A DNA stretch of 64,000 bases, taken from NCBI GenBank assembly GCA_051362555.1, contig CM120647.1, forward strand, positions 7,936,001-8,000,000. Direction: 5' to 3'. Both the position numbers and the translations under genes were made by a program. The DNA is from Lingula anatina. Its lineage: Eukaryota; Animalia; Brachiopoda. Numbering within the stretch: the stretch's first letter is position 1; the number at the start of each line of letters is the position of its first letter. This document shows, one piece after another, positions 1-64,000 of this stretch. The notes beneath the pieces are model-generated. The model was not told the origin of the DNA and made no database searches. It saw only the letters and a list, made by a program, of their open reading frames with translations.

Positions 1-3000
1 GCGATTGTGTTTGCTGTGTTTGTGGTACATGTGATTGGTTAAAGTATTGTATGTTTGGCAGAAGTGACAAAATTTATTTCAAAATATAGGTGCAATTAAG
101 TACAAAGCAACAGGTAGCATCAGATAATGATGCTATGCTCTTTAAGCACTTGGAGCCTGTTTGTCAAAAAACTTCAGCTCCCAAAATGTCTGGACATAAT
201 TATATTCCTATATTCTACCACTTAATTTCCATCAAAATAGTCTAAAATACTAGTCAAAAATTTAAAACACTCTTTGATCTTTTCAGTGGGGAAAATTGTG
301 AATTTTACAGATTCTGTTTTTTTTTCTTTTTGTCACAACTTCTCAAAATTAGAATATTCCTATTGAGTGACAGCAACAAAGTTAATAATAATAATAATAA
401 TAATAAAAAATAATAATATGTATTTAATAATAATATGTATTTATTTGCAACTTAAAAAGTTGGATTTTACAGGCTTTTCTTTAGTTCTATTCTATGCAGT
501 CAAAGCACCACAACAGAATTTTTTTTTATTTTGGTTATAAAATTATGTAATACTATCTGCAAGTTTAAAGCAATAATAACTCTTCGTTTCGGCCAAAAAA
601 TGAATTTTCCTGGAGTAAACAACAATTTTCCCATACTTACCAATGGTTAATGAATCCATTTTTACATTCAAAGTTAGTCCCTGGTTTTTTTCTAAAAAGT
701 TTGGTTTTTTGTTAAAATCTCTTAAGAGATTTTAACAGAGTATAGACATCAATGGAGGTCACGTGGTCTAAAGACAAGTTCAAATATCAGAATAAAAGCT
801 ATAACTGCTGTTTTTGTGGTAAAACAGAATATATTATATTTCTATGAGTTATTCACAATGTTTTTATTGTGAAATATAGATCTCATACGAAGAGTTATTA
901 TCCCTTTAATGATTTTTGCCCATTGAAAAGGTCGAGTAATCAACACACATATATTAGTCCAATAAAAATGAACTGCTATAATAATTTCAGTCTCTAAGTC
1001 TATGGCCAGCAAACAGGAAAAAAATGAAAGATATAGTGCAAAGCATTTTTTTAATTTGCCCAATTCAAACCAATGCTTTTAAATTACTTTATTTAAACAG
1101 ACCACTATAAATTTATCTTTAACTTGAGTTAAGCTTTAGTGACCAAAAGTTTAATCCAAAATAGGCTAAATTGCCTTAATTTAAGTGGACTTCTATAAAC
1201 TTTATCATCTTTAAACTAAGTACACCAAAATTTTGGTCTCAAAGTTTCAGGTAAAAGAGCCATTGTGAAATTGTCTGTTAGACATCATACGAGGTGAACT
1301 GACTAACTAATGGCTTTTATACAGTAATAACAGTAGCGTGGGCGCAAAGCAGCTGTGACAACAACGAAGTCATCAAGGGTGGTGGTTGTTTATATGTTGC
1401 CATGAACTTGGATTAGGTAATGTCAGCCATAATAATATAGACAGCTGTGAATGACTCCATTATGATAGAGGCTTAAAGTACTAGATATTTTTTGTGTCAA
1501 AGTGAAGATTTGTCAAGTTAATGGCTTATGTCAAGTAAAAATGAGGGGAAAATTAGGCATGATGAGCTATTCAGAATTCATTCACTCAGTTTTGGGTATT
1601 AAGATCATAGGTTATTATTTTATCAAATTCTTGACAGATATTTTTTACATCCAGAAAACAAAAAAAAAAAAAAAAAAAAAGGAAAAAAAATGAAATAAAA
1701 GATATCATGCAAAGCAACTTTTTTCCAAGGAAGGTCCAAATATTCAGCTAGGGACTTGGAAAGTTCTGTAAATTATTTAATAAGAAATCGTATAAAAGCT
1801 CAAATCCTAGTTCAGGGATGGATTGTAGAATAATTCTTGAGTAAGAGGATTTTTTTTATTAAGGAAAAGTAGATTTAGCTTAAAAATCCCAGAATGTTAA
1901 ACCACCTTACTCTTGCATGGGCACCTTCTGAAAGTTACTTATTTGCCTCCATTAGATGTTGGGATGGAGATAAATTTTTCACTTGGAGCTGGACCTAATT
2001 TTAGAGCCTTCAGACCAGCATCAGGTGGTATATTATATTTCATTTGGCAAACATTTAGATTCCAAATATGTACTTAATGTTACAGTATGTTTTACATGAT
2101 TAGCTTCATTCATCTTTTAACTCTCTGTGAGGTCCCTAATTGGGTAGGCTGATATATACCTCTGGGTTCTGTATCACTAATAAAGAGCTTCAAAGCACAG
2201 GATGAGCATTCAGGCTTAGAACACCAAGTAATAATTTGATGGATTCAGAAAATTTCAATATTTTTCCTTGAAGTCAGTATTAGACTTGAAGGTACGAACC
2301 ATCCACTATCACTGGCAAAAGTACAACCCTTTTCTCTAATTATACTTTCTTGATAAAATAATTAATAGTTCAGAGTTAAAACTATAAATTGATAATATTT
2401 TTACAAAGAAGTATACCCTAATCTAAGATCAGATTAGGATGCCTTAATCTAAGATCACTTAAAGATGGTGGTGTCATATTGTGGAAGAATAATACATTGA
2501 GTGGGATAATGTATACCCCTTAGGCATTCCCATTAGAACTAAGATGAAAATTGGCCTTATGGTATATGTTTTCTTTATGTGTAGGAAAAATATAAAGATA
2601 AAATAATTTTCCTGGAAATTTCAGCAGTTTTCCCTTTATCTCTAAAAGCTTTTTACCGTATTCAAAACCATTGAGAATATTATGATGTATACACCTATGA
2701 GCTGCTCTAAAAATGGGGTGAAAGGAAACCAGTGTAATGAACATGTTTCCACAAATAATTGTTAATATCATTTATTTTGCATACAACTTGAGCCAAAAAA
2801 GACATCTATAATTTTTTCAATCTCTGTCTTAATTCAAAATATTAATTGATGAAACTTGAGCCCCCCCCCCCCCAAAAAAAAAAAAAAAGAAACAATTTTT
2901 AATTACCAGCATGCATCTGCAGATAAGAGAAAAGATTGGGTAGTGAGGTAAATTTTCAAAAAAAAAAAAAAAAAAAAAATTATAATAATAATTATAAAAT

Positions 3001-4681
3001 AAGAGATTTTTTTTTAAATGTATATTTTAACTTTGCAGTAAGAACATCATCTGACAAAACATAACAGTTTGAAGAAATTCTGCTGGTATTTAAATGTGTG
3101 GCTGATAATCTAATACTCAACCAAACTATGTTCTATTATTATACAGCAAGAATGTGAGAACCCCAGTCACGGGCTTTTCATTTCATTAGCACGCGCCCAT
3201 CAGCTGATTACATAAAATATTAAAGATTGATGTTTATATTGTGTAGATATTTGACGTAGACGGTGTCTTTTTTAGACCTGCCACCTGCAGGGTTTTCCAG
3301 AAGTGTTTGCATGGGCTTTAAGGATCCTGGAAATTGTTCCTGTACAAATATTTCTGGACATATTTTTAGAGACAGTTTAGAAGCTGGAACTTCTGTCATA
3401 ATAGCCTGCCAGAGTCTTCAGTTATGGATTTGCTTTTCCTTGAGCATTTAGAGTTTGAAAGGTATACTATGGCAATAGATGAAGATTTTAATAGATGAGT
3501 TGGTTTAAAGACTTCTGTAAACTAGTTACATTATTCTTTTTTCTCTCCCTATGCTACAATTGAGATTATTAACTTATACTTGAATATAACCTTTTGTCAA
3601 ATGTCAAATGTGGCTAATTGGGGTTAATGAGATAATTTGCATTGTCAGAAGAACATTTTCCGTTTTTGTTTGTTGGTTCTTTTTTTTTCTTTCTTTAACA
3701 AGTATTTGATGATTTTTACTAAAATATGATTACTAGTACTCTGATGAAAACATTACCTTTTTACACAAACAAAAATAAACAAAAATATGCCACTGTAGCC
3801 ACAAATACTTTGTTTTTTATTATTAGGATTCTTTGGCTTGAACAAAATACTTATAAGACATATTCTAAATGTAACCACTTTGGCTTAACTGAACTTTGTT
3901 TGTGGTTGCTTGGAAAGCTTGATAAGTGTTTGTCTTGGAAAGAAATTGAACAAACAGTGCCACTGAAACCTTTAGGAGACACTTGTAATACAACTGTGGG
4001 TCAAAAAAGAATCGAGACGGATATGGTTATTAATTTCCGATACTGAAGTATATAGTTCATGTGCAAGCAGAGGATGTAATTTGGGCTATTTTAAGAAGGT
4101 CACAGTATTGGAAATTGATAGCAGTGAAGTGTAGTGTAAAACAAACTGTTGTTTCGATCAAATAAGCTGACCTTAAGTATCGAAGAAATGTTTTCATAAC
4201 CTGTTGACTGTTGAATATGGGAATGGCAGCCATTGGAGAGTGCCTCAGGCTTGCCTGTAGCTAGTGTCAATTAGGTGTTTTAGATAGGATTTTTTATTCC
4301 ACTCTACACCATACTAATCACGGCATCCTCCCACGTTTAGGCACGTATCGATCAGGCATGATCATGCAAGAAAACATGCATTTGGTCACAATATGCATGC
4401 TGCTGTATTGATCTTTATGATAATCATTAACATTGATTGGTGCGCTCGCACTGACTCGCACTGAGTTTTACTGTGTTATGAATTTATTAAATTTGCATAT
4501 ATTTCATCAATATTTGTGTTATACAGGAAATTTGTATATTTTGCCTTTTCATAAAGAAAGGAATTATTGATGAGAATGATTGCTGTCTGTAAAAGCTTCA
4601 TGAGCAGCATTTATTGCACCACAAATAATTATAATATCAGCATCAGCGGAATTTTGAATAGAACTTGATGCATGGTGTCAA

Positions 4682-4683
<2 letters not shown>

Positions 4684-4720
<37 letters not shown>

Positions 4721-4900
4721 TACCTGTTCCTTTCCCCCTTCTCTGTTCCTCCTTTCTTATTCTATCTCCCTCTCTCTCTTCTTCTTCTTTCTCTCTCCCT
4801 TTCTCTTTCTGTCTGTCTCTCCTTTTCTTCTCTCTCTCTCTCTCTCTTCTCTCTTCTCTCTTCTTTCTCTCTCTCTCTCTCTCTCAATGTCCTCTCTCTC
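4684..4900. repeat. (CT)n / polypyrimidine microsatellite
   Basis: Long imperfect ctctct run; explains the LSLSLS ORFs at 4665 and 4672. Confidence 0.95.
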
Positions 4901-5158
4901 CATATTATTAATACCATCACTCAATAATTAGCTGTATGTATATGCTAGTAATATATGTCTATCTACCTATTATATACCAGCATTTGATAATGTCTCCAAA
5001 CCTGCATATGTCGGTTCGTAGACAAAACATGCGTCACAGGATGTTTGTGAAGAGGAAGAACACCCACGTCAGTGTCCTCGCTTTATTGTTTTACACAGGA
5101 TGTTTTGTCACATTTTTTAATAATTCATTAAAGGGGTCTAACTGGATGTGGAATATTT

Positions 5159-5192
<34 letters not shown>

Positions 5193-5489
5193 ATACATAG
5201 TTAGGTAAATTAACATGACATGAGGATTTTACTTTTTTGGTGGCTATTTGATGAAATTGTTTTCTAACCTGCTCCTGAAAAAATCCTTGACTATCCTTCA
5301 CAATGTGGAAATCTAAACAAAATTTTCAATTTTTTTGGTGATGATGATTAATTGCCTTCATGCAAATGTTGAAGGATTAGAATATTTTTGAGAAAGTATC
5401 TATAAAAAAAATGAAAGGCTTCAATTGATAGCTGAAAACAGGAAAATACAATATGATTTTATTATAAGCATGGTTGAATTATAAATTTT

Positions 5490-5860
5490 TTGTTTGGTTG
5501 ATTGATCTGATGATTTATTGATTGTTTGATGGATTAATTGTTTGATTGATTTGTTGGTTGACTGATTGATTTGTTGGTGGATTAATTGATAGATTGATTT
5601 GTTGGTGGATTGATTGATTTGTTGGTTGACTGATTGATTTGTTGGTGGATTGATTGGTTTGTTTGTGGATTAAATGATATGTTGGTGGATTGATTGATTT
5701 GTTGGTGCATTGATTGATTTGTTGGTTGACTGATTGGTTTGTTGGCTGACTGATTGATTTGTTGGTAGATTGATTGATTTGTTGGTTGACTAATTGATTT
5801 GTTGGTGGATTGATTGATTTGTTGGTTGGATGGTCGATTGGTTGCTTTGATGATTGATTG
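5490..5860. repeat. Degenerate ~20-bp minisatellite (TGATTGATTTGTTGGTGGAT-like)
   Basis: Repeated gattgatttgttggt(g/t)ga units visible throughout. Confidence 0.85.
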
Positions 5861-6014
5861 GTTAATTTATTAATGTTTCATATTGATAGCATATTGAAGT
5901 ATTTGATTGATATGACGATGGGTTGGTGGAAAATTAGAACAGCTGATCAGTGAAATATCTGTATGTTAGATAACACTTAGATTCCAATTACAACTTCAAA
6001 TGGAAACAATCTAA

Positions 6015-6126
6015 GGCCCTATTCCCATAGACGCCATTGATCAGTGTAGATTGCACTCAGCAGGAGTTCCCACAGAGTTGGATCAATCTACGCAGACCTA
6101 TATGGTGTTTGTGGGAATGGGGTCCT
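6015..6126. mobile_element. Short degenerate palindromic MITE (PIF/Harbinger-like)
   Basis: ggccctattcccata ... tgtgggaatggggtcc inverted ends resembling the family at 36871/44494/61761. Confidence 0.5.
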
Positions 6127-7056
6127 AATGAAGTAACCATGGACATGGCCATTGATCAGTTGACTCCATCAAGAAATAAATAAATTAATAAATAAATAAA
6201 TGAAAATAGGACAGAAACTCTAGTGTGCCTTAAAATCACACAATGAACTTACATTAAATTTGGATCCAGAGAGGACCTTTTTTGACCGAAATAGAGGTTC
6301 TCTCCGACCCTCCTACCCACCCCCTCGTAAAAGACATGTGCATGGTTATGAGAAGATCACATCATCTACAGTTTCTTATTGATGTGATCATGAACATGTC
6401 ATATTTGACAAATAATATTGCGTGAAGTATTAATTAAAAGGAGTAGGGGTAACAGTTAACTACATTTATGTGTTTGTAGTGTGTGATGTGGTCAACGTAG
6501 ATGTTTTCTGGTCATTCTTAAGAATATTCAAGATACTGATACGAGACTTGATTGTGAATGTCTTGTGTGTGTTTTTTTTTTTTCTACACTTTTTGTCCAT
6601 TTGTTCCAGGATGATTTGTCTTAACTGAAAAGTTTCTGAAAACTACAGTGAAATGATTTGACTTAAAATTTATGAATGGGATTCAATGCTTCCGACACTT
6701 TTTCATCAACGTTACAGTGTATTATTTAGAAAATAGATTATTAATATTACAATAGTCTAGATTATTTTAAAGAATGTTTGTTTGAAAGGACAGTTACATA
6801 TCTGTTATACATATATATATATATATATGTTATATAGATATGGTACAGTTGTTATACCATGGAGATGTTGAGAATAAAAAAAATTAGTTACATACGTGAT
6901 GTATGGATTATCTCCCATTTAAATGCAATATCCTCCATCCGTATTTCTTTTTATGTTGTAAACATTCATCATGGTTGTACCTATTACTTAAAATTAAGAT
7001 ATCACAGAATGCTACTTGTTTACAGTTTATACATATAAAGATTAATTTGTACTTAG

Positions 7057-7154
7057 AGCCTTACCTGCCGCATATGGGCGGGGAGTATGACCGATACGAT
7101 GACAACTGGAAACACAACGAAATGCTCGAAGCAAAAATTAAAAAGTTTTTAGCG
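7057..7154 (+). CDS. RIMS: RIM alternative pre-PDZ exon A (EPYLPHMGGEYDRYDDNWKHNEMLEAKIKKFLA)
   Basis: acttag|...gcg|gtgaga; phase 1 in, phase 0 out; joins in frame to the HPVTW exon. Confidence 0.7.
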
Positions 7155-8678
7155 GTGAGAAGGGGTTACACATCAAACAACCCTCAGGGACGGATTGCAG
7201 AGTTGTTAATGAATGGAATGCTTGTTTTATTTGTTTGGTTTTCATTTCCTCCCTTATGTTTAGTAGCAGGAATTTGTGCATTTTTAGTGTATAAAGCTAC
7301 ATTTACAGATGGTATATCTTTGTCAAAAAAATTGGGTCATTAACCATTATTGTAGCAGATGTGAATTAAACTTCTTACTGCAGGAAGACTATCTAATCTT
7401 TTTCTTGTCCTGCCCAATTCAGCGTGGCTCAGTTAAATTCTTTTAAGATTTTCAGCACTTCCAGTTTTACCTATTTTGGCCTTTCATTTCTGTCTCTTAT
7501 GTCGTTGCTCCTATTCTCTATAAAAGCAAACAAACAAAAACATATTTTAAAAATGGTCATACAATTTGTGATATCTGATTTTATTTGGATATTAGAAGTA
7601 ATGTCCTGCAATGGATCTAACATTAGAAATAACAGAAAGAAATTTCCTCCCTGTGGCATTTAATGCGTCTACTGTCTGCTGCAAAGTGTTGGTACCCAAA
7701 GTATAACCATCTGTAGGTGTAGTTTTAGATGTTACAGCTAGAACAGATCTATTACTGTTGTTGTTATACCAGACCACAGATCCCCATTTGGGCATGTGTT
7801 TCTTGGGATATGTAACAGTCCATTTTGAACAATGATTTATGGGATGCCATCTATTGAATGCCAAAAAATGTTGAACATAGTGCTATGTGTTGACTTTTTT
7901 CTCATAATATGAATAAAAAACAAGTACATAACTCAGAACAAACACTACTAAAATGAAGAAATATAAGACCAACTATAATTACTGATTTGTCCAATTTCTA
8001 AACTTTATTTGGCCAATTTTATACCACATGTTAGTAGTCATTGGGTATAGAACTACAGTAAAGAATTTATAATATGTAGGTTAAGCCAGTAACTGACCTT
8101 TCATTAGTGAGAGCTCTCACAAATGAGCTTGACAGGAAATTAGAATCTGTTTATCACTTCCAATACCTAGGTCACATTGACGTGACTCACATTTTCGCAA
8201 TTAATATACTCATGCTCAGTAGAGCACTATTTATTTATTTTTTTATTTGGGGGTTGTAGGGATATGCTATATTAATGAGAAAAACAAAATTTGTAGTAGC
8301 ATGAATCCTCTGCGTGATCCCTCTATTGCTTCCAGCTATGCATGAATCATTTTTGTTATAATAATTCCAACCATGCAACCACTTTTCCTTCTAAAAAATG
8401 GATGCATCAAAAACAACATTCATTTCAATAAAAAGAAACGTATATCCCAGGTCACATACCCAAAAGAGGAGGGAATTGTCAGATTTATGGAGGGAGTCAA
8501 AAGTAATTTCCACTTCAGGAGACAAAGTTTCTTTTGACGGGAATTTTTTTTCTGCACCCTGTATGTTGGCCAGGTGCCAAAACTTCCCAGCGCTGCACAT
8601 TCTGTGTTACAGTTTTATTTTTTTGTTCCACCTATAAGCTTTCTGTCCTATTCTTTTGATTATTCACTTTCATTTTAG

Positions 8679-8914
8679 GGGAACTAGAAACCCATCCGTA
8701 CCCAGATTCACATGCTATGCAAAAGAAAGGGGTGACCTTGAGCAGTCGAGGTCGGTCTCAAGGCCGTTTAGGTCAAGGTGAAGGTCAATTAGGCCAAGGT
8801 CACATGAGGAATGATCGGAATGATCACAGATGGTCTGAAGTGCCTATAAAAGACTCTGGAATTGACACTGGTCTGTCAAGCAGTAATCAGACTCTATATG
8901 AAGACAGCACTAAG
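8679..8914 (+). CDS. RIMS: RIM alternative pre-PDZ exon B (...RWSEVPIKDSGIDTGLSSSNQTLYEDSTK)
   Basis: ttttag|...aag|gtacac; phase 1 in, 0 out; WSE..IKDSG.DT resembles the segment preceding HPVTW in vertebrate RIM2 as I recall it. Confidence 0.8.
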
Positions 8915-10837
8915 GTACACAGTACCATTGGGTGTGGGGAAAACCAGCAGTTTCAATATCCCCTTTTAGCAGTTTCAGTATCCCCGGTAGGGTAGCATAG
9001 AAATAGTTGCTAGATTGGTGGATTTTTATTCTTGGGACTTCTTAATTGCAAATCTAAGCAGCAGTGTGCTATAAGAAGTTTCAAATTTGTATGGAAGTTA
9101 ATTTGTATTACTCAAGAGTTTAATGCCTGTACAAATCTGAAATAAGTAGTGTAACACTGTTGCTTTTTTAAAAACCTCAAATTGCTTTCTTCTTAGGTTG
9201 GTTTTGGAATTTTTAGACTAACACTACAATCATATGGTACATTAAGTTTCGTACAGTACATAATTTTTTATATGTTATGGTCAGTTGGTTGAATATTACT
9301 TGTATATTCCTTTATTGTCAACGTATGATAATTTGTACCATTTGTTTTTATTATGAACATATCAGTATTAAGGGAGAAAACTGCAGGGGATACTGAAAAT
9401 GTTTTCTTTTTTTTTCTTCAGTGGGTTCTACAATGCATACTGCTCATAGATCACTTTTTTGAATGGATGTTTTTGAACTGAAGCAATTTCCTTATCTCAC
9501 CATTCACATTTGAGTGCATACACTTACAAGATCTAAGTAAAGTATCTTTAATTACAGATTTGTTATTTCAAAAAGGATGTACAAAATTCACCTGCCATTT
9601 TGGCACCAGTTTTCCTGTTAATTTAAAAGCAAAGAAATGTATGCATTGGTCTTCTCTAGCACAATTTAGCAACTTCAGCATTGTGTTTGGTTGTGAAATT
9701 TGCTTGCAATTTGCAAACTAAGCCCTAGGGGTATTTTTAATAAAATTTGGCACTTTTTTCTCGCTTTCTTTGGGTAAGGAGTTGGGAGGCTTCCATTAAA
9801 CCCTCTTTTTAAAAACTGTTGATGATTTTTATGAGTGAGTCCCTGTTTGGGGGATAAAGGAACAATACAACAGTTACCATTTTGGTATTCTGATTTCTTT
9901 ACACTGAACTTGTCCATTATAGGGACTACAATATTTCCAGGTGGCTTTCTAGTTCCCATATGATATTGTGTTTTCTTCTTCTTTCCACACATATTGTGTT
10001 CTCATTAATGTTGTGGAAGTTGGTGATATTTGGCATGACATTTAACTTAATTGTGAAGGCTGTATGTAAATGTCAGTACCTGGAATTTTATGAAATAGTG
10101 AAAAAAAAAATGAACAGCATTTTGTCAAATGTTAGCTTATATCATACACTTATGTATGCATGATTTTGTTGAGCATTTTTCTTGAAGCTTCTACATCAAT
10201 CTGCTGCCCCCTCATTTTCTTTTAAATATTTTATAGCTGTAATTTGACTGAAATGTTTGTAGCTCTGTGGACCTCTTCAGACAAGTACTGCTTCAGACCG
10301 AAAAAAAATATTCCAACTTGTGTCTTCATAATTTAAGTCACAGAAAGAGAGACAATGTATTGTACCACAAAACTTTTTATTCCTAGTTATCAGTTTTCAT
10401 TGTTTTATGATGAAAGATGGATTGTTTTTCAGTCTGAATTGGGACTTGTCTTATTGTGCCTTTGGCACATGTTTTTTCAAATTGCCCTAATTTTTGTCTG
10501 TAACAGTTTCTAGAATTGCATGCAGCCTTCATTATATAATAGTTCTCACTCTATCTGTTTTTAATTATTTAAAAAATTAATGTATTTACCAGATTAAAAG
10601 AAAATTTAAAAGTAGCAGTAAAATATTTATAATAAAGGGTTTTTTTTAAAGAGAAATAGAAATGTTGAATACATAAAAATAACTTTTTGGTTAGGCAAAG
10701 GCTTCACCATCAAGTAAGCATGCACAATTTTTGAAAATATTTGAACATGCATTTCATTTAATGTTTATTTTTCATAAAATCTGCATTTTCATTTGTTTAT
10801 TTATTTGCGTGGTCACATGTTTATTTATGTTTTTCAG

Positions 10838-10946
10838 CACCCAGTCACTTGGCGGACCGCAGACGATGGAAAGAAAGTCATAGGTCACATGATCTTGAAA
10901 AAGGGTGTCGCGGACGGGAAGGGGAAAGATTCTGGGGGAATTCTGG
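10838..10946 (+). CDS. RIMS: RIM exon, start of PDZ domain (HPVTWRTADDGKKVIGHMILKK)
   Basis: tttcag|cac ... g|gtaaga; HPVTW is the characteristic RIM PDZ N-terminus. Confidence 0.95.
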
Positions 10947-10992
10947 GTAAGAATTATACTGTTCAAATGGTCATGATATTGTAAAGTACATG

Positions 10993-11125
10993 TAGGGATG
11001 AGACTTTTCTAACTGTCGGCAAATTTCCGACTTTTTGGAAACCAAAAATATCATTGGCCTTGGCGGCCACCTGGACCCCACGCCATATTTTCCAACTTCT
11101 TCACTAAACCACATTATCATCCCTG
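10993..11125. mobile_element. hAT-like MITE
   Basis: TIRs tagggatga / tcatccctg flanked by direct repeat gtacatg; internal ctggacccc motif. Confidence 0.6.
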
Positions 11126-12206
11126 GTACATGTGCTACATGTAGTTTGCATATATGATAGAGTGCACAAGGAAATGTGTTAGATTTTATAGTTGTCCTTT
11201 TAATATGTTATCCATGTATAGAAGTAGAACTTCAGTAGCAGTTAGAAACAGCACAAGCCATGTGAAATAATCTAGTGCTGTAATCGCTCCAGACCTTTAA
11301 ATTTTACATACTTTACAACTCAGTTATGCAAGTTGTTTAATGTGAAGCACAGAAACATGTAGAACTGTCAAATAAGCTAAGCATGCATGTTAATTAGTGT
11401 GACTCAGGGACTGGAGATGTGGTTTTCTTGTGTGCTAGCTTATTTCCTACAGTGTATTGTGGTTATTAATGTTTAATGTGCTCTATTATATCAGAGGTAC
11501 CAACTTCATGTATTTTTGCGTATTCTACATTATAAAATTATATACTATCACATTACTTAGACTGCACATAATATGAAACAGTTATATTAGTTGTGCATTT
11601 TCAATCAACAAATAAAAATCCATTTGTCAATGGCTACAGAAAAATTAAATGAGATATTCTGCCAGTCAATATTTCATATGCTGACTGTCAGACTTCACAT
11701 AACAATGTCACTTAGTTACCTGAAAATTTGTTCACAATCCTCATAAATTTCAGCTGTAGAAAGAAAAAATCTGTTCCATGAAATTTGTTCAAGATAAAGG
11801 ATAATTTGAGTTATTTTGTACAGGATGAGCTATGGGAAGTCTGCTGCATAGAGTTGGTTATATTTGAGAGAAAATTTTAATAGAAATGATTGTGCTTTTT
11901 GAATAGCTTCCTTAAAAAGAGGGCATAGTACAAAGCTGACTCGGTGGTTGATTTATTGTGGTATGTTTAGATGTACCGGTGTGTATTAGTAGTGGTGAAA
12001 TGCATTGTGGGAAGGATGTGATGTACGCAGTTGTTGTAGATAGATGTAGTTTACTGATTAGTTTTAGTACATGTGCCTATTTATGCTTTTGCAAGTGTAA
12101 AGATTCTTGTAACAGCTTTATTGCATAAAATCATTTATTTTTATTTCATTTATTTATTTGTTTATTATTTTTTGCTTGGTAATTTTCATATTGTTGAAAA
12201 TTTCAG

Positions 12207-12438
12207 GTCTCAAAGTGGTTGGAGGAAAGGTGACAGAAGGAGGCCAGCTCGGCGCATTCGTAACCAAAGTCAAAAAAGGCAGCATTGCAGACGTAGTGGG
12301 GAAATTACGCCCTGGCGATGAAGTCATAGAGTGGAACGGAAGGTCGTTACAAGCGGCAACATTTGAGGACGTGTACGATATTATCATGGAGTCGAAACAG
12401 GAGCCTCAGGTGGAATTGATTGTCCATCGAAATATAGA
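12207..12438 (+). CDS. RIMS: RIM exon, PDZ core (GLKVVGGK...GAFVTKVKKGSIADVVGKLRPGDEVIEWNG)
   Basis: Very close to the RIM PDZ signature; tttcag| and |gtaagt boundaries. Confidence 0.97.
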
Positions 12439-12910
12439 GTAAGTGCATTCTGGGATTGAATGGTTGCCAGTTAGTGCAGTTATGTTTCTTTCTTTATTCA
12501 TTTATATGAGTTTCCGATTAGGATCGTTCGACTCATTATCCATACTAGCTGGGAGCTGTAATATCATACAGAGTCATTTCTTATATAATACCCAGGCTGT
12601 TTATCTCTCAAATTGATGTGATGTAGAAAACTGTACCACTCATTGTAAAAGGGGATTATATACCCACATTTGACAGTCTTTCTGTCATAAAATAATCTCA
12701 TTGGCTAAGATTTTGTACAGGGTTATATTAAAAAAAAAACACAAAAATTAGATATATATTTTTAATCTTTTTTAAAATTATTATCATAAACCCAGACACA
12801 TATTCTTTTTATGAATCCTTCAACACTTGTATTTTCAAGATTTGTTCCCCTGCAGGGTCCACTGTTTACCTCTGTGTTGTTAACTGTAATGTTCTCTTTT
12901 AATAATTCAG

Positions 12911-13008
12911 ATCTGATATGGTTCATGGCAATCATGACAGAGAACACAGGGACCGGGAACACAGAGAACATAGGGAACACAGGGAACGAGAGAAAGTGGA
13001 TCGGCAAG
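12911..13008 (+). CDS. RIMS: RIM linker exon with (REH)n repeat
   Basis: ttcag|...g|gtaggg; phase 2 to 1, required to connect the PDZ exon to 17179. Confidence 0.8.
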
Positions 13009-13781
13009 GTAGGGGGTGTGATGAAAAATGGTTTCTCCCTTGTCTTATCTTAGAAATACCATAAGAATTTACTGATGTCGGACTGCATGAATTAATGGTA
13101 TTTTCCAAAACAGTGTTCTGTTTGTAAGACGTGGTAATGGAGATGAAGAAATTTTCAGTTGGTTTTATGTCAGAAAATACATTTTTTTTTTCATAATTAA
13201 AATTGATAAATCTCAAAAATGAAAAAAAAAAAATAAAAAAAAAAACGACAATTGAGATGTTTGAAAAAATTTTGGACATTCTCTGTTCCATTATAACCTC
13301 TGAAACAGTGTCTTTTTCATGATAATCAAACACAATCACACTTAAAGGTTGTCGTAAATGTCCTTTTCAACTCAATTTAGTTAAAACACAGAAATCTCAT
13401 CTAACACAATTGAGGGGAAATTGGCCTTTTCATCACAATCTGGGTGAGAAATGGAAACTTTGACGAAGGAAACTGATGTAGAACAGCCATTTCAATTTAA
13501 TATGGGTGAGAGACAAAAGTCTCGTTCAGCTGATTGGAGTTGAAGAGCGCTAATAAGTTGGTGACAAAAATCTCATCAAAAGCATGTGAAGTGAAATCCT
13601 ACTCAAGTCAGTTTAATGTGGAGAAAAAAGCCTGATATAAATCAACAGGATAAATGAAAACACACTGTTACTACTATTTTACATTTCTTCAGACTAAAAT
13701 ATTCCTGGTTCTTTTCCACTGCATACATACACACTCCAGTTGGTAAGTAGAAGGATGGTAAATATATCTAGATGATAATCA

Positions 13782-13949
13782 CAGGGGCGGATCCAGAGAT
13801 ATTTTCTGATAGTCTTCCAAATTATCTTTGTTGATCCATCCTCCATTTTTGACCGTCTTCCGACAGAAAATATTAGATGCCCGACAATGTAAACTTGAAA
13901 ATCTGACCGTCTTCCGGAAGACCCAGAAGACGGCCTAAATCCGCCCCTG
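13782..13949 (+). mobile_element. CAGGGGCGGAT-TIR MITE (hAT-like), copy 1
   Basis: TIRs caggggcggat / atccgcccctg; 5-bp TSD aatca; related copies at 36660, 37891, 43391, 62047. Confidence 0.85.
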
Positions 13950-14024
13950 AATCACATAGAATAACCATGGCTTTTATATAAATTCTTGTGATTCTATTTT
14001 TCGAGCCCATCTCACAAAAGAACT

Positions 14025-14255
14025 TAAACCTAAAATTTGATCTTAAATTTTAGACCAAAAGTTTGGTCGTCTGTTTTCAAGGTGCTCCCATAATAATCAA
14101 GTTTATTGAAAAAAGTCTGAAACATTATTCTGGTTCTAAAACAGCATTTTGTTTTATTGGTCTTCTACTGATTTTTCATGGGTCAAAATAAACCAAAATT
14201 TTGATCAGAAAATTTAGACCATTGTACAGGCTAAAGTTCTTTTATGAAATAGTAC
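14025..14255. mobile_element. Degenerate palindromic MITE
   Basis: atctcacaaaagaactt ... aagttcttttatgaaat inverted ends with internal inverted aaatttgatc motifs. Confidence 0.45.
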
Positions 14256-15285
14256 TCTGGACCTGAACTAACTCACAAGAAATAACCTAGCTTGCAACCT
14301 CTTCACGAGGACATGAAATAGCTAATAATATAAGATTATAGAAACCTGAAGTCTATCTATAGAGTCAATAAAATTATATATAATCTCTCACTTTGCTGAC
14401 TAACAATATGGTGCACAAAGTCACATGCAACTAAAACCAATCTATTGGAATGTTTTATAAAGAGATGGCTTTTAGTTTAACAGGCTGCGGATCTTTCTTG
14501 ATATCTTGTCGTTTTGTCTAGATACTAAACCCAATGTAATTATCCTTCCCGTCTAGTTCCAACTTCCAATTATGTGCATCTTGATAACCGTCTAGACTGC
14601 TCTAAAATTAGAACAGACTCGAAGTCAGCTATTTCAAAGGTTTTTTTTTTTTTAATTGGACCTTTTGCTATGAAATCTTTGTGGCCCAGATCTATTCTTA
14701 CCTAGAACAATATTTTCCCATCAAAAAAGTATGCTTGTTCTAACCCCCATGGCTATGAGCCTGTTTAACACTTATGTAATATCCATAACTTACGTACCTT
14801 ATGACATAGCTGTATGATAACCTTAGAACATAACCATACATGTATAATAACCATAACCATGCATGACCCTGCAGTATACAGTAATTACTATCTAAAGTCT
14901 GAAAACTGAAGATATATGCAACTGGGTTTTCTAACTTTTACTGGAAATACAATATAGTCTCAGTCCTGTAATAGATTTAAACTTTTAAAAATTTAGTATG
15001 TGAAATATGACTTGATGACTTTTTAACCTGCATGGCCGGACAACCAGCTGTTTCTCTATTTTAAGCATCTCTGCTGTTTCCAATAATACCCTGAATTTAA
15101 GAGGTAACTGGAAGTGTACCCTCTGTTGATTATTAGTATGCCAGTGTTGTTTTCAGTTTGATGGGCTTGGGTGAATTTTCAGTTACCTCAGAAAGTCAGG
15201 GTTTTGTTGAGGGAAATGTATACAAGGCTTGCTTTATGAGGAGCTTGATCATAACCAAATGGCATGGCATATAAGTAACATTAAC

Positions 15286-15286
<1 letters not shown>

Positions 15287-15330
<44 letters not shown>
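15287..15330. repeat. (ATT)n microsatellite
   Basis: Direct reading. Confidence 0.95.
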
Positions 15331-15331
<1 letters not shown>

Positions 15332-17178
15332 ACATTCATTGAGGACCACAAGAGCATTTTACAGTTTAAATTCTCAACTTCATTGTTCATTTTTATGATT
15401 ATTTACATTACTTATAAAATTAATGAGGAACTCATCAACATTGTGTTACAAAAGCTAGTAGCAGTTGAACAATTTTTCTCATGTATTTGTTTGGTATAAT
15501 TTCTGTATTTCACATACACAGTCATTTTGATAGCTACAATTGATCATACATGACTCTAGAGAAGTTATATGAAGTTATTCGTAAGGTCTGAACCTCTTCC
15601 GAGTGCTCGTGTGTCCTTAATCGCTTCATCTATCAAATAAACGATCCCTTTGAAGACTATTGAGGATAACTTAATGCGTTCTCGTCTGTGTCCTGAAAAC
15701 AAGAGTAACAGTAATATGACCCAGCCATGATCAGCCTCAGTCATTGAACATGCTCTTATAACAGAACTTTTTTTTTTTTTACAAAAGTTAAAACTATTTA
15801 CAGGCATTACCCCCTCCCTTCCCTTCCCCAATCATTTTAGTAACAGGACATTTTACTTACTGGACATTTTCATGTTGATGGTCACTTGATTACTCATCTT
15901 AGTTTAAGTCTTACAAGCAATACATGTATATAACCATAAAATTGTCTGGCACTGGAGACAAGTGCATGTGAGCTCGGTTTTGATTTGGCCTTAGGCTTGA
16001 GAACAGAGAACTCTTGGTGCGAAAACACCAGCATAATTTAACCCTGAACCATTTACGGCCACATTTGGACACATTCTGATGCATGTCTGCTGCTACGGGT
16101 AATAAACTTATTGATTTTCCCTGAGAAATTGGCACGCAGGAACATTTGACAGCTGTGCTGGGGAGATTACTGATGATGATGTGTTGGACCTGTTTACCAA
16201 TAAGATATGTGACTGATACGAGGAGCTTGGCAACAGAAGGTATCAGTGGAGTGGTGGATTTTGGGGAGGGTGAAAGGGGCGGGCATCCGCGACCTGTCAT
16301 TTCTAAAAACGGGACCCTTCCTTCAAATAACCCTGCATCTGCCATTGCAGTAGGTATAGGCTGGACAGTAGGCAGCTTTTGAGATGCCCCCGTTTCCTCT
16401 CTCAACCAGATAAAAATAAAGAAAATAGAGAAAATAATGACCATGAGTGACATCAGACAATTTTTTGTACAATAATGTCCTACAGGATATGGTACCATTT
16501 CCTTCAACCTCAGCCAAGATTCAAGATTGTTTTGCCTCCCCCCCTCCCCTCTCCCCCCAGATCTGCCAGAGCAGAGATGATTTCCAGTAAACACAGCTGA
16601 AGGATAAATATCCTAATATTAGAACCTTCACAACCAAAGAACTTGCAGCAATGCATTCGTTACGGATTCATTGATGAAAGGTTGAAGTCAGCAATTCAAA
16701 GGAAATTATCATGATTGTGCCTTATTTTCAGGGTGATTGACTTTTTTTCCCTTGTTCATCACCTTGAGTGCAATGCCCCCATTTTATTTATTATTTATAT
16801 TGTTCAGTATGTCAATTGTGACACCCCCATTTCATTTCAATAACAATACCCTTATTTCATTTGTAGTATGAAATATTTAAATCATTATACCCGTTTCTAT
16901 TTAACAATGACAGTACTTACCACTATGTAGTTTAAATTATCTGATAGGTGATACCCTTATTTTTAATGAACAATGCATCGGTTTTATTTGTTATCCAGTG
17001 TTTAATGAATAATAATATTTCTGTTTCATTTTCAGTCATAAACCATATGTTGTAGCTAATATATTTATATTTATCTATTATATATTGTCCACATTTTATA
17101 ATACATCATTACAATTTATTATATTTAGTCATTTTGTAGTGCCTCATTTTGAATCGCATACCATTTTCCTCGTTCAAG

Positions 17179-17303
17179 ATTATCCTGATCAGCCCTCATC
17201 TGCCTCTTTGCGTCACAAACGCCCCAGTATCTCGATCACCTCACCTGGGTCACCTGGTACGAGTCCACGCAGAGTGTCACCGCTGCCCTGTGGACAGATA
17301 CAG
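17179..17303 (+). CDS. RIMS: RIM exon before C2A (DYPDQ...KRPSISITSPGSPG...GQIQ)
   Basis: KRPSIS.TSP.SP motif typical of RIM; ttcaag| ... cag|gtgagt. Confidence 0.92.
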
Positions 17304-17327
17304 GTGAGTCACAGATTGTGTTAGCTG

Positions 17328-17520
17328 AGAGATGTTGTCACACCTAACGCATTCAGTGGTTCATAGCACAGCTGTGAGAAGTTTGATTGTGTTAGTTGTG
17401 ACTGTAGAGATACTGTCACACCTAACGCATTCAGTGTTTTTTAGCACAGCTATGAGAGGTTCATGAATGTGCAAGTTGTGGCTATAGAGATGGTGTCATA
17501 ACTAGCACATTCAGTGGTTT
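17328..17520. repeat. ~79-bp tandem repeat, ~2.4 copies
   Basis: gagat..tgtcacacctaacgcattcagtg recurs at ~17329, ~17408, ~17487. Confidence 0.8.
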
Positions 17521-17791
17521 TATCAAGAATTGTCAAGTGCATGACTTGAGCTCATAGACAATAATTAAAGAATTATGGTAATTGATAATTCTCAAATAGG
17601 ATACCCACATTTAGTTAAGTTTTTATTATGAGAAATATATGAAATATTAAACTTTATACCATCTGTATGCATGTGAGCATGTGATTCTAATTTTGTTTAT
17701 TTTACTGAAATTACTAGTGGATGAACAGAACATACATGTACACCTTGAATGTAAATAAATCCTGAGTGACTTTGATCCTTTCTCTCTGCAG

Positions 17792-17922
17792 ATCAAGTTA
17801 TGGTACGAGAGCCGAAATGAACAGCTGATAGTCACCATTCTCAGTGCTATTGAGCTGCCGTGTCTAGAGCAGTCCACTCCGCCAAACCCCTTTGTGAAAG
17901 TCTACCTGCTTCCAGATAGAAG
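17792..17922 (+). CDS. RIMS: RIM C2A exon 1 (IKLWYESRNEQLIVTILSA...NPFVKVYLLPDRS)
   Basis: C2A signature; ctgcag| ... ag|gtaagt. Confidence 0.95.
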
Positions 17923-18257
17923 GTAAGTGGTTTTACCCACTCTTCCCTCGTTTTTCCCTTTCCCTATAAGCTAGCCACACCTTTTGTGTCATTATGCTAG
18001 GAAGTGGCCACTCTTTAAAAGTCTTCACAATTTCTGGTAGAAGGTCACATGTTAAGTGCCATTGAGTGACCTTATGTAGAGATGGCCAAACTTTGTTCTG
18101 TACTAGTATGTAGAAAAAAGTGAAATATATAGCAAAACTCACTAGACAAACCTACACTGCTTGTTGGTTATTTGACAGTCTCTTAATAATTAACATATTT
18201 ATTTATTTTATTCACTTAATTGTTTATTTATTTATTTATTTATTTATTTATTTTCAG

Positions 18258-18423
18258 TGCTAAAGTCCCCCACAAGACTAAACCCGTAGCCCATACTGTG
18301 GAACCCACCTGGAACGAGACCTTCGTGTTCCCAGGACTGCGACAAGTCGACTTCCACAAGCGCGCCCTGGAGGTGACGGTGTGGAACTACTCCAGGAATA
18401 GGAATAGTGAACTAATTGGAGAG
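18258..18423 (+). CDS. RIMS: RIM C2A exon 2 (KTKPVAHTVEPTWNETFVF...ALEVTVWN...LIGE)
   Basis: C2 motif; tttcag| ... gag|gtaaat. Confidence 0.95.
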
Positions 18424-18836
18424 GTAAATATATTGTGGGAAGCTGGGTGAAACTTCTCTTATAAATAAGAACAATGAACCAATTGGAGAGATAAATATAA
18501 TTTGATAGTCTCGGATTACGACTTTGACTTGTATCTTTTCAGTGGGGAAAAAATATCAAATTTTCAAACACATGGTTTTGATAGCAGTAAAATATGTTGC
18601 TTTGAATCATTTGTGGTTATTTTGCTGAATTAAATGAAATTATAAGGTAGCCCAGTTTTCAGTTTTCCCATTTCAGTGGGAATATTCTAATTTTAAGAAT
18701 TTATGACTCAAAAAAATTTAGTATCTATAAAATTCACAATTCTCCCATTCAAAAAGATTGAGTCATTACAGTAACCTCACTTTTCGTAGAGAAGAAAAAA
18801 AAAACAGACTAATAAAAATACCATTTCCCAATCCAG

Positions 18837-18938
18837 GTGCTAATAGAGCTGTCAAGTGCCTGCCTTACAGATGAACCATACTTCTATCCTCTCAGTCGTA
18901 GAGAAGAGGAGGCCTCCACACCATCAACGCCACGTGGG
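18837..18938 (+). CDS. RIMS: RIM C2A exon 3 (VLIELSSACLTDEPYFYPL...)
   Basis: Matches the end of RIM C2A (ILIEL..A.LDDEP.WY.L); tccag| ... |gtgagt. Confidence 0.92.
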
Positions 18939-19296
18939 GTGAGTTACATCATGTGACTTGACATGATCTTAAGCTTGCATTGTCGGTATCTCAGCTTTTC
19001 ATTTCATTATATTAACGTTATATTACAATATATCTGGAATAAATTTTTTTCTTGTTTATAAGAAATCTTTAAGTTACATAATTGTTATTCTAAGACAGGA
19101 TGGATATGTAATTTGAAGGCAATTTGTCAGAAATGTAGCTTTGACCTCTATGGCATATCATTGTATTGATTAAGTTTCTGTGAATAATTTATAACAAATT
19201 TTTATTCTAGTTTACAATTATCTGTTACGCAGCAGAAGTCTTAGAGAGTATTCTACTGAAAATATACCTTATTTCATTTTCCAATTATCTAAGCAG

Positions 19297-19402
19297 CAGA
19301 AGTCTAGAAGAGGGGATCCATATGACCTGCCTGGGAGTGGGGGTCTGCCGTACACCGACAGTGACATCTCAGATTACGATGACAGTGTAGGAGTTGTGTC
19401 AG
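19297..19402 (+). CDS. RIMS: RIM exon (..DSDISDYDDSVGVVS); NAGNAGNAG acceptor
   Basis: SD.SDYD..GVV motif of RIM; g|gtaagg donor; start could be 19294, 19297 or 19300. Confidence 0.88.
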
Positions 19403-21443
19403 GTAAGGACATGTCACATCTAACACAATTAGTCATGTGACAGTTGACATTCATTCATGACATTTGACAAGTACAGCCATTTGATGTGTGACATCTAGGA
19501 AATCTGTCATTTGATATGATATGATACAATTTTTCATGTGATGGCTCACACAAAGCTGTTAGCATGTGGCATAAGTGTGTCATTTGACATGTGACATCTG
19601 TCACAGTCAGTTGACATACAATACTTGACACTAAGCTTATTAATTAATGCATCTCAGTTTTGCTGACAATTCCAAAATATGAATGTAATACATATTTGTA
19701 CTTATGGGGATTGATGGTCATTTTTGCATCTCTGGTTGGGTTTTACTAATTTAATCTGCTTTTCTTAGGAAGTAGTCTGGGTGCTTGCTCCCAAATTTTG
19801 GTGATGTGTCCTCTCCTCTGTCTTTTAGACAACATTGATATAATTTGGTCAATGTAGTACAGATAAACTCACTGTCTTTTTTTTTTTTTTTTTCATTAAT
19901 AATATTGCGTGAATTAGGTGATGTTCAATGATTTTGAAATGTAAAAATCTCATTAACCTCATTTCCAAGTAAGGGCATAAACAAATAATAAGATATAATA
20001 AAAATAAGGAAAAAGCAAAGACTTCGGAAATGATTTGAAGCCTACAGTACCCTAACTTTATTATCTGACAAATAAAGATCACAATTCTCTGTGCCTGTTC
20101 CAGTTTATTGTGTAGCACCATATTAATAATAACTGAAAGCATGACACCATTGTGATTAGATTGAAAATTCATGTCTTAGAAGGTCAGTATTATGTCCATG
20201 TAAAATGGTCACTTTGTTGAGCCCTTCAGCACCCATATATTTCATTGGTCTAGATATTGTGCTACAATAGTATTGGATGCCAGTGACATGAACAGTTACA
20301 GTAGATGCAGCCTCACTTGTTTACAAGGAAACCAGCATGTTTGTAAAATTATAAATATTATAAATTTCCCGAACTCTGCAGCATGATGAGAGAAAGTCCA
20401 AAATTTTGTGTTATAGAGAAAAATGAGGTGGGAAGAAGAGTAGAAAGGCATCCTTTAATGACCCGCAAAGTTGATTCAGAAGTCGTAATTGTTATGAGAG
20501 AAAAAGTGATACTTTTTGAAAAAATTTTGGGAATGACATTCATTTGTCTATTTGCATTTTTGTCTAAAATATGGCCAATGATAGACTTTTTAATGCTTTT
20601 GCAATGGGCATGAAGAAATTGTGCCTCCCTCACTGAGAATCATCGAATTAGCAATAAAGCCCTCAAAAACTGGTCAGCAATTTTGGATAGGGTGCTCCGA
20701 TTCCATGGTCACTGTGATGTATGAAAACTTTCTGGTCAAGAATTTCTTTGGATTTAGTCATCATAATCTTTTGCTATATAAAGGTGTAGACTGATTTAAA
20801 ACAAAGATGTCTGGTCATATTTAGTTGCAATAAAAATATTGATTTAATGTTCGAAAGATAATTTTTTGAATGTGATGCTGTGTACGTATGTGCATGTGTG
20901 TTAATTTGTTAATATAATTACTTAATGACATAATTGAAATGCAATGTCAAATTATAAGGAATGTACATTGGTCTTCATGATTTTATTCAAAGAATTTTAA
21001 CATTTATTTCAAAGTCTCCTTATGTCTGTCTAAGCTACTTCTGATTATATTTGAGTTAAGATTTTAAAGAGTCCCTCCTTCTGTTTTCTTTGTAAGTCTA
21101 CTAGACTTGTTTTTTTAAATATATTTATATAATCTAGGCATGTTTTTGTATGTGTTCTAGTATGTAATAAATAACACAGTTTGGATAACAATGATTTTTC
21201 ATATCTGTAGCTCTTTCCTCAATCACAATGGATATGATGAAGTAGTTCAAATCTTAAAGACAAAAAAAAAGACTAAGGATGCTGACAGCTTCACTTTTTT
21301 TAACAAATAATATTTTTCAGTCATTTGCCTCATAAACATACAGACACTTAAAGAATATTTACAGTAACGTTCTGAAACCAACATTTCCCCTCTTTGAAAA
21401 TGTTAATTCGGTATCACTTTTTCCATGGTCTAACCCTACATAG

Positions 21444-21578
21444 GCTATAGTGGGCGTGGGGATGGTGCTAGCGTTAGCTCCATGGGTAGCTCCTGTCCGG
21501 GCAGCGAGGAATTTTCAGACATCAGTAGCGAAAGAATGACCCAAAGAGAGCAGGAACGCCTGCCCTCTCCCTTGCCTG
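21444..21578 (+). CDS. RIMS: RIM exon (GYSGRGDGASVSSMGSSCPGSEEFSDISSER...)
   Basis: catag| ... g|gtagga; phase 1 to 1, open frame. Confidence 0.8.
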
Positions 21579-23509
21579 GTAGGATATTATGGGATGTTGA
21601 CTTGATGTTGCCATGGAAACCCCCACTGTGTTGCTGCATGTTTCAGTGCCCCCTATGTATCTGTATTTACATTGGCACTAGTTGTTCATTATACTAACAA
21701 CTATACATTCCATCCTATTAGTTGTTAATTATATATAACTAACATTGCTTCCTCTAATTGTCACACGGCTACGATGAATTCGACTTTGCATTTGTCACCC
21801 TTCAGTGTTAGTGAAATTGCTGCTGCAAATAGTACATGTTTTTAGTGAGGCAGTCTGCATTTGTTGTTGTCATAATTGTCACTCGGCTTGCTTCCCGTCG
21901 CTGTCTGTCCCCATCCTTGTGTTAACATTTACAATGTCAACGCATTGTCACATGCTTAACTTCCATTGCTGCATCTTAAAACTGCTTCCACCAAGTCGCA
22001 AGTTGGGATTTTGTTTTTCTGTCCTTTGTAACTTAAGATACCATATCACCTTAATACAACATATTAATTCCTTTTGAATCCTTTTCTAAACCAATCTGTG
22101 GTAAAAAAAGAAAATGTATAACCTAAACACCACAGTACTTTAGATTTTATTATGTACCACTATTTTCTTTGGATTTCTGTTAATGAAATTATGCTATGAG
22201 ATCAAGGAAATTCTGTCGATAAAATGGTTCCTACAGGTAGATGTATGAAATGTTAAGGATGTCCCATACTGAATTGGTTAATAATTGACAGGTGGGATAT
22301 ATATTTTTTTTTTTTGGGGGGGGGGTCGATGAACATCTGCCAGATTTATTAGCAGTTTAAACTACATTGATTCTTGAGTGGGATTGTTTAATAATTAACA
22401 GATTTATTAATTATTTTTTTGTGGGGGTAGGTATAAGGTAAAAACTATGAAGATATACATGTAGGAAATTAAAGGCAATAATCACTTTACATACCATTAG
22501 AGAAATGTCACTGCTTGGGTAGCTAGGTTGAACATTAGATTGATCATGACTGATGGGTAGAGATGGAAAGAGAAATTCTTGGAAATCAGTTTTAAGAGAC
22601 TTGAGGCATGATGATTTGGTCTTTCTTTACCATTTAATGCAATAGGCAATGAAGAAATTACTTCATTATTATATCTTGATGCTAATAAAAAAATCAGGAG
22701 GTATTTTAATGGGCAATTAAGATCAGGTCTCATACATTGTTACTTCCCTTTTTAATTGTCCTAAATATTGAGGACACTTTATCCACTCTGTTCTGTTCCA
22801 GTAATGAAGAGTTTAATTATGATTCACAATAATGTAAATCTTGAATACCATTCCAGCTTTAATACCATCCAAAAGAAGCGTAATGCATCTTTACTACACA
22901 GCATCTAAACATTTTGCAAAATGCTGTCAAGCATCAATATACAATTAATTTTATTTTATTAATATATCCCAAAACATGAAATGGGATATTTTTGTGGTTC
23001 TTTTAGACCTTATGATGTAGTTTATCTCAGTTATGTTGCTGCTTTTTTTGTACATTAATGCCAGGCTTCAATTTTCACTGAATGTGCAAGAGGAACAATT
23101 TCTCTTTCTGTAATTAATTATTTTACAATTTCTGATAAGTGTTTTATTTTAAATAACAGTGTATCAGTGATATAGGAATAAAAGCATGCTACTATTGCTA
23201 CTGTTTTTATTATTTGCTTTATGTTCACAGCTATTTTGTGGTTTATTTTTGATATACATCCATTCTATTAACCTTACATATCAGCATATGTGGAATATTT
23301 TATATTACTCGGAACTATCTCTTCATTAATTGGCCTTGCACTTACTTAACTTGACTTCATTATATTTTTGAATGTTTTTAATACTTTTACTCAGGTTTTC
23401 AACTTGTTTATTTCAGAATTAAAAAAGTTAACAACATGTAGTTTAAAAACTTGTTTATATTATATGATACATTTTTCATGGACAACTTCTGGTTTCTCTG
23501 TCACTTTAG

Positions 23510-23747
23510 GCCAAGAAGAGCTTCAGCACCGAGGTAGGAAATACTCAGTTGGGGACACGTTAACAGTTCCAGAAAATGCCGCAGGAAGGCACAAGACACG
23601 GGGGACGGGAAATGGAGAGATTGCCTACGACCAGAGACAACAGAGGTCAAGATCACCTGGTCGCCAACGAGTTCCAGACGGAGGCTTGAGGGAGGAGCGT
23701 GAAAGGGGTCGTGACCGAGAGAGGGTGTTGTCACCCTCAGAAATGAG
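23510..23747 (+). CDS. RIMS: RIM exon (..GDTLTVPEN..RSRSP..ERVLSPSEMR)
   Basis: TLTVPE and RSRSP motifs as in RIM; tttag| ... ag|gtgagg. Confidence 0.9.
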
Positions 23748-23861
23748 GTGAGGGCTGTAAAATATTTTTAAAGAGACAGTTGGATTTTAAGAACCAAGAG
23801 ACCATCCAAGATGTTCAGCACACTGAAAAAATATAATTAATAGATGATGGTTTTCTTTCAG

Positions 23862-23933
23862 AGCTGCACGGGAAGAGATTGAGCTACAGCGGGAACGTGT
23901 GGCAGCTATCATGTTAGCTGAGGCAGAGCTTAG
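23862..23933 (+). CDS. RIMS: RIM repeat cassette exon 1 (AAREEIELQRERVAAIMLAEAELR), 72 nt
   Basis: tttcag| ... ag|gtgatt; phase 2-2, no stop. Confidence 0.75.
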
Positions 23934-24193
23934 GTGATTTAAGCCGTTGCAGTGTCTCTGTGTGCTGTTTTCTGATGGATGTTCTTTTTCTTTTTTTCAA
24001 GTAAAATCTTTTCAGGCTCATACTTAAGTGCTGTGCATGGTTCATCATGATGATTTTTTTCTTTTGAAAAAAATTCATGTGATATTATATTACATTATAT
24101 TATTTGTAATTTATAAACAAGTTATGCTGAGGATATATAGTATTATTTTTCAAGCATTTGTTGCAAGGTTTCATGTTAAGAAAAATGTTTCAG

Positions 24194-24268
24194 AGCTCAC
24201 CATGCCAACCAAGATGAGAGAAAACTTTTGCAAGAAAGAGAAAATTCCATCTTGCCATCAGAAGTGAG
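24194..24268 (+). CDS. RIMS: RIM repeat cassette exon 2 (AHHANQDERKLLQERENSILPSEVR), 75 nt
   Basis: tttcag| ... ag|gtataa; phase 2-2. Confidence 0.72.
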
Positions 24269-24730
24269 GTATAACAAAGTGACACTTATTTTGCAATGGA
24301 CTGCAATACATGTTGAATTTGACTAGTCTAGTTGTTATTCATCTGAATAAAGTGGTGGCTGTAGAATTTGGAAGTCAGTTCAGACAGGGACAGAATGGAC
24401 TGATTTGGGGGGGGGGGGCACTGAGCATCCAGGTTTATGAATCCGGTATGTTGGTGTCTTTGACACCACAGGGTGTATTCATAAGTATAGTGAGTGACAC
24501 AATTGTATCTCAAACACTAATTTATCCAAGCAGTCAATAGGGTTTTCTCTTGGTGAAAGTTGGTTGGTTTTTGGTCCAAGCAAACCTGTCTGAACACACC
24601 TTTAGAGTGATATTTGCTTCAAGAGGTTTTCAGATTATTAATGAATAAAGTGATTCTGATCAATTATGAGCTTACTTTATGCTAAAGTTGTACTTCAGTC
24701 TGTAGTTAGGGCTATAGTTTTAACTTTCAG

Positions 24731-24793
24731 AGGAATAGTAGCAGAGAGAGGAAAAAATCGAATTCTGGAGGAAATGATATCACCAGAAGTGAG
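24731..24793 (+). CDS. RIMS: RIM repeat cassette exon 3 (GIVAERGKNRILEEMISPEVR), 63 nt
   Basis: tttcag| ... ag|gtgatt; phase 2-2. Confidence 0.75.
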
Positions 24794-25245
24794 GTGATTT
24801 TATTCATTTTTTTGATAATTATTTTTATTATTATTTTTTTTTGTGGTGACTTTGCTAGATTTGTGTGGGGATTGATATTTTATGGAGATGTTTCTTTATA
24901 TTCCAGATTCTATTTGTATTTAATTGGAGATTGAAGATATTATTTTTATTACCCAAAGCAGCTGTCTCAGTACGGTATATACCACCATTCCAACTAGGCA
25001 GCAGTCAAGAGAAATTGACTTTTTTTCAAACAATTTCTCAGTGTTTTATAATATTTATTTGCCAATACATCTTATTTGCAAATGCATTTTGATCACAAGA
25101 GAGTTGGATATTTTTTTTTTCAATCAGCGTTAATAGTAACAAGTGGATCATTATCAAGCTCATTTTACTTCATAAGTAACATACAAATTTAATTTGAAAA
25201 ATCTACTTTTTTTAATAGCTTGTTTTCATATTTTTATGTCCATAG

Positions 25246-25317
25246 AAGAATTCACCACACAGAGAAGGATGTATCATGGGAGAGAGGACATACCATGAAC
25301 ATACTCTCAGAAATGAG
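25246..25317 (+). CDS. RIMS: RIM repeat cassette exon 4 (RIHHTEKDVSWERGHTMNILSEMR), 72 nt
   Basis: ccatag| ... ag|gtgatt; phase 2-2. Confidence 0.72.
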
Positions 25318-25604
25318 GTGATTTCTTTGAGAGACTGCTTCTTTGTTTTATTTATTTTATAGAATTTAACCTATTTATTGTCATTATTATTGTTATTATT
25401 ATTATTATTATAAAAAATAATTGTTATTATTATCATCTAAACCTTCAGACTGCATCATTTATGTTATCTGTTCTTTTAAAGAAATCCTCCATTTTAATTG
25501 CCTCCTGTTGGTAAGAGTTGACTGAAAAATATTTTAACAAGTTACTTTTTATGTAGAAATATTGTAGAAATATTGTTTTAATTCAGTTTGCTTTTTGTAA
25601 CAAG

Positions 25605-25673
25605 GGGTATGGTAGCAGAAAGAGAAGAGAGAACTCTGGAGAGAGAAATGAGGGCCGTTTCTCCAGAAATGAG
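25605..25673 (+). CDS. RIMS: RIM repeat cassette exon 5 (GMVAEREERTLEREMRAVSPEMR), 69 nt
   Basis: acaag| ... ag|gtgatt; clearly paralogous to exon 3. Confidence 0.72.
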
Positions 25674-25884
25674 GTGATTTCTCAACAGATTTTAACCCAT
25701 TTTCCATTTTAGAAACTATCATATTAATTTGATTTTGAAAAGTAATATATCAGTTTGTTTGCATTTTAGTGAGAAATTACTCTATTTGTTTCACATAAAG
25801 GACGTTTTCACATCTTTGTTAGTCAGTTTGTGGTGAGAATTTTTAACCTAGATTCAACTTAGAAAAGTTTTTTCTTACCAATAG

Positions 25885-25962
25885 AGGGAGCCAGTCCCCA
25901 AGACTAAAGAGGGAGAGAAGCCGGGAGTTAGAAAACAATATGAATCTTACTCTCGACTTAAG
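25885..25962 (+). CDS. RIMS: RIM repeat cassette exon 6 (GSQSPRLKRERSRELENNMNLTLDLR), 78 nt
   Basis: caatag| ... ag|gtgatt; phase 2-2. Confidence 0.7.
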
Positions 25963-26326
25963 GTGATTGCAAAATGTTTACTGCAGTGTAATTTTGGTTT
26001 GATCATTATACCTGTAATTTATCTTTATTTTTGATTAGACATTTTGTGTGTTTGTGAGTGCTGCATTGACTGCATGTTTCTTCCAGTTATTATTTTAAAC
26101 AGATGCAGTATGATGAATTAAAAAAGAATTAACAGCTATATTGATTCTCTGTGCCGTGTGTATATATTTTTATAATAATTTTTTTTTTAATATTCATTTT
26201 CAGAGTGTACAATAACATGTTATCTTTTCCACCTTTATAAGAACATTTACCTGCCATTAATTGATTTCTGGCAGTTTAAGCTTAATACCAGTACTTTTAA
26301 AGTTTTAATAAATATTTTGGTTTCAG

Positions 26327-26413
26327 AGGAGTGACAGACAGTAGAGATAGAGAGGAGAGAGAGAGGGGGAGAGAGAGGGAGAGGAACAGGATGAATCAAC
26401 CCACGAACATTAG
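26327..26413 (+). CDS. RIMS: RIM repeat cassette exon 7 (GVTDSRDREERERGRERERNRMNQPTNIR), 87 nt
   Basis: tttcag| ... ag|gtgatg; phase 2-2. Confidence 0.72.
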
Positions 26414-27316
26414 GTGATGGCTCTTCAGTTTCAAACTGCATGAAAGTTTGCGAACTCTTTAAAAGCCAGACCTGCAGGAATGGGGTGTTTAGATTGTGGG
26501 GGGAGGCTTAAATGATCATTTTTTTTTTTTTTTTTCTTTTTTTTACCGTGCGGGAAAAGATCTGCTTTTAATCAAAAACTTGATCTGGTTTCTATTTAAC
26601 ATTTGGGGGTTTTGGTAAAAAGTTTTTTAGAAAAAGAACCCCCACCCCCACCTCTTGCAATTACTGGCTAGAGGCCTGAATTTATTAGTCTTTCTTTCAC
26701 ACATTTCACTGTCCTTTCTCTTTTGTTTTCAGGTACTATTGTTGCCATCCATAATAATATGACAAACGATACTGTCATAGATATTTCCCTTTTCAGAACT
26801 ACATAGAAGTGTTTGAACATTGAATATGTGTGAACTGATCTGGGTGCATTTGTTTTCTTTGCCTGCTTGTAATTTTTGTCCTGTCTATTCAGGTGAATTC
26901 AGAAAATGCCTTTTAATTTCCCTTTCAGGTACTTCTTTTCTTATGGAAATTAAGGAGAAATTAGCTTAACTATTGACGATATTTCCATATGTCTTAAGGG
27001 TATTTTATATATACTATATATGCACTGTAAAAAACTATACAATAGTAATTGGAATCTTTCATTTTCTATTCAAATAAAATGTGACATTTTTCTTTTATAG
27101 ACTTAATATCTATTTTTGCCTTGTGCAATTAACAATTTTTTTTCAAAATAAGGAATATTTTAATTTATTCTTAACGATCTGTGCTAGCTGTACTTTTACA
27201 GTGGCATTCTAACATGGGCATGAAGACCTTCTGCCACAAATGAGATTCAGTTTGTATTTTTATATTTATTTATTTATTTATTGTATTTATTGTATTTAAT
27301 AATCTTATTATTACAG

Positions 27317-27370
27317 AGCTGTGAGAGAAGAGCGAGAGAGAGGCCGTACAGTGTCGCCCCCAGCCATGAG
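27317..27370 (+). CDS. RIMS: RIM repeat exon 8 (AVREERERGRTVSPPAMR), 54 nt
   Basis: ttacag| ... ag|gtaagt (strong donor); paralogous to the end of exon 23510-23747. Confidence 0.8.
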
Positions 27371-27653
27371 GTAAGTCAAGTGGTTCCATCTACCAGTGGT
27401 TTCAAATATCACTGAAAGCTTTAACTTTATATTGAAATAATTAACTTTCTTATTTCAGCAAAATCTCTGATTTTTGTTAATTCGAAAATTTTACTTATGA
27501 TAAGTCATTTTACATACCTACAATATGTTTTGGAAACCTATTGTGAGAAAAAGTGCCATGCTTATTATTTCTGCAAAATTATATCATCTGTATCTTATAT
27601 TTTTACTGCTTTATTTCAGTGCTTTAATTTTATAATTATATTATATATTATAG

Positions 27654-27787
27654 AGGCAAGGAAGTCTCCACCAGGGTGAGAAGTTTATCCCAAACCCGTG
27701 GGTCCAGCCCCCAAAGTACACCTTCCCCAAAGAAACGACAGCTCCCGCAGATTCCACCACAGGCCCAGGGAGCAGGGAGAGACAGAG
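27654..27787 (+). CDS. RIMS: RIM exon with RIM-BP SH3-binding motif (KKRQLPQIPP)
   Basis: RQLPQxP is the established RIM-BP-binding motif; tatag| ... g|gtatgg. Confidence 0.93.
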
Positions 27788-28442
27788 GTATGGAGGACTG
27801 AAACAGAGATTTTTTTTAATTTAATTTTTTGTTTTTTTATAAAGTCAACTTCAAAACCTTGCATTGAAAGATGCCTACTTTCCTACTTTTAGATCTCTCA
27901 AACCTCCCCCCTTTTTTTTTAAATAAATTTTATTTCAAGAAGTTGCTACAATTTGTATAGAATGTTCAATAGCAAGTGAAGTTACTGGGACTTTTACAAG
28001 GATTTTTTATACTTGACTGATTTGATTTTTGTTTGTTTTTCTACAACATGTAGACTTTTAAGGCAAGTTACTAGCAATTGTGAAAATAATTTAATACTTT
28101 AATACATTTTATGAGTACAGATGGTATAGGTTATAGAAAAAAAGATACCACGAATGAAGACAAAGGAAAGCAAATATCTTTGGTTGCATAAACATTACAA
28201 GGAAAACAATTTGCATTGAAGTAAATATCTTGTCAGGTCTTACAGAAATAAAAATAAATTAACTTCTTTTCTCATTTGAAAGCATTCAGTGTGCCAATGC
28301 TAGGGTCCAGTTACCTTTCCAGACTGTCTACAGGTTTACCTCTTTATTTTACAAGTGTGCATTTACGTTTTTGAATTTAGAAAGATTTTTTCAGTGCCAT
28401 TGAAAAGATCACACCATGTGTGTCACATTTAAGCTAAATTTG

Positions 28443-28660
28443 TCTCACTTTGAATGATGTAGTCTCAGTTTGAAATTGGGGTGACCTCACTTTGAATATT
28501 GTAGTCTCACTCTGAAGCTGGAGAAGGCCTCATTTAAACACTGTAGCCTCAGAACCTTGAGTGAACTCACTTTGAATATATAATCTCACTCTACAGCTGG
28601 AGTGGCTTCACCTTAAATATTGTGGTCTGCTGGCTTAAATGTTGGACTGGCCTCATTTTA
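28443..28660. repeat. Degenerate ~42-bp minisatellite (ctcactttgaatattgtagtctcact...)
   Basis: Recurrent ctcactttgaa / gtagtctcac motifs. Confidence 0.65.
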
Positions 28661-29399
28661 AAGAATGTTTTCTTACTTAAAAGTGTTTGTGGATTAAGTA
28701 CTTTGAATAACACAGTCACACTTACAGCTGGTGATTTTCAACTCTGTTCAATAAAAAAATAGTAAACAAGCAGCACATTTTATTTTGTATTATGGTTTTG
28801 TCACTTTGCAAATACCCAGGTTGCATTTGACTTAACACACAGAACTTAGGTGCCTTATGGTAAATTTGGATAGTGACATCCCAAGTAACGAGCTTAACTT
28901 TGGTCATCCTCATTCAGAGTATTTGCGTTACAGTGGCTTGAATAAACTGAATATACTAAACTATTTACTCACATTGAAATAAATATTTGTAATAGCTGGG
29001 TAAAAATCTGAACAATAGCACAAGATGGCCTCAAATATGTTTGATCACTGACTGGCAGAAACGTATATTTAAGGGTAAATCATCCTTATCTCTTTGTAAT
29101 GTCAAAGTGACTTATTGTCTGTGGGGGAAAGAGTTAGGGTTTAGTGTTATTGTCTTAGGTCAATTTTTCATAGTGCAAAAATCAGGTTATAAATTATTAT
29201 CACCATAAAATATGTAAAGTCAGGTTGGTCAACAGCATTTTTAAAAGAGGGAGGGTATTTTTTAAGTGGAACTTTTTACTTTTAAATCAAACTCAATATA
29301 CAAAGTTTTTAATTCAAAGAAGAGCTTTTCCTGGCCAAAAGTACTTCTCGCAGAAAAAAACATCAGTATAATTGTCTTTCATCTTTATCTTCAACCCAG

Positions 29400-29600
29400 T
29401 AACTCAAGATCTAGAAGAGCGTGCCAGACAGATGAAAATGAGGATGAAGGTGCCAGGAGGTGGTGGGATGTCTGATAGTGAAGCAGGATACAGATCCCAC
29501 TCGCGGGACCGACGGGAGTCCTCCATGGACCGTTATTACCGGGAAGGTCGAATGCAAGGTCGGGAACCTCGAGAAGTTACACGTACACGCAGGATCCATG
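29400..29600 (+). CDS. RIMS: RIM exon (LEERARQMKMRMK...)
   Basis: EER.RQMKM motif as in RIM1; cccag| ... g|gtatct. Confidence 0.88.
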
Positions 29601-30942
29601 GTATCTCCTCTTTAGTTTGCTTCCAGTGTGTGGTTTTTCTTATGTTGTTTCATAATTTTTTGACACTTGCATGGTATGTTTATGTCACAGTTGAGATGAA
29701 AATCCAAGAAGATTGCCAATTGGCCCTAGTAATGCACCATACTGGATTTTTGCTAAGGCATATTGCCATTTGGTATGCCCTTGATCTTTTTGCCAGAAGC
29801 TATTGTAAAAAAAATTCACAAGTTTTATTTTTGCATACTAGCTTTAATACTCTAAAATATACCGTAATCATGAAAGTAAGATTTTCATGGACAGATGTAA
29901 AAAAGAAAATGTATGTATTTATTGCAACAGTTACATTTCCTGTGTAACCTGCTACAAAGTGAAGAGATCATCTGTCCTGTTATTTTCATTGTGCAGCTTC
30001 TTTTTTCCTGTCATTTTTCATGCACACATTTGCTTCCCTTTTTTAACTACAACAAAAAATATCATTATAACAGTTTTCTCCTCCATCCCTCCCCAGCAAA
30101 AGCCAGTAATGGTTCAAGCATGTGGCAAGAAATAAAGATAGAGTCAAACATTCCATCTTGTGAAGCTTTCAGGCATGCATGAAGAGTTGTATTACAGTTT
30201 CTGTACAGATCCATTTAGAGAGTCTTAAGAGAGAACTAAAGTTATGCAGCATTTTTCATACCAATGTTTCACAAAAATTGTAAATTAAACAGTATTTTTT
30301 GTTTTATTTCAAATTTGTAGGTTCCTTTTGAAAATCTGCATGATTGAAATATTTTTACAAAAGTTTTTTTTTTCTTTTTTTTTATGTGAATATTGTTGCA
30401 ATGTTTTTTGCAGTTTAGTATCTGTACATTTGCTAGCTTTGCTGTCCAGCTTCTGTCTCTTAAGTAGTTCCTCTGAGTAATTCTCATATTTAATTTTGTA
30501 TACTCCCAGTGGTGAAAGCAACCCATTCCAAATACATCTTTTTAGGTCATCACTTTTAAAAGCTCTTGGTCAAGTTTAGGTAATAGGTAATATAAATTAA
30601 GCAAAGTTTAGCAACAAGACTTATTGTGAAACGGCACAGTGTTGTATAGCATGACTTATTTCCAGAAGACAATTTCATTTTTGATACAGTGGAACAACTT
30701 TGTATTCCATGCTAAAAGTAGACTATAGGGTTCTGCAAATGGGAAATTTCATTATTATATCTTAAAGCAAGAGATTTCACCTTTTTTTAATTAGAATAGA
30801 CTAATGGTTAAAAATAAATGCTCTAAGTTAATGAGATTCCACTTAACTAATGTAGTAATAAGAGCCTAATAGTAAATGAAGTAAGGCCCTTTTGACATCA
30901 AGCAGTACAGTTTCCTGTATAATGCCAGTATGAATGGTCCTA

Positions 30943-31129
30943 AGAGCACATTCAGAACAGCGGACTAACAGATCTGTGGATCAAATATGCCAACCCACTA
31001 AAAAGCTTGCCACTTAATTCATGTTTAAATGCTGAATAGATTCCCCTCTGGAATTATGCACCAAGCACTCCAGTAGGTCAGCCATATTTGGTCAGTGGAT
31101 TTGAAAGTCTGCTGTTCTGAATGCGCTCT
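30943..31129. mobile_element. AGAGCGCATTCAGAACAGCGGA-TIR MITE (Harbinger-like)
   Basis: Long TIRs; homologous copy at 45151-45326. Confidence 0.75.
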
Positions 31130-31230
31130 TTGTCAATACTTCTAACTGGTGCCATACAAAAAAACATAGATCACTCAATGTGGAAAGGCTACTTGTCAGT
31201 GTATTTATTAATTACTATGCTTCGTAACAG

Positions 31231-31366
31231 ATCCCTATGGTGGAGAGATGGGAGATGAACCCTGGCTCAGTGATGGATCGGAGACGAGTGTCATGTCGGA
31301 GATGTCAAAGGTCAGCACCATCAGCGTGAGGTCAACACAGTCAGAAAAGCCCCGTAGGAAATTAAG
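31231..31366 (+). CDS. RIMS: RIM exon (..SDGSETSVMSEMSKVSTISVRSTQSEKPRRKLS)
   Basis: S.QSE.PR motif; aacag| ... ag|gtaagg. Confidence 0.92.
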
Positions 31367-31604
31367 GTAAGGAAGATGCTGGTAATGAAAATTTTAAAGG
31401 TAAATCTTTTATTTTCTTATTTCAAGTGAGTAACCTTGCTTCATATCTATGAGTCAATGCATCTTTAACAACATTACATAGCTACCTGTAGAAGATGAGA
31501 CAAAACAACTGCATCAATGCTAGATTGTTTGTGATTGGCACAGCTGGTTACAAAACATTGCATATTTGTTTATTTAATTATTCTCATATTATATCTTTAT
31601 TCAG

Positions 31605-31840
31605 TGAGTTTGCATCTAAAATGGAGAGTCGTGGACCACCATCCAGGCGGAATGTAAACCGAACCCAAAGCAGTGGAGATCTGAACTCCAGCGAGCAAGC
31701 AGATGGCAGTATGTCAGACTCTGCCGTCTCCTCGGGGATGACAGAAAGACGTAAGAGGCGCCCTAGCATTGGAGTTAAGATGGCGGCTCTCATGGGGCTG
31801 TCTAAAAAGAGTAGCAGCGCCTCCCAGCTCTCGGCTACGG
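31605..31840 (+). CDS. RIMS: RIM exon (EFASKMESR..DGSMSDSAV..KRRPSIGVKMAALMGLSKKSSSASQLSAT)
   Basis: Conserved RIM motifs; ttcag| ... g|gtatga. Confidence 0.95.
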
Positions 31841-32774
31841 GTATGAAGAAGTATTTGGGTATCTTCAATGTGTCAGATTTAGTGTCAGTAGTAGTGGGAA
31901 TCACTATTATATGGATCTAGGCAACATATCTTCTGAAGAATGATACATCGTATATTTATACCCCATGTGCCATGTACTAGTAGTTCCTTCTGATCTGGTA
32001 CAAGGGTGTATCTAAATTTTAAAAATTACATGTGTACACACAATTCCAATTTTTGGAATAATTTGTTCATGTAGGTCATGTTTTTCCCTCACCTACCTGA
32101 GCTTGAAACCCAGTTGTTATTGAAGGAAATCTTCCCTCTTTCTCTCCCTCCCCTTGCAAAGAAATGAAAATGAATGTTCCTACATCTTACTTGTAGCTCT
32201 TACAAATTTTCACCACTGGTTGTTTATGAGTGTGTTATTTAGGCCATGTTTACAAGCAGTTCCAATTTTCCTAGATTGTTTTGGTCAAGAATTTCCATAT
32301 TTACATTGTTGTCAGTTTCATGTTTGGTGGAGTGGCAGTTGAAGTGCACTATTTTATCACAGTTATTGCGGCCAAAAACGTGATACAAGAAAATATATCA
32401 ATTTTTAAAACTTAATTCTTTAAAAGGGAATTCTTGATAAAAGGGTATTAAAGATGACACATACATGCTGTAGTTGTTAAATGAATTGTATAATACCCTT
32501 GCTATACCATAATCAAAACAAATTGAGTTAAGCTATAAATTTAAATTTGAAAATTGAACATCACTTATACTTGCTGTGGTTTATGTTATAGTCTGTGCAC
32601 CCCCCCTCCATTCTGATGTTTTCTTGCTGTCACATACAAGTGCAGTACCATTTTATACAAATTAATTATAATTAAAATTTGGCTCATTGAAATTCACACC
32701 ATTTAGCACTGCCAAAGATGAATTTAAGAAAAAGAGGTGAAAATTTTATGCAAATTTCTGTAATATTTCAGCAG

Positions 32775-32843
32775 ATGATAATTCAAAGAGAGCTAAGAAA
32801 ATGAAAGGAAAAACACTTCGCTCTTTTCTCGGCAAAAACTCAG
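32775..32843 (+). CDS. RIMS: Putative RIM cassette exon (DDNSKRAKKMKGKTLRSFLGKNS), 69 nt
   Basis: tttcagcag| ... cag|gtagag; symmetric phase 1-1, no stop. Confidence 0.55.
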
Positions 32844-34790
32844 GTAGAGTTGCATTTAAATCCAAAAGTTGGATAGCAAGTTAGTCCGTTAGACAGTATT
32901 TACTACAGGCTTTTAGTCCAGTGCTGTTAGCAAGCTTAGAGATAGGCAGCACGCCAAGAGTTAGGCAGCACACCCAAAGTCAAGCAACACGCTAAGAGTT
33001 AGGCTGCTTTGGAACAGGTAATAAGTCTGCTTTGCATCCTGCTTTTCACAAGTAATCTGCAATTATTAAGAGCATTTCAGTTGCAAAGATCTAGGGATCA
33101 CTTTATACAAAATGAATAATGGAAAATATTTAATTGTAGGAGTTTCAAACATGAATAATTAATATCTGGACTTGGTAGTTTCCCCTTTTTAATTAATTTC
33201 CTGTTTAAGCCAGCAGATCTATATTAGGAATGAGCCTAGAATAAATTTCAGAAGAGAGAGACTCTGACACTGAAAAATAAAAAAATAGTAATTAATAAAA
33301 TTTAAATTTGCCTGGGAGTTGGTACTACTCTGAATTGAGATCATTAATGCTAGCTCTGTTGCATGCAGGGATATTTTTTCTGTTTTGGGCTATGGCACCT
33401 TTGTGTGCAAAAAATGAAGGGCTGTGGGTGTCTTATAAGTTACAGTATCAGTTTTTATGCTATTATCCATGTAATAACTTTTATTGGTTCAGCCGTGATT
33501 TTTAGAATTTTTAAAAAAATTTTATTTGCAGCACAAATTAAAAAACATTTAGAACACAAAACATTTATTTAGAACATACTGTTCTTAAACTTTTTTTTTG
33601 CTTTCAATTGCTTAAATTGGTAGTTATTATATATATAACATCACTGTATTTTACATGTAGGTAGTTTGATATTAGAACATTTAAAACAGAGCTTAAGCAT
33701 TAATGATTGACAGTTTTTCTTTTCTATTTTGAACTAATTTTCAACGGTTTGAACAAATTGGTTGTGATATATTATTCCTTTTTAACTTAACTTCGTGTGC
33801 CCTTTATCAAATTTTCTAATCTTTATTTATAACTGAAAGCAGTAAGTTGCCACTTACAGCTCTTTAAGTTGTGCTTTTAGTCTTTATTATCTAATATTTA
33901 TAAGCTAGACCTGTAATATTTCAATTTTTAGCTAGATTTTAGTAGAGATGGTTCATAATGTGTGTATTACTAATTGTAGTTGTAGATTTGGTGTGATATT
34001 TTACATGACTTTTTATTGGCTTTTTTATGATGATCTTTTTTGGCCAGTAAGTTAAACCCAACAGAAAATATTCAGAGTATTTTTTTCTTTTGTTTTAGTG
34101 AAAAATATGCTGTTGTTAAAGAGAGAGAAAAAAAAGAAAAAATGAACAGCCTTTTGCAACCCTTGCCTTGAACTTTATGTCAATTTGATATTCAGGAAAT
34201 GTGTTATAGCTAATGTTGCCCACTTTTATTTTATGCAGCTATATATCCATCATCCTTGTATTTAAACACTAAATAAAAAATTATAATCGGTGTGCAAAAA
34301 ATATAGAACACTTTAAACAAAAGTATCTAATTTTAATATGAGTTACCCACCTCTTACTTTCAACCCCTACCCCCTTACCCCGTTTATTATAGAAGTGCTG
34401 AGTGACATGTTTTGATCTTCTTGTGACCTTGGTGTGACCTTTGTGTCTATTGGTTGATTTTGATGTCGTCTGCAACTCACTGTTGTAGTGAAGCACAATA
34501 TTTGATTTACTCACATAAATATTTTAATTGATATATTTAAGAAAACAAATTAAGTAGTACTGATATATTGTTTTTGTAAAGGAATTGAATTTTATGAGTT
34601 AAATGGAAGTGCTAGTATGAGAAATATATGTCATGCAATTAATAGAGGTAAAAAATTAAGCAGTTGAGATTATTCAAGTCAGTACAGTGTATTTGCATCT
34701 GTAAACATCCTGTTAAATGTGAACAAACTTTTAAAAAGGGTCTAATTAACAACCAACTCCTGACCTTAAGATTTTATTTTGTTCCCACAG

Positions 34791-35013
34791 ATTCAGGTAC
34801 CAAAAAATCCAAAAGTAAAAGTACATTTCAACGCAGTGAAGAAATAGGAACCATTCCCCCAGGTAACCTTGGTGGCATGGGTAGCCATGGTGACCAGATG
34901 GCGATGATGCTAGGTCATGGGTCACAGTCACCTCTCCGAGGGCGTATGATCAAGCAGGCCAGCAAGGACTCCACTGATGGAAGTATTGGGAGTATTAGCA
35001 GTGATTCATCTTC
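34791..35013 (+). CDS. RIMS: RIM exon (..STFQRSEEIG..MIKQASKDSTDGSIGSISSDSS)
   Basis: QRS.E.G and QAS.(D/E)STDGS RIM motifs; cacag| ... |gtaagt. Confidence 0.95.
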
Positions 35014-35451
35014 GTAAGTACTGGGAACTTTTTAATTGTATTAATTTGCAAGGTAGTAAAGGAAACTTTTAGAAAGAAACAGCAAACAGAGAAATATGTA
35101 CCATCAGAAATGAAACTGACTGGCCACTGTCTCCATTCCAAGAGTGATTCAGTAAGTAGATCATAGAATTCAAAAACTTGGGTCTGAACAGTAATTCTTG
35201 GCTCAGTTAAAGGTATGGTTTCTCTTGTATGTTTGTTGTTAATTGTTGGAAATATTGAAGCAATGAGTTTGCAGGAGTTTGCAAAAAAAATCTATTGCTG
35301 CTAATTTGCAGCCATGTTGCAGCATATTTGCAAGAAGAAATTACAGTTTGCAACAATATTGCAGCTAATTTGATGTAAATTTGCTACGAATTTGTGGCAT
35401 GCCTGATACATGTAAGTTGCTAAGGGAAGTTATGAACAATTTTTACTTCAG

Positions 35452-35669
35452 GATGTGGCTTCCCCAAGGCATGAGAGTGGGCCCAGAGGGTCAATTTGGG
35501 GACTTTGTGGACAATCTCGGACCTGGTCAGTTAGTTGGCCGACAGGTGTTGGGGCTGTCCTGTCTGGGTGATATCCAGCTCAGTCTCAGCGAAAAGAAAG
35601 GTCACTTGGAGGTTGAGGTCATCAGGGCGAGGGGCTTGCAGCAGAAAAGTGGGGCAAAGATATTACCAG
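35452..35669 (+). CDS. RIMS: RIM C2B exon 1 (QFGDFVDNLGPGQLVGRQVL..GDIQ..LEVEVIRARGL)
   Basis: Diagnostic RIM C2B-proximal sequence. Confidence 0.97.
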
Positions 35670-36229
35670 GTAAAGCCAGTAGGGTGAATTAACATTGATT
35701 TGACTGTGCATACACACCAGTCCATATAACACCATAGACTGTGTCAAAATTTAAAGCCTCTTAAGGTGTGAAAGTATGTGGGCTAGTGTTATATAGAATT
35801 TAGTTTTTATATGCCTTTTTAGGTGAGCAGTTGCCTCTCATAGATTTATCTTACATAGTAAGAGCAAGTTCATTTTGAAGGTCTATCAATACCTTCTTGC
35901 TTGTCGACTGCATGGTTTCATGCAGTTACTCTGCTGACTTGATCACATCTTCAAGCAGAAGTGATGGGATACCATAATTACTGAATGTACTTTATTTTTC
36001 ATCAGAACTGTTAAAATAAAAAAAGCAGCATGTCTGTTATTGAACAGAAAGGTTAAGGATATACTACACATAGGTTATTCTATTAGCAGTCACATATACA
36101 AAAAACTGAACTACTACCTTATGGCTCAACTGCAAAGTCATACCTTAACCAGCAAGTACAGTTGTATAAACTATAGGCAAACTATGACAAGATGGCAGAC
36201 AAGATTATCATTTTTCGTTCTATTTTCAG

Positions 36230-36369
36230 CCCCCTATGTGAAAGTGTACTTAATGGAAGGAAAGAATTGTGCTGAAAAGCAGAAGACCATCATTGCCAGG
36301 CGAACGCTGGATCCTCTGTATCAACAACAGATTGTTTTCAATGAGGATTACCATGGGAAAGTAGTTCAG
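36230..36369 (+). CDS. RIMS: RIM C2B exon 2 (APYVKVYL..KTIIARRTLDPLYQQQIVFNEDYHGKVVQ)
   Basis: Diagnostic C2B sequence; first donor at 36370. Confidence 0.96.
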
Positions 36370-36629
36370 GTAGGAGAGGGTACAGATGATTTTGTTTTCA
36401 ATGAGGATTACCATGGGAAAGTAGTTCAGGTAGGAGAGGGTACAGATGATTTTGTTTTCAATGAGGATTACCATGGGAAAGTTGTTCAGGTAGGAGAGGG
36501 TACAGATGATTTTGTTTTCAATGAGGATTACCATGGGAAAGTAGTTCAGGTAGGAGAGGGTACAGATGATTTTGTTTTCAATGAGGGTTACCATGGGAAA
36601 GTAGTTCAGGTAGGAGAGGGTACAGATGA
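36332..36629 (+). repeat. 60-bp tandem repeat x~5 spanning the exon/intron junction
   Basis: Unit ttgttttcaatgaggattaccatgggaaagtagttcag|gtaggagagggtacagatgatt; only two internal substitutions seen. Confidence 0.97.
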
Positions 36630-36659
36630 AGATTTAGGCCCAATTTTTTGTTTTATACT

Positions 36660-36827
36660 CAGGGGAGGGTCCAGAGATATTTCATGACATTCTTCAAGTT
36701 ATCCTTGTTGATCTATCCTCCATTTTTGACCCGTCTTCTGACAGAAAAAATTAGATACCCGTCAATGTAAACTTGAAAATCTGACCGTCTTCCGGAAGAC
36801 CCACAAGACAGTCTTAATCCATCCCTG
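36660..36827 (+). mobile_element. CAGGGG-TIR MITE, copy 2
   Basis: Homologous to 13782-13949; 5-bp TSD atact. Confidence 0.85.
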
Positions 36828-36870
36828 ATACTGGTATATGATACAAATGTAAGACTAAAAGTTTGTCTTA

Positions 36871-37097
36871 GGGTGCTTTCCCAGAGATTTTGATTGATCT
36901 AAAGATCTAAAGTTTTAGATCGACCCAACTCCCTGGGGGTTCACGCTAAATTGCAGTCAGCTGAGCAGGCACCATAGTTAATTACCCCCTTACAGCTTTT
37001 AGTAGGCGGGACAGACGCTTAAGCCGGCCAAGCTGACAGTAATCTAGTGAGACTCCCCACAGGGATAGATCGATCTAAAATTTATGGAAATGGGGTG
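36871..37097. mobile_element. PIF/Harbinger-like MITE
   Basis: TIRs gggtgctttccca / tggaaatggggtg; 3-bp TSD tta; homologs at 44494, 47151, 61761. Confidence 0.8.
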
Positions 37098-37433
37098 TTA
37101 ATCTCAGAATTGATAATTCTGGTCATCTGAACCCAAGATTACTTCATTGCAGTAAACCCAAATGAATTGGCCAATGTTTTCCTTATTTTATCCTAAGATT
37201 GTTATACAATGTTTGGATTCACTTGTTAGCCTTATATTCCATCACATTTTAATTTTGCATATCCCAGCTTGAATATATTTGCCTACTAGTTAGTATATAT
37301 ATGACATTAACCTTTAAGTATGTTATATTCATGAATCTCGACATGCATATTTTCCAGTCCCAGAGAGTCCAAATTATGTAGTGTGTACTGTATTATATTA
37401 ACATACATTAAATATTTCCTTGCTATCTTCCAG

Positions 37434-37676
37434 GTCACAGTTTGGGGCGATTACGGGAGAATGGAACGCAAAGTATTCATGGGCGTAGCTCAGATTTTAC
37501 TGGATGATTTAGATCTGTCCAACATTGTGATTGGTTGGTATAAACTGTTCCCTGCCTCCTCATTGGTCAATGCAGGCAGTAGTGGGAGTGGCGGTGGCAG
37601 CGGTGGGTCGACCCGACGTAACTCTTCCTCCTCTTTGGACAGTCAATATAATAGCGCCTCTAGTTCAGTCAGGTGA
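37434..37676 (+). CDS. RIMS: RIM terminal coding exon, end of C2B (VTVWGDYGRMERKVFMGVAQILLDDLDLSNIVIGWYKLFP...*)
   Basis: Near-invariant RIM C2B end; tccag|gtc; TGA at 37674-37676. Confidence 0.98.
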   Translation, partial: VTVWGDYGRMERKVFMGVAQILLDDLDLSNIVIGWYKLFPASSLVNAGSSGSGGGSGGSTRRNSSSSLDSQYNSASSSVR

Positions 37677-37890
37677 TGTTGTGACTTGGCGCAGCAAAGG
37701 GGGTAAAACAGGGTTGCCAAAATCCCAAGAGTAGTCCTCAAAATGAATAGGTCTATTCTTTATAACATCATTTTAAATTTTTAAAGAATTGGAATCAGTA
37801 GTATTAAGATTTCATAGAGTTCTGGCCCTGCGTATGCCTTCCTAGAGATACAAATGGACATGCATAGCGGATTTCTTTTTCATCTTCTCA

Positions 37891-38058
37891 CAGGGGCGGA
37901 TTTAGGCCGTCTTGTGGGTCTTCCAGAAGACGGTCAGATTTTCAAGTTTACATTGATGGGTATCCAATTTTTCATGTTGGAAGACGGTCAAAATTGGAGG
38001 ATGAATCAACAAAGATAATTTGGAAGACTGTCAGTATATAGCTCTGGATCCGCCCCTG
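37891..38058 (-). mobile_element. CAGGGG-TIR MITE, copy 3 (inverted, in RIM 3'UTR)
   Basis: Reverse complement of the 13782 copy; 6-bp TSD ttctca. Confidence 0.85.
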
Positions 38059-38732
38059 TTCTCATGCCAAATAAATTATGACTAGGCACGTTAGGGCTGA
38101 TTTGACTCATTTCCTATGCCACAAAGATGATTATTATATAATTGCAGTGATATTTACAAAGTAGAGGAAAAGCATTGATAAAGGAATGAATTCCTTCGTG
38201 ACAAGAGGATTTATATTCTAGACGTACCTGTACAACAAGGAGGAGGGAAGTCTGAAGAAACTTTTTGTTGGAATATTTTTTTTGTTTTTTCCTACTTTGT
38301 GATAATTGAAGAATTGAAACATTGTGTTGTATCATTGTTATAATTATTTTTTCATTATTAAACAGGGCTTCTACTTACCTTGAAGACCCTTTGAATTATT
38401 TGTTTATTGTAGAGTGTTAAATAGAGCAATTTCTCACCAAATTTGAACAAAAATTTGATCAATTATATTGATTGAAAAATGTTTAAAAATTGGTTACAAT
38501 TCTGACAGGAGCCATTATTGTGAAAGGCAAAAAGTTTTAAAACTTGAAAATATCCAGTGTTTTAACAACTGAATGTTTAAATTTTTGACCCCTATGAGAA
38601 AACGAGTAGAGACATATAAGCTGTCTTTAAGAGATAGTTCTAGTGTAGAATAGTGTATTATAGTGTGAATTACATAGATTAGATTTCATACAGTGTATGT
38701 GGACAGTTGAAGAGTACTGAGTGTACATACTT

Positions 38733-39147
38733 TACCCTGCCACCATATCTAGCAGTAAAAAAAGGCCCATATTGGGTCAGTATTGGTTAGACTGAGTCTT
38801 ATCCGGGTTGGCCGTGGGTCATAAGTGGGTTGACTACGAATCTCAGTTGGTTTAGTTGTGAGTTCCATTTGGAGTAAACAACAGGTTCCATTTTGTTAGG
38901 ACATCGGATTCAAGTGGGTTGAACATTGATCTAAATTTGGCTAAAGCCACAGACCAATGAAAATCAACTTAAAACAGACCGAAAATAATATTTGGATTGA
39001 GAGAAAACCTTTTTGACCCAATGTTTAGACCCCCCCCCTCACTCAAAAAAAAAAAAATTAATAAATAAAAATAAACACCTACAGGCCTACTATTAAGATC
39101 TTTATAATAAACCAGTCTTAAACCATGCTATATGTGCTGGCTGGGTA
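38733..39147. mobile_element. Possible degraded TA-CCCAGC-terminal DNA element
   Basis: taccctgccaccatat ... atatgtgctggctgggta imperfect inverted ends. Confidence 0.35.
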
Positions 39148-41633
39148 GTATTGGTACCTAAATAATGTCTTAACTGATGAGCACATGTTCTTGAACAGCT
39201 GCCAGAAAGAAACAGGAGGCCAATCCATGACATATGGCACCAATGACTGGTTCATTTTTAAATGGATATGTATATTGCCTTTTGGTCACAGTTGTTTTTT
39301 TCCTCCTTCTAGTATATTTTTTATTTCATTTATTATTTTTTTAGTTGAAATGATTTAGATTCTAAAGTAAATATCTTCAATACGTTTCCACAGGTCATGT
39401 TTTGATTTTGTTTTTCATCCTTTACCATAAGACCATTTTATTTCAAGGTTTGTAATTAAACTGTGGGAGATCTTATTTTGAAAACATGAAAAAAAAATTG
39501 ACTGCCTTGATGCACCTTCCTGTGGGGTGCTTTTCGTGACAAAAAATTGAAATTGGTATAGCTTGATTAAAGATATACTTGTGCAATTTGAAACGGTCCT
39601 TAAATACTGTACTCTTTAATTAGTACCTCTGTAGGATTAATGCAGGGTCACATGATTTCAATATTGGTCATGTGACCCTGACAGCCCTGCCCCCTAGTGG
39701 AGGGTGTGGTCAATGCTCTGATGCAAGTCATAATGATACTTTATAAACATGATTAAATTAACTTAATAAACTTAATAAAACTAAAAGTACTAATTGCTGA
39801 AAAGGGTTATTATTATTATTATTATTATTATTATAACTTTGGAACTTCTTTTTCCACTCATGTTCCTTAATACCACTTTCTAACATCCACAATTTTAGTA
39901 TTTTTTTTTCTGGATTTTTATATTTTTTTTTAATCGTCTGAATTCATCTGAACTTATAGGTCTTCTTTTTTACTTGTCAGAATGCAGCACAAACTGTTTA
40001 AGTTTATTATAACCAATCAAAAGACTTGCCTCATTTGCCCCTAACCATGAACATGGGGGGTTGGGGTGGTCATGGTGATGTTGTCATGGTGACGCTGACT
40101 GTTTAGATGTTCTAGGCTTTGTATTAACATGTGTCAAAATGAAAGACTCCAATTATTTCATATCAGGTTGTTTCACCTGTTTATTATGTAACAATCCCTT
40201 TGAGAAGGCACTGTTTCTACTATTTATTCTTTTAAGAAATGTTTGAAAATACTAGTACTGTAGATGTTTAATTTATTGATGTATTTGAGCAAGTGCAATG
40301 GAAAAAGCAGTTTGTGCAGTTATATCTATAGTTGTCTTTATGGCATTTGTTTGGAGCTTCTTTTTCTATTAATACCTCTTATGTTATTTTATAAGACACT
40401 TTTGCATATTTAAGTGCAAAGGCATCTTGAATGTTTATACAATTTTGTAAGGTTTGAGGAATTTATTTCCTGTAATGACAACATTAGGAATAGTCACCCC
40501 AAACAGTTGTTGGAAAAATACCTTGCATGAAAGTTCATTTCATATTTGCTGAAGTAAGAAAAAGCTGTGACTGTAGTCTGTATTTCAAAGTTGCATGTTT
40601 ATCAGACACCAATGCATACAGAAGAAAGAGAATAAGTATTTGAATATTTTATCTCAATGTTATGCTTTATGCTAAAAAGGAATATTTCTTTTGGCATATG
40701 AATTTAATAGAAGTCAAAGGTATTTCATATTATATCACCAATAAAAAACCCATAGTTTTGACTTTCTCCAATGTTAAATATCCCTTTTGCTTTACTACTA
40801 AGAACTTTGGATTGTGTTTTAAAGTAAATGATAATTAAATAGTGCATGAACAATGTATTATACAGAAGCATACTGCTCATTTGTGTATCAGTGATTCTTC
40901 AGTTTTATTTCTGTTGTTGGACATGACAAAAATCTCTTGTTGGCACACCTGTTTTTATTTGTCACCACATTCCATCTTTAAAAATCTTTTCATCAAACAG
41001 TTTGAAATAAAAAAATGGTATTCCCCCCAATTTTGTCAAAGTTTAATCTTTTTAAAAGAAAACAAAAAATGTGTCATTTTAAGTGTAGATTTATGTCACC
41101 AAAATTGCATTTTTTTCATCCATCCCAGATTTTAATGGCATTAATTTATTTGAGTTCATTGCATAGGTTTGGTGCCATAGGCAGGGTTAATTTGCCCACC
41201 AGGGGGTGCAGATGTGCTCTTGCATAAAACAGTTAGACTCAATGTGGTGCCCTCTAGTGCATATCATCTGATTTTTCATCAAGTAATTTATATTTCACTC
41301 GCTGCATTTGTCATTACGCATGAAGATACATTGACAGTTACACAGTTAAATTAATTATTTATATTTATTTATTTGAATGTTTGTTGCTGTCTGCTGTTGC
41401 TGCTCGTATTTGTTCAATCTGTTCAGTCAGAGGTGAGAAATATAATCTGACATTGTATTTTCTTTAAATTTTGTTTTGTGAATTTGTTTGATGAATATAT
41501 ATAGATATAGATATAGATTGCCAGTGTTTGTATATTGTAGATTGTAAATAATTGTATTTGCATGATAAGTACATGTAGCTGTGGCATCATCATGGTTGAA
41601 CAAAGACCATTTTATTTAGCTATATAACAATTT

Positions 41634-41639
41634 AATAAA
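41634..41639 (+). terminator. Candidate distal poly(A) signal of RIM
   Basis: AATAAA after a long U-rich UTR-like tract and before a composition change; other AATAAA sites exist upstream. Confidence 0.35.
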
Positions 41640-42659
41640 ATTGGGCCGTTTTATTGAATGATTTTATACAGTTTTCATTTCCCATGAATAAGAAAGGGGG
41701 GGGGGTGCTTTCAACGTGACGAATTATATCTTTTATAACCGGTTTAAAAAAAATTTGGATTTCAATGCACTAGTACCACAGCATAATGAAGGGAAGGACA
41801 ACAATTTTCTAAACCACTTTTTTTACTATAAATTCTACCATATTGGCATGTCTAAAATAACGTGCAAGATTATATAACACTTTGTTAGTAAAATATTTTT
41901 GGGAAAAAATCATACAACTTACCGGTAACTCCACTGGAAACACTTGGTAGCCTAATTATTCCACCGAGCTATACCCGTACTCGCTGGGCTACTGCCACTC
42001 CCCTGATCCTTCAGGCGTCCGATGAGCCTACCCTAGGTTCTAGATTCCGGTATTGCCAGCTCGATCTTGATTTCATATATAACCCATGTCGCAATTCGTA
42101 AAAGCGACTCCACCACGAGGTATATTTAGCAAGCTAGCTTTTACGTTTCTCTGACACTCAGGGTAGATGAGCCCAACATTCCGTCCTATCTCCTTTTGTG
42201 AACAAAAATAAATTGTGTCTTTCACTGCTATAATTAAATTATAACTATCTTGGTTACATAGATCAGACCCTGGGAATCAGTGCCAGAAAGGGGGGTGGGC
42301 GAGGGAAACTTGTCCAATTTCGAATCCCCCCGCCTCCCGCTTTGGTCGAGATTTCAACAGCAAGTGCCGTGGGATACTTGCAACTGAAATTCTTCGATCA
42401 TACCTCCAATCATTAATATTGAAGGTGTGCTGTAACGCGTTTTAGAATGCCCAGAAATAACTTATAAATGTCATTGTATTCTTAAAAAATACTTAATTGT
42501 ATCTTTACCAAATTAGATCTTGAAAATGGTAAAACCCGTCAAACAAAAGTACTCAATTACGATATTCCTCTGAAATACCAGGAAGGCTCGTGGCGGTCTT
42601 CATTAAACTTAATGTATTATAATTCGTTTAGACTTCAGTTATTTCATTTTGTGTGTGTT

Positions 42660-42695
<36 letters not shown>

Positions 42696-43283
42696 CGGGA
42701 ATGGCTAACTCAATTCAGGTGGCTGGTTCAAAGTTTATTCTGACATCCAAACGAATAAAATAGCATAAAATAAAAACCCTAAAAAAGATGTACAGCGATA
42801 TTTACAATACAGTCGAAATAAATAAATAATACTGATAATTTAACATGTTTTTGTTAAATTAAGAAATACTAGTCTTACTATAAATGACAGATTACACGTA
42901 TATAGATTTACACAGCGCTAACTCGCACATACTCCAATGTCCGAGAAGGGGTTGTAAGTGACTAAGACGGGGGGATAAACTAGAGGGTTCTGTAATCTGA
43001 GGCTGAAAGAAAAATGCATAAGAATAGTGGAAAATACATCTATAGTTAAGGTGATAAGAAATACGATCAGAGAGCAATGAAATACCAGAGCAACTAACTT
43101 ACCAACACAAGCCACAAGTCTTAGCCTTTCCACCGTCTCAGTGCTCGAAATTGGCGCGCACATATTTTATATAGTGAAAGGTCACGTGATAGAAGATAAG
43201 TTGTCAAAGGATGTGAAGGTACTTAGTAGTCACGAGAGTCAACGTAAAGGTATTCAGAGAACAACCAAGTATATCCCATGGTC

Positions 43284-43318
<35 letters not shown>

Positions 43319-43390
43319 CGGGGCCAGGAGCTCTACCTCTCGTCCAACCGCTAAGTGACTATGAGGACCAAGCGGGGAGACAGCAAGTAC

Positions 43391-43533
43391 CAGGGGCGGA
43401 TTCAGAGATATTTTCTGACAGTCTTCCAAATTATCTTTGTTGATCCATTCTTCTTTTTTGACCGTCTTCCGACAAAAAAATTAGATACCCGTCAATGTTA
43501 ACATGAAAATCTGACCGTCTTCCGGAAGACCCA
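43391..43533 (+). mobile_element. CAGGGG-TIR MITE, copy 4 (3' truncated)
   Basis: Homologous to the 13782 copy; lacks right TIR. Confidence 0.8.
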
Positions 43534-44154
43534 GGTCGAAACAACCGATAAGTCCTCCTCCGGGGGCGGACGCTCAACTTCACAAGGCTATTAGGCTATT
43601 AGTCAATAAAAGCAATAATGATGATAATAATAATAATAATAACCTAGAAATATTAATCTCCCCTTTATCACCCTATCCATAAAAAATGCACGGCTTCCAG
43701 ATCCTACAAAAGCTGAATTTCATTCCCAATAATTGGGAATTACTGCTGCAGCGCCGCTCTGTGCCACCAAAACAACTGAATGAACTTTGATCTGCAATTT
43801 TATATATTTTGTAATACGTAAAAGGTAATTTGAAGTATATTATCACCCCCGGATAATTTCTCGCTTTATCAAATAATGAGCGCAAATCATCTGGCTCTTT
43901 CGTTTATGCTGGTAACTTTTGTAACGACCAGCCATTTTCATGTTCTAAAGTGGAAGTAAATTTCCCATCATCTCCTTAAAACATTACAATAATAAATTAC
44001 AACTGTCCTATCGAGGTATCATTTTGTTTCACAATGAGAGAAAACCCTCATTTATTCTTGACAAGGTGGTGCATAATTTCTGCGCTCTAGTATTTTGTAC
44101 AATTATTCTCCATTACAAAATTATCGATACACTGTGAACGGCGAATTACCCAGT

Positions 44155-44161
44155 TATAAAA
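44155..44161 (+). promoter_or_regulatory. Candidate TATA box of the Cys-rich peptide gene
   Basis: TATAAAA ~130 nt upstream of ATG 44283. Confidence 0.45.
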
Positions 44162-44282
44162 CCCCTAAAATAGAAGTGGTACCCAATAGCTTGTGAGCCA
44201 CTAGCTGATCCAGAACAAAGCTTTGTTCTTTTCGTCGAGGGCCTGCTGCATAGTAATCCGCACCCAACCCACCCACTACACA

Positions 44283-44483
44283 ATGAAGCTGCTGCTTGCT
44301 CTAACATTGGTCTGCGTGTTGTTCTTTCTCAGCGACGTGCGAGCGTCCTATGTCGACTGCAGAGGGTGTTCTCAGGATGAATGCAAGTGTAAAGATTGGT
44401 GCCTGCCCCCTCCGCCGGCTCCTAAGGGAGTGAAACCAGTGCCAATGCCTTGCTATACGACTTGCCTTTGCAAGGACCAGTGG
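44283..44483 (+). CDS. Secreted 8-Cys peptide, exon 1 (MKLLLALTLVCVLFFLSDVRA-SYVDCRGCSQDECKCKDWCLPPPPAPKGVKPVPMPCYTTCLCKDQW)
   Basis: acaATG context, classic signal peptide ending V-R-A, even Cys number, GC-rich island, perfect donor tgg|gtaagt. Confidence 0.85.
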
Positions 44484-44493
44484 GTAAGTGTAA

Positions 44494-44731
44494 CGGTGCA
44501 TTCCCAGAGATTTAGATCGATCCAGAGATTTAGATTAAGATCGACCTAACTCCCACTTCTATACCAGGGGGTTCGCGTTAAATTGCAGTCAGCCGAGCGA
44601 GCACCATAGTTAATTACCCCCTTACAGCTTTTAGTAGGCGGGACAGATGCTTTTAAGCCGGGTAAGCTGACAGTAATCTTGTGAGACTCCCCACAGGGAT
44701 AGATCGATATAAAATCTATGGGAATGGGGTC
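44494..44731. mobile_element. PIF/Harbinger-like MITE
   Basis: Homologous to 36871-37097; TSD taa. Confidence 0.85.
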
Positions 44732-44872
44732 TAAGTTTATGGTACTAGGCCTATTAAGAGTGCATTCAGCACAGATGTGAGACTCCCCACAGGGATAGAT
44801 CGATATAAAATCTATGGGAATGGGGTCTAAGTTTATGGTACTAGGCCTATTAAGAGTGCATTCAGCACAGAT
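44681..44872. repeat. Perfect 96-bp tandem duplication
   Basis: gtgagactcc...gcacagat at 44681 and again at 44777. Confidence 0.92.
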
Positions 44873-45149
44873 GATCCGCAAACTAACTGATTCGCCAATT
44901 GAATAAGGCCTACCCCACTAAAAAGCAAACCGCACTAGTTAATCCCCTGATGGTGACTCGCCTTCACACGCGCCATTAAACGGATTATTAAATCTCGGCT
45001 CATTGGTTTAATTGCTAGGTCCCTGAAGGAATGTCGCGTATGGAGCCGCGGAGACCATCAGCGGATTACTCGGCTTTGCTTTTATGTGGGTCGGCCATAT
45101 TTGATCCGCAGATCTGTTAGTCGGCGGATCAACTTGTTGTGAATGACTC
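44853..45149. mobile_element. Palindromic MITE (AGAGTGCATTCA ends)
   Basis: gcattcagcacagatgatccgc ... gcggatcaacttgttgtgaatg inverted ends. Confidence 0.6.
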
Positions 45150-45150
45150 A

Positions 45151-45326
45151 AGAGCGCATTCAGAACGGCGGACTATTAGATTTGCGGGGTCAAATATGGC
45201 GACCCATTAAAAAGGTTGTTGCTTAATTCCCGATTAGACACTGAATAGATTCCCCGCGGGGATTTAGCAGAGGCTCGGCCATATTTAATCCACTGATCTA
45301 TTAATCCGCTGTTCTTAATGCGCTCT
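45151..45326. mobile_element. AGAGCGCATTCAGAAC-TIR MITE
   Basis: Homologous to 30943-31129. Confidence 0.78.
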
Positions 45327-45699
45327 TAAATGATTGTTGATTATAAAGCACATGTAGGTCTTCTTCACAAAGCGAGCGCTTTTATCTTAATTGCCCTCGT
45401 AATACAGATTGGAACTGATGAATTTCACTTGTCACGGCAAAAATATGAAACTTCGAACTTGAAAACGCTTTTATAGAATTTTGTAAACAGTTTTAGACGG
45501 GGTATACGCTAACGATATACGGCAAACAGTTAAAATGTCCAGGAAAGTATTTTTGCTATTTAAAGGACAAGCGCGCATTGTATGTTGACAAATATTCACC
45601 CGTTACTTCACAGTACAGTGGGACTTTATCTCTCAAATTTGAATAAAAAACGCCACGTCCAGAGCTTCTTCTTTTCCGTTTGTAGGTACCAGTACGTTG

Positions 45700-45734
<35 letters not shown>

Positions 45735-45852
45735 ACAAAAAAAAATAATAATAGTAATAATAATGAAAATTAAAAAAAAACTCGAGAAACTATAACTTTG
45801 CGTTAAACTATCTTCCCTATATCATATCAACACTTATATGTTTCAATTCCAG

Positions 45853-45864
45853 TCATCTGAGTGA
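45853..45864 (+). CDS. Probable terminal exon of Cys-rich peptide (SSE*)
   Basis: tttcaattccag|tca tct gag tga, phase 0; ATTAAA ~185 nt downstream. Confidence 0.45.
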   Translation, partial: SSE

Positions 45865-46106
45865 GATGTGTAACGCATGATCAGTCCATGTGGCCACGCA
45901 GCCTAGAGCAATACGAAGAAGAAGGGAAACTACACCCGTGCTTCGTGAATATTTTCAGTGATTCCTGAATGAAATTTCCTAAATCCGCCACTGATTACAG
46001 GCATCCCAACCAACATTAATTTCTTCATTATCTGAGTACACGGACACATTAAAGGGCCCAGGATTTACTGAAGCGTAGGAGGCACACGGAAACTTTACTT
46101 CTATAC

Positions 46107-46275
46107 CAGGCCCGTAGCCAGCAATTTCAAAGGGGGGGGTTCTTTTTCTGAAAAAGTGTACCTTTTAATGAAAAATCCCCATGTACTTATGTCAAATTTT
46201 ACCCAGAGTGGACCTTTTTCAGCACAAAAGGGGGGTTCTTTCGAACCCCCCGAACCCCCCCTGGCTACGGGCCTG
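46107..46275. mobile_element. hAT-like MITE
   Basis: Perfect 15-bp TIRs caggcccgtagccag / ctggctacgggcctg; flanks tatac / tctac. Confidence 0.85.
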
Positions 46276-47149
46276 TCTACTAATGCATTTATCCATTCAT
46301 TTGTTTTGCCTAGAGAGAGGCATTTTACTTACATGAGAAGAAGTTGTTTGCAATTTAGCTGTGTGTCGAGCGCTTCACTTGCTATACCGTTTTATTTACT
46401 GTAGTACTTTTTTTATGTGGATGCACGGTTGTGTTGGGGTGAGGGGGGTCATCAAAAACTACAAAATTTAAAGTAATGGCTCGATCATTTCAACCGGGGA
46501 AAAATGTCAGTTTTGGATTCATTAATAATTCCTGTAACATTTTAGTGCTTTTACTGTATAAAATACAACCAATAGGTTGTCGGCTTTGCAATTATGTTGC
46601 TACCGCTAAATAGTTATACCTGGGTGTCCTTTCATCCTCTCGACTTTGTGGTTAATCAGTATATGCATGTTCACGGGAGAAGCACCCATTTGATGCCGAA
46701 AATGAAAACCCTTTCTAAATCTCCGACTGGAAACACTACAGACCTGTTTGTTGCATTTTGTAGAGCTTGTCAAGCGCAAATGTTAGTGTTGTCCGTTTTT
46801 GTTTTTTTTATCAAAAACAACAACATCGCGAAGCTTAATGGTGTTTTTTTTTTTCAAAAAATAAAATGTGATATATAAAAAAAGAGACAACCATAGGTAC
46901 AAATGCACTGTTAATTTGATTAAGATTTTATGTATTTGCAATATTTTAATTAATTAATTAAAACGTGACCTCCGATTTCACCTTCACTGAAATAAACTTT
47001 TTCTAATTTTCTAGCTCTTATACTAGTATTCCAAAACTAGCAGAGACACACACATAGTTACCATTGAATTAGAATAGGAAATCACAAATTGGGCATCTTA
47101 ATGTGACACTGGGATTTGTAATAGTTATGATATAGTTATTTTAATTTTA

Positions 47150-47387
47150 GGACCCATTTCCACATCCAGATCAATCTAGCAGGATCAACCCATCTCCATG
47201 GAGTTTCTCATCACATTGCATTCAGCTTTAGTGGTCGTGATGTCTGGCACACCTACTGCAGCTGTTAGAGGGTAATTAACTATTGTTTTGCAGCTTCAGT
47301 AGGCGTGCCAGACATCTAAGCTGCTTAAGCTGGATGCAAATTAGTGAGAAACCCGTCGGAGATGGATCATACTTATTGGGCATCTTA
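47150..47387. mobile_element. Degenerate Harbinger-like palindromic MITE
   Basis: Shares core (gtaattaactat, cagct..agtaggcg..cagac) with the 36871 family. Confidence 0.6.
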
Positions 47388-47945
47388 ATTTGACACTGGA
47401 ATTTATAATTATTAATTTATTTATTTCAAGTCTAAATTAAAAATCTGTTCAGTAGACTTCACAATAGGTACAATTATGTGCGGTACATACAATTATAACA
47501 GTTTAACTCCTGGTCATTAAATTTGTATTGGAGACCTCCCCTCTCTGGGGAAGATCCAACCACGTTGGACTTGTTTTTACTAAATAAAGGATTAATCCTT
47601 TGACTTACTTTTCCACAAATGATGCACTTCAATGTTTAAAAAATCCTATTTCTCAAAAACCAAAACAGATACACCCATATCTACCATTTAACTAGAATAA
47701 GTTTTACCTTGCTGATGGATCAAATGGTACAATTTCTGATAAAAAGGGAAAAAATATTAGCACTACCCCTTATTTATGTCTTGTTAATGGATAACATGTA
47801 CCTGATGTAAATTAAGCATTTCCCATGTACTGAAATCTGCATGGCTCAGAGAATGTTGAGTATGAATTTTGTTGACCTAGCAAAATAGCCTTACTGTACC
47901 TGCTTTAGTTTAGATTCAAAAAGCATGTGTATTGGATGATATGTT

Positions 47946-48264
47946 AGTCCCCATTCAGATCGAGAGCAGCCAGGTGCTAGCTAAGCCACGACCTAAATAT
48001 GGCAGACCTACATGAAAGGAAGAATGTTTAATCCTGTAATGGTCTCTCTGCCTCTCACACGGCTCCCCATGCTTTGTCCCTTGACCGGTTGAATTGAACC
48101 CGAGATTTAATTACTGTGCACCTGCAAGGACGATGCATGGGGAGGGGTGAGAAAGGTGGAGAGGCCATTACTAAGGACAGGATTAAGCAGTATTCGTTTC
48201 ATGTAGGTCCACCATATTAATGTCGCAGCTTAGCTAGCACTCGGCTCTTCTTGATCTGAATGCA
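47946..48264. mobile_element. Fold-back palindromic element (~320 bp)
   Basis: cattcagatc..gtgctagctaagc..acctacatgaaa..ttaatcctg mirrored by caggattaa..tttcatgtaggt..gcttagctagcac..gatctgaatg. Confidence 0.8.
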
Positions 48265-48520
48265 TTACATCCTTTGTTACTTTCTAATATCTACACTATG
48301 ATATAGACCAGTTTTAAGGTAAAAAAATCAATGAATTGAAAATCAATGAAATCAAATCTGTTACTTCAGTTAATTCTCTGTCAACAAGAAGCCATATGAT
48401 GAATCACTTTTTTTCACTTTAAAATATTTTCCCTTATCTTAATGCATGAGAATTTATAACTAATAGGTTAGATCAGTGCATCTCAAATTACTCAGATATC
48501 ATTTTATGTCTTCCTACACA

Positions 48521-49777
48521 TTATGCATCAGCGTCTGCAAAAACATTTCTAAACATTGCAACAGGGTATATAACAGGTCCTTCTCCTGGAGCAACATCAT
48601 CTTTCAATTCCTTTTTGACTGCAGCTTCAATACAAAAACCGTTTTGTTCCCTTGTCCCTGGATCTGAATCCTCAATTTGAAATTCTGTCTTTAACTGACG
48701 AGAAGAAACATTCTCACTAAAGCCCCTTTGAGAATATTGGCATTTGAGTGATTTTTCTCCATTGTGGGTTCTTTCATGCTGTGTACAGTTGCTTTTGTCA
48801 CTAAAACTCTTTTCACAGTACAGGCACTTGAAAGGTTTTACTCCAGTGTGGGCCCTTTCATGCGACATGTAACTACTTTTTTTTGTAAACCTCTTTTCAC
48901 AATACTGGCATTTGAATGGTTTCTCTCCAGTGTGAGTCCTTTCATGTGTTATACAGTAGCGTCTCTCAATAAACCTCTTTTCACAATACTGGCATTTGAA
49001 TGGTTTTTCTCCAGTGTGGGTTCTTTCATGTGTTATACAGTTGCTTCTCTCAATAAACCTCTTTTCACAATACTGGCATTTGAATGGTTTTTCTCCAGTG
49101 TGGATCTTTTCATGTAATAAACACTTACTTTTTTCAATAAACCTCTTTTCACAATACTGGCATTTGAAGGGTTTTTCCCCAGTGTGGCTCCTTTCATGTC
49201 GTACACATCCAGGTTTGCTTTTAAAACTTTTTTCACAATACTGACATTTGAATGGTTTTTCTCCAGTGTGGGTCCTTTCGTGCCTTGTACATGCAACTTT
49301 CTCACAAAAACTATTTTCACAATACTGGCATTTAAATGGTTTTTCTCCAGTGTGGGTCCTTTCATGATTCATATATTTACTTATCTCACGAAACCTCTTT
49401 TTGCAATACTCACATTTGAAAGGTTTTTCTGCAGTGTGTTCCCATTCATGTCTTGTACGCTGACTTTTTGTACCAAAATTCTTTTCACAATACTGACATT
49501 TGAATGGTTTTTCTCCAGTGTGGGTCCCTTCGTGCTGTATACATGTGCCTTTCTCACCAAAACTCTTTTCACAGTGCTGGCATTTAAAAGGTTTTTCTCC
49601 AGTGTGTGTCCTTTCATGTCTTGTACGTTTACTTTTTGTAATAAAACTCTTTTCACAATACTGACATTTGAATGGTTTCACTCCAGAGTGAGTTCTTTTT
49701 TGTACCGAGGGCCCATGTAGTATACCCGCGCCATTATGTAACTCCAACACGGTTTTCTTAAAATTTGGTATTTCCAT
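48521..49777 (-). CDS. C2H2 zinc-finger protein, copy 1 (11 fingers + conserved tail)
   Basis: Tandem CxxC..HxxxH with TGEKP linkers; ATG of MEIPNF at 49777 (an upstream exon is not excluded). Confidence 0.88.
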   Translation of the reverse strand: MEIPNFKKTVLELHNGAGILHGPSVQKRTHSGVKPFKCQYCEKSFITKSKRTRHERTHTGEKPFKCQHCEKSFGEKGTCIQHEGTHTGEKPFKCQYCEKNFGTKSQRTRHEWEHTAEKPFKCEYCKKRFREISKYMNHERTHTGEKPFKCQYCENSFCEKVACTRHERTHTGEKPFKCQYCEKSFKSKPGCVRHERSHTGEKPFKCQYCEKRFIEKSKCLLHEKIHTGEKPFKCQYCEKRFIERSNCITHERTHTGEKPFKCQYCEKRFIERRYCITHERTHTGEKPFKCQYCEKRFTKKSSYMSHERAHTGVKPFKCLYCEKSFSDKSNCTQHERTHNGEKSLKCQYSQRGFSENVSSRQLKTEFQIEDSDPGTREQNGFCIEAAVKKELKDDVAPGEGPVIYPVAMFRNVFADADA

Positions 49778-51525
49778 GTTTAACTCAGCAGTATCCAGAA
49801 GAAAATTTCTTTTTGGAACATAAGTACACATAGGGCTTCTCTCCAGGTTGAGTCCTTTGGTTTGGTTTAGCCGTTGGTTATATAATATTTACACGTGTGA
49901 ATCACTACACATGGGTGTCCATTCACGGTCGCTGTGTTTGGACTATCCTTGTGGAAGCGAAGTTTAATTAATTTTTTGCAATCAAAAGTTGCAGCCTCGC
50001 CAGCCAAAAAAAATCTTGATGATATACAGCAAAGTTGTATAAGTCTATCCGTCCCCTTTTCGTCGCTTATTATTTTGGCAAACAAGGACAGATTCCAAAG
50101 AAGGAAACTATGCAAGTAAAAAGGGTGTTATACTATTCACCGATGCTATTATCTGACATCATTCGGGACAGGCCAAATTCCAATATATTCACCTGTCCAG
50201 TTCATGTCTTTTACTTCAGTTATTTTTCTATCAACAAGAAGTAATACAATGTTTTTTTCAATTTTCCACTTTCTAATTTATTACCACATTTCTTCATGTT
50301 TGACACGCCACACGTAAAAAGTGACATAATGAGATCAATATGTATCTAGACAGCATTTCATCGATCAGTATAACTGTAATTTTTTTAAACATTGCAACAG
50401 TATATATCTGTGATATCACCTCTGGTGTAAAACTGTTCGACTTTTTGGTGGCAACTGGCTTCAACATGGCGTATATTATATTTCCCCCCCAAAAAGAAAA
50501 AAAAAAAGCAACTTGGTGGTGGGGGGAGGAGAGAGATCGAGAGAGGAGGGGCTAAACTTTTTTTGGGTGGAAATTATTCAATTTTTTCCATGTAGATTAT
50601 ATGATGCATCCAAGATGAATGAATCTGTTTGAATGGTAATAATCCAATGTATTGCAGTGTATTGCGCAATTCAGTCACACCCGCAGAGCTGTCAAATGTA
50701 CAGACAAAAAGCAGAAATTAAATAACAATGCACAAAATAGGCTACTGTCAATTCTGATGCAAAAGTACATTATGCTTAACTGCAAATTCAACATCAAATT
50801 TTAATTATGCTCAACAGGTAATACCGATGTAAGTAAAATGTGTATCAAGCATTGAAAATGCCAGAATGAGAAAAATGAAAATATGATAACCCAATTGAGC
50901 TGGCTTTCTAATTTGAACAGCATGCCCATTCCTCAAAACCATACTAGTAATTTAGTTAAAAACAATAATAACTAACACAGTTTTCTTTTAATAAGATTTG
51001 AAGCAGTGAAAAAATATTTTTGTCAATTTTGATGTAACATTACATAATAAATTACAGAATAATTATCACCAATTTTTATTATTGACTATAAAAAGCATGG
51101 ATATGTGGAAATTTGATTACCATTCGGCTTTATGTCCATGGGAGATCCGAGTCCCACAATGAATATGCCAATACGATAATAATAAATATTTCACTAAAAT
51201 GTATAACTTCCAGAAAAAGAAGCCAATTAGACTGTTTTTCCAAGTCAGGCTCCATTTTAGTCCTGTGTTTCTTTTTTAAAAGTTTGACAATCATAAGTAA
51301 CATGGTTTTCCCATAATAGTCATCATGGCAGCAGCACCCAAAATTGTTTTCTTCTATTTTGATGCAATATTACATAATGCTTAACAGCATAATGACCATC
51401 AATTTTCAAAAATAAAATATACGTATCATGGATTTTCAGAAAATGTGACTAGCATGGGTCTTCAAGCCCGTGGAGGTTCTAAGCCACACCTTGAAAATGC
51501 CAATATGTGAAAAATCAAATTTTCA

Positions 51526-51565
<40 letters not shown>

Positions 51566-52266
51566 TGCCAGAAATACTTACCAAACAGACTGCATTGCCT
51601 ACTGAAGCTGTATTTTAGTCCCATGTTTCTTTTCTGCAAGTTTGAGAACAGTAAGTGACATGGATTTCCTTAAATGGTCATCATGGGAGCAGTGCCCAAA
51701 ATAGGGGTTTCTTCAAATTTTGATGCAACATTACATAATGTTTAACAGCATAACGACCATCAATTTTTTATGATAAAATATTAGTATCATGGACATTCAG
51801 AAAACGTGACTAGCAAAGGTCTTCAGCACCATGGGACTTTAAAGTCACACCTTGAAAATGCCAAAATGTAAACAAGACAGCACTGTTCTGAAATAGGTTT
51901 ATTTACATAGATCAACTAAAAAAATTGATGAGATTTTTTTTAACCTTGCAAAATGTCCCTTATTCTACCTCCTTCATTCAAGATTTAAAAAACAATGTGT
52001 ATTAACGTCCTTCCTTACTTTCTAATGTAAACACTATAACACTATGACCAGTTTTAAGGTAAAAAATCAATGAAATGAAAATGAATGAAATATCATCTAT
52101 TACTTCAGTTAATTCTCTATCAACAAGAAGCTATTTGATAAATCATTAATTTTTCACTTTAAATTATTTACCCACATCTGAATGCATGAGGACTTATAAC
52201 TAATAGGTTAGATCAGTGCATCTCAGATTACTCAGATATCATTTTATGTCTTCCTACACATTAATT

Positions 52267-53464
<1,198 letters not shown>

Positions 53465-55355
53465 TTAAAATATTTTTACGTGAGAATCACTACACAATAC
53501 ATACATGGGTGTCAATTCACGGTCGCAAAAAAAATCTTGATGATATACAGCAGAGTTGCATAAGTCTATCCGTCCCCTTCATGTCGATTAATTATTGTGG
53601 CAAACAAGGACAGACACCAAAAGGGAACTATGCAAGTAAAAAGGATTTATACTATTCACCGATGCTATTTATTTGATATTATTCAGGACAGGCCACATTC
53701 CAATTCACCTGTTCAAATCACATCTTTTATTTCAGATATTTTTTATCAACAAGAAGTAATACAACGATTGGGCCCCTGGTTATTTTTAGTATTTTGGAGA
53801 GAAAACCGTGCCCTTTGTTAAGAACTATGATTTAACTAGTCAAATTTCTAATTTCAAGGGGGGGGGGGGGTACTGGTGCGATCTGTCTTAATCGCAGATA
53901 AATAATGCACCATAATCTTTTATTCAGGCACTGCTCAATTTGTTGAATTATTGGGAATTAAGAGCATAGTGTTCAGATCATCATAGTCGCCTTCCCCTCC
54001 CACAAAATTTACAATTTACGACCTAAGGTTCTAATCCTCTCGCTCATGACTGGACATTTTGGCCGAGGTTTTCTCTCGGAAATGTATATTTTTGTAAGTT
54101 TATTTCTTTAATACTTACAATCATTACAGCATAAGTATACATGTGTTTATATACACACATACTAAAGCATGTGCACCTGTATACATACATGAGCATACCC
54201 ACACATACACACACACTCGTACTTAACTGTAAAGCTATTTGTTGCAGTTTATAGTGGTCAAGAACTGTACTGATATTTTAATAAGTATATAAAAGGTAAC
54301 AGTGATAATTCACTTACTTTATAATATTGTTATTAACATAGTAGCTTGCAGAAGTTTATATACATAACATGTGTAAAGGCAGATTATTTAGAATAAAATA
54401 TTTGTAGAAGAAACAATTACGCTGTTTATACCAGGTAAGTGTTTCTTCTAAGCACTCAAGACTGTTTCAGTTTTATCTATCAAAAGAATGTTTTAGTGTG
54501 GTACATATTCATACTCCATCACGTGATTGGTTGTTGAGATGATAGAACTGTATGTGAGTACATACTCGTATATTAAACTGTCAGATTTGACTACAAGGTG
54601 GATGCATATATTCATAACAATGATTGAGTAAGCATATATTAATACATTGCTGAGGTTCATGTCCAGCACCACATGTACCAGATATCTATAAATAAACCTT
54701 CTCTCGGAAATGTAGTTATGTCATAATGACCACTCTCATCTTAATATTCATGTAATCATTCAAGTTTTGTAATCAACTTTCTGTTATTGCACCAAAATGG
54801 ACAAAATAACCTGCTTTGTTCAATTTTATTTTCTGCTTTATTTGTAAGGAAATTTGACAGTTTTGCAGCGTTTTTTATAAGTTTACCTTTATTGTTGCGT
54901 TTTGGCTAAAAAAAGCAAAAAAAAAAAAAAAAAAAAAAAAATCCTAGTGCTAACCCTGACATGATGGATCATTAACCTGAGATAAATGAAGTGTTTTCCC
55001 TTTAAAGTCTTAAAGACTGTGAAGCATGATTTTTTTCAACCTCGCAAAATGTCCCTTATTCTACCTCCTTCATTCAAGATTTAAAGAACAATGTGCATTA
55101 AGGTCCTTCCTTACTTTCTAATGTATACACTATGATATAGATCAGTTTTTAGGTTTAAAAAATAAATGACTTGAAAATGAAAGAAATCTCATCTGATACT
55201 TCAGTTAATTCTCTATCAACAAGAAGCCAAGTGACGAATCACTTTTTTTTCACATTAAATTTTTTACCCATATCTTAATGCATGAGAACCTAAACTAATA
55301 AGTTAGATCAGTGCATCTCAAATGTCTCAGACATCATTTTATGTCTTCCTAGACA

Positions 55356-56954
55356 TTATGCATCAGCGTCTGCAAAAACATTTCTAAACATTGCAACAGG
55401 GTATATAACAGGTCCTTCTCCTGGAGCAACATCATCTTTCAACTCCTTTTTGATTGTGGCTTCAAAACAAAAAACCCTTTGTTCTCTTGTCGCTGTATCT
55501 GAATCCTCACCTTCAAATTCCTTCTTGGACTGAAGAGAAGAAACATTCTCACTAAAGCCCTTTTCAAAATATTGCCATTTGAGTGATTTTTCTCCAGTGT
55601 GGCTTCTTTCGTGCCGTGTACAGTTACTTTTCACATTAAAACTCTTTTCACAATACTGGCACTTAAAAGGTTTTACTCCAGTGTGGATCCTTTCATGCTG
55701 TGTACAGTTGGTTTTCTCCTTAAAACTCTTTTCACAATACTGGCATTTGAATGGCTCTTCCATAGTATGGGTCCTTTCATGCGACATGCAAGTACTTTTT
55801 TTCGTAAAACTCTTTTCACAATACTGGCATTTGAATGGTCTTTCTCCAGTGTGAGTCCTTTCATGTATTTTACAGTAGCGTCTCCCAATAAACTTCCTTT
55901 CACAATACTGGCATTTGAATGGTTTTTCTCCAGTGTGAGTCCTTTCATGTGTTATACAGTGGCGTCTCTCAATAAACCTCTTTTCACAATACTGACATTT
56001 GAATGGTTTTTCTCCAGTGTGGATCCTTTCATGTAATAAACACTTATTTTTTTCAATAAACCTTTTTTCACAATACTGGCATTTGAAGGGTTTTTCCCCA
56101 GTGTGGGTCTTTTCATGTTGTACACATCCGGGTTTGTTTTTAAAACTTTTTTCACAATACTGACATTTGAATAGTTTCTCTATAGTGTGTTCCCATTCAT
56201 GTCTTGTACATTGACTTTCTGTATCAAAATTCTTTTCACAATACTGACATTTGAATAGTTTCTCTGCAGTGTGTTCCCATTCATGTCTCCTACACTGACT
56301 TTCTGTATCAAAACTCTTTTCACAATACTGACATTTGAATGGTTTTTCTCTAGAGTGGGTCCCTTCATGCTGTATACAGTTGCCTTTCTCGCCAAAACTC
56401 TTTTCACAGTGCTGGCATTTAAAAGGTTTTTCTCCAGTGTGTGTCCTTTCATGTCTTGTGCGTTTACTTTTTGTAATAAAACTCTTTATACAATACTGAC
56501 ATTTGAATGGTTTTTCTCCAGTGTGGGTCCTTTCATGGTCCATATATTTATTTATCTCACTAAACCTCTTTTCACAATACTGGCATTTGAAAGGTGTCTC
56601 TGCAGTGTGATCCCATTCATGTCTTGTACAGATACTTTTTGTACCAAAACTCTTTTCACAGTACTGACATTTAAATGGTTTTACTCCAGTGTGGGTCCCT
56701 TCGTGCTGTTTACATGTGTCTTTCGCACCAAAACTTTTTTCACAGTGCTGGCATTTGAAAGGTTTTTCTCCAGTGTGTGTCCTTTCATGTCTTGTGCGTT
56801 TACTTTTTGCAGTAAAACTCTTTTCACAATACTGACATTTGAATGGTTTCACTTTAGTGTGAGTTCTTTCGTGTACCGGGGGTCCATGTACATGTAGTAT
56901 ACCTGCGCCATTTTGTAACTCCAACACGGTTTTCTTAAAATTTGGTATTTCCAT
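55356..56954 (-). CDS. C2H2 zinc-finger protein, copy 3 (15 fingers)
   Basis: Intact ORF with the same N- and C-termini as copy 1. Confidence 0.9.
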   Translation of the reverse strand: MEIPNFKKTVLELQNGAGILHVHGPPVHERTHTKVKPFKCQYCEKSFTAKSKRTRHERTHTGEKPFKCQHCEKSFGAKDTCKQHEGTHTGVKPFKCQYCEKSFGTKSICTRHEWDHTAETPFKCQYCEKRFSEINKYMDHERTHTGEKPFKCQYCIKSFITKSKRTRHERTHTGEKPFKCQHCEKSFGEKGNCIQHEGTHSREKPFKCQYCEKSFDTESQCRRHEWEHTAEKLFKCQYCEKNFDTESQCTRHEWEHTIEKLFKCQYCEKSFKNKPGCVQHEKTHTGEKPFKCQYCEKRFIEKNKCLLHERIHTGEKPFKCQYCEKRFIERRHCITHERTHTGEKPFKCQYCERKFIGRRYCKIHERTHTGERPFKCQYCEKSFTKKSTCMSHERTHTMEEPFKCQYCEKSFKEKTNCTQHERIHTGVKPFKCQYCEKSFNVKSNCTRHERSHTGEKSLKWQYFEKGFSENVSSLQSKKEFEGEDSDTATREQRVFCFEATIKKELKDDVAPGEGPVIYPVAMFRNVFADADA

Positions 56955-57835
56955 GTTTACCACAGCAGTATCTCGAAGAGAATTTCTTTTTAGAACACTA
57001 GTATACAGATGGCTTCTCTCCAGTTTTAGTCCTTTGGTTTGATTTAGCCGTTGGGTTATAAGTTAAAATATTCATGGGTGTCAATTCACGGTCGCTGTGC
57101 TTTGGATCATCCTTGTGGAGGCCAGGTTAAGTTAATTTTTTTGCAATCAAATGTTGCAGCCTCGCCAGCCAAAAAGTCTTGATGATATACAGCAGAGTTG
57201 CATAAGTCTATCCGTCCTCTTTTCGTCGCTTATGTGGCAAACAAGGGCAGACTCCAAAGAAAGAAATTATGCAGGCAAAAAGGGTATTATACTATTCACC
57301 GATGTTATTTATCTGGCATTATTCGAGACAGGCCACGTTCCAATTCACCTGCCCAGTTCACGCCTTTTACTTTAGTTATTTTTCTATCAACAAGAAGAAA
57401 TACAATGATTGATTCAATTTTCCACTTTCTAATTTATTACCACATTGCTTCATGTTTGACACGCCACATGTAAAAAGTGACATATTGAGATCAATGTATC
57501 TTATATATCCTAGACATTTCATTGATCAGTAAAACTGCAATTTTTTTAAACATTGCAACAGGATATATCTGTGATATTACCTCTGGCGTAAAACTGTATG
57601 ACTTTTAGGTGGCAACTGGCTTCAAAACATGGCATATATGTCCCCCCAAAAAGATAAACAAGGCAGCAAAGCTGTCAAATGTACAGACAAAAAGCAGGAA
57701 ATAACTATGCACAAAATAGGCTACTGTCAATTCTGATGCAAAAGTACATTATGTTAAACTGCAAATTCAACATCAAATTTTAATTATGCTCAACAGGTAA
57801 TACCAATGTAAGAAAAATGTGTAACAAGCATAAGG

Positions 57836-58520
57836 CTTCAGGCCCATGGGAGTTCAAGTTCACACTTTGAAAATGTATAACTTCCAGAAAAAGAAGCCAA
57901 TTAGACTGCTTTTCCAACTCAGGCTGCATTTTAGTCCTGTATTTCTTTTCTGAACGTTTGGCAATCATCAGTAACATGGTTTTCCCATAATGGTCATCAT
58001 GGCAGCAGCACCCAAAATTGTGTTTTCTTCTATTCTGATGCAATATTACATAGTGGTTAACAGCATAATGACCGTCAGTTTTTAATAATAAAATATACGT
58101 ATCATGGATTTTCAGAAAATGTGACTAGCATGGGTCTTCAAGCCCATGGAACTTCAAAGTCACACCTTGAAAATGCCAATATGTAAAAATTAAATTTTCA
58201 CAAAAAAAAAACTGTTTAACTAGCAGAAAGAATTACCAAACAGACTGCATTGCCTACTGAAGCTGTATTTTAGTCCCATGTTTCTTTCCTGTAAGTTTGA
58301 GAACAGTAAGTGACATGATTTTTCTTAAATGGTCATCATGGGAGCAGTGCCCAAAATATTTTTTTCCAAATTTTGATGCAATATTACATAACGTTTAACA
58401 GCATAATGACCATCAATTTTTAATAATAAAATATTAGTATTATGGATATTCAGAAAATGTGACTAGCAAAGGTCTTCAGGCCCATGGAACTTCAAAGTCA
58501 CAACTTGAAAATGCCAAAAT
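57836..58520. repeat. ~300-340-bp degenerate tandem subunits (also at ~51130-51870)
   Basis: cttca(g/a)gcccatgg..ttcaa..tcaca..ttgaaaatg recurs at ~57836, 58136, 58474. Confidence 0.75.
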
Positions 58521-59328
58521 GTAAACAAGACAGCACTGTTCTGAAATGTTTTTTTTTTCCATTTTTAACACTTTTTTTAACATAAAACAAAATTAACAGT
58601 TTACTGCCATTTTTATATGATCAACTAAGAAAATTGATGAGATGTGAAAAATATCAATAGAACAGTGTCAAATGTCCAATTTCCTCCATTCTGAGTTTCT
58701 GAACATAGTGAATGATTGAATCTTACAAACTGCAATGATATGAGTTTATTTCCATTTTTGACACCTTATTACACAATACAGGATTACAAGTTTACCATCA
58801 TTTTTACGTAATCAACTAACAATGTTGTAAAGATGCAGGAAATGTCAAACAAACACTTTTACATATCTTATTAATTAAATAATGAGACTGTTAACATGCC
58901 TAAGAATTGAATCTGAGGAAATGTGAAACAAGACAGCACTATTCTGAAATGGGTTTATTTCCATTTTTAACACTTTTTTAACATAAAACAAAATTAACAG
59001 TTTACTGCCATTTTTATATGATCAACTAAGAAAATTGATGAGATGTGAAAAATATCAATAGAACAGTGTCAAATGTCCAATTTCCTCCATTCTGAGTTTC
59101 TGAACATAGTGAATGATTGAATCTTACAAACTGTAATGATATGTGTTTATTTCCATTTTTGACACTTTATTACACAATACACGATAACAAGTTTACCATC
59201 ATTTTTACAAAATCAACTAACAATGTTGTAAAGATGCAGGAAATGTCAAACAAAAACTTTTACGTATCTTATTAGTTTAATAATGAGACTGTTAACATGC
59301 CTAAGAACTGAATCTGAGGAAATGTGAA
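58521..59328. repeat. ~403-bp tandem duplication
   Basis: aaacaagacagcact...ctgaggaaatgtgaaa occurs twice with high identity. Confidence 0.88.
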
Positions 59329-59616
59329 AAATATGCTGAAAAGTGAAAAAACAGCATAACTTCTACAATAATGGCCCGATCATGCTGATTTTCGAACTTG
59401 ACCTGCGTTTTATGAATATTCATCAGCTCTGTAAATATAAAGCCAAAAAATAAAACTGCCCTCCACTTATCGTGTTTACAAGGAAAGTGCACGGCGCCGG
59501 CATCGCCATCGCCATCGGCATCGCCATCGCCATCGGCGACGGCGACGACAGACGCAGGTGATGGCAATATGTACAGACACATCTGTGTCTGTACATAAAA
59601 AAAGCAACTTGGGGGG

Positions 59617-59656
<40 letters not shown>

Positions 59657-60644
59657 AGGGGCCAAACTTTTTTTTTGGTGGAAATGATCCCATATTTCCT
59701 TGTAGATTATATGATGTATCCAAGCTGAACGAATCCTTTCAATCAGAAAAATTATGAATTTTACAGGTATTGTATTAAGTCATTTTTTAAAGTTATAACA
59801 TTCCTCTTTAATGATATCAACAAAACCACTAAACAGCGACTACATGTTGTACCTTACAGTTCTGTTATATAAGGAAAAAGCACTACAGATGCTATAAATA
59901 GATATATCTTTTGATGATTTTTAAAACTTTTCTCCTTCTATGGCATGTGAAATACTATTAGTCTTTCCTCATTGAAAAGATTGATTCCTTAACATATATT
60001 TTTTGTAGCAGTAATTACTGGCAAAATTTTATACATGCGCAAATGTTGCATATGACGAGAAGGTACATTTAATCCAAAACACTCCAAAACCCAATAAAGC
60101 CTTTGAAACTGGGAATTTGTCTTAATCCCAGATAAATAATGCACCATAATCTTTTGTACAGGCACTGCTCAATTCGTTGAATTATTGGGAAATAAAAGCA
60201 GTGTTCAGAGCATCCCTCCCACAAAATTTACAATTTAAGACCCAAGGTTCTAATCCTATCGCTCATGCCTGGGCCGAGGTTTTCTCTCGGAAATGTAGTT
60301 ATGACCATTCTCATCCTTTTGTCTTAATATTCATATAATCATTCAAGTCTTGTAATCAATTTTCTGTTATTGTAATATTCCGTTATTAACGTCCTTCCTT
60401 ATTTTCTAATGTATACACTATGACATAGATCAGTTTTTAGGTTTAAAAAATAGATGACTTGAAAATGAAAGAAATCTCATCTGATACTTCAGTTAATTCT
60501 CTATCAACAAGAAGCCAAGCGATGAATCACTGTTTTTTCACATTAAATTCTTTACCCATATCTTAATGTATGAGAACTTACAACTAATAAGTTAGATCAG
60601 TGCATCTCAAATGTCTCAGATATCAATTTATGTCTTCCTAGACA

Positions 60645-61190
60645 TTATGCATCAGCATCTGCAAAAACATTTCTAAACATTGCAACAGGGTATATAACAG
60701 GTCCTTCTCCTGGAGCAACATCATCTCTCACTTCCTTTTTGACTTCTGCTTCATTACGAAGTGTGTGGTTCCATTCATGAAGTACACATCCATGTCTGCT
60801 TTTAAAGCTCTTTTCACAATACTGGCATTTGTATGGCCTTTCTCCAGTGTGTGTCCGTTCATGTCTTGTACATAAACTTTTTGTAATAAAACTTTTTTCA
60901 CAATACTGACATTTGAATGGTTTTTCTCCAGTGTGGATCCTTTCGTGGTCTCTACATGCGCTTTTCTCGAGAAATCTCTTTTCACAATGCAGGCATTTAT
61001 GTGGTTTTTCTCCAGTGTGTGTCTTTTCATGATATGTACGTTTACCTTTCGTAATAAAACTCTTTTCACAATACTGACATTTGAATGGTTTCACTCCAGA
61101 GTGAGTTCTTTCTTGTACCGAGGTTTCATGTAGTATACCCGCGCCATTTTGTAACTCCAAATCGGTTTTCTTAAAATTTGGCATTTCCAT
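60645..61190 (-). CDS. C2H2 zinc-finger protein, copy 4 (4 fingers)
   Basis: Intact ORF with conserved termini. Confidence 0.85.
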   Translation of the reverse strand: MEMPNFKKTDLELQNGAGILHETSVQERTHSGVKPFKCQYCEKSFITKGKRTYHEKTHTGEKPHKCLHCEKRFLEKSACRDHERIHTGEKPFKCQYCEKSFITKSLCTRHERTHTGERPYKCQYCEKSFKSRHGCVLHEWNHTLRNEAEVKKEVRDDVAPGEGPVIYPVAMFRNVFADADA

Positions 61191-61760
61191 GTTTAATCCA
61201 GCAATATCAAGCAGAATTTTCTTCTTAGAACATCAGTTCATGAGTGGCTTCTCTCTCTAGGTTGAGTATTTTCGTTTGGTTTAACCACTGATTATTTAAG
61301 TTATAATATCTGTACGTGTAAATCACTATACATATACGGGAGTGTCAATTCACGGTCGCTGTGCTTTGGATAATCCTTGTGGAGGCGAAGTTAAATTAAT
61401 TTTTTGCAATCAAATCTTGCACCCTCACCAGCCACAAAATGCTTGATGATATACAGCAGAGTTGGATAAGTCTATCCGTCCACTTATCCTCCTCTCACCG
61501 TCGCTTATTCTGGCAAACAGACAAAGAAATGCAAGAAGAAGAAAGGTGTTATACTATCCACCGATGCTATTGATCTGACATTATTCGGGACGGGCCACAT
61601 TACAATTCGCCTGTCTTTTATTTCAGTTATTTTTCAATCAACAAGAAGTAATACAATGCTTGATTCAATTTTCCACTTTAAATTATTACCTCAATTTTTA
61701 TGTTTGACATGCCACAAGAAACAAGCGATATAATGAAATCAGTGTATCTTATATATCCTA

Positions 61761-61983
61761 GACCCCATTCCCATAGATTTTAGATAAATTTATCCCTGTT
61801 GGGAGTCTCACAAGATTACTGTCAGCTTAGCCGGCTGAAGCATCTGTCCTGCTACTAAAAGCTGTAAAGGGGTAATTAAGTATGGTGCACGCTTGGCTGA
61901 CTGCAATTAACATGAACCCCCAGGGAATTAGGTCGATCTAAATCTAAATCTCTGGATCGATAATAAGTTCTGGGAATGCACCC
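61761..61983. mobile_element. PIF/Harbinger-like MITE
   Basis: Reverse-oriented homolog of the 44494 copy; TSD cta; empty paralogous site at ~57510. Confidence 0.85.
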
Positions 61984-62046
61984 CTAGACATCATTTCATC
62001 AGCAACTGCAATTTTTTTTTCCGCATTGCAACTGCCAAGGATATAT

Positions 62047-62212
62047 CAAGGGGCGGATTGAGGCTGTCTTCTGGGTCTCCTGGAAGATGATCAGATTGTC
62101 AAGTTAACATTGATGGGTGTCCAATTTTCACAGTTGGAAAATGGTCAAAAGTGGAAGAAGGATCAACAAAGGTAACTTGGAAGACTGTCAGAAAATATCT
62201 CTGGATATCCTC
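62047..62212 (-). mobile_element. CAGGGG-TIR MITE, copy 5 (degenerate)
   Basis: Homologous to 37891-38058. Confidence 0.75.
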
Positions 62213-62912
62213 ATCCTCTTGTCTTAATATCCATGTAATCCTTCAAGTATTGTAATCAATTTTCCTTTCTTGCATCAAAATTGACAAAATAACCTGCTCT
62301 GTGCACTTTTATTTTCTGCTTTTTTTTTTTTTTTTTGGCCAGTACATTTGACAGTTTTGCAGTTTTTTTAAAATTTATTGATTTATTTTCATTTTTACTT
62401 ATAAGACCACCCTCATTGGTGCAATTTGTCTAAAAAAATCCCATATATGTAAAAAAAAAAAAAAATCAAATATTTGCTGAAGGAACATTAAAAAAAAAAG
62501 GCAAAAAAAATCAAAAAATCGTAGTGCTACCCCTGACATGATGGATCATTAACCTGAGATAAATGAAGTGTTTTCCCTGTGAAGTCTTATAGACTCTGAA
62601 GCATGAACTTTTTCAACCATGCAATATGTCCTTTATTCTACCTCCTTCATTCAAGATTTAACAGTGTGTAAAATGTCCATCCTTACTTTCTAATGTATGC
62701 ACTATGACATACACCAGTTTTTCGGTGAAAAATCAACGAAATGAAAATTAATGAAATATCATCTATAACCTCAATTAATTCTCTATCAACATGAAGCCAT
62801 TTGATAAATCGTTTTTGTTACTTTATTTACCCACATTTGAATGCATGAGAACTTATAACTAATAGGTTAGATCAGTGCATCTCAAATTACTCAGATATCA
62901 TTTTATGTCTTC

Positions 62913-63464
62913 CTAGACATTATGCATCCCAGCATCTGCAAAAACGTTTCTAAACATTGCAACAGGGTATATAACAGGTCCTTCTCCTGGAGCAACATCA
63001 TCTTTCAATTCCTTTTTCACTTCTGCTTCATTACGAAGTGTGTGGTTCCATTCATGAAGTACACATCCATGTCTGCTTTTAAAGCTCTTTTCACAATACT
63101 GGCATTTGTATGGCCTTTCTCCAGTGTGTGTCCGTTCATGTCTTGTACATAAACTTTTTGTAATAAAACTATTTTCGCAATACTGACATTTGAATGGTTT
63201 TTCTCCAGTGTGGGTCCTTTCGTGGTCTCTACATCCCCTTTTCTCAAGAAATCTCTTTTCACAATGCTGGCATTTATGAGGTTTTTCTCCAGTGTGTGTC
63301 TTTTCATGATATGTACGTTTACCTTTGGTAATAAAACTCTTTTCACAATACTGACATTTGAATGGTTTCACTCCAGAGTGAGTTCTTTCTTGTGCCGAGG
63401 TTTCATGTAGTGTACCTGCGCCATTTTGTAAATCCACGGTTTTCTTAAAATTTGGCATTTCCAT
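62913..63464 (-). CDS. C2H2 zinc-finger protein, copy 5 (4 fingers)
   Basis: Closest to copy 4; a 2-bp insertion just before the stop changes the end to DAGMHNV. Confidence 0.85.
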   Translation of the reverse strand: MEMPNFKKTVDLQNGAGTLHETSAQERTHSGVKPFKCQYCEKSFITKGKRTYHEKTHTGEKPHKCQHCEKRFLEKRGCRDHERTHTGEKPFKCQYCENSFITKSLCTRHERTHTGERPYKCQYCEKSFKSRHGCVLHEWNHTLRNEAEVKKELKDDVAPGEGPVIYPVAMFRNVFADAGMHNV

Positions 63465-64000
63465 GTTTAACCCAGCAGTATCAAGAAGAAAATTTCTTCT
63501 TAGAACACCAGTTCACGGACGGCTTATCTCTAGGTTGAACCTTCGTTTGGTTTAACTGCTTATTATATCAGTTAAAATATTTGTACGTGTAAATCACTAC
63601 ACATACGTGAGTGTTAGTGCACGGTCGCTGAGCTTTGGATAATCCTTGTGGAGGCGAAGTTAAGTTAATTTTTTTGCAATCAAATCTTGCACCCTCACCA
63701 GCTTCAAAATGCTTGATGATATACAGCAGAGTTGGATAAGTCTATCCGTCCACTTATCCTCCCCTCCCCGTCGCTTTTTCTGGCAAACAGACAAAGAAAC
63801 TACTAGTATGCAAGGAAAAAGGTGTTATACTGCTCACCGATGCTATTTATCTGACATTATTCGGGACGGGCCACATTCCAATTCGCCTGTCTTTTATTTC
63901 AGTTATTCTTCTATCAACAAGAAGTAATACAATGCTTGATTCAATTTTCCACTTTAAATTATTACCTCAATTTTTATGTTTGACATGCCACAAGAAACAA

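Follow-up and report, generated by a model that had tools for sequence, protein, structure and literature searches.

A tandem array of duplicated, variably skipped exons in the linker region of a RIM gene of the brachiopod Lingula anatina

The window analysed, a 64,000-nucleotide stretch of the Lingula anatina genome (contig CM120647.1), contains a RIM gene of the RIM1/2-alpha type (RIM-I), in which PDZ, C2A, a proline-rich motif and C2B occur in the RIM order (Pfam matches, single exons) and with which the RIM proteins of Haliotis and Owenia are colinear over positions 7104-37658 (tblastn). Ortholog residues before 624, among them the N-terminal zinc finger, have no tblastn match within the 64-kb window, and this part of the gene probably sits upstream of it. 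Between C2A and C2B, an exon with RNA joints on both sides (E0, 23510..23747, plus strand), the tail of which probably gave rise to the repeat unit described below, is followed by eight short exons (A1-A8) and then by an exon (E9, 27654..27787, plus strand; recognized by its translation, its conservation in orthologs and its RNA joints) that encodes the proline-rich sequence RQLPQIP, by homology a putative RIM-BP SH3 site. On the minus strand at about 48400-63400, the window also has candidate C2H2 zinc-finger genes, suggested by the plus-strand translation of several tandem stretches.

A search with the E0 peptide returned one protein cluster at 100% identity, consisting of XP_013421618.1 and XP_013421619.1 (L. 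anatina RIMS2-like isoforms X1 and X2), and no protein of a form skipping A1-A7. Both proteins contain A1-A8 all in frame, letter for letter, and differ from each other only outside the array, downstream, from residue 399 on. The array, called hidden in a sequence-only reading of this DNA, is indeed absent in its correct frame from the open reading frame track, but the RefSeq models hold all eight exons. Thus, the array exons are already annotated; skipping is absent from both RefSeq proteins, and the splicing is the new part. Both RefSeq proteins begin at an internal methionine in the exon at 21444 and lack PDZ and C2A, whereas RNA joins the upstream PDZ/C2A exons to what follows (19402 to 21444 and 19402 to 23510), and the RefSeq gene model is therefore truncated or split. 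A literature search, which did not extend to subscription papers and supplements, found no description of the array; it goes unmentioned in the portions available of PMC9282427 and PMC7456537, and those of PMC8569591, PMC5462952, PMC7273530 and PMC5346360 hold nothing further on this region of RIM.

The exon at 21444 is a separate upstream cassette of 135 nt (21444..21578, plus strand), with an included form in RNA run X4, where the two joints have 9 and 11 reads, and joints for a skipped form in runs X7 and X9 (3 and 4 reads). Because the matching segment is likewise present or absent among isoforms of abalone, limpet, snail, octopus and oyster, this exon is probably an old conserved cassette.

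All eight array exons lie on the plus strand: A1 (23862..23933, 72 nt, the most diverged), A2 (24194..24268, 75 nt), A3 (24731..24793, 63 nt), A4 (25246..25317, 72 nt), A5 (25605..25673, 69 nt), A6 (25885..25962, 78 nt), A7 (26327..26413, 87 nt, rich in GA repeats) and A8 (27317..27370, 54 nt). Every one of them (8/8) has AG before it and GT after it, a length divisible by three, phase 2-2 and no stop in the phase-2 frame, and the introns following A1 onward measure 211-903 nt. The donor is GTGATT in A1 and A3-A6, GTGATG in A7, the weak GTATAA in A2 and the consensus GTAAGT in A8. The proposal that eight purine-rich islands are exons was therefore correct in lengths, acceptors, phase, open frames and donors alike. 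The array is not a product of chance, because six of the nine plus-strand AG/GTGAT(T/G) sites of the window lie within it (the minus strand has one such site), because a length divisible by three and an open frame in the same phase occur together in only 103 of 1473 random intron pieces (AG..GT, 50-95 nt), and because a leave-one-out matrix built on the exon end and its donor, applied to about 128,000 positions, ranks E0, A3, A4, A5 and A8 first (A2 11th, A7 20th, A6 86th, A1 557th). The same scan found no intact copy beyond these nine (E0 and A1-A8), the next scores being unrelated donors, and the introns of the array are not enriched in TGCATG, YCAY or ACTAAY.

The intron between A7 and A8 has three strong polypyrimidine-AG/GT sites (26732, 26892 and 26928) resembling recursive splice sites or zero-length exons, for which no RNA support was seen. 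It also holds an exon-like remnant (27202-27244) with an acceptor-like start, a unit-like 3' end, a donor changed from GT to AT and an in-frame stop; possibly a dead ninth copy, it falls outside the top 22 of the matrix.

Of the 36 pairs in an all-versus-all comparison, 8 are similar at p<0.01 as protein and 7 as DNA, and the flanking introns show no similarity (best p 0.025 among 36 pairs and 0.04 among 28 pairs); since whole-exon similarity is weak and the flanking introns share nothing, the copies are old. The start of A8 repeats eight consecutive residues of the E0 tail with six of the eight codons silently different. This identity, together with the exon-end matrix, supports the suggestion that the array was built by serial copying of the end of exon 23510-23747. 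In the peptide pattern proposed earlier, which runs from arginine to arginine, the terminal arginines are the junction codon (AG/A or AG/G) and do not count as independent evidence. An assembly artefact or a recent tandem repeat is ruled out by the diverged copies, the unrelated introns and the RNA joints. Elsewhere in the gene, at about 36330-36630, there are some five near-identical 57-nt tandem copies of the 3' end of a C2B exon with its donor, which could have arisen recently by tail duplication of the same kind or could be an artefact of assembly.

E0 ends in the motif R-S-L-S-P-P-E/D-x-R, which other invertebrate RIMs have once or not at all. Of 172 invertebrate RIM proteins examined, 18 lack the RQLP anchor; among the 154 that have it, 131 contain the core of this motif, (R/G)(S/T)(L/M/V)SP, a single time and 23 do not contain it, although many of these entries are isoforms from shared genes. 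From the end of the motif to RQLP there are 27 residues in Haliotis, in Gigantopelta, in a scorpion and, counted from A8, in Lingula, which marks this as the ancestral distance. From RVP(E/D) to RQLP, 112 outgroup proteins have 22-46 residues, whereas Lingula has 72 without A1-A7 and 244 with them. A hidden Markov model of the array unit matched 2 of 381 fetched proteins, both from Lingula, for which the model is circular (as is the broad motif expression, tuned on Lingula); the array was found in none of the 379 others. Isoform fragments or other brachiopods were found in none of 7982 candidates among shorter proteins, protein searches identified no second brachiopod or phoronid RIM, and the ESM Atlas gave no usable match. 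As far as sampled, comparison of sequences suggests that the array is lineage-restricted.

The single core in 131 of the 154 anchored proteins, and the position of the motif at the end of each copy, might indicate that the copies multiply S-P-P-E/D-x-R as a phosphorylation or docking site, such that inclusion would tune valency and not length; SRPK2 phosphorylates RIM1 (PMC10952393, in a passage that does not give the site). This explanation is improbable: the terminal S-P is kept in two of the seven optional exons (A3 and A5) and lost in A1, A2, A4, A6 and A7, and the array has no PxxP.

Splicing was evaluated in seven of the nine RNA runs under the species label (X2 and X3 were left out), at 6-30% of each run, tissues not being given; X1 has no coverage of the array exons, and the evidence comes from the other six. 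A joint was listed only with at least three reads and at least two starts, and read counts may include overlapping mates (the A8-E9 joint in X6 has 20 reads but 10 starts). At 30940-31020, in each of the four runs of one mapping, a short dispersed repeat drew numerous RNA reads that match it in part.

The joint from E0 directly to A8, with A1-A7 all skipped, has 36 reads in six runs (X4 17, X6 7, X8 4, X7 3, X9 3, X5 2), the joint from E0 to A4 has 8 (X9 4, X4 2, X7 2), and that from A1 to A8 has 3 (X6). Skipping of all seven is thus the commonest form, accounting for 36 of the 44 reads that leave E0 among the joints listed, whereas the two RefSeq proteins include all eight exons. Seven loose read ends before A8 in X6 fit a joint from A7: their consensus (agreement among reads 0.91) has a 15-base core that maps 15/15 to the 3' end of A7 and matches A7 at 28 of 30 positions by eye. 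A7 itself has zero depth in X6, probably because repeats were skipped in mapping. A2, A3, A5 and A6 appear in none of the joints listed at the threshold of three reads and two starts, and each is covered at depth 1-5 in at least one run (A5 at 1-2 in X8 and X9; A6 at 1-3 in X6, X8 and X9, partly intronic in X8). Run X4 has zero depth over A1-A3 despite its 17 reads from E0 to A8, whereas X6, from the same study, has depths of about 8, 5 and 3 over A1, A2 and A3, and in about 10 of its 17 entries into A8 the preceding exon is an optional one. A1-A7 are optional and variably skipped, to different extents in different runs.

These reads bear out the in-frame use and variable inclusion that had been proposed. 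Junction reads across the array are present, and neither of the two outcomes named beforehand as contrary to the proposal, a lack of such reads or all eight exons always together, was found; the 36 skipping reads rule out a constitutive repeat region. A8, joined to E9 by 38 reads, looks constitutive in the examined runs: it takes part in every listed join into E9, and a direct joint from E0 to E9 is absent among those listed at three reads and two starts. Eight optional exons are thereby ruled out for these runs, and the ceiling originally envisaged, 2^8 isoforms with 0-190 extra residues, falls to 2^7 = 128 forms with 0-172. The term combinatorial cassette is borne out for variable inclusion but is unsupported for free combination, as no listed joint connects two of A1-A7 and each involves at most one of them.

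The joints from E0 to A4, A1 to A8, A7 to A8 and E0 to A8 would all fit a cluster of the mutually exclusive kind, with none or one of A1-A7 in each mRNA and eight isoforms in total. Tandem homologous exons of similar size, such as A1-A7, are the usual substrate of mutually exclusive splicing. We nevertheless regard such an arrangement as very improbable. The RefSeq models chain all eight exons; X9 has no listed joint from A4 to A8 despite its 4 reads from E0 to A4; and the letter counts of X9 in the bins across A5 and A6 (expected and seen alike 17, 66 and 14) fit one 150-nt read, 149 letters of it, running from A5 into A6. In addition, with introns of the lengths given above and every exon a multiple of three, neither steric clash nor frame bars co-inclusion. 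From the RefSeq chain and this depth arithmetic, we infer that several of A1-A7 can be included together.

In coding exons, the reads of X7-X9 match the window at about 90-97%, with mostly silent changes, and they may come from a divergent population or from a different species that carries the Lingula label. Although X7-X9 differ from the window by about 5%, A4-A6 and A8 are in use there too; among the differences listed for them, three of three in A8 are silent and the one in A4 is non-silent.

The 172 residues of A1-A7 (R32, K4, E31, D5) have a net charge of 0, 42% charged residues and no PxxP; neutrality exon by exon is not significant (p=0.06). AlphaFold2, run with a 23-row alignment that has no depth over the array, predicts a helix of 46 residues in A1-A2 (residues 108-153, pLDDT 73-84) and gives A3-A8 a pLDDT under 50; the lack of alignment depth makes this result weak. 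The insert is thus predicted to be mostly disordered except for the helix of A1-A2, in which case the modules of the array would not be equivalent. Arginine codons of A1-A7 are biased to AGR (20:5 versus 23:24, p=0.012), and four-fold sites lean toward purines (p=0.06). Purine-rich splicing enhancers, or GA repeats, would give such a codon bias, so the charge may be partly a by-product of purine-rich exon sequence.

That bias is in keeping with a nearly neutral origin, by which symmetric copies would have accumulated in a tolerant disordered linker at low or leaky inclusion while copies that broke the frame were purged, purine richness reflecting splicing enhancers and GA repeats. The predominance of complete skipping (36 of the 44 listed reads leaving E0), the retention of the terminal S-P in just two of seven optional exons, the donor-less remnant at 27202-27244 and the unrelated repeat expansions in the same linker of Mya, venerid clams, hemichordates and starfish all agree with it. 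We consider it unlikely all the same: A1-A7 are all open although their flanking introns have no remaining similarity, optional exons account for about 10 of the 17 entries into A8 in X6, and A4-A6 remain in use in RNA that differs from the window by about 5%.

The reading that we prefer, at slightly better than even odds (a probability of roughly 0.55), is that A1-A7 act as a splicing-set, sample-dependent length dial on a charged linker between C2A and the RIM-BP motif. A duplicate of the E0 tail, donor included, would have gained an acceptor and then been copied serially, the symmetric 2-2 phase allowing any copy to survive. The copies would have inherited weak donors of the GTGATT type, making skipping the default, and A8 would have acquired or kept a consensus donor, fixing one copy. 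Matches to U1 number 8/9 in the A8 donor, 5-6/9 in those of A1-A7, 6/9 in those of E0 and E9 and 5-6/9 in other used donors; since these used donors score no better than the optional exons, the strength of the donor is not enough to predict skipping, and the consensus donor of A8 is a correlate of its fixed inclusion, not a full explanation.

Under the length-dial reading, several optional exons could be included together, and up to 172 neutral Arg/Glu residues would lengthen the stretch from C2A to PxxP (RVPD to RQLP, from 72 to 244 residues). The longer linker is predicted to raise the partitioning of RIM into RIM/RIM-BP condensates and to add no binding sites. RIM-BP binds PxxP between the RIM C2 domains, according to the available part of PMC10169678. 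Passages of PMC13294362 report for rat RIM1 that condensate enrichment increases with fragment length, but also that a PRM2+IDR2 fragment alone does not condense and that the region after C2A is dispensable for droplets. Condensation of Arg mixed-charge repeats depends on their length, as an excerpt of 10.1101/771592 states.

We also entertain, as a tentative and rather doubtful possibility, the broader idea that a combinatorial cassette arose twice at one and the same point of RIM, independently in brachiopods and in vertebrates, the one in Lingula, made by serial copying of one exon tail, being a cell-type-regulated Arg/Glu length dial of up to 128 isoforms that sets the properties of active-zone condensates. 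If this were true, synaptic release would have a general tuning site in the linker from C2A to PxxP, with a clean, homogeneous test series at hand. To our knowledge, the role of the alternatively spliced linker of RIM is poorly resolved. Common RIM rescue constructs leave out the linker exons, judging from part of 10.1101/2023.10.27.564439. An independent cassette of like units at the same site suggests that linker length or charge, not specific motifs, is the variable, and the Lingula array offers a graded natural series of linker lengths.

In vertebrate RIM1 and RIM2, the region between C2A and PxxP is reportedly alternatively spliced (the 'splice site B' ascribed to Wang and Sudhof in 2003). 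As in Lingula, the variable exons of vertebrate RIM lie between an RSRSP segment and the RQLP exon. Rat RIM1 has alternatively spliced stretches at H1084-R1169 and A1207-T1378 (excerpt of 10.1101/2023.10.27.564439), and 60 RIM2 proteins of fish and shark (58 parsed) yielded 30 distinct linkers of 95-220 residues made of interchangeable modules. The fish modules, however, are mutually unrelated (0 of 6 pairs significant) and less charged, whereas the Lingula units are serial copies of one. Lingula units and fish modules reach p<0.01 in 1 of 45 comparisons and show no sign of homology, and convergence of the two cassettes is likely, as the simplest reading of the sequences. Mollusc, annelid, nemertean, chelicerate and hemichordate isoforms vary by only 4-25 residues between the motif region and RQLP. 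Independent expansions occur in the same linker, of RSRSP type in Mya and venerid clams, as three repeats in hemichordates and as Arg-Asp repeats in starfish.

The encoded insert partly resembles the Arg-enriched mixed-charge domains described in the accessible part of 10.1101/771592, in its great excess of Arg over Lys, its acidic balance and its predicted disorder outside the A1-A2 helix, but it differs in being 42% charged, in using Glu and not Asp, in belonging to a cytoplasmic scaffold and in having its length set by splicing. With mutually exclusive clusters of the Dscam1 type, the array shares tandem homologous exons of equal phase and similar size. In Lingula, however, the commonest form includes none of the seven optional exons, with 36 reads that skip A1-A7 where such a cluster places one exon in every mRNA; its units encode a charged peptide, predicted to be mostly disordered, in place of domain variants, and co-inclusion appears to be allowed. 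It is an RNA-supported tandem exon array that is cumulative and not mutually exclusive, with one fixed copy, known from one non-model genus and few reads, and it combines two known things, tandem exon duplication and splicing of the RIM linker.
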